IMG/VR virus record: IMGVR_UViG_3300022841_000001 | Reading direction: 5' to 3' (one strand) | Source: an uncultured virus (IMG/VR IMGVR_UViG_3300022841_000001) | Taxonomy: Duplodnaviria; Heunggongvirae; Uroviricota; Caudoviricetes; Crassvirales | DNA length: 20,000 nt | In this document: positions 1-20,000 of the stretch, piece by piece | How the letters are laid out: the number at the start of each line of letters is the position of its first letter | How positions within the stretch are numbered: the first letter of the stretch is position 1 | The notes under the pieces: model-generated | What the model was told of the DNA's origin: nothing | The model's input: the letters and a program-made list of their open reading frames with translations, nothing else | The model's database searches: none | Made by a program: the position numbers and the translations under genes

Positions 1-180
1 GAAAGCTTACAATCAAGGGAAGATAATCGTGAAGAAGCAAAATCGGGAAGAATAAATCAGCAATCAACTCAGACCTCAAAAATGATTGAACAAAAAAAGA
101 GGGATTTACCTTCTATCAATTTTGAATCAAATGAGGATAGTTTGGATGGTTTTGACTTGGCTGAATTTGACCCTAGATAA
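1..180 (+). CDS. Portal protein, C-terminal 59 aa (5'-truncated by window)
   Basis: Frame 1 is open from base 1 to TAA at 178-180 (ESLQSREDNREEAKSGRINQQSTQTSKMIEQKKRDLPSINFESNEDSLDGFDLAEFDPR*). It lies directly upstream of the scaffold and capsid genes. The acidic C-terminal motif resembles, from memory, portal ends in this phage group. Confidence 0.65.
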   Translation, partial: ESLQSREDNREEAKSGRINQQSTQTSKMIEQKKRDLPSINFESNEDSLDGFDLAEFDPR

Positions 181-196
181 ATAGTAAAATAAGTAT

Positions 197-204
197 TAAC
201 TTTG
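197..204 (+). promoter_or_regulatory. Bacteroidota-type -7 promoter element (TAACTTTG)
   Basis: Exact TAnnTTTG match in the 39-bp gap after the portal stop, 15 nt before the scaffold ATG. No well-spaced -33 TTTG seen. Confidence 0.7.
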
Positions 205-219
205 TAAAAATCAAATCAA

Positions 220-1416
220 ATGAAAGTAAAAGCAGTAGAGGCAAACGCTGAAGAAAAATCAAGAGCAGAAGTTGAAGAGGGTTTATTAAAAAAACACGAA
301 GATCAATACGAACCTACGGAAGAAAAAGATGATGGTATTGATAGGGTAAGTTTTGTTGATGGAGGGAATCAAACCACATCTAGTAACACTGGAGAAGCTA
401 CAAGTGACACGACCGTCACTAGTGATCCTGAAGGTGGAAACGATTTAGTAGATACAGAGGTTTCGACTACTAAAAAAGAATTAGAAGAAAAAGATATTCT
501 TTCATATATAAAGAATAGATATAACAAGGATATACTTTCTGTTGATGAATTGTTTGCGGAAAAAGAGGCAAACGCTGAGTTACCGGAAGATGTATCTAAG
601 TATTTAAAGTACAAGCAGGAAACTGGGCGTGGTATTAATGACTTTTATGAATTACAAAAAGACATTGAGACTATGGACGACAGCGCTGTACTTGCTAGTT
701 ATTATGGATCAACTGAAGAAGGTTTAGACGCTCAGGATATTCAAGACATTATTGAAGATAAGTTTTCATATGATGAAGATTTAGATGATGAAAAGGATAT
801 TAGAAAAATAAAACTAGCGAAGAAACGAGAACTTTCGAAAGCGAAAAAGTTTTTAAATGAACAGAAAGATATGTACGGTGTTCCTCTTGAGTCAAGTGGG
901 AGTGGGTTATCTGGAAATCAGGAACAAGACTTAGCAGCTTACAAAAAGTCAATCGAGGATTCAAAAAGTGTAACGGAGCAAAACAGTAAAAGGTATGATT
1001 ATTTCTTAAATAAAACCGAGTCGGTTTTTAACAATGAGTTCAAAGGTTTTGAATTCGAAGTTGGTGAAAAAAATATTACCTTTAAGTCAGGCGACACAAG
1101 TGAACTTAAAAATGTTCAATCTGATGTTAATAATTTCATTAACAAATTTATGGACAAGGATGGTTTAATTATGGATGCAAAAGGATATCATAAGGCTTTA
1201 TCAGTCGCTATGAATCCTGATAAGTTTGCTAAACACTTTTACGAACAGGGAGCAGCTTCTGCTTTAGACAGCTCTAATAGGAAGTCTAAAAACATCAATA
1301 TGGATGTTAGGCAGCAGTCTCAAGTGTCATCCAAGAATGGGATAACAATTAGACCTGTAAGTAAAGGTAACGACAGCGGAAGGGGTCTGAAGATTAGAAG
1401 TACAAGGAAAAATTAA
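220..1416 (+). CDS. Putative capsid scaffolding/assembly protein (398 aa)
   Basis: Very acidic, with a low-complexity N-terminus, a helical charged middle and a short basic C-terminal tail (GRGLKIRSTRKN). Lies between portal and MCP. Confidence 0.65.
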   Translation: MKVKAVEANAEEKSRAEVEEGLLKKHEDQYEPTEEKDDGIDRVSFVDGGNQTTSSNTGEATSDTTVTSDPEGGNDLVDTEVSTTKKELEEKDILSYIKNRYNKDILSVDELFAEKEANAELPEDVSKYLKYKQETGRGINDFYELQKDIETMDDSAVLASYYGSTEEGLDAQDIQDIIEDKFSYDEDLDDEKDIRKIKLAKKRELSKAKKFLNEQKDMYGVPLESSGSGLSGNQEQDLAAYKKSIEDSKSVTEQNSKRYDYFLNKTESVFNNEFKGFEFEVGEKNITFKSGDTSELKNVQSDVNNFINKFMDKDGLIMDAKGYHKALSVAMNPDKFAKHFYEQGAASALDSSNRKSKNINMDVRQQSQVSSKNGITIRPVSKGNDSGRGLKIRSTRKN

Positions 1417-1437
1417 TAATTAAAAAAAATCAAAATT

Positions 1438-2895
1438 ATGCCAGTAAATGCAACACCGGGATTTGATTTGCAGCCAAGTGCGCAACAAACTCCATTAGCA
1501 ACAAACTACATAAGCAACTTTGATTTCTTAAATCAGTATCTTCCTGATACTTATGAAAAGGAATTTGAGCGTTATGGAAACAGATCAGTAGCATCATTCT
1601 TAAGAATGGTTGGTGCTGAATTACCTTCAACTTCTGACCTTATTAAATGGACAGAACAAGGAAGGTTACACACGAAGTACCAGGCGGTAACTTCTTCAGG
1701 ATCGATTGGTGCTGATTCGGCAGTTTGGACTATTCCAAACACGTCAACAAACTTTAACCCAGCATTAGGTGGGACATCTAGCCAAGCAGCTTTAAGAGCT
1801 GGTCAAACGGTTATGATTTCTGATAATAGCTCAAATTCTTCTGCACAGAACAAGGGTATTATTACTGTTGCTCCAACGGCTTCAAACCCGAATGTAGTAA
1901 CAATTGCTTACTATGAGTCTGCTGGTCAGACGATGGATGCAGGAATATCTTGTGATATTTTTGTATATGGTTCTGAATTCGCTAAAGGCGTAGAAGGAAT
2001 GAAGGGTTCTTTAGAAGCTAACAACTATTTCTTCCAAAACAAACCAATCATAATCAAGGACAAGTATTCTGTTTCGGGTTCTGATATGGCTCAAATTGGA
2101 TGGGTAGAAGTTGAAGGCGACAATGGAGTTGGGTACTTATGGTACTTAAAATCTGAGCATGAAACAAGATTACGTTTTGAGGATTATTTAGAAACAGCGA
2201 TGATTGAAGCAGTTCCTGCTGAAGCAGCGTCTGGAGCTGGAGATTACTTACAAGGCGTAGGTGCAGGACTTAGTGCTGTAAACGAGTCTGGTTCAGAAGG
2301 AATTTTCTACGTTGTAGGAAATAGAGGAAATGTTTTTGGTGGTGGTAACCCTACTACTTTGGCACAATTTGATAACATTATTCAGAGACTTGATAAGCAG
2401 GGATCTATTGAGGAGAATGTTATTTTTGTGGACAGACAGTTCTCATTTGATATTGACGATATGTTAGCTTCTCAAAACTCTTATGGAGATGGAGGAACTT
2501 CTTATGGTTTATTTGACAATGACAAGGACATGGCATTGAATTTAGGTTTTACAGGTTTCCGTAGAGGTTATGACTTTTACAAGTCTGACTGGAAATACTT
2601 AAACGATCCTACAATGAGAGGTGGTATAAATGCAGGAGCAGTTAATGGACTTTTAGTTCCAGCTGGTTCTACAACTGTTTATGACCAAGTCTTAGGAAAG
2701 AACGCTAAGAGACCATTCTTACACGTTCGTTATAGAGCTTCAGAAACTGAAGACAGACGTTACAAGTCTTGGATTACTGGTTCTGCTGGTGGTGTTTCGA
2801 CAAGTGATTTGGATGCAATGGAGGTAAACTTCTTGTCTGAAAGAGCAGTATGTACTTTAGGTGCAAACAACTTTTTCTTATTCCAACAAGCATAA
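1438..2895 (+). CDS. Major capsid protein (485 aa, presumed HK97 fold with an insertion domain)
   Basis: Size, position after the scaffold, strongly biased codons and a downstream terminator. Motifs (EFERYGNRS, WTEQGRLH, GFTGFRRGYDFYK, FLSERAVCTLGANNF) resemble MCPs of marine Bacteroidota podophages. Confidence 0.85.
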   Translation: MPVNATPGFDLQPSAQQTPLATNYISNFDFLNQYLPDTYEKEFERYGNRSVASFLRMVGAELPSTSDLIKWTEQGRLHTKYQAVTSSGSIGADSAVWTIPNTSTNFNPALGGTSSQAALRAGQTVMISDNSSNSSAQNKGIITVAPTASNPNVVTIAYYESAGQTMDAGISCDIFVYGSEFAKGVEGMKGSLEANNYFFQNKPIIIKDKYSVSGSDMAQIGWVEVEGDNGVGYLWYLKSEHETRLRFEDYLETAMIEAVPAEAASGAGDYLQGVGAGLSAVNESGSEGIFYVVGNRGNVFGGGNPTTLAQFDNIIQRLDKQGSIEENVIFVDRQFSFDIDDMLASQNSYGDGGTSYGLFDNDKDMALNLGFTGFRRGYDFYKSDWKYLNDPTMRGGINAGAVNGLLVPAGSTTVYDQVLGKNAKRPFLHVRYRASETEDRRYKSWITGSAGGVSTSDLDAMEVNFLSERAVCTLGANNFFLFQQA

Positions 2896-2911
2896 GTAAA
2901 TAAGTAGTATT

Positions 2912-2943
2912 AAATGGGGATTGATTTATCTTTCCCCATTTTT
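2912..2943 (+). terminator. Intrinsic terminator after MCP
   Basis: AAATGGGGA (2912-2920) pairs with TCCCCATTT (2933-2941) around a 12-nt loop, ending in a T run, 16 nt after the MCP stop. Confidence 0.8.
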
Positions 2944-2968
2944 ATAAATCAAATTTAATCATATCATA

Positions 2969-3721
2969 ATGAAAGAAAAACAACAGTACAAAGCAAAAGC
3001 TTATCGTTTAAAAGGGAGTAAAGCTCCTTTATCATACATGTTATCTTCTAGGCACTCACAGAGGTCTCCTCTATTGTACTTTGACGAAACTAAAGGAACA
3101 AATAGACCATTGCGTTATGCGCGTAATCAGAAGTCCGCTTTTGAGGATGAACAGGATGGTAATGCTATTATAGAGCCTATTGTTTTCGAAGACGGTTTAT
3201 TAACCGTTTCAAAGGAAAACCAAATATTACAAAAGTTTTTACACTTGCACCCAAGTAATGGAAACGTATTTGAAGAAATAAATAAAGAGCGTGATGCTTC
3301 TCAGGAACTAGAAAATGTTGAAACGGCACTAGATGCTCAGATTTCAGCAAAAGAAATAACAAAAGATACACTTAAGCTTACTCAGATTTGTCGTGTATTA
3401 ATGGGTAATTCTATTGAGAACATGACTATTCCTGAATTAAAAAGAGATTTACTAGTTTATGCTAGAAACAATCCTGAAGAATTCTTGGATACTATTAATG
3501 ATCCGATGCTTGAACTGATGGATGATGTTCATCAATTTTTCAACTCTACTTTACTAGGTTTTAGAAACAACAATAAAGATGTTTACTATAATTTAAGTAA
3601 TAATAAAAAGAAGATGCTAACTGTTCCGTTTGGAGAAGATCCTTACTTTATTGTTTCATCTTTCATGCAGAGTGATGAAGGTGTAGAGGTTTACAAGCTT
3701 CTTAAAGGTAAGATTAAATAA
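2969..3721 (+). CDS. Conserved phage protein downstream of MCP (250 aa), probably virion/head associated
   Basis: Clean ORF with normal codon usage in the post-MCP slot, bracketed by two terminators. No recognisable catalytic motif. Confidence 0.6.
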   Translation: MKEKQQYKAKAYRLKGSKAPLSYMLSSRHSQRSPLLYFDETKGTNRPLRYARNQKSAFEDEQDGNAIIEPIVFEDGLLTVSKENQILQKFLHLHPSNGNVFEEINKERDASQELENVETALDAQISAKEITKDTLKLTQICRVLMGNSIENMTIPELKRDLLVYARNNPEEFLDTINDPMLELMDDVHQFFNSTLLGFRNNNKDVYYNLSNNKKKMLTVPFGEDPYFIVSSFMQSDEGVEVYKLLKGKIK

Positions 3722-3742
3722 GATTTTACAAAATATACTAAG

Positions 3743-3775
3743 AACACTCTAAATAATTTAGGGTGTTTTTTTTTT
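3743..3775 (+). terminator. Intrinsic terminator
   Basis: 11-bp stem AACACTCTAAA / TTTAGGGTGTT (one G-U pair) with a TAA loop. The 3' arm runs into a T10 tract (3766-3775). Confidence 0.85.
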
Positions 3776-3777
3776 GC

Positions 3778-3785
3778 TATATTTG
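3778..3785 (+). promoter_or_regulatory. Bacteroidota-type -7 promoter element (TATATTTG) for the tail genes
   Basis: Exact TAnnTTTG immediately after the terminator T tract, 15 nt before ATG 3801. This spacing is identical to that of the element at 197. Confidence 0.72.
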
Positions 3786-3800
3786 TAGAAAGAAATTATT

Positions 3801-4775
3801 ATGCCAATAAACGAAGTACGAAACACCGTATTAGCTATAGTTAATAAAAATAACTACGGATATATATCGCCACAAGACTTTAACTTATACTGTCAGCAGG
3901 CTCAGATGTCTATATTTGAAGATTATTTTTATGCTTATAACAATCAAATTGTTAAGGAGAATCAGAGAACATCTGGTACAGGATATGCGGATATTACAAA
4001 AGGACTAGTTGAGGTAATTGACGGATTTTCAGCTACACAAACATTAATAAATAATGGAGCAAATTTATTTTCGCTTCCTAGTAACTATTACTTAATCAAC
4101 AAACTAAACTACTACCCTATAATTGTGGCTTCAGGGAATATAACCCTGAATGCTGCTTTTACAATCAATGACACTGGAGCAACTTTTGTAACAAGCGGAG
4201 TTGTAGCAGGTCAATTAGTATCATCTACTTCTAAAGATGGTGTTACGGCTGGTCAGAGCGCATATATAACAAGCGTAAATAGCGAGACCTCACTATCAAT
4301 AACAGTTGACTTATTTTCAAAAGTATCTACTATTGGTGGTTCGTATACTATCGTTCTAGGTAACGGAATAGTTGAAGTTGAAAGAGTTAATCAGCATAAA
4401 ATATTTTACCTAAAGTCATCACCATTAACTTCTCCATCTACTGGTTATCCAGCTTATGTATTAGGTAATGCCACGACTACAGGTTATGGGAATATAATTA
4501 ATGTTTATCCAGAAACTTTAACAACACCGGGAACTATATTTGCACAGTACGTGAGGTACCCTATTGATCCAAAATGGACATACGTTGAGATTGTTTCAGG
4601 CGAGCCTGTATTCTCAGCCTCTCAAGATGACTACCAAGACTTCGAGTTACCCTTATCAGACGAACCTGCTTTAATAGCAAAAATATGTAAGTACGTAGGT
4701 ATTGAAATTAGAGAGCAAGATGTTTTTCAATTTGGTGCAAATGAGTTACAATCAGAACAACAAACACAACGATAA
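3801..4775 (+). CDS. Tail ring/adaptor protein 1 (P22 gp4 / tail tubular A-like), 324 aa
   Basis: N-terminal helical motif (NKNNYGYISPQDFNLYCQQAQ) and C-terminal YVRYPIDPKW...DFELP...LIAKICKYVGIEIRE resemble head-tail connector ring proteins. First gene of the tail block. Confidence 0.65.
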   Translation: MPINEVRNTVLAIVNKNNYGYISPQDFNLYCQQAQMSIFEDYFYAYNNQIVKENQRTSGTGYADITKGLVEVIDGFSATQTLINNGANLFSLPSNYYLINKLNYYPIIVASGNITLNAAFTINDTGATFVTSGVVAGQLVSSTSKDGVTAGQSAYITSVNSETSLSITVDLFSKVSTIGGSYTIVLGNGIVEVERVNQHKIFYLKSSPLTSPSTGYPAYVLGNATTTGYGNIINVYPETLTTPGTIFAQYVRYPIDPKWTYVEIVSGEPVFSASQDDYQDFELPLSDEPALIAKICKYVGIEIREQDVFQFGANELQSEQQTQR

Positions 4776-5699
4776 ATGGCATATATAAATGATTACGCAT
4801 ATTACCAAAATTCAGGTAACGAACCAAAAGATGCAAACTGGGGTTCATATCAGTATGTTTCTCTAGCGGATATCGTTAACAATTTTATGTTAATGTACCA
4901 AGGAAATCACGAGCTGGTAAATAATGTTGACCGTTATCAAGTTTTGTTTCACGCAAAGAGAGGGATTCAGGAGTTGAATTATGATGCAATGAAGGAAATT
5001 AAAATACTTCAATTAGATGTTACACTTCAACTTAGGTTTATACTTCCTCAAGATTATGTGAATTGGGTTAGGATTTCAGTTCATGCTGATGGTGTTTTAA
5101 AACCTCTTACAGAAAATATTCAAACTAACTGGTCAGGGGCTTATCTTCAAGATCACGATGCAAACATATTATTTGATGAAGACGGAAATGTGTTAAAGCC
5201 TGAGAATTCAGAGCTTGATTTAGAAAGAATAACAGGTGGTGAAAAAAGTATTTACCTGAATGATGGGAGTAGGTTTAATGGTTCTGAGGGTTACTGTTGT
5301 GATGGTGACTGGTATTTTGACTATGCAATTGGCGCACGTTTTGGTTTAAATACTGAAACAGCTAATTCAAACCCTACGTTTACAATAGATAAGCAATCAG
5401 GTGTAATTAATTTTAGCAACATCTCAAAAGCAGCATCTGTTGTTTTAGAGTATGTTTCTGATGGCATGGCTGGTGGTGTAGATTCTGAAGTTCAGTTAAA
5501 TAAGTTATTTGAAGAATACATTTATGCTTATGTAAAATACTCAATCCTAAATGGGAAATTAGCTGTTCAGGAATATGTGGTTAATAGAGCAAGAAAAGAT
5601 AAGTCTTCTTTACTTAGAAATGCTAAAATTAGATTAAGTAACATTCACCCTGGAAGACTCTTGCAGAATATGAGAGGCCAGAATAAATGGATAAAATAA
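4776..5699 (+). CDS. Tail ring/adaptor protein 2 (tail tubular A-like paralog), 307 aa
   Basis: HAKRGIQELNYD, ILPQDYVNWVRIS, VVLEYVSDG and EEYIYAYV motifs follow the LPxDY...LEY...helix layout of gp4-like ring proteins. Lies just before the nozzle gene. Confidence 0.62.
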   Translation: MAYINDYAYYQNSGNEPKDANWGSYQYVSLADIVNNFMLMYQGNHELVNNVDRYQVLFHAKRGIQELNYDAMKEIKILQLDVTLQLRFILPQDYVNWVRISVHADGVLKPLTENIQTNWSGAYLQDHDANILFDEDGNVLKPENSELDLERITGGEKSIYLNDGSRFNGSEGYCCDGDWYFDYAIGARFGLNTETANSNPTFTIDKQSGVINFSNISKAASVVLEYVSDGMAGGVDSEVQLNKLFEEYIYAYVKYSILNGKLAVQEYVVNRARKDKSSLLRNAKIRLSNIHPGRLLQNMRGQNKWIK

Positions 5700-5700
5700 T

Positions 5701-8700
5701 ATGCCAATAATTAATACAAACTTTGTTGCAGGTAGAATGAATAAGTCTGTTGACGAGAGACTTTTACCTCCAGGAGAATATATTGACGCACTTAATGTGA
5801 GGTTAGGTTCTACGGAAACTACTGAGATTGGAGCTGTTGAAAATGCAAAGGGTAACTCTAGACTTACAACGCTTAGTTATAAGGGGCAAGATTTAAGTCC
5901 TGCTGCTGTATGTATTGGCGCGTTTCAAGACGGTGTAAGAGAAACTTTGTATTGGTGGGTACACGATGATGAAAACCAAGCTGCCTCTGACGGAGTAGTA
6001 GATATGTTAGTGTCATACAACACGACTAGTCAGGTTATAAATTATCACGTTATTACTGAAGCTTTATTAAATTTTAATACAGATTATTTAATTACAGGAA
6101 TAAGTTTAATTGATGGTTTATTGTTTTGGACAGATGATTTAAATCCACCTAGATATATAAATATTCTTAGAAACTACGACTCTCCAGAGGACGATGTAGA
6201 CAAAATAAAAGAAGAAGACATTAGTGTAATTGTAAAAATCCCTGGTTTTGAAGATGCAGTAGATAACGTAACGCCATTACCCGTGCCTAAAATAACATTG
6301 TTAAATGTTCCGGGTGGAGAAAACTACATTAAAAATAGATTTCTTTGTTTTGCTTATAGGTATAGGTATTCTGATGGGCAGTATAGTGCTACATCATTAT
6401 TTAGTTTACCAGCGTTTTCAGCAAAACCTTTTGATTTTGATACTAAAAACTTTAATAATGCAGGTATGGAAAACCTGTATAATGGAGTCACTGTAGAGTA
6501 TTCTACAGGTAGTAAGAATGTGGTGGAAATTGATTTACTTTTTAAGGACACTAACGCAAATACAATTAATGTAATTGAACGATTTATAAAAGAAGATTAT
6601 GGTTGGGCAGATAATACTATACAATCATACGTTTTTACTAACAGTAAAATATACACTGTTTTAGGTGGAGATGAATTACTTCGACAGTACGATAATGTTC
6701 CTCGTCTAGCTAAGGCTCAGATAATACAAGGAAATCGATTAATGTATGGGAATTATGTTGATGGATATAACTTTACAACAGGTAGTTCTGAGGGTACTAG
6801 AGTGGCTTTAGATTATAACACAAAAATAGTTAACACACCAATACAGTCTCAGGAGTTGCCATTTGCAAGTTTTGGTACAGGACTTACTTACAGTATAGAT
6901 CCTTCAGATAGTAAAAGCTATATAAATAATATCCTTACTTTTGATTTGTCTTTAACAAACGGAAAGTTAATAAAAGGAGCTTTCATTGGTTTCATATTTA
7001 ATATTGAAAGTGAAGGAACTGCAGTAGGTTCCGGTCAGAGTGATAATCCTGCATGGTTAGCAAATGATCAGTTTAAAAATGCTAATTTTACTTTAGAGGT
7101 AAACATTACTTTAGATGATGATTACTCTTCAACGTATGATTTTCTTACTAGCGCTTTATTTCAAAATGCTATAGGAACAATTCTTAATACTAATTTTAAC
7201 CCATTGTCTACATCGGATCAAGGTTCTTCTTTGACTGATTTTTTTAACAATGAATTATCATCACCGTCAACTTCTTTTCAATTTTCTAAAACAAACAGTG
7301 GTGTTACTAGTTCTGTAATACAGCAGGGTTTTTTACTATCTGGTATATCTCCTGGGTCTGATACTTTTAATATACAGATTATAGGTATGCAGTATCAAAA
7401 CACAGATACAACACCCACAACTACAGATATTTACGAATATTTTAGATTTGTTAGTGGTGAAGCTGGTTTTAGTAATACGGTAAATACTGGTAGCTTACAT
7501 AGTAACAGAGATTATGAAACAGGTATTGTTTATAGTGATGGTTTCGGTAGGTCTTCTACGGTTTTAGTTTCGGAAAGAAATACAGTTTATGTAGAGCCAG
7601 GAAATAGTGATACCCAAAATACAATACAAGTAGCATTAAGTTCTCTTGCTCCATACTGGGCTGAGAGATACAAGTTTGTTGTTAAACCAAGTTTAGCAAA
7701 TTATGAAGTTATATACACTAATCTTTATTACGTAAGGCCTAGTGATAATATGGTTTTCTTTAAACTGGAGGGAGATAATGTAAATAAAGTAACAAAGGGT
7801 CAAACCCTAATAATAAAAGCAGATGTTTCAGGGCCTCTATCAAGACTTGAAAAAGCTGAAGTATTAGAAGTTCAGGCTGAGGCTAGGGACTTCTTGGCGC
7901 TAAGTAGTGAGTTAGGTGAAGATTCTAATCAACTAGCAGGTTTATACATGCAAATGAAAAACCAAAATTTCGACATTGTTATACCTGAAGATTCTGTAAT
8001 AGAATATGGAGAAATGGTTGTTAGGTCATCAAGTAACGGATGTACTTCTGGTAGAAAAATAGCTTATCCTTGCTACACTCAAGATGTGGTAGGTGATAGT
8101 TCTGCTACAACTAATTACACTGTTCCTGCTGGTTCATCTGTAAAAGTAAAAGTAAGAGCTTTTCGTAACGATACTTTTAATGGTAGAAGTTGCCAGGAAA
8201 TATTATGGGAATGGGATCAGCAATATATTTCAAGCGATGACTATTTAGATTTAAGAAAATGGTGGGTTGGAGATAATATAAATCCTGTAATTGCAGACCC
8301 AGGAAACTTGTCGGATGAAACAACTATAAATTACATTCAGTCTTTAGCGAATCCAAGTGGTACTCCTGGAAATGATATACTTGATACTAAGGGTGTTGCG
8401 GACAATGTTGAATGTGAAAGTTTTGAAGTAACATTTCAGTGGATACAAGGTGATTCTCAATCGGCTGATGACCCATTGTATTTAGGTGTAAGTTCAGGAA
8501 TGCACGGATGCTATAGACCTACACAGTCAAATAGAACTGCAGATCTTCATGTTGAGTTAATTGTTCAAAGAGCAAATACTTTAATGGTTTTTGAAAGCGA
8601 GCCTTTAGATGCGGATGCTGAACTATACTATGATGCTTCTGAATCTTTTCCTATTACACAGCCTGAAGGATTTCATTTGTCAGGAAATAATATTGGTTTA

Positions 8701-10509
8701 GGAGACCAAGACCAAACATCAAGTGTTGATGCTGTAGTTAATTTAAATTTCCAAGACTGTTTTACTTTTGGTAATGGGGTTGAGAGTTTTAAAATAAAAG
8801 ATTCATTAGCTGGTAGAGCTATGGTTTTAGGCCAAAGAGTATTAGCTGTATCTAATCAAGATTACAAAGAAGCTGATAGGTTTGAGGGTATTACTTATAG
8901 TGGAGTTTACAGTAGTAATAGTGGTGTCAATAATCTTAATGAATTTAATTTAGGATTGGCAAACTTTAAAGACTGCGAAACTATATTTGGCCCAATACAA
9001 AAAATGCATGCTCGTGAAACTGATATACTTGTTCTTCAAGAAGATAGAATAACTTACGTATTATCAAGTAAAAATTTAATTAGCGACAGTACTGGTGGAG
9101 GAGTTATCGCATCTGTTCCTCAAGTACTTGGAACTCAGATAGCTAGAATAGAAGAATATGGTATTAGTTATAATCCTGAAAGTTTTGCTTCTTGGGGTTC
9201 TGATATGTTTTTCACTGATGTAAAAAGAGGTGCTGTTCTAAAGCTTAGAGGTACTAGTAGAAATAATGATTCGTTAGAAGTTATATCTTCTAATGGAATG
9301 AGGTCATATTTTAGAGATCAGTTTCACGAATCAATACAGACTCAGAAGTTAGGAGGATACGATCCTTATATGAATGAATATGTATTAGGAATGAACTGTA
9401 CTGAGATACCTTTACCTCCAGAGGTTTCAGCTTGTGGATATACTCTTCAGAAAAACAATTTATTAAAAGACTCTGTAATAGTATCAACTATAGATTATGG
9501 CGCTGTAATTGGTGAGTCTAATATTTCTTATACTATTGCATCAGGTGGAAGTATAACTATTTCTTCTTTATGGAATGGTATTACTACTACTAGTGGCTTG
9601 CTAACAGGTAATGGTGTATTCTCTTTTGATAAAACATTAAACACTCCTAGAAACGCTGTGGTAACGATTACTGCAATAACAGATTCTTCTTTTAATATAA
9701 CAGCTGATTGCCCTACGGAAGTTCCTATAGAAGTTATAAAGGTGGTAATGAATTCTTCAGTAGATGCAAATGATTTTATACACACTGAATATAAATGGAA
9801 TAATTTAGTTGTAGTTAGTCCTATTGATTCGAGTCTTTCAACTCTTGGAAGTAATAATAAAATTGCATCTAATTATGTTTCTCAAATAGGAATTAGGTCT
9901 TTAGGTGTTTTTCCTTATAGTGGTACAGATATTACTATCAGGTCTAATAAGATTAATTTTGATGATTATGATTGGGTTGTTAATAGTGATAACTTTAAAT
10001 ACCTATCTAGTGATGTTTTGTTTTCGAATAACGAAGCAGATATAAATACTTTATTATCAACATCGGTAACAATACCAAACAATGAAGTATCAAATCCTTC
10101 AATTGGATTGTATGAGGCTATTGTTCCTGGATTAGATCTACCAATAAATAATAAATATTTATATTTGATTTATGATTACAGAGAAACTAGTTGTCAGGAA
10201 TTTTGTTATGACCCAGTTTCAGCTTCAGCAGCTTGTTGTGAATGTACTATTTCGTATACAGCATACCAAAGTAGCTCAATACAACAGAACAATAAAGTTG
10301 TTTGTGGTCAGCCTTTAATACAGACTTTCTATCATACAGGAACCGGTTCATTACCAGTTATAGGTGACTTTGTTTACTCATCATCAATTGGCCAACCTGG
10401 AACAACATTAGCTCTTGGGCTATACCAGATTAGTGGAACGGATTATATAACAGTAAATAAATTTGGACTAGTTACAAAGGTAACTACTTGTCCAGTAAAT
10501 CAAGTTTAA
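5701..10509 (+). CDS. Tail nozzle/muzzle (P22 gp10 / tail tubular B-like) main part with Cys-rich C-terminal extension, 1602 aa
   Basis: N-terminal GRMNKSVDERLLPPGEYIDALNVR, LLFWTDDLNPPRYIN, FAYRYRYSDGQYS, GNRLMYGNYVDGY, YGISYNPESFA, FFTDVKRGAVLKL and LGGYDPY are recalled hallmarks of crAss-like/phi38:1-like tail stabilization proteins. Confidence 0.75.
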   Translation: MPIINTNFVAGRMNKSVDERLLPPGEYIDALNVRLGSTETTEIGAVENAKGNSRLTTLSYKGQDLSPAAVCIGAFQDGVRETLYWWVHDDENQAASDGVVDMLVSYNTTSQVINYHVITEALLNFNTDYLITGISLIDGLLFWTDDLNPPRYINILRNYDSPEDDVDKIKEEDISVIVKIPGFEDAVDNVTPLPVPKITLLNVPGGENYIKNRFLCFAYRYRYSDGQYSATSLFSLPAFSAKPFDFDTKNFNNAGMENLYNGVTVEYSTGSKNVVEIDLLFKDTNANTINVIERFIKEDYGWADNTIQSYVFTNSKIYTVLGGDELLRQYDNVPRLAKAQIIQGNRLMYGNYVDGYNFTTGSSEGTRVALDYNTKIVNTPIQSQELPFASFGTGLTYSIDPSDSKSYINNILTFDLSLTNGKLIKGAFIGFIFNIESEGTAVGSGQSDNPAWLANDQFKNANFTLEVNITLDDDYSSTYDFLTSALFQNAIGTILNTNFNPLSTSDQGSSLTDFFNNELSSPSTSFQFSKTNSGVTSSVIQQGFLLSGISPGSDTFNIQIIGMQYQNTDTTPTTTDIYEYFRFVSGEAGFSNTVNTGSLHSNRDYETGIVYSDGFGRSSTVLVSERNTVYVEPGNSDTQNTIQVALSSLAPYWAERYKFVVKPSLANYEVIYTNLYYVRPSDNMVFFKLEGDNVNKVTKGQTLIIKADVSGPLSRLEKAEVLEVQAEARDFLALSSELGEDSNQLAGLYMQMKNQNFDIVIPEDSVIEYGEMVVRSSSNGCTSGRKIAYPCYTQDVVGDSSATTNYTVPAGSSVKVKVRAFRNDTFNGRSCQEILWEWDQQYISSDDYLDLRKWWVGDNINPVIADPGNLSDETTINYIQSLANPSGTPGNDILDTKGVADNVECESFEVTFQWIQGDSQSADDPLYLGVSSGMHGCYRPTQSNRTADLHVELIVQRANTLMVFESEPLDADAELYYDASESFPITQPEGFHLSGNNIGLGDQDQTSSVDAVVNLNFQDCFTFGNGVESFKIKDSLAGRAMVLGQRVLAVSNQDYKEADRFEGITYSGVYSSNSGVNNLNEFNLGLANFKDCETIFGPIQKMHARETDILVLQEDRITYVLSSKNLISDSTGGGVIASVPQVLGTQIARIEEYGISYNPESFASWGSDMFFTDVKRGAVLKLRGTSRNNDSLEVISSNGMRSYFRDQFHESIQTQKLGGYDPYMNEYVLGMNCTEIPLPPEVSACGYTLQKNNLLKDSVIVSTIDYGAVIGESNISYTIASGGSITISSLWNGITTTSGLLTGNGVFSFDKTLNTPRNAVVTITAITDSSFNITADCPTEVPIEVIKVVMNSSVDANDFIHTEYKWNNLVVVSPIDSSLSTLGSNNKIASNYVSQIGIRSLGVFPYSGTDITIRSNKINFDDYDWVVNSDNFKYLSSDVLFSNNEADINTLLSTSVTIPNNEVSNPSIGLYEAIVPGLDLPINNKYLYLIYDYRETSCQEFCYDPVSASAACCECTISYTAYQSSSIQQNNKVVCGQPLIQTFYHTGTGSLPVIGDFVYSSSIGQPGTTLALGLYQISGTDYITVNKFGLVTKVTTCPVNQV

Positions 10510-12006
10510 ATGGGAGTATTAGGAACATATTGTTTTGATGGATTAAATTTTTCTCAAGCCTCTGCGCTTTTTAGTGACGCATCATTATCGGTTTTAGCTG
10601 ATGATGGTTATTATTCTCAAGGAGGTATAGTTAGACAGCAATTAAATGGAGTTTTATTAAAAGCTAACGCTTGTGGATCGTGTTCTATTTCTTGTGGAAA
10701 TGGAGTTTCTGTAAGTATTAGTCAGAATGGATTCTTTGATATAAATTTTGATGTTGGTAATAGTATTGGGGCAGTAGTTGCTTATTTTTATATGGGTACC
10801 TCTATTGCTGATGGTGTCATTGCTAACTATGATTCGAATAATTATAATAGGTTAACCGCAAAAGGAAACGATGGTACTATTTTAATAGACGGATCTGGTG
10901 CTAATGTTGATTATGCTGGTATTGGAAATCAAAACACTGGGGATCCTACTTATGTAGGTAGTAATTCTTCTAATATTATTAGATCTTACACCAACACGAA
11001 TACTACTCCTGGACAATGTTCTCCTGGAGATGCTCCTGAAAATTACAGTTATTCAGGGTCTTCGTATGTTGCTCAGGGAACTTTAAATCCATTAACGGTA
11101 ACCAACGAAATGTGTGGAAGAGCTTCTAGTGGTAGCCCTGTGTTTACAATAGTAATACCTAAGACAAACTTAACTATTAATTCTTTAAACTTAAAAATTT
11201 CTGCTCCTGCGTGTGGAACTTTCTTTTCATATGAATTAGATTGTCCTATTTCTTTACCGTCTTTTAGTTCTTCAAATGCCTCTCTAACAACGGATTGTGA
11301 TACTACTCAAAACCAGACTTTTTATTTTGTAAGAAATGCTGTAGGAACAGGTACACCTTTTACCTTAGATACAAATACAATACCTGAAGTTGGTAATTTT
11401 GTTTTTATTGATGAAAATGGTGGTACTTATTTAAATGACAACTCTGATATATTGTACTACGTAACTGGAACTACTTCTATTGGTGTTAGAAATGGTGTTG
11501 TAATATCTTCACAGCAATGTGAAAACAATTCATCAGACCCAAAAACAATGGGGCCAACTTCTACTTCTAGAAATGAAGCATGTTCTACTACTACTACACC
11601 TAATACAGCTTATTTTTTAAACAATATAGTAGCAGAAGGTGTTACGGTTTTCTCTGATTCTAATTTGAATACTCCTTTTGTTGGTGATAGTGGATTTTAC
11701 AAACTGGAGGACGGTAAAGATAAAGCGATACAGATTGATTCATCAGGTGAAATTATATCTCCAGTGTTTCTTTGTGGTTCATCTCTTTATAAACTAAGTG
11801 ATTGTAGTTCTAATTTATTTTACACTGTAGCTAATGACTATCCTGCTCAATTAGGAGATGTTATGCAATATCAAATTGGAACTCCAGGTTCCGGAGCTGT
11901 ATACTGTGGTGAAGTTGTAGACTTAAATCAAGGAGGACAAGCAGATGCTACTTTAGTAAACGGCCTTAAGTATGATTGTAATGATAGTGTACACTGTGCG
12001 CAATAA
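10510..12006 (+). CDS. Cys-rich, beta-rich tail-associated protein (putative fibre/receptor-binding), 498 aa
   Basis: Ser/Thr/Gly/Asn-rich with many Cys and three copies of a Cys-bounded module shared with the end of the preceding gene. Ends in four tandem TAA codons (12004-12015). Confidence 0.55.
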   Translation: MGVLGTYCFDGLNFSQASALFSDASLSVLADDGYYSQGGIVRQQLNGVLLKANACGSCSISCGNGVSVSISQNGFFDINFDVGNSIGAVVAYFYMGTSIADGVIANYDSNNYNRLTAKGNDGTILIDGSGANVDYAGIGNQNTGDPTYVGSNSSNIIRSYTNTNTTPGQCSPGDAPENYSYSGSSYVAQGTLNPLTVTNEMCGRASSGSPVFTIVIPKTNLTINSLNLKISAPACGTFFSYELDCPISLPSFSSSNASLTTDCDTTQNQTFYFVRNAVGTGTPFTLDTNTIPEVGNFVFIDENGGTYLNDNSDILYYVTGTTSIGVRNGVVISSQQCENNSSDPKTMGPTSTSRNEACSTTTTPNTAYFLNNIVAEGVTVFSDSNLNTPFVGDSGFYKLEDGKDKAIQIDSSGEIISPVFLCGSSLYKLSDCSSNLFYTVANDYPAQLGDVMQYQIGTPGSGAVYCGEVVDLNQGGQADATLVNGLKYDCNDSVHCAQ

Positions 12007-12026
12007 TAATAATAAATTATAAAAAA

Positions 12027-12845
12027 ATGTCTTTAAATTGTAGTAATAGTACAGTAACGTACAGTGAAAGTGCAAAAGGATTTCCTTCTTTTTACAGCTT
12101 TATACCAGAGTATATGATTGGTATGAATAGTTTTTTCTATAGCTTTAAAGAAGGTAACCTGTGGAGACACAATACAAATCCAGTGCGTAACAATTTTTAT
12201 GGAGAGCAACATAAATCTACAATAACAAGTGTATTTAATCCTCAGCCCACACAAGCAATAAAATTATTTAAAACGTTATCGTATGAATCAACAACAACTG
12301 TAGATAATCAGGCAAATGCTGCCTGGAGTTGTACTTATTTAAAAACTGATTTAACGGATGGTAATCCTGGATCTATGTTATCAACTTATTTTCAACAAAA
12401 AGAAGGGGAGTGGTTTAGCTACATAAGAACAAATGAATCAACGATAAACTTTAAAGCTAGGTCAGCAAATGGTATAGGAAACTGTACTGCTATTAGTGGT
12501 TTATCTGATGATATATTATTAGAATTCAACGTTTCAGTTGGCTCTATTCTTAGTATTGGTGATTTAGTTTATGCTGCAAATATAGAGAACGGTTCTGTAG
12601 TTGGAATTCCTATAGCTGCTGGTATTGTAATTTCAAAAAACTCCAGCAGTATTTCTATAAATGCAACTCCTACACAGAACTATACAGTTCCTACTGTTGG
12701 TCAGTACATAATGTATATAAAAAATGCTGTTGCAGAGTCTACTGGAGCTAGAGGTTACTACTTAGAATTTAAGTTAGAAAATAATTCCTCAAATCCAGTT
12801 GAATTGTTTTCTGTGGGCAGTAGCGTCATGAAAAGTAATCCATAG
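12027..12845 (+). CDS. C-terminal part of the tail nozzle/muzzle protein encoded as a separate gene, 272 aa
   Basis: TVTYSESAKGFPSFYSFIPE...FYSFKEGNLWRHN...NNFYG, IKLFKTLSYES, FQQKEGEWFSYI and GARGYYLEFKL...VELFSV match the C-terminal region of tail stabilization proteins as I recall them. Confidence 0.62.
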   Translation: MSLNCSNSTVTYSESAKGFPSFYSFIPEYMIGMNSFFYSFKEGNLWRHNTNPVRNNFYGEQHKSTITSVFNPQPTQAIKLFKTLSYESTTTVDNQANAAWSCTYLKTDLTDGNPGSMLSTYFQQKEGEWFSYIRTNESTINFKARSANGIGNCTAISGLSDDILLEFNVSVGSILSIGDLVYAANIENGSVVGIPIAAGIVISKNSSSISINATPTQNYTVPTVGQYIMYIKNAVAESTGARGYYLEFKLENNSSNPVELFSVGSSVMKSNP

Positions 12846-12853
12846 AATTTCTG

Positions 12854-12861
12854 TATATTTG
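12854..12861 (+). promoter_or_regulatory. Bacteroidota-type -7 promoter element (TATATTTG) for the GNAT/ejection block
   Basis: Exact TAnnTTTG in the 20-bp intergenic gap, only 4 nt before ATG 12866. Confidence 0.65.
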
Positions 12862-12865
12862 TGAT

Positions 12866-13276
12866 ATGGAATTACATATAAGAAGATTAGTTGAATCGGA
12901 TTACGATAATATTTTGTGTAAATGGTGGAAAGATTGGAGATGGACACCACCTTCTAGAGACTTTTTACCTAACGATGGAGTAGGCGGTATTATAGTTTAC
13001 GATGGAAATACTCCTGTTTGTGCAGGGTATGTTTATATTACCAATTCAAAAGTAGGTTGGTGTGATTGGATTATATCTAACTTTGAATATAAAGACAAGA
13101 GTAATAGAAAAGAAGCTTTAAATGAGCTGATACGTGCTTTAACTGACACATTAAAAAAAGGTGGTTGTAAGTATTCTTACGCTCTTATAAAATCCAAATC
13201 TCTAATTGGAAATTATGTAAATAACGGCTATGTTGAGGGAGATAGTTACAATAAAGAAATGATAAAAATATTATAA
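12866..13276 (+). CDS. GNAT-fold (acetyltransferase-like) protein in the T7 gp13-like position, 136 aa
   Basis: GNAT-like pattern: IRRLVESDY start, beta strands GIIVYDGNTPVCAGYVY and WCDWIISN, a helix, then LIGNYVNNGY. Sits between nozzle and internal virion genes as in many podophages. Confidence 0.6.
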   Translation: MELHIRRLVESDYDNILCKWWKDWRWTPPSRDFLPNDGVGGIIVYDGNTPVCAGYVYITNSKVGWCDWIISNFEYKDKSNRKEALNELIRALTDTLKKGGCKYSYALIKSKSLIGNYVNNGYVEGDSYNKEMIKIL

Positions 13277-13277
13277 T

Positions 13278-14123
13278 ATGGCGGCAGTAACAGCATCAGT
13301 AGTAGGTATAGCAACAGGTCTTGCATCAGCAGGTATGAGTTTTAGTCAAGCAGCTAAAGCGTCTGATGCTGAATCTAAAGCATTAAAGGCTTCTGAAGAA
13401 TTAATGGAGGAGGCTAAAAAAGAAGCAGAAGTTAGATACCTAGAAGGATTAAATGTTCCTTTAGATGGATACGATGAAGAAGCTCGTGCAAACTTACAAG
13501 CTCAACAACAAGGGTTACAAGCTCTTCAAGAGGGTGACCCTAGAAATTTAGCTGCTGGTGTAGGTAGAGTTGGAGCAGCTGCAACTTTAACGAATGAAGG
13601 TATTCGTAACGACAAGAATAGAGAGCTATATGATTTAGAAAAAGCTCAAGTATTAGAACAACAAGCAATAGGGCAAGATTTAAAAGATATGGCTGTTGGT
13701 GCTGCTGCTGATCAGCAAATGATTTCTCGTGATGCTGCTGAAAATAAAGCTGCTGCTCAACAAAGTGCATTTGCAGGTATAGGTCAAGCGGCTAGTTCTG
13801 CGGCCAGCTTAGTTCCATTATACGCGAAGTCAAAAACAGATAGAGATATTAGTGATATTTTAGGAAATACAGATACTGCTAATATGAGAATAATGGGAGA
13901 TAATCCTAATAGTAATAGTAATTTATTTGAAAAATACACATTAGCAGGTAACAATTCAGAGGCGTCTAAATATGCTCCTCAGATTAGTGGCTCTGCAGCT
14001 ATGAGTAATTCTCAGATTATGCAGGAAATTACAGCAATGGGTTATACTGCGGAGGAACTACGTGCATTGAAAAAAGCTAAGAGTGGTTTTAATATTAACA
14101 CGTCAGGAAGATTCTCTAGATAA
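13278..14123 (+). CDS. Putative internal virion/ejection protein (T7 gp14-like), 281 aa
   Basis: N-terminal Gly/Ala-rich hydrophobic helix (AVTASVVGIATGLASAGMSF), Ala/Gln coiled coil and a second Gly/Ala helix. First gene after the GNAT gene. Confidence 0.6.
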   Translation: MAAVTASVVGIATGLASAGMSFSQAAKASDAESKALKASEELMEEAKKEAEVRYLEGLNVPLDGYDEEARANLQAQQQGLQALQEGDPRNLAAGVGRVGAAATLTNEGIRNDKNRELYDLEKAQVLEQQAIGQDLKDMAVGAAADQQMISRDAAENKAAAQQSAFAGIGQAASSAASLVPLYAKSKTDRDISDILGNTDTANMRIMGDNPNSNSNLFEKYTLAGNNSEASKYAPQISGSAAMSNSQIMQEITAMGYTAEELRALKKAKSGFNINTSGRFSR

Positions 14124-14129
14124 AAAATT

Positions 14130-16187
14130 ATGGCAGAAAATAAAAGTACACCACAGGCATCAAATAAATATTCTATTTACGCTCAGAGAAATGTAGAAAG
14201 CACTCAAGTTGACTGGTCTAAAATAGCCAGTACTTTAACTAAAGGAGCTGAATCAATCAGAGATGAGAGGCAAGGTCGTAAAGACGCTATAGACGTAGCT
14301 ACTCAGGATTCAATGGAGCAGCTTAGTAAGGTTGAAGATGTAAATAATCAAGATGCTGCTAGTTTACTTATTGATGGCTCAAGTATGTCTACTGAGTCTC
14401 TCAGAGTTCAATCAAATATGCTGAAACGTGGTTTAATAAAGCCAAAAGATTTTAAGCTTTTTATGCAACAACAAAAAAATGGGTATTCAAATTTAAACAC
14501 AGCTGTAAAGGGCTGGGATAAATGGGCTACACAAGCAACTGAAAGGTTGGCTATTGCAAAAGCTACAAGTTCACCTATAGCAAGTGAGTTAGAGATTGAA
14601 TTAAACAAACAGCTAGAAGGTTTAGGTAACTTAAAGAATAAAAAACTATGGACTAATCCTGTAAATGGCCAAATGCAGTTGGTTACTATGGGTAAGAATA
14701 AGGATGGCATCTATAATGTTATGCCTGATTACAATACTGAAAAAGAAAAGTTTCAGAATCCAAACACTATGAATAACTTGATGAAGTTTAAGTTAGATAG
14801 GTTTGATATGAAGTCTGCGACAAAAAGAATTACAGACCAAACTGCTACAATTATAACTGCATACGAAGGTAATTATAATGTTTTATCAGGTGGTGGAGCG
14901 ATATATTCAAAAGAAAGTTTTAGACAGTTAGGTAAATTTGGAAAAGATTCAAATGGCAAAAAGCTAACATTTAAAGACTGGAAAGAAAACGAGATTGATG
15001 CTGTTGTTGGTAGCTCTTCAGAGACTAATAATTCTAATGCCGGTCAAGTGCTTGCTGGTAGAGGTTACAAATATGCTAGAACTAAAAAACAATTTAAGTC
15101 TCAGTATCCAAATCTTGATGAAAAATTCTTTATTCCTTACGAAACAATTTCAGGAAGACCAGAAATTACATTAACTTCTGCTCAACAAAAAGAGGCTAGA
15201 AATTTTGTAAACAATCAAATTGAAGCTGGTATCGATGATAAATTAACAATATCTTCTGCTAAGGCTGGTCAACAAAAAAGACAAGACACAACAAACACCA
15301 CTGATATAAATGATGCGAAAAACAGAAGGGTTGCATATGCTGGTGATTTAAATAACCTTATGTCTGGGGACTCAGGAAAAGCTTCTGCTGTTGGTGAGGA
15401 TAGAATAGTAGACATGAACAAAAGATTCAAAGAGTCTAAAAGTCAGTCAACTAAAGAGATACAAAAAATATCAAGAAACGCTGACGAGTTTGTTATCAAA
15501 CAAAAAGAGAAAGGAAAAGATATATCTGTTAAAATACAGAGGTATGAAAAGGATGGTAAAGGTGGGTATGATTCTTCTAGACCAAGACCAGCAAAAGAAA
15601 TAGCGAGAGAGCTTTACAGGCAAATACTTCCTGCTGATGCTACTGATATGTCATTTGATCAATTTTATCAAGATGCCATAGATGATGGGTTTAGTTTTAC
15701 TCCAAGAATGATTGATAATGGTAGTGGTACTATGGTTCCTAACCCTGATTACAAAGGTGATGAAACTACTTCTACTACTGAAAACATAAGACCAATTGAA
15801 TTATATTCTTCAGGGAGTGATTATACTGATTTAAACTTCACGAAAACATTAGCTGATGAGTACGCTTTAATACCTAAAGGTAGAGATAATTTTGAAGCGG
15901 CTACTCCTGTTGTAATGAAATCAGTTGAAAGAGGTTTATCTGCAATACCTGGAGCTAGAGGTATCACAGTGACCAGTAACGATGTAAGATTTGATAGTAC
16001 TAACGAGATTATTGTAAACTTCAATAACCCAGTTACTGGGAAGCCTGATAAAAAAGTTTTTAAATTTAATGAAGACACAACTAAACTTCAAGGAGATGTT
16101 GATGTTTTTATTAATGAGCAAATACAATTGTACAACGATTCAATAGGAAGTGATATAAAAGGAAACGCATCAAGATTTAATAAATAA
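14130..16187 (+). CDS. Putative internal virion/ejection protein (gp15-like position), 685 aa
   Basis: Hydrophilic, Cys-free, helical N-terminal half. Lies between the small and the giant ejection-like genes. Confidence 0.5.
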   Translation: MAENKSTPQASNKYSIYAQRNVESTQVDWSKIASTLTKGAESIRDERQGRKDAIDVATQDSMEQLSKVEDVNNQDAASLLIDGSSMSTESLRVQSNMLKRGLIKPKDFKLFMQQQKNGYSNLNTAVKGWDKWATQATERLAIAKATSSPIASELEIELNKQLEGLGNLKNKKLWTNPVNGQMQLVTMGKNKDGIYNVMPDYNTEKEKFQNPNTMNNLMKFKLDRFDMKSATKRITDQTATIITAYEGNYNVLSGGGAIYSKESFRQLGKFGKDSNGKKLTFKDWKENEIDAVVGSSSETNNSNAGQVLAGRGYKYARTKKQFKSQYPNLDEKFFIPYETISGRPEITLTSAQQKEARNFVNNQIEAGIDDKLTISSAKAGQQKRQDTTNTTDINDAKNRRVAYAGDLNNLMSGDSGKASAVGEDRIVDMNKRFKESKSQSTKEIQKISRNADEFVIKQKEKGKDISVKIQRYEKDGKGGYDSSRPRPAKEIARELYRQILPADATDMSFDQFYQDAIDDGFSFTPRMIDNGSGTMVPNPDYKGDETTSTTENIRPIELYSSGSDYTDLNFTKTLADEYALIPKGRDNFEAATPVVMKSVERGLSAIPGARGITVTSNDVRFDSTNEIIVNFNNPVTGKPDKKVFKFNEDTTKLQGDVDVFINEQIQLYNDSIGSDIKGNASRFNK

Positions 16188-16192
16188 GAACA

Positions 16193-19100
16193 ATGAACGA
16201 AGAAGCTTTTGAATATGCTTACAGTCTTTTTACTCAAGATGGATATACAGGAACAATAGATGATTACAGGTCTTTAGTATCTAGCGATACTGATGCTGTA
16301 TCTCATTCTTATGAGTTATTTAAAAAAGATAAATACTCAGGTTCAAGAGAGGATTTTGAGCAATTGTTAAAACCTGAAAAAAAAAATCAAGTCGACACCG
16401 TGGAGGAAACTTCAGATGGGGTGGAGGAAGTTACGGAATCGTTACAAAAAAATGGATCTTCGGATTCTTTAGGTCAAGAAGATAATGTACCTAAAATAAA
16501 AGTAGAGCAAGATGTAATTACTGATAGTTCTATAAATGGTATTGATGTAGAAAAACAAGACTTTGATAAATTTGTAAGTGATGAAGAGGAGATAAAGAAA
16601 CAAACTGAAGACCCATTTTCTTATTCTATGAATATTGTAGATGAGGCTTTAATAAATGGTAGCGAGGAGAATGCTGTTCCTTTAATGAATTATCACTTTA
16701 ATCAATATGGTTTTAAATTTAAAGAGTCAGATATACTTGGTGATGGTATGGTTGTTAGTTCAGCATCACTTGATGAGAATGGAAAAAGAAAAGAACTTAG
16801 AGTAAACCTTGACCCATTTTCTGGATTTGGAGACAAGGAAGAGAAGGAAGCATTACAGAATTTTTTAAACGAGAACAAAGAAAACAGCAGGAAACTTCAG
16901 TCTGCTGAGAAAGGATACGCTAATTTAGAAAGAAAAATTACTGACCAAAAAGGAATAGACTCCTCATTAAATTCACTTAATACCAAAGCAAATGTTTTTC
17001 GGCAAGAAGTGCAAGGATGGTTAAAAGGTAACGCTGAGTTAAAAAAAAGAACAGAGTTTTTCGATGGATTATCTCAAGACGAAATAAATGACCCTAAAAT
17101 AAGAGATGCTTTTAACTTATACATATCAGATACCAATAAGTCAGAAGCATTAAAGAAAAAAATATTAGCTACTGAATCTGAATTAAGGGATTCGGGTAGA
17201 GCTTTAGACCAAACAATGGGGCGTTATTCTGAGATGAAATCTGCTTCAGGAAACATGTCATCAGCTTCTTTGAATGCTATATGGTCTGGAATTGGAAGGA
17301 TGGGTTCAAGTGCAATGAATTATGTCACTGACTTTATTGTAAACACAGGAGAGTTTGGAGGCGCAAGTCCTATAGGTTACAAGAAATTGTATATGGATAC
17401 AGCGAAGAAAATGTTTGCGACAAAGAAATCTGACGATATACACGACTTAGAAACTCCTAACGAAAACAACGAAACAAGTAAAGGTAAGTGGAATAGTTAT
17501 CTTGAAAATTTAACTGACGAGCAAAAAGACAAAGTAAGCGCTAAGACTAAAGATATTTTAGCAAAGGATAGAAAGTTTGACATCTACGACTTTAATGAAG
17601 ATGGAGGTGCTGATTTAAAAGAGATTCCATCAGGAAGTAGATACTCTGATTACGCTAGAAAACAAAATGTAAAAAATCTTAGTAAGGACTCAATGGTAGA
17701 GCTTGCTAGAACGGCTCCTGTAAAATCATTTGGTGATGACGATGCCAGTGTAGAGTACAGCGACTTAGTGAAAGAAGGTTTTTGGGGAGGAGCGTACCTT
17801 GGATTAATGGAATCGTTACCAGCTATGGCAGGCCCTTCGGGAAAAGCAGGTTTAGTAATGAGGACAGCTTCTATGTTTGGTCAAGTTTCTGACCACGTAA
17901 ACGAAGAGATGTTTAAGAATCCTGAATTTGCAGATATTTCTGAGAACGAAAAACTAACTGTTGCTATTCCTTTAGGTATAACTGTAGGTGTTCTTGAGAC
18001 TATTGGTTTTAGGAATGTAGTGCAACAAAAAGGACTTATCAATAAGGTTTTATTAAAAGCTATAGGAAAGTATACTGGAGCAAAACAAGTGTCTAAGAGA
18101 GGGTTTACGGACGTTGTTCGTCAAGAGGTTGACGGAATGTTAGCTCGTGGTGTCCTTACCTTGGCTGCTGGTGGTGTTGCTGAATTTGAAACAGGTGCTG
18201 CACAAGAGATTGCGGATATTGGTATAAAAGCTATATACAATGGTGCTAAAGAGAAGGATATGTTTCAGACTCCTGAAAGTATCAAGGATGGAATAAACCA
18301 AGTTCTTAAAGCAGGTGCGCAAGAGATGGTTGGTGGCTGGATAATGAGTACTCCTGGAGCAATGATAAACGCTGCTACTTCTAAGGATTTTACTCGTTTA
18401 GATAATGGTGTGTTCGAGGTTTTTGAGGATATGATAGATGATGGTACTTCTACCAAGTTGATAAACATAAAATTAAAAGAGCAAATAAACGCAGGTGTAA
18501 TTACTGCCAGTGAAGCAAAAGAGCAAGAAGCTATTTTTAATAAGTTAAAAGGAGTCTACACTCAGATTCCTAGTGACTATTCTACAGATCAAAAAAAGAA
18601 AGCTTTAGGTCTATTGTTGAATAGACAAGGTTTAGAGCAATCTATAGAAGGTAAAGATGATGCTACGGTTAAGCCAGTAAAAAGAAAAATTGATGAGATA
18701 AACGATTTACTTGAGGAAATAAGTAATAATGCTTACGAATCTAATGAGGCAACTACTGTAGGTCGTGTTGAGGAGGACGAGATTATTGATGAAGAAATTA
18801 AATTAGAAACACCAAACCCAGAAAAAGATGGAATACAAGAGCAAGGCACAGATGGAGTGGATGCAAAAGAACCTACCGGAAGTAGCGAGGAGATCGAACC
18901 AGGAACCACAGATGACAGAACTACCGGAAAGAGTGATACCGAAATCGAAAACGAAAGCAGGGAAAAGGCCGAGAAGGAAATAGAAGTACTAGAGTTTAAG
19001 GAGAAAGATTTACAAGTAAAGTTAAAAGAAATAGCACAGAACGGAACTTCTCCTGAGACTGAAAACGGTCAATTATTTGATAAGGTTTCAGATGAATTGA

Positions 19101-20000
19101 TTGAAGTAATTTCTGAAATTAAAAAAGCAAAAGATAATTTATTAAATCAAAAAGAAAATAAGGAGGTTGCAGAAATTGAAGAGGATATAGATGTTGTTGA
19201 AATTAAACCTACAAAAAAACTTAAGAACGATTTTAAAAACAATAAGCTTAGCTATTTTGACAGAGTCGGAATGCTTTTTGCTATTGCAATAAAAAAGAAG
19301 AACAAGAAAAAGTTAACTAGTTTTGAGGATACACTTTTCTCTAGCTCAGATTCTGCTTTAGTTAATGATATTCTTATTGAGGTAGATGAACGTGCAAGTT
19401 CTCAGTCACAAAGAAGACCATATGTAAAACCTGATTTTGATGTATTAGGAAAGAATCAAGAGGAACAAGACCAGCAAGAGGCAGAGGATTTTGATGCGTT
19501 ATTAAATCCTGATTCAAAAGTAGAGTCAGACATTGATAATCTTCCTACAGCAGAGCTTGAGTTAATGAATGGTGAGACTGTTAAAATCAATCAAGAATCC
19601 AAGAACCTCGTCTTTACAAAGAAAGGAAAGGATGCTTCTACAGGTACAGATCTTACTACTAAGATTTTAAAGCAGGCGCAACAAGCAGCCAAAGCTATTG
19701 CAAAAATATTTCCAAGTATCACAATAATGGTGCATAGGGATAGTGAAATATATGACACTCTAGACCCTGATAAAAATTCTAGAGGACTATATGACCCTGC
19801 AACAAACACTGTTCACATAAATTTAACCAATGGTAAGGCAGACTCAAAAACTGTTGCTCACGAGGTGTTTCATGCAGTGTTGCTTAACAAGTTAAAAATG
19901 AACAATAAGGCAGCAATTGCTGCTACTAAGAAAATGGTTCAAGCCTTGTCTAGGTCAAAAACTTTAGACAAGAATACTAGAATAGCTTTAAAGAATTTTG
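16193..20000 (+). CDS. Giant internal virion/ejection (polyvalent) protein with zincin metallopeptidase motif, >1269 aa, 3'-truncated
   Basis: Manually translated. ATG at 16193 (MNEEAFEYAYSLF...) stays open to the window end and is absent from the ORF track because no stop is reached. Has Gly-rich hydrophobic segments (~17777-18380) and RGLYDP...VHINL...TVAHEVFH (HExxH at 19859-19873). Confidence 0.85.
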   Translation, partial: MNEEAFEYAYSLFTQDGYTGTIDDYRSLVSSDTDAVSHSYELFKKDKYSGSREDFEQLLKPEKKNQVDTVEETSDGVEEVTESLQKNGSSDSLGQEDNVPKIKVEQDVITDSSINGIDVEKQDFDKFVSDEEEIKKQTEDPFSYSMNIVDEALINGSEENAVPLMNYHFNQYGFKFKESDILGDGMVVSSASLDENGKRKELRVNLDPFSGFGDKEEKEALQNFLNENKENSRKLQSAEKGYANLERKITDQKGIDSSLNSLNTKANVFRQEVQGWLKGNAELKKRTEFFDGLSQDEINDPKIRDAFNLYISDTNKSEALKKKILATESELRDSGRALDQTMGRYSEMKSASGNMSSASLNAIWSGIGRMGSSAMNYVTDFIVNTGEFGGASPIGYKKLYMDTAKKMFATKKSDDIHDLETPNENNETSKGKWNSYLENLTDEQKDKVSAKTKDILAKDRKFDIYDFNEDGGADLKEIPSGSRYSDYARKQNVKNLSKDSMVELARTAPVKSFGDDDASVEYSDLVKEGFWGGAYLGLMESLPAMAGPSGKAGLVMRTASMFGQVSDHVNEEMFKNPEFADISENEKLTVAIPLGITVGVLETIGFRNVVQQKGLINKVLLKAIGKYTGAKQVSKRGFTDVVRQEVDGMLARGVLTLAAGGVAEFETGAAQEIADIGIKAIYNGAKEKDMFQTPESIKDGINQVLKAGAQEMVGGWIMSTPGAMINAATSKDFTRLDNGVFEVFEDMIDDGTSTKLINIKLKEQINAGVITASEAKEQEAIFNKLKGVYTQIPSDYSTDQKKKALGLLLNRQGLEQSIEGKDDATVKPVKRKIDEINDLLEEISNNAYESNEATTVGRVEEDEIIDEEIKLETPNPEKDGIQEQGTDGVDAKEPTGSSEEIEPGTTDDRTTGKSDTEIENESREKAEKEIEVLEFKEKDLQVKLKEIAQNGTSPETENGQLFDKVSDELIEVISEIKKAKDNLLNQKENKEVAEIEEDIDVVEIKPTKKLKNDFKNNKLSYFDRVGMLFAIAIKKKNKKKLTSFEDTLFSSSDSALVNDILIEVDERASSQSQRRPYVKPDFDVLGKNQEEQDQQEAEDFDALLNPDSKVESDIDNLPTAELELMNGETVKINQESKNLVFTKKGKDASTGTDLTTKILKQAQQAAKAIAKIFPSITIMVHRDSEIYDTLDPDKNSRGLYDPATNTVHINLTNGKADSKTVAHEVFHAVLLNKLKMNNKAAIAATKKMVQALSRSKTLDKNTRIALKNF
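16377..16485 (+). other. Candidate programmed -1 frameshift/transcriptional slippage site and trans-frame ORF
   Basis: A10 run (16377-16386) and hairpin (16396-16423). The -1 frame opens right after TGA 16375-16377 and reads KKKSSRHRGGNFRWGGGSYGIVTKKWIFGFFRSRR* to TAA 16483-16485. Confidence 0.5.
18828..18983 (+). CDS. Nested +1-frame small basic protein (51 aa) inside the giant gene
   Basis: MEYKSKAQMEWMQKNLPEVARRSNQEPQMTELPERVIPKSKTKAGKRPRRK*. A-rich upstream region with A at -3. Host-frame codon usage is locally atypical. Resembles the small phage 'MPFKSKAQ..WM..N.PE.A' family. Confidence 0.6.
   Translation: MEYKSKAQMEWMQKNLPEVARRSNQEPQMTELPERVIPKSKTKAGKRPRRK

Follow-up and report, generated by a model that had tools for sequence, protein, structure and literature searches.

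Conserved poly-A run and embedded small basic gene in the giant virion-module gene of a marine crAss-like phage: a candidate three-product locus

The giant gene and its genomic setting

The 5' part of a giant virion-module gene (16193–20000, 1269 codons) lies at the end of the window, the 20,000-nt stretch of DNA that was analyzed, on the + strand, as do the parts of the gene described below. Its open reading frame (ORF; 16193–19999) is still open where the window ends, and its full-length homologs encode proteins of 2957–2976 aa. Upstream, the ORF at 12027–12845 encodes the crAss muzzle C-terminal domain PF25729 (E 3e-14; 53.6 bits, cut-off 27), and neighboring ORFs match PHROG virion structural families. 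This arrangement, a muzzle with the crAss-specific C-terminal domain upstream of a large gene, is that of a crAss-like (Crassvirales-type) virion module. Because of its place after the muzzle gene, and judged by gene order only, the giant protein is probably an internal cargo or ejection protein. In crAss001, the cargo proteins gp45 and gp46 and the RNAP-associated gp47, gp49, and gp50 travel inside the virion and are presumed to be ejected (PMC10172136). Like the crAss001 cargo genes, the giant gene is a large gene directly downstream of the muzzle gene; however, the likeness is one of gene order only. The giant protein has no sequence match in Pfam, PHROG, or PDB, and a search for a conserved DxDGD-type motif found none in it.

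A cultured relative, the Flavobacterium phage NC_062743, which is classified as Elemovirus and not in Crassvirales, encodes a homolog of the giant protein of 3695 aa (gp20). An HExxH motif (HEVFH, 19859–19873) is present in the giant protein outside the overlapping units and is given here as context; the motif RTV[AG]HE[IV]FHA[VI]LL is kept in the window, in the homologous loci L002 and L003, and in the Elemovirus gp20.

The N-terminal module of the giant protein (aa 1–61, 16193–16375), which would be common to the long protein and to a putative short isoform, has low conservation in the homolog alignment. From the sequences compared, this module is exchangeable: one contig of run X12, roughly 98% identical to the window, has 257 other letters in place of positions 16143–16374, and homology restarts at 16375. 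A search of sequencing runs for the stretch found it in no RNA run, and the DNA contigs of four runs had no insertions or deletions over it.

The original prediction had described two acidic linkers in the giant protein, and both are there: in frame 0, codons 62–98 have a pI of 4.05 (11 D/E vs. 3 K/R) and codons 863–931 a pI of 4.09 (24 D/E vs. 8 K/R). It had also described a local switch to G/C-ending codons in each of them, which was weak or not borne out. The gene has a GC3 of 0.261; the first linker has 0.297, a level reached in 480 of 1232 windows of equal size, and the second has 0.333, reached in 163 of 1200. The small ORF embedded there, taken alone, has a GC3 of 0.396, equalled by 30 of 1216 windows.

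An embedded small gene in the +1 frame

The basic +1 ORF with its own ATG, as originally predicted, is found at 18828–18983 (stop included) and encodes a 51-aa protein of pI 10.5 (MEYKSKAQMEWMQKNLPEVARR...KRPRRK), for which the AF2 model has two short helices (residues 6–15 and 17–23) and an extended basic tail (mean pLDDT 77.8). Before the internal ATG lies an A-rich stretch (18804–18827), a putative Bacteroidetes-type translation initiation region; positions −24 to −1 of the small ORF are 61% A, compared with 38% gene-wide. Upstream of the ATG, all 26 homologs compared have A at −6, 25 have it at −12, 24 at −13, and 18 at −3, the same positions being positive determinants in F. johnsoniae (PMC6847099).

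A peptide-pattern scan gave 53 viral contigs encoding relatives of the small ORF. In 49 of these, the relative is embedded, in the +1 frame, within a giant ORF that is open for 602 to >2400 codons. The embedded ORFs start with Met in 48 cases, the remaining one being cut by the contig end, and are 42–81 aa long, with exactly 51 aa in 28 of the 49. The small ORF is also found in the more distant homologs L013 and L014 and in the Elemovirus gp20 (L069), its start and stop being conserved at the same place in homologs.

In a profile search, the small ORF was significantly similar to independently called small proteins, 501 of which were found at E<=1e-3 (best 1.6e-20). Among the 120 matches listed of these 501, 115 start with MP[FYLI] and 89 have the signature seen in free-standing members. 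The family, for which Pfam has no entry, has the pattern MP[FY]KSxAQRxxMHxxxPxIAxRWxKE..LP. Two ORFs, a terminase-like one of 503 aa and a portal-like one of 707 aa, come just downstream of the free-standing member L062, and another free-standing member, L053, lies between ORFs of 457 and 480 aa. The PHROG family phrog_1375 (function unknown) was matched by 23 of 127 members.

DUF3008 (PF11450) comprises small basic phage and bacterial proteins with a KSxAQ-like N-terminal motif, and the small protein described here is likewise basic and has such a motif. Unlike DUF3008 proteins, however, it does not match the PF11450 model: four members had no match to any Pfam family at E<=10, and PF11450 was absent among the Pfam families matched by 127 members at E<=1. 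In a language-model atlas, the nearest named cluster is one bearing DUF3008 (score 0.85), which is a lead only.

Selection acts in the frame of the small gene

Over its first 27 codons, the small ORF shows purifying selection in its own frame when 16 disjoint close pairs are compared (Sd 90, Nd 55, pN/pS 0.13), whereas the same stretch read in the giant frame gives Sd 19, Nd 119, and a pN/pS of 1.67; the pair of the window and its relative L016 is the exception. The synonymous-site conservation by which the original prediction was to be judged is also present, as giant-frame synonymous-site identity peaks over the small ORF with an observed/expected ratio of up to 1.73, compared with a mean of 0.98 (sd 0.17) in the 1106 windows scanned and a best value of 1.25 outside the small ORF. 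For codon positions 1, 2, and 3 of the giant frame, the pairwise differences are 0.381, 0.243, and 0.168 in the small-ORF region and 0.548, 0.483, and 0.608 outside it, the lowest position-3 window among all 719 falls at the small ORF, and the codon periodicity there follows the +1 frame; these statistics, like all those pooled over relatives in this work, are inflated by phylogenetic non-independence.

The openness of the +1 ORF alone is no evidence, being largely expected from the frame-0 protein. Given that protein, the +1 frame at 18828 is open in 15% of synonymous recodings, and in the homologs, the median is also 15%, with P<0.05 in only 4 of 26. Because the small-ORF frame is constrained and the family is also free-standing, the second acidic linker is more likely a passive reading of a basic small gene than a site of de novo overprinting. 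Of the original idea of overprinting in acidic linkers, the overlap is therefore retained, but its direction is not, and the second linker is likely a by-product.

The copy in the window behaves differently. Compared with L016, an 82%-identical relative, it gives Sd 1 and Nd 6 over the N-terminal 27 codons, this being the only one of the 16 pairs with more nonsynonymous than synonymous change, and over all 51 codons the pN/pS is 1.18 in the small-ORF frame vs. 0.55 in the giant frame. Two residues that are each conserved in at least 90% of 127 sequences, P2 and W23, are lost in both the window and L016, with E replacing the near-invariant P2 and S replacing W23 in the window, whose small protein is 27–61% identical to the other 126 aligned members. 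The small ORF of the window may be under relaxed constraint, and these differences would fit a decaying or functionally diverging copy of a real family in this lineage. This is possible but rather doubtful, as both copies still begin with the ATG, end at the same stop position after 51 codons, have A-rich sequence upstream, and contain the block YKSKAQ..W..KNLPEVA, and the counts are small (Sd 4.3).

The A10 run and the −1 frame tail

An A10 run at 16377–16386, read in frame 0 as GAA AAA AAA AAT and including the heptamer A_AAA_AAA, is the sole run of nine or more A in the 20-kb window. The run is a conserved coding homopolymer: it is kept in 37 of 41 homologous loci (A10 in 35, A9 in 2), at nt 170–218 of the homologous genes, and in 22 of 26 non-redundant homologs, where it occurs in two different codon phases, with the heptamer in the right register in both. 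The more distant homologs L013 and L014 have an A12 run, the Elemovirus gp20 has an A10 run, and the metagenome contigs of one lineage have exactly A10 in 17 of 17 cases.

The basic −1 open frame that had been predicted after this run is present as well. From 16378, it has 35 open codons before the stop at 16483–16485 (KKKSSRHRGGNFRWGGGSYGIVTKKWIFGFFRSRR; 16378–16485 with the stop), with a pI of 12.0, 11 K/R, and seven aromatic residues, and it would form the C-terminus of the putative short isoform. Compared with synonymous recodings, stop avoidance in the tail of the window has a P of 0.0087. In homologs, the −1 frame after the run is open for 17–48 codons, and of 22 homologs, 17 show stop avoidance at P<0.05 and 14 at P<0.01, as the prediction had anticipated, against 3.5% and 1.0% of 880 random positions in the same genes; for the +1 frame after the run, P<0.05 was found in only 4 of 22. 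The alternative frame is thus kept open.

Aligned −1 peptides have Y in 20 of 22 (F in the remaining two) followed by G in all 22, and [FIC] followed by G, again in all 22. The invariant Gly is encoded by GGA, GGG, GGC, or GGT, the third base varying, and the giant-frame residue over these codons varies between E, D, G, A, and V; the alternation of TAC and TAT in the Y codon switches the giant frame between T and M. The A run and the open −1 frame occur together in 22 of 22 homologs and are jointly absent in 4 of 4, the four homologs without the run having many −1 stops, no YG/FG motif, and no open −1 frame. In 11 disjoint close pairs, no clear frame-specific constraint on the tail was found, the pN/pS of the whole tail in the −1, giant, and +1 frames being 0.71, 0.60, and 0.84, respectively. 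For the aligned motif blocks, the values are 0.79, 1.05, and 1.03 in the same order, from an alignment that was made from the −1 peptides and is biased toward that frame.

Some short called proteins, all on contigs of at most 3.7 kb, have the N-terminal module fused in frame to the −1 tail (P0138, P0141) or to the +1 tail (P0143, P0144, P0145). Since these run-length variants go in both directions, neither direction gains support from them. Just before the A12 run of L013, a difference of 1 nt places the N-terminal module out of frame with the body of the protein.

RNA polymerase slippage adding one A would be the favored route into the −1 frame. It is preferred to ribosomal frameshifting because the run always has at least nine A and there is no conserved RNA structure: RNAalifold predicted 0 conserved pairs 3' of the A10 run in 22 sequences (from the run to +75 nt), so that no conserved downstream stimulatory structure was found over this distance, and the window's own fold after the run has z = −0.9. 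Programmed −1 ribosomal frameshifting on A_AAA_AAA, a less favored route to which we give a rather low probability, would agree with the presence of the heptamer in the right register in every observed codon phase and with a −1 frame that is systematically open while the +1 frame is not, the pattern expected of a directional ribosomal event. However, besides the missing structure in the 75 nt after the run, seven A's would suffice for the ribosome, yet every tail-bearing homolog has at least nine, and slippage-related selection becomes evident at runs of nine in many bacterial genomes (PMC1088944).

It is unlikely that the small ORF is the only real extra gene, with a −1 peptide that has no function and an A run kept for some other reason, such as a lysine patch, slippage-loss tuning of the giant-protein output, or a DNA-level on/off switch. 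The similar pN/pS of the tail in the three frames, the short public contigs with run-length variants both ways, and the frame difference in L013 are in line with this reading. On the other hand, a lysine patch has no need of pure A, and the codon phase changes while the run length stays constant; a DNA switch is not evident in the assemblies because all 17 metagenome contigs have exactly A10; the −1 frame is kept open by synonymous codon choice; and YG and FG are invariant over deep divergence, with synonymous change in the −1 frame.

A candidate three-product locus

The originally proposed three products of one gene find support in the comparative evidence for both extra products, and we consider it likely that the giant virion-module gene is a three-product locus, giving the giant protein, a slippage isoform, and an embedded basic protein. 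From the sequence comparisons, the small ORF has very strong support and the −1 tail has good support. Any role of the products in packaging the ejectosome, condensing DNA, or engaging the membrane, as originally suggested, would be hypothetical. It is the comparison with relatives that places these features beyond chance, the sequence of the window alone being insufficient.

Standard decoding would give the giant protein. About 61 codons into the gene, part of the expression would move to the −1 frame at the A10 run and produce a short isoform of ~96 aa, in which the N-terminal module is followed by a lysine run and by a tail that is basic, rich in aromatic residues and glycine, and marked by YG and FG. 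The internal ATG at 18828, after its A-rich Bacteroidetes-type initiation region, would start the 51-aa basic +1-frame protein, a member of a widespread unnamed family of small phage proteins, some of them free-standing; the small ORF's own frame is the one under purifying selection, and the acidic linker of the giant protein would be its passive reading.

We put forward only tentatively that the small basic gene predates the giant gene. The giant ORF would then have arisen from two virion genes joined by alternative-frame read-through of the small gene, and the acidic linker would be a frame-shadow of the basic protein, the reverse of ordinary overprinting. Slippage at the fixed A10 would set the ratio of the giant ejected cargo to the ~96-aa isoform, which, sharing the N-terminal docking module and ending in an aromatic, basic tail, may be a packaging or ejection partner of the giant protein.

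A composition artefact, in which acidic low-complexity linkers give open basic alternative frames and no extra product, would accord with the share of recodings of the second linker in which the +1 frame is open, with open runs that are no outliers within the window (a longer −1 stop-free run of 50 codons starts at 17740), and with the similar pN/pS of the tail in close pairs, but it is very improbable and, for the small ORF, already contradicted by the selection and periodicity in the small-ORF frame and the homology to free-standing small proteins, while the excess of stop avoidance after the run and the joint occurrence and absence of run and open −1 frame speak against it for the tail.

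Comparison with known systems

In lambda Rz/Rz1 and among the embedded genes of phiX174, a gene lies wholly inside another in a different frame. As in those cases, the small gene has its own start and stop inside a larger gene, here in the +1 frame, and is missed by standard gene callers. Unlike in those cases, the host gene is a virion-module gene of roughly 3000 aa, the embedded protein lacks signal or lipobox character, its family also includes free-standing members, and the embedded frame is constrained, whereas the enclosing one seems passive.

Transcriptional slippage sites that serve gene expression include 9A/9T runs in IS elements (PMC1088944) and the run in Shigella spa13, which comes after 58 codons (PMC5009743). 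Such sites resemble the present one in that a coding homopolymer of at least nine A lies early in the gene (after ~61 codons here), and the second product would have the same N-terminus and a different C-terminus; the present site differs in that slippage is putative, that the setting is a Bacteroidetes phage, and that the alternative product would be shorter than the standard one. In the lambda G/GT tail chaperone and the T3/T7 capsid proteins 10A/10B, a ribosomal frameshift near the 3' end extends the product (PMC5009743). Like these, the present virion-module gene would give two proteins with a common N-terminus, presumably in a set ratio; however, its shift site lies near the 5' end and would truncate the giant protein to ~96 aa.

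Significance

Neither embedded genes nor slippage sites are new as devices, but here the two are combined within one giant virion gene. No description of this arrangement was found in the literature searched, and neither the A10 run with its −1 tail nor the small ORF is annotated among the annotations examined. The expectation that both products escape standard annotation is borne out in the only annotated relative in culture, NC_062743, whose gp20 has both the A10 run and the embedded small ORF, neither of them annotated. The two features are conserved over a broad set of related environmental phages, including this cultured Flavobacterium phage, and the pair of Elemovirus and Flavobacterium sp. 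BAL314 makes the three-product reading directly testable. Should the products be made, a small-protein family of phages with at least some hundreds of members would gain its first functional context, in the virion or packaging module, and the gene catalogues of crAss-like and related phages would be short of two products per genome. The overlap would then be a clean case in which the enclosing frame, and not the embedded one, is the evolutionary passenger.

Giant gene and its surroundings

The giant gene extends from 16193 to 19999 with no stop before the end of the window, and full-length homologs of its protein on viral contigs have 2957-2976 aa. By sequence matching, its surroundings are a crAss-like virion module: the ORFs upstream match PHROG virion structural families, and the ORF at 12027-12845 contains the crAss muzzle C-terminal domain (PF25729, Pfam, E 3e-14). 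Because the genes following the muzzle in crAss001 code for cargo proteins packed in the virion (PMC10172136), the giant gene product may reasonably be called an "ejection or cargo protein", a label given from gene order alone. With the window part and two full-length homologs as queries, the giant protein had no matches in Pfam, PHROGs or PDB sequences, and a megablast search of the phage collection with the gene as query gave no match. For the Elemovirus giant gene (NC_062743 gp20, 5340-16424) the depositors name DUF3293; Pfam scans of the window part and the two homologs gave no family. The giant protein also contains an HExxH motif (HEVFH, 19859-19873), whose surroundings, RTV[AG]HE[IV]FHA[VI]LL, are kept in homologs L002 and L003 and in the Elemovirus gp20, and which may mark a zincin-like peptidase domain; no family was matched by this region. 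The window DNA is contained in salt-lake metagenome runs, with no RNA run listed among them.

The original prediction assigned three products to this gene: the giant protein, a short N-terminal isoform produced via an A10 run, and a small basic protein from an internal ATG. Its reading of the two linkers was reproduced in the window. The giant frame is acidic at both (pI about 4.1); the -1 frame after the A10 run at 16377-16386, the sole run of nine or more A in the window, is open for 35 codons and encodes a basic peptide (pI 12.0) with seven aromatic residues; and the +1-frame ORF at 18828-18983 encodes 51 aa with a pI of 10.5. The proposed switch to G/C-ending codons was weak, the GC3 of the first linker being equalled or exceeded in 480 of 1232 equal-sized windows; 163 of 1200 were as high as the second linker, and 30 of 1216 as high as the small ORF alone. 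The single window sequence is not compelling on its own, because a longer -1 stop-free run of 50 codons, the longest in the window's part of the gene, begins elsewhere (17740-17889), and because the +1 openness at the small ORF is predicted by the giant-frame protein (P = 0.15, synonymous recoding).

A probable small gene embedded in the +1 frame

The synonymous-site and codon-position comparisons used 26 non-redundant homologs. Giant-frame synonymous identity was highest at the small ORF, with observed/expected values up to 1.73 against a background of 0.98 on average (sd 0.17; 1106 windows); outside the two linker regions, including 17740-17889, there was no excess, the best value being 1.25. 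Over the first 26 codons of the small ORF, the homologs differ pairwise by 0.381, 0.243 and 0.168 at giant-frame codon positions 1, 2 and 3; the corresponding values for the rest of the giant gene are 0.548, 0.483 and 0.608, and the lowest position-3 window among 719 falls at the small ORF; the pattern is one of +1-frame periodicity. Over the first 27 codons, 16 disjoint close pairs give Sd 90, Nd 55 and pN/pS 0.13 in the small-ORF frame, a ratio on par with the conserved core of the giant gene (0.14), and Sd 19, Nd 119 and pN/pS 1.67 in the giant frame. The small gene is the constrained reading at the overlap, with the acidic linker as its passive shadow. Stop avoidance was dropped as support for the small ORF, since the giant-frame protein alone accounts for its openness.

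The 24 bases 5' of the small-ORF ATG are 61% A, compared with 38% gene-wide; an A occupies position -6 in 26 of 26 homologs, -12 in 25, -13 in 24 and -3 in 18. In Flavobacterium johnsoniae, A at these positions is reported to be a positive determinant of initiation and Shine-Dalgarno sequences are not used (PMC6847099). The A-rich leader is supportive only as an initiation signal, because the same A's also form giant-frame codons. Together with the invariant Met and the free-standing relatives starting at the same MP[FY]KS, it points to independent internal initiation of the small protein.

In the first four homologs, down to 49% protein identity, the small ORF has exactly 51 codons with ATG and stop in the same place. 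The window's own lineage departs from the general pattern of selection: the window and L016, a relative 82% identical to it, form the sole pair of the 16 with Nd above Sd in the small ORF (Sd 1, Nd 6), and with the full 51 codons counted, pN/pS comes to 1.18 in the small-ORF frame and 0.55 in the giant frame. Both copies lack P2 and W23, which are at least 90% conserved among 127 members, and have kept their ATG and stop, their length and the YKSKAQ..W..KNLPEVA block. Constraint on the window's copy may be relaxed or altered.

A peptide-pattern scan found relatives of the small ORF on 53 viral contigs, 49 of which carry it in the +1 frame of a longer ORF, whose open length varies from 602 to more than 2400 codons. 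The other four (L053, L054, L062 and L068) have no giant ORF over it: in L062 it is followed directly by a terminase-like ORF of 503 aa and a portal-like ORF of 707 aa, and in L053 it is flanked by ORFs of 457 and 480 aa. The giant protein has no tblastn similarity to the loci of these free-standing members (E<=0.01). A profile built from 23 members retrieved, at E<=1e-3, 501 small proteins that had been called independently, each either unnamed or labelled "hypothetical" and none with a Pfam domain; among the 120 listed, 115 start with MP[FYLI], 89 have the "xxHP" signature of free-standing members and 18 the "KNLP" signature of embedded ones. Judged by these sequence relatives, the family extends beyond the giant gene, which suggests, without proof, that the small gene predates the giant one.

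The small protein gave nothing meaningful against Pfam and PDB, one marginal PHROG match (phrog_18036, E 0.071) and only "hypothetical protein" in cluster look-ups; phrog_1375, a family of unknown function, was matched by 23 of the 127 members. An AF2 model from 127 sequences (mean pLDDT 77.8) predicts a pair of short helices and a basic tail in extended conformation. With the small ORF of the viral contig L017 as query, tblastn against the phage collection returned none at E<=1e-3; the Elemovirus records were found with the free-standing member P0033. Contig L049 encodes an 81-aa relative (1789-2031) in the +1 frame of an ORF that stays open for 1969 codons or more and has no tblastn similarity to the L002 and Elemovirus giant proteins (E<=0.01); this may be a small-protein gene embedded in a second giant gene, unrelated or very distant.

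The A10 run and the -1 tail

An A run is present at gene nt 170-218 in 37 of the 41 loci with the gene start in view (35 A10, two A9) and in 22 of 26 non-redundant homologs. It is exactly A10 in all 17 metagenome contigs of one lineage, and contigs from four DNA runs show no insertions, deletions or run-length change relative to the window. Downstream of it, all 22 homologs keep the -1 frame open for 17-48 codons. Stop avoidance, proposed as a check in the original prediction and assessed by synonymous recoding with the codon usage of each gene, was seen for the -1 tail (P<0.05 in 17/22, P<0.01 in 14, median P 0.0027). The +1 frame after the run reached P<0.05 in 4/22, and 880 random positions in the same genes gave 3.5% at P<0.05 and 1.0% at P<0.01. 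The aligned -1 peptides share KKK[RS]..., [YF]G[IFLV] and [WYF]x[FIC]G[FI...], with both Gly kept in 22/22 through GGA, GGG, GGC or GGT under a giant-frame E, D, G, A or V; alternation of TAC and TAT in the tail switches the giant frame between T and M. The four homologs lacking the run have many -1 stops and no motif.

Over the whole tail, 11 disjoint close pairs gave pN/pS values of 0.71 (-1), 0.60 (giant) and 0.84 (+1). Because no frame stands out, and because the motif-block values (0.79 in the -1 frame vs 1.05 in the giant frame) come from an alignment itself built on the -1 peptides, the tail looks like a peptide that evolves fast, with length, composition and a few residues being what matters. 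Assemblies in public databases contain short called proteins with the N-terminal module joined in frame to the -1 tail (P0138, P0141), and a control search found as many joined to a +1 tail (P0143-P0145). The fused forms were therefore dropped as support for the -1 product; by their sequences they reflect variation in run length, or errors, in either direction and favour neither reading.

Transcriptional slippage is favoured as the source of the -1 tail, because the runs of tail-bearing homologs never fall below nine A, no RNA structure is conserved 3' of the run, and nine is the length from which slippage-related selection is evident in many bacterial genomes (PMC1088944). Ribosomal frameshifting at A_AAA_AAA is possible and fits the -1 frame alone being kept open, yet seven A's would suffice for it, and no frameshift-stimulating structure is conserved. 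The predicted fold of the window has a UUCG-loop hairpin (GGAUC-UUCG-GAUUC, 16453-16466) within the tail region, which overall folds no better than shuffles (z = -0.9). A lysine patch does not explain the run, since the codon phase varies among homologs while the length stays constant.

Two loci, L013 and L014, have an A12 run with the same type of tail, and L013 has no in-frame N-terminal module. A 1-nt difference just 5' of its A12 run places the 113-aa N-module ORF (3468-3809) out of frame with the giant body (3656 onward), so that a -1 shift at the run would be needed for a full-length protein; the offset may reflect natural variation or an error in assembly.

The N-terminal module itself (16193-16375) resembles two tandem repeats of ~30 aa each (…AFEYAYSLFTQDGYTGTIDDYRSLV… and …AVSHSYELFKKDKYSGSREDFEQLL…), and similar xxLYxxLxxxG motifs are found at the start of giant-protein homologs. 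A 50-kb contig from sequencing run X12, ~98% identical to the window, has 257 different letters in place of 16143-16374, comprising the end of the upstream gene and the N-terminal module, with homology returning at 16375, immediately 5' of the A10 run. The module seems to be swapped as a cassette.

Cultured relative, known systems and proposed roles

The cultured Flavobacterium phage vB_FspP_elemoC_14-1A (NC_062743, genus Elemovirus) has both devices in gp20, a 3695-aa "structural protein": an A10 run (nt 169; no other run in the gene reaches eight A), followed by a 46-codon -1 tail (…SFGFSY…TYIGW…NWGFGIFCW), and a 42-aa +1 ORF starting MPFKSKAQ. Neither is annotated in this record, as was foreseen for standard annotation.

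Embedded genes have precedents in lambda Rz1 within Rz and in phiX174, which the small ORF would resemble in its way of working. The A run resembles the 9A/9T slippage sites of IS elements (PMC1088944) and Shigella spa13 (PMC5009743), as well as phage two-product genes such as G/GT (PMC5009743). Unlike in those systems, the two devices share a single giant virion gene, the second product would be a truncated one, and selection is on the embedded frame. Both kinds of device are already known. The original prediction took the arrangement to be undescribed, and the accessible portions of the literature contain no description of the locus, whether on frameshifting in crAss-like phages, on transcriptional slippage in phages, on Elemovirus or on overlapping genes embedded in phage genes; a passage of PMC7886860 concerns disrupted RNAP genes, unrelated to the giant-gene locus.

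Here it is proposed that slippage at the A10 run would yield a short isoform with the N-terminal module of the giant protein and the -1 tail, and that independent initiation at the internal ATG would yield the small basic protein. Through the common N-terminal module, the short isoform could be a partner of the giant protein in packaging or ejection. The basic tail of the small protein and the terminase-like and portal-like neighbours of its gene suggest that it is virion-associated or DNA-associated.

Follow-up and report, generated by a model that had tools for sequence, protein, structure and literature searches.

Potyviral slippage takes place when the viral RNA-dependent RNA polymerase of these RNA viruses slips on a GA6 motif. 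With a single A added, a hidden overlapping frame becomes readable and is joined to a common N-terminal part, the product being P3N-PIPO (parts of PMC4552492 and PMC4761962). In Thermus thermophilus dnaX (tau/gamma), the long product comes from a single ORF, and transcriptional slippage on a 9-nt run (9–10 nt of A or T in the type of site considered here) gives rise to a shorter product with the same N-terminus (PMC5009743, in part). In the portions of the literature covered here, the ribosomal -1 shifts of lambda G-T, T7 10A/10B and E. coli dnaX likewise yield two products with a common N-terminal part in a set ratio, and slippage in Shigella mxiE, spa33 and mxiA and in Citrobacter tssM sets the ratios of injection-machine parts. 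Here we describe a run of ten A near the start of a giant phage virion gene. As judged by comparison of related loci, the run is almost certainly a real, functional recoding site, and besides its large product the giant gene very probably yields a second, small protein absent from annotations.

The window, by which we mean the whole 20,000-nucleotide stretch analyzed (IMG/VR IMGVR_UViG_3300022841_000001), is the virion module of a Bacteroidota podophage, and PHROG virion families were matched in it. The best-matching sequencing runs carry the label salt lake metagenome. The capsid protein is 44% identical to that of Elemovirus (Elemo), 40% to those of phi38:1/Calle (Pervagoviridae) and 24% to that of phi13:2 (Pachyviridae). 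Based on the common capsid protein and virion gene order, we place the phage in the Elemovirus, Pervagoviridae and Pachyviridae group and consider it Elemovirus/Pervagoviridae-like. The genes that frame the site are the following:

12027-12845: crassvirus muzzle C-terminal domain (PF25729), in a gene of its own behind a 498-aa Cys-rich gene
12866..13276, + strand: conserved upstream gene, acetyltransferase-like according to the name in one record
13278..16187, + strand: two genes of 281 and 685 aa, located by synteny where the smaller ejection/cargo proteins are encoded
16193..19999, + strand: giant ejection-type (polyvalent-like) virion gene, running past the window end; the full protein has 3325 aa (P0001)

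The giant gene is the last and largest of the virion module, and its counterparts phi40:1 gp101 and phi18:3 gp123 owe their annotation to virion MS/MS. P0001 has no Pfam match; polyvalent-protein domains were found in two of five homologs scanned (LPD23 in P0013, ART-PolyVal in P0018), and the giant protein contains one HExxH motif, at residue 1223. By analogy with the crAss001 cargo genes, the products of the 281- and 685-aa genes may be ejection/cargo proteins. A scan of promoters and terminators gave chance-level results only. Elsewhere in the window, a hairpin followed by T10 behind a 250-aa gene (3745-3775) is a likely intrinsic terminator.

The elements of the site itself lie 2% into the giant gene:

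16193..16378, + strand: N-terminal module of 62 codons with two repeats of about 30 aa (by eye), common to the giant and the short product
16375..16377, + strand: TGA that closes the -1 frame just 5' of the run
16377-16386, + strand: A10 slip site, at codon 62 of the giant gene
16378..16485, + strand: hidden -1 frame encoding a 35-aa basic Gly/aromatic tail, 35 codons to TAA
16396..16423, + strand: proposed stimulatory hairpin, weak, not conserved and outside the signal

The A10 run is the only A run of at least nine on the + strand of the window and, as a sequence-only reading had pointed out, it contains the in-frame heptamers A_AAA_AAA (16378) and A_AAA_AAT (16381). That reading's description of the -1 frame was also accurate: it is closed upstream by TGA, lacks a start codon and is open for 35 codons; the six Val/Ser/Thr codons ahead of GAN codons avoid the T ending; and 62 + 35 residues give a product of 97 aa, in line with the length of about 97 aa proposed. 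As the TGA directly precedes the run, the tail can be reached only via a frame change inside the run. The predicted product joins an acidic module (62 residues, charge -8) to a tail of 35 residues with a net charge of +11. Upon synonymous recoding of the window alone (200,000 trials), the A10 was unremarkable given the encoded residues (P 0.30) and the open -1 frame was rare (P 0.005); -1 segments of at least 35 codons number 4 among 866 in the window. Contigs from four sequencing runs provided one contig across the run, identical to the window. The strong evidence is conservation, rather than chance estimates from the window alone.

We collected relatives via the upstream gene (12866-13276), independently of the run. 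Among the best 80 of 231 viral loci obtained in this way (the close set), 60 extend to the start of the giant gene; the other 20 stop short of it or allowed no call. All 60 have exactly A10 and an open -1 frame, with the run at codons 41–116, in 45 distinct contexts, and all 60 keep the same Gly/aromatic motifs (YG, GxF) in the -1 peptide, whose conservation the sequence-only reading had named as a check. A distant set was centered on Elemo (best 80 of 530 loci, 66 of them informative). There, 57 of the 66 loci, including a duplicate of a close locus, bear an A9–A11 run with a tail, one has A10 without a tail and eight lack the site. Run, run length and hidden frame go together in conservation and in loss; no tail is present in the eight loci that lack the site. 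Neither of the patterns that the sequence-only reading had named as arguing against it, mixed AAG/AAA codons breaking the run or a closed -1 frame in homologs, was found. Cultured ElemoA, phi38:1, phi40:1, Calle_1 and Gundel_1 carry A10 and an open aromatic -1 frame, and MW202828 carries A11 with such a frame; in the 42.5 kb of phi38:1, the site is the sole A/T run of at least eight. The site is kept in several phage families that infect Bacteroidota, a wider spread than previously thought. The counts do not represent independent events, since the sequences are related, and a further set picked by motif (38 true sites among 42, all A10) was not counted as unbiased. A pattern scan of bacterial genomes returned 16 matches, all unrelated.

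With 9 of 66 distant loci lacking it, the tail is dispensable in some lineages. The loci without the site are L153, L154, L156, L168 and L171; L176 and L204; and L178, the last being 89% identical to L179 through the preceding gene, after which a different giant gene follows. From L142:8159 onward, A10 is kept and the -1 frame ends after 13 residues, which would provide truncation only, like dnaX gamma.

For sequence statistics, we analyzed 93 distinct sites, leaving out four loci with a run and without a tail. In the 18 codons after the run, one -1 codon in 1674 is a stop, versus 15% before the run and 12% past the tail. The tails contain 24% aromatic residues and 14% Gly, versus 12% and 3.4% in the subsequent -1 codons. 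The caveat raised previously, that -1 frames of acidic sequence are Arg/Gly-rich by default, therefore applies to Arg, which is at background (14.2% vs. 14.7%), but not to Gly and the aromatics, which exceed it. A profile built from the close set recognized 18 of 49 distant sites in the -1 frame, 8 in frame 0 and 9 in the +1 frame. On 189 overlapping close pairs, pN/pS was 0.50 (-1), 0.88 (0) and 1.16 (+1); for 16 disjoint pairs, counted more strictly, it was 0.85, 1.43 and 1.65, respectively, the -1 value not being significant (p 0.38). These values point to modest selection on the tail. The +1 frame (16379-16498 in the window) also has few stops after the run in relatives (1.4% vs. 7–9%), which tempers the stop argument for -1 coding; lacking clear sequence conservation, this frame is probably a by-product. 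Taken together, conservation supports the proposal of a recoding site with a conserved basic Gly/aromatic tail.

Bacterial RNA polymerase, with its 9–10 bp hybrid, undergoes efficient slippage at nine A/T, and E. coli ribosomes find A_AAA_AAG much shiftier than A_AAA_AAA (PMC5009743, in part); ribosomes slide little at A9/A10 and robustly at A11 (PMC4363877, in part). With thresholds of nine for the polymerase and eleven for sliding, both from other species, A10 lies above the first and below the second. As for slippage of the dnaX type, to which codon phase is immaterial, all 93 sites have a run of at least nine (A10 at 85, A9 at 7, A11 at 1), and the run occupies codon phases 0, 1 and 2 at 8, 41 and 44 sites, interleaved on a quick, weakly resolved tree. 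Searching metagenomes with a pattern allowing 7–13 A gave 57 true sites (54 A10, 2 A11, 1 A12, none shorter), with 19 unrelated matches set aside; the same pattern gave A10 in 31 of 31 viral contigs. No site shorter than A9 with a tail was found with a detection threshold of A7–A8. Other KKK stretches in the same genes are encoded by AAA AAA AAA in 1 of 56 cases.

The conservation of run length (9–11, mostly 10) in all three phases and the scarcity of A_AAA_AAG, in frame at 1 of 93 sites, favor RNA-polymerase slippage, which we consider a reasonably probable source of the short product. The sequence-only reading had been headed as a programmed ribosomal -1 shift and had mentioned polymerase slippage as well; the latter fits better, and the former is less likely. 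The RNA polymerase, probably that of the host, would transcribe the late virion operon across A10, and its 9–10 bp RNA:DNA hybrid would realign on the run, so that some of the transcripts would carry one additional A. Translated normally, slipped transcripts would yield the N-terminal module, KKK and the beta-meander tail (97 aa), unslipped ones the 3325-aa protein. Both the transcriptional nature of the slippage and the making of the product are what we infer from sequence comparison. Against this reading, the thresholds are those of E. coli and Thermus and may not be those of Bacteroidota, and A runs cause less slippage of E. coli RNA polymerase than T runs do (PMC6260861, in part).

Polymerase slippage and a ribosomal shift would give an identical peptide, so that a programmed ribosomal -1 shift on A_AAA_AAA / A_AAA_AAT has to be considered. 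Both heptamers are valid X_XXY_YYZ sequences, such a heptamer is in frame at each of the 93 sites, and overlapping heptamers could add up; moreover, ribosomal shifts are frequent in phage structural genes (PMC5009743, in part), and a Lys-rich nascent peptide could slow the ribosome. Conserved stimulators are lacking, however. The hairpin that had been put forward can be drawn, yet its folding energy of -6.7 kcal/mol (z -0.84) was reached by 43 of 200 shuffled sequences, and folding downstream of the run is unexceptional at close (mean z +0.26, z < -2 at 0 of 45) and distant sites (mean z -0.45, z < -2 at 2 of 49). We accordingly rejected a conserved 3' stem-loop as the signal, good folds being present at 2 of 94 sites in a folding model that excludes pseudoknots. 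A Shine-Dalgarno-like motif lies upstream at 16 of 93 sites. Together with the rarity of the shiftier A_AAA_AAG and the lack of A7/A8 sites with a tail, although A7 would suffice for a heptamer, these findings render the ribosomal shift somewhat unlikely.

The other mechanisms are, even jointly, quite unlikely. Sliding of ribosomes on iterated AAA lysine codons depends on run length and not on phase, as seen at the A10 site, but little product arises at A9/A10 in the E. coli system (PMC4363877, in part), and 92 of the 93 sites are A9 or A10, with at least 11 A at a single one; we regard it as very improbable. Equally improbable is phase variation of the DNA, in which replication slippage would produce A11 genomes that express the short protein only. 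It would account for A11/A12 at 3 of 57 metagenome sites and for 26 predicted proteins with the tail in frame, 23 of them with a KKK junction of one extra A. Such A11 genomes would lose the giant virion protein, though, of the 10 clusters inspected, 9 consist of a single member, on contigs of 0.6–8 kb, and viral contigs are A10 in 31 of 31 cases. Finally, there might be no second product, the conservation reflecting a main-frame linker or an RNA/DNA element. The weak pN/pS result on disjoint pairs and the stop-poor +1 frame agree with this idea; on the other hand, the main frame is less conserved than the -1 frame (8 vs. 18 of 49 distant sites recognized by the profile), rare codons make up 8 of 32 codons as opposed to 6% genome-wide, the tails vary between two and four strand-like segments (by eye) with their motifs kept, and RNA structure is absent. 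It thus seems hardly credible.

Across relatives, single-linkage clustering sorted the N-terminal modules of 119 loci (including four non-site loci) into 17 groups; by eye, most of the modules are tandem repeats. Unrelated tandem modules have been exchanged between relatives with near-identical tails. Such tails follow unrelated or distant N-terminal modules in L053 versus L061, in L071 versus L108 and in L082, with the swaps ending at the A run. The 26 proteins mentioned above (76–127 aa), nearly all consisting of module, KKK and tail in frame, were obtained by searching 1.84 billion representatives with a profile; they stem from short contigs (10 looked up), which possibly reflect DNA, RNA or errors, and are no proof of expression. 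Six-frame translations of the loci contained no second copy or stand-alone tail gene detectable by a profile that missed the Gundel and phi38:1 tails.

The tail is predicted as a three-strand beta-meander at low confidence (pLDDT 60). One of the 26 proteins, P0031, was folded as a single sequence with a pLDDT of 78 in the best of five models (48–64 in the others), its tail again forming a meander; its Atlas model is poor. Fold searches gave no usable match for P0031 (best Z 4.8, rmsd 3.0, 57 aligned; none in BFVD at E < 0.001) or for the tail (best Z 2.1), which is no evidence of a new fold. Atlas feature scores of 0.81–0.83 relate the tail to the outer-membrane beta-barrels TraO, OMP_b-brl, OmpA-like and Ail_Lom and are leads only; the strands are short, and a signal peptide is absent by eye. 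Pfam searches with 50 tails returned a chance-level match only, a PDB sequence match to an endolysin (E 0.04) was disregarded, and modeling of the tail as a homo-tetramer scored 0.01.

Based on analogy with the ejected proteins of crAss001 and T7 (PMC10172136, in part) and with lambda G/GT, we speculate, with some doubt, that the short product is packaged in the virion as a partner of the giant protein, to which the common module would hold it, and that its amphipathic cationic sheet would bind the host envelope or the ejection channel. Roles as an assembly adaptor, as a DNA-binding core peptide or as an outer-membrane disruptor at lysis are each unlikely. Similarly unlikely in its full extent is an elaboration of the packaged partner into a one-gene, two-part delivery device in a large group of Bacteroidota podophages, in which a slippage-made micro-protein would bind the giant ejected protein via the same repeat module and its cationic aromatic beta-meander would insert or oligomerize at the host outer membrane during ejection. 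In such a device, a single stretch of DNA would specify the module of both partners, which would leave it free to be swapped, as is observed among close relatives whose tails are near-identical.

Several records depart from this arrangement. The run is A9 in phi13:2, phi18:3, phi19:3, phi46:3 and Panino (L129:21268, L130:5507, L131:6250, L132:6313 and L219:18675, respectively), where a short junk ORF and a long ORF result in place of one giant gene. Four of the five are Pachyviridae, a family in which Gundel_1 shows A10 with the gene unbroken. As Panino was sequenced with MinION alone (PMC11590407, in part) and Gundel_1 has A10, the giant gene is probably split in these five reference genomes by a one-base under-call; alternatively, A9 may be true and the giant protein made through slippage. 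When Illumina-era Baltivirus relatives were sought, the same four genomes turned up and no others. In L030 (- strand, around 1501), the run is A10, the main frame ends at 113 aa and the tail frame is open for more than 500 codons, which may represent an assembly indel or a rewired gene whose giant protein needs the slip.

The class of mechanism is already known, and an earlier mention of the A10 site or its product is possible. The main text of PMC10172136, on crAss001, gave no match for frameshifting, none was found in the portions of PMC8776804 covered, and no description of the site or product turned up in a literature search whose scope left out supplements, the original Cellulophaga and Elemo papers and most subscription journals. 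Through the site, several phage families that are widespread in the sea, in salt lakes and in fresh water would gain a gene product missing from their annotations, which can be tested directly in cultured Elemo, phi38:1, phi40:1, Calle and Gundel. If true, the site would represent conserved, productive polymerase slippage in a virion gene of tailed phages, where the known cases found are ribosomal.

Compared with the described systems, the locus resembles the crAss001 cargo proteins and the T7 ejectosome in gene position and in that the last three virion genes likely encode ejected proteins (PMC10172136, in part), whereas the cargo genes g065-g069 of the crassvirus phi14:2 have no A run of at least eight. 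Lambda G-T, T7 10B and E. coli dnaX use a 7-nt site, and the G-T and 10B shifts extend the protein; here, a protein of 3325 aa would be cut to 97 aa at nine or more A without a conserved stimulator. The Shigella and Citrobacter cases concern bacterial secretion genes and have no hidden conserved mini-domain of this kind. P3N-PIPO differs in that the present site belongs to a dsDNA phage, is A10 and would give a much smaller product. In T. thermophilus dnaX, finally, both shifted frames stop at once, while in these phages the -1 frame is a conserved domain of 20–53 aa, 2% into a virion gene.

Follow-up and report, generated by a model that had tools for sequence, protein, structure and literature searches.

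Only a small number of same-strand nested genes are known in phages, and their origin is in most cases ascribed to overprinting, in which an old gene acquires a new frame. In phage lambda, the small gene Rz1 lies wholly inside the larger gene Rz in the +1 frame, and the two genes use their own starts; Rz1 is held to have originated inside Rz, and the products of the two genes act together. Giant multidomain proteins, termed 'polyvalent' or injected proteins, are also a known phage concept, and, to our knowledge, no out-of-frame gene has been described in the linkers of such proteins. The locus analysed here resembles Rz/Rz1 as a putative nested +1 gene with separate starts. It is unlike Rz1, and distinct from the usual nested genes, in that the nested family is also found stand-alone in thousands of phages, the giant-gene reading of the overlap is without amino-acid constraint, and unrelated giant virion or injected proteins show the arrangement repeatedly. 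The likeness to polyvalent proteins lies in the host genes, which are giant ORFs with DarB-like or ddrB-ParB domains in relatives, and in the family module, which heads multidomain proteins, but the window's own host is without a recognised domain. Out-of-frame remodelled gene families, in which another protein incorporates an existing coding sequence in a new reading frame, have been outlined in PMC8788219. As far as they are outlined there, these families differ from the present one, since the original frame is still under purifying selection in the window's clade, and therefore both readings persist. In the available portions of the literature on the family motif, overlapping genes of crAss-like phages, polyvalent proteins and embedded phage genes, no earlier description of the nested-family arrangement was found.

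The window (the whole stretch of 20,000 nucleotides that was analysed) was tiled by 12 ORFs under translation table 11, and stop-codon recoding was therefore rejected as unnecessary. PF25729 (crassvirus muzzle protein C-terminal domain) matched positions 12027-12845 (E 3e-14), five ORFs matched PHROGs annotated as virion structural protein (8e-104 to 6e-215, 1e-51 and 4e-38), and a further weak PHROG match was the third hit of an ORF (2.8e-6). With these hallmark structural genes, the window is, as judged by sequence comparison, a structural block of a crAss-like (Crassvirales-type) phage. The features of the locus are as follows.

16193..19999, + strand: host gene, an ORF for a giant virion/cargo-type protein, 3'-open at the window end, at least 1269 aa
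18804..18806, + strand: TAG that ends the +1 frame seven codons 5' of the nested start codon
18808..18827, + strand: A-rich, weakly structured stretch 5' of the nested ATG, a presumed Shine-Dalgarno-less start context
18827..18985, + strand: the overlap as read in the host frame, 53 codons for an acidic linker of low complexity (net charge -12, pI 4.1)
18828..18983, + strand: nested ORF in the +1 frame, 51 codons and TAG, by translation a 51-aa peptide (net charge +8, pI 10.5)

The preliminary description had placed a small basic protein gene at 18828-18983, and translation of these positions gave exactly the 51-residue peptide quoted there, followed by TAG, in the +1 frame. The ORF begins at host codon 879 and lies wholly within the giant ORF on the same strand. 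The T of its ATG is the third base of a host Asp codon. The GC content of the overlap was 0.47, compared with 0.35 for the window, and 8 of its 53 host codons (GGC, ACC four times, ATC twice and GCC) are rare elsewhere in the host ORF, in agreement with the unusual codon usage already remarked on; the rare-codon content of the overlap ranked 24 among 1216 sliding windows of the host ORF. If the nested gene is real, it is one that gene callers miss.

The host protein had no sequence match in Pfam, PHROG or PDB. Its upstream part shared 51% identity over 915 aa with the host of locus L003, and its downstream part 60% over 180 aa. Complete ORFs homologous to it in relatives reach up to 2963 aa; the giant host genes of relatives encode 2085-2963 aa, one with a DarB-like antirestriction C-terminus and one with a ddrB-ParB domain. 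No match was obtained by blastn of 18000-19999 against GenBank phages, or by Rfam searches of the window and of L028, L031 and L040. A sequencing or assembly frameshift as the cause of the two-frame arrangement was rejected, because relatives keep the arrangement and because a 50.5-kb contig from another run, representing a 98.8%-identical strain, differed by 12 substitutions over 1001 bases without any indel.

The length of the nested ORF by itself is not beyond chance. The two alternative sense frames of the 12 genes contained 215 ORFs with an ATG start; six of these had at least 40 aa and three at least 51 aa (63, 58 and 51), and the nested ORF was the third-longest +1 ORF in the window. 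One of the two longer ones (14998-15174, 58 aa), which was used as a control, is without homologues and is likewise open in L077, the nearest relative, at 80% nucleotide identity. These observations would suit a chance ORF in a stop-poor frame, a reading to which we assign practically no probability, as it is refuted by homology; it is by homology, not by length, that the nested ORF is real. By phmmer of the window peptide against 1.84 billion representatives (cut-off E<=0.001), four hits were obtained, of which two were repeat junk and two were real, namely P0002 (51 aa, 55% identity, residues 1-51, E 4e-7; full-length, ungapped and of equal length) and P0005 (58 aa, E 1.6e-4). An HMM was built from 33 stand-alone relatives only, the window sequence being left out of the profile; it matched the window ORF with E 2.7e-10 (35.9 bits, profile positions 1-50), whereas the next-best of the 463 six-frame window segments had E 1.9. 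The small-phage-protein pattern given in the preliminary description is thus a real one, as borne out by P0002, P0005 and the stand-alone profile.

The family comprises 3,429 clusters of small proteins (22-142 aa, E<=0.001), and its 64 aligned members are without a Pfam domain or model. Its hallmarks are an N-terminal M-P-Y-K-S-K-A-Q, a second helix with Trp and then Asp/Asn-Lys, an L-P-x-[RK]-[VA] motif and then a Lys/Arg-rich tail, with a length of 41-81 aa. The window peptide carries seven of the eight residues M1-P2-Y3-K4-S5-K6-A7-Q8, the exception being Pro2 (Glu in the window, Gln in L077), and the L-P-x-[RK]-[VA] motif with basic tail (L32, P33, R35, V36 and K39); at positions 23-25 of the second helix, both the window and L077 have Ser-Asn-Gln. 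Stand-alone homologues, the existence of which the preliminary description had left to searching, were found at viral loci, in the protein clusters and in the cultured Streptomyces phage FlowerPower (gene 48, YP_009838084.1, annotated as hypothetical protein).

No exact copy of the window peptide was contained in one collection of some 15 billion proteins, Pfam gave nothing with the peptide, a word-index protein search gave no candidate, and tblastn against phages gave one spurious match (E 5). Pattern scans of viral and metagenome contigs with the window peptide or the host region found no relative; the A2 scan returned none from metagenomes and only the contig of L077 from viral contigs. The peptides of L054 and L035 had no tblastn match in GenBank phages, among which no nested copy in a cultured phage was found, and neither the family profile nor two host proteins had a sequence match in the PDB. 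phrog_18036 was rejected: the window peptide matched it with E 0.071 over 14 residues, and the match on G001 had E 0.003, but control genomes matched too.

Related viral loci were collected with patterns derived from P0002, i.e. from one family member, and of the 73 loci found, 35 were nested in a giant ORF and 38 stand-alone, a ratio that is no frequency estimate because of this way of gathering. At the nested loci the peptide is invariably in the host +1 frame, and the host frame is open for 51-1273 codons upstream and up to about 2050 codons downstream (flank-limited). In the peptide tree, the window pairs with L077 (support 100/96), and the two lie inside a 20-row clade in which all members are nested (support 89/96). 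The two-frame arrangement recurs in many unrelated giant phage genes. The linker check suggested earlier came out positively, as the giant proteins whose host frame starts with [DN]-[AG]-[LIV]-Q carry the family in +1 in all 17 cases examined.

As the host-frame start of the overlap is recognisably alike in these 17 of 17 nested loci, the conserved element might be a linker motif of the giant protein, [DN]-A-[LIV]-Q-[KE]-Q-S-[TA], and the +1 similarity a by-product of it. Such an explanation is highly improbable. Host-frame stops in the overlap were zero in 29 of 29 unique nested peptides, and the equivalent frame of the 33 stand-alone peptides contained 3.76 stops on average, being stop-free in 5 and closed by at least one stop in 28. 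Selection points the same way. In the codon-position test, done with the 16 unique sequences (120 pairs) of the 51-codon clade containing the window, the variable sites at the three peptide codon positions were 22, 28 and 42 of 51 each, and pN/pS was 0.23 for the peptide frame, as against 1.00 for the host frame (values from overlapping frames are not independent). Within the overlap of this clade, it is the +1 frame that is under purifying selection rather than the host frame, as had been suggested from codon usage, and the host linker therefore looks like the off-frame reading of the small gene.

We consider it probable that 18828-18983 is a genuine, orthologous gene of the small basic phage protein family, nested in the giant gene and presumably translated independently into a functional product. 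The family consists of unnamed, widespread basic phage proteins of 40-80 residues with a predicted two-helix hairpin and a Lys/Arg tail. As in many other phages, the small ORF lies wholly inside the giant virion/cargo-type gene and is offset one base rightward, so that both readings share one stretch of 156 bases: the giant frame would give an acidic, disordered interdomain linker, and the +1 frame a basic peptide by internal initiation at its own ATG in an A-rich, unstructured context. If this is true, the acidic 'linker' of giant phage proteins is a by-product of a hidden gene, and a widespread, unnamed 45-residue module is flagged, alone or N-terminal to NUDIX, SNF2, SLT and SET domains.

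For the start, the 20 bases before the nested ATG are 60% A, which is in the top 2.4% of 459 ATGs, and the similarity to the other starts of the window noticed before holds (A fraction 0.60, mean of the 12 gene starts 0.53). The folding energy of the start region was -2.6 kcal/mol, in the top 3.9% of ATGs, and those of the 12 gene starts ranged from -1.0 to -6.5. In both nested loci with GC of at least 0.50 (L035 and L041), GAGGAG or GAGGTG precedes the ATG by six bases. All 31 unique nested sequences have the ATG, and the stand-alone members begin exactly there. Independent internal initiation at this ATG on a late mRNA is the most likely way for the peptide to be made, as suggested by these start contexts. 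No RNA runs containing the stretch were listed.

Alternatively, the peptide could be a transframe tail, reached from the giant frame by +1 frameshifting or slippage to give a shortened giant protein of about 880 aa with a basic tail. P0006 (254 aa, encoded on a 972-base contig) is homologous to the upstream part of the host, runs in frame into the family peptide and ends with it, and the module is at the C-terminus in 5 of 110 longer proteins. However, a one-base error in the short contig of P0006 would give the same in-frame fusion, and Met is kept at the junction in 4 of the 5 C-terminal fusions. The invariable ATG speaks against this route too, as does the closure of the +1 frame 4-30 codons upstream in relatives and 7 codons upstream in the window, where the TAG at 18804-18806 confines any frameshift entry to 21 bases. 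No shared shift-prone motif was seen by inspection in the upstream open codons of the nested loci, and a canonical X_XXY_YYZ heptamer (for -1 shifting, which leaves the peptide frame) occurred in only 3 of the 31 unique nested sequences; the window has none. A transframe tail is accordingly rated as very unlikely.

A more serious competitor of the nested-gene reading concerns the window lineage. The family and its nesting would be real, but the +1 ORF would be a relic that is no longer a working gene in the sub-lineage of the window and L077; its sequence would persist through the need of the giant protein for an open linker, with stops in the +1 frame being rare for compositional reasons. Pro2, which is Pro in 62 of 62 other members, is replaced in the window and L077, as is Trp23 (Trp in 55 of 62 others), and the usual His13, Asp24 and Lys25 are replaced too. 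On the stand-alone profile, the two score 36-39 bits, compared with 54-66 for their nearest host relatives, though L025 and L026 score slightly lower than the pair. Between the window and L077, the overlap has 25 differences, distributed 8/10/7 by peptide codon position (one pair only) and thus without a third-position excess, with pN/pS at 1.18 for the peptide frame and 0.56 for the host frame (the two values are not independent). The total divergence of the overlap was 0.16, and the synonymous rate of the flank was 0.18. Because the overlap diverges nearly at the neutral rate from L077, the window copy, an atypical family member, may be under relaxed constraint.

Loss of the ATG or of the open +1 frame in close relatives had been named in the preliminary description as evidence against the gene, and both are kept in L077 (86% host identity), together with the length and stop of the nested ORF, and in the 98.8%-identical strain. 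The retention in L077 is weak evidence, because the homologue-less control ORF is equally retained and because in a simulation, with the host frame required to stay open, the ORF survived 25 random substitutions 14.6% of the time. Against a relic, the core residues Y3, K4, S5, K6, A7, Q8, L32, P33, R35, V36 and K39 are intact in the window and L077, as is W11 by inspection, and the 14 of 51 residues that differ between the two fall on family-variable columns and avoid conserved ones (permutation P 0.006). In comparison of the window with the L003-L021 group, peptide-frame pN was 0.23-0.31 and pS 0.52-0.85, and constraint was therefore held for most of the branch. Of the two substitutions of the strain contig inside the ORF, one is synonymous in the peptide frame and the other is R21K, Lys being the usual family residue. 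The nested start context resembles real starts, and the signs of decay come from a single pair with 25 differences. We therefore hold a relic to be unlikely, though deserving of weight, and infer that the window-lineage copy is still functional although Pro2 and the conserved Trp are replaced.

AlphaFold2, run on the 64-sequence alignment, predicted helices at 6-15 and 17-24 followed by an extended basic tail (pLDDT 82.4), and Foldseek of this model against viral predicted structures gave no match at E<=0.001. From its charge and composition, the predicted helical hairpin and the gene neighbourhood, the product could be a small nucleic-acid-binding or virion/packaging-associated protein; the DNA-binding or core role put forward in the preliminary description would have the same basis. 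The nearest named ESM Atlas cluster was DUF3008 (PF11450), with a feature score of 0.84 (below 0.9 and hence a lead only), in which 37% of the members carry PF11450. The likeness is that of small viral proteins similar in size to the nested peptide; membership was rejected, as none of the 64 family members matched PF11450 at E<=0.1 and the window peptide had no match at E<=10.

The family module is also located at the N-terminus of 93 of the 110 longer multidomain proteins, and the proteins headed by it carry NUDIX, SNF2, SLT, SET, DUF6321 or Hva1_TUDOR domains. The nested or stand-alone label requires six changes on the peptide tree, of which at least three are forced by well-supported branches, and in the AT-rich nested copies the ATG is preceded by a run of about 20 bases that is similar from copy to copy. 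On these changes (at least three, parsimoniously six), this run and the constant frame relation rests a bolder extension of the nested-gene reading, in which the small gene and its off-frame linker would act as a cassette, entering giant injected-protein genes or moving between them time and again, with functionally coupled products. For example, the +8 peptide could bind or mask the -12 linker or tag the giant protein for packaging, and the module at the head of the 93 proteins would fit a targeting or docking role. We regard this extension as rather improbable at present; if true, it would show a gene persisting in a novel manner, inside the linker of another gene.

The cultured relative, FlowerPower gene 48, is similar to the window peptide in the N-terminal motif, the length class, the L-P-x-R-V motif, the basic tail and the profile match. 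The two differ in that the FlowerPower copy is stand-alone and the window copy is nested and without Pro2 and Trp23. The function of the module is testable in this Streptomyces phage, in which gene 48 sits between a gene annotated 'peptidase' and the holin gene.

Twelve ORFs on the same strand were found in a run in the window (table 11). ORF 12027-12845 was matched to the C-terminal domain of the crassvirus muzzle (PF25729, E 3e-14), and PHROGs annotated as virion structural protein were matched by five of the ORFs; by virtue of these matches, the window is assigned to the structural gene block of a crAss-like phage. G001, the nearest record and a 21.3-kb fragment, was identical to the window across the region. 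The two overlapping features were as follows:

18828-18983, + strand: nested ORF in the +1 frame of the host, ATG to TAG, 51-residue peptide by translation
16193 to beyond 19999, + strand: host ORF, the last ORF of the window, 1269 aa within the window

No sequence match of the host ORF was found in Pfam, PHROG or PDB. An H-E-x-x-H motif at 19859-19873 (host residue 1223), about 290 residues past the nested ORF, could be a candidate zincin-type metallopeptidase site, a reading for which no supporting Pfam or PHROG match was obtained. In three salt-lake runs, contigs of 1.6-2.7 kb with higher depth and no other relation to the window resembled the 39 bases at 19103-19141, with 7 differences, probably as a short low-complexity coincidence.

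Translation from ATG 18828 to TAG 18983 reproduced the 51-residue peptide quoted in the preliminary description. The nested ATG fell at codon 879 of the host; seven codons 5' of it, a TAG closed the +1 frame. The two alternative sense frames of the 12 genes contained 215 ORFs starting with ATG, of which three had at least 51 aa and six at least 40 aa; the length of the nested ORF is no argument against chance. The composition of the overlap is unusual: its GC content was 0.47 vs 0.35 for the window, and codons rare elsewhere in the host made up 8/53 (rank 24 of 1216 sliding windows). A made up 60% of the 20 bases 5' of the nested ATG (in the top 2.4% among 459 ATGs) and folding at the start was weak (-2.6 kcal/mol, top 3.9%), both being similar to those of the 12 gene starts of the window. 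As for other ORFs of this kind, the longest alternative-frame one (63 codons) was found at 6305-6496 (+), in the +1 frame of 5701-10509, the gene for a 1602-aa structural protein, and a 58-codon +1-frame ORF at 14998-15174 (+) inside ORF 14130-16187. The latter gene also contained a 100-codon antisense ORF (14408-14710, -), the sole minus-strand ORF of at least 100 aa in the window and probably a chance one.

By phmmer against 1.84 billion representatives, four proteins were matched by the window peptide at E<=0.001. P0002 (51 aa) was aligned ungapped over residues 1-51 with 55% identity (E 4e-7) and carried the small-phage-protein pattern given in the preliminary description; P0005 (58 aa) was matched at E 1.6e-4, and P0003 and P0004 were rejected as tandem-repeat junk. 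A scan of IMG/VR with P0002 collected 73 loci. With a window-independent HMM built solely from the 33 unique stand-alone peptides, the +1 ORF of the window was hit at E 2.7e-10; of the 463 six-frame segments, the runner-up reached E 1.9. The profile of the 64-member family alignment hit 3,429 clusters (22-142 aa) at E<=0.001; among the 120 clusters listed, no Pfam domains were found and the source names given were 'hypothetical protein' in all but one. The aligned members matched no Pfam family and no solved structure; DUF3008 was an Atlas lead only (0.84), and the family failed the Pfam test for it. A cultured example was gene 48 of Streptomyces phage FlowerPower (72 aa, annotated hypothetical, 48-51 bits on the profile), flanked by a 'peptidase' and a holin.

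Thirty-five of the 73 loci were nested in a giant ORF (including L009, scored as nested despite its upstream side being cut by the contig end) and 38 were stand-alone. The peptide frame was the host +1 frame in all nested loci, and the host frame stayed open for 51-1273 codons on the upstream side and for as many as about 2050 on the downstream side, as limited by the flanks. Complete host ORFs in three records were of 2963, 2734 and 2085 aa, respectively. Host-frame stops were absent from 29/29 unique nested peptides; the equivalent frame in 33 stand-alone peptides had a mean of 3.76 stops and was stop-free in 5. The window host was similar to the hosts of loci L003-L026. The L035 host (GC 0.63) contained a C-terminal DarB-like antirestriction region (phrog_10089, E 2e-52), and the L038 host a ddrB-ParB domain directly past the overlap (PF18763, E 2e-22); as judged by homology, the hosts belong to more than one family. 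In the poorly resolved peptide tree (63 rows, 57 columns), the window was paired with locus L077 (100/96) within an all-nested 20-row clade (89/96), and the nested/stand-alone label needed 6 changes, at least 3 of them forced by well-supported branches. The giant gene directly 5' of a stand-alone copy (L059:2883-5987) was compared with the host ORFs of L054 and L068; it showed homology (26% over about 1000 aa, E 3e-63) to the L068 host region downstream of the nested copy; small gene and giant domain therefore occur in permuted order between relatives.

The frame under constraint was determined by comparing 16 unique nucleotide sequences from the 51-codon clade (window and L003-L022). Variable sites at the three peptide codon positions numbered 22, 28 and 42 (of 51 each), respectively, and pN/pS over 120 pairs was 0.23 in the peptide frame vs 1.00 in the host frame. 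From this pattern and these ratios, the peptide is judged to be the constrained product of the overlap, with the host merely keeping its frame open. The peptide was basic (net +8, pI 10.5), and the host reading was an acidic low-complexity linker (net -12, pI 4.1) starting with [DN]-[AG]-[LIV]-Q in 17/17 printed nested loci. This start mirrors, out of frame, the conserved N-terminus of the peptide, in agreement with the earlier proposal that the linker is an off-frame reading. The embedded lambda Rz/Rz1 pair works alike; the present case differs in that thousands of phages also have the nested gene as a stand-alone one, the unconstrained reading of the overlap is that of the host, and the arrangement recurs across unrelated giant genes. 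No earlier description of it was found in the portions of text returned by full-text literature searches.

The nested ATG was kept in 31/31 unique nested sequences, and stand-alone members started at the same Met. In the GC-rich nested loci L035 and L041, GAGGAG or GAGGTG was located six bases 5' of the ATG, with similar motifs in GC-rich stand-alone copies; A-rich runs preceded the ATG in AT-rich nested copies including the window. We infer that the peptide would be made by independent internal initiation at its own ATG. Frameshifting from the giant frame into the peptide frame is less likely: the +1 frame was open for just 4-30 codons 5' of the ATG, and a -1 slippery heptamer in the peptide frame was present in 3/31 sequences and not conserved, although in P0006 (254 aa, 972-base contig), available as protein sequence only, host-like sequence continues in frame into the peptide. 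P0006 was a homologue of the upstream region of the host ending in the canonical family peptide, and about 95 residues earlier contained a host-frame stretch resembling the motif at the overlap start. A similar run was observed in the 20 bases 5' of the ATG among AT-rich copies of different peptide subfamilies (L003-L026, L037-L039, L047, L054); this run (A/T-T-A-A-A-A ... G-A-A-x-A-A-G; host frame, I/L-K-T/S-x-Q/E) may serve as a start signal, represent a host motif or indicate that the cassette moves as a unit.

The evidence on present function of the window copy, read from sequence comparison, is mixed. In L077, its only close relative (host identity 86% in the 400 aa before the overlap and 96% after), the nested ATG, 51 codons and stop were all kept. 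The control +1 ORF 14998-15174, treated as homologue-less, was also open there with the same ATG and stop (80% nucleotide identity), its peptide being far less conserved than the nested one (by eye, about half of the residues); +1 frames of this genome readily stay open, so retention in L077 is weak evidence. Under simulated neutral change with the host frame required open, the nested ORF survived 14.6% of the time. Counted against function were the peptide identity to L077 (37/51 residues), the 25 nucleotide differences in the overlap (8/10/7 by peptide codon position), a pN/pS of 1.18 for the peptide frame against 0.56 for the host frame, an overlap divergence (0.16) near the flank synonymous rate (0.18), the lack in both of Pro2 (present in 62/62 others) and Trp23 (55/62 others), and their stand-alone profile scores (36-39 bits; nearest host relatives, 54-66). 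Counted for function were the avoidance of conserved columns by the 14 differing residues (P 0.006), a peptide-frame pN against the L003-L021 group (0.23-0.31) well below pS (0.52-0.85), and a 50.5-kb contig assembled from another salt-lake run with 12/1001 bases differing and no indel, its two changes in the nested ORF being one synonymous and R21K in the peptide frame. We conclude that long-term constraint on the window copy probably held and may have been relaxed recently or changed in kind.

AlphaFold2 on the family alignment (pLDDT 82.4) predicted short helices at 6-15 and 17-24, then an extended basic tail; a fold search with this model was uninformative. Stand-alone copies were neighboured in many loci by terminase subunit, portal, adaptor, scaffold and virion structural genes, in others by methyltransferase, endolysin or replication genes, and in seven loci lay directly 3' of a giant ORF (984-1993 aa). 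In the crAss-like L051, the family copy had homologues of the window genes 3801-4775 and 4776-5699 on either side. The best guess from charge and context, conceivable if somewhat doubtful, is that this small protein binds nucleic acid, is associated with the virion or with packaging, or acts as a docking module. At L031:4811-6896, a stand-alone family gene (6001-6165) was flanked by two ORFs, one matching the N-terminal region (profile 204-464) and the other the C-terminal region (480-616) of the terminase large subunit phrog_2. The terminase gene thus seems to be split by a roughly 460-base insert in which the small gene lies; Rfam gave no intron match. The module was also in frame within 110 longer proteins (P0127-P0236), with partner domains including NUDIX, SNF2 helicase, SLT, SET, DUF6321, Hva1_TUDOR and EncFtn-like. 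It was N-terminal in 93 (up to 1554 aa, about 45 residues forming the extreme N-terminus), C-terminal in 5 and internal in 12, nearly all of the internal copies being without Met.
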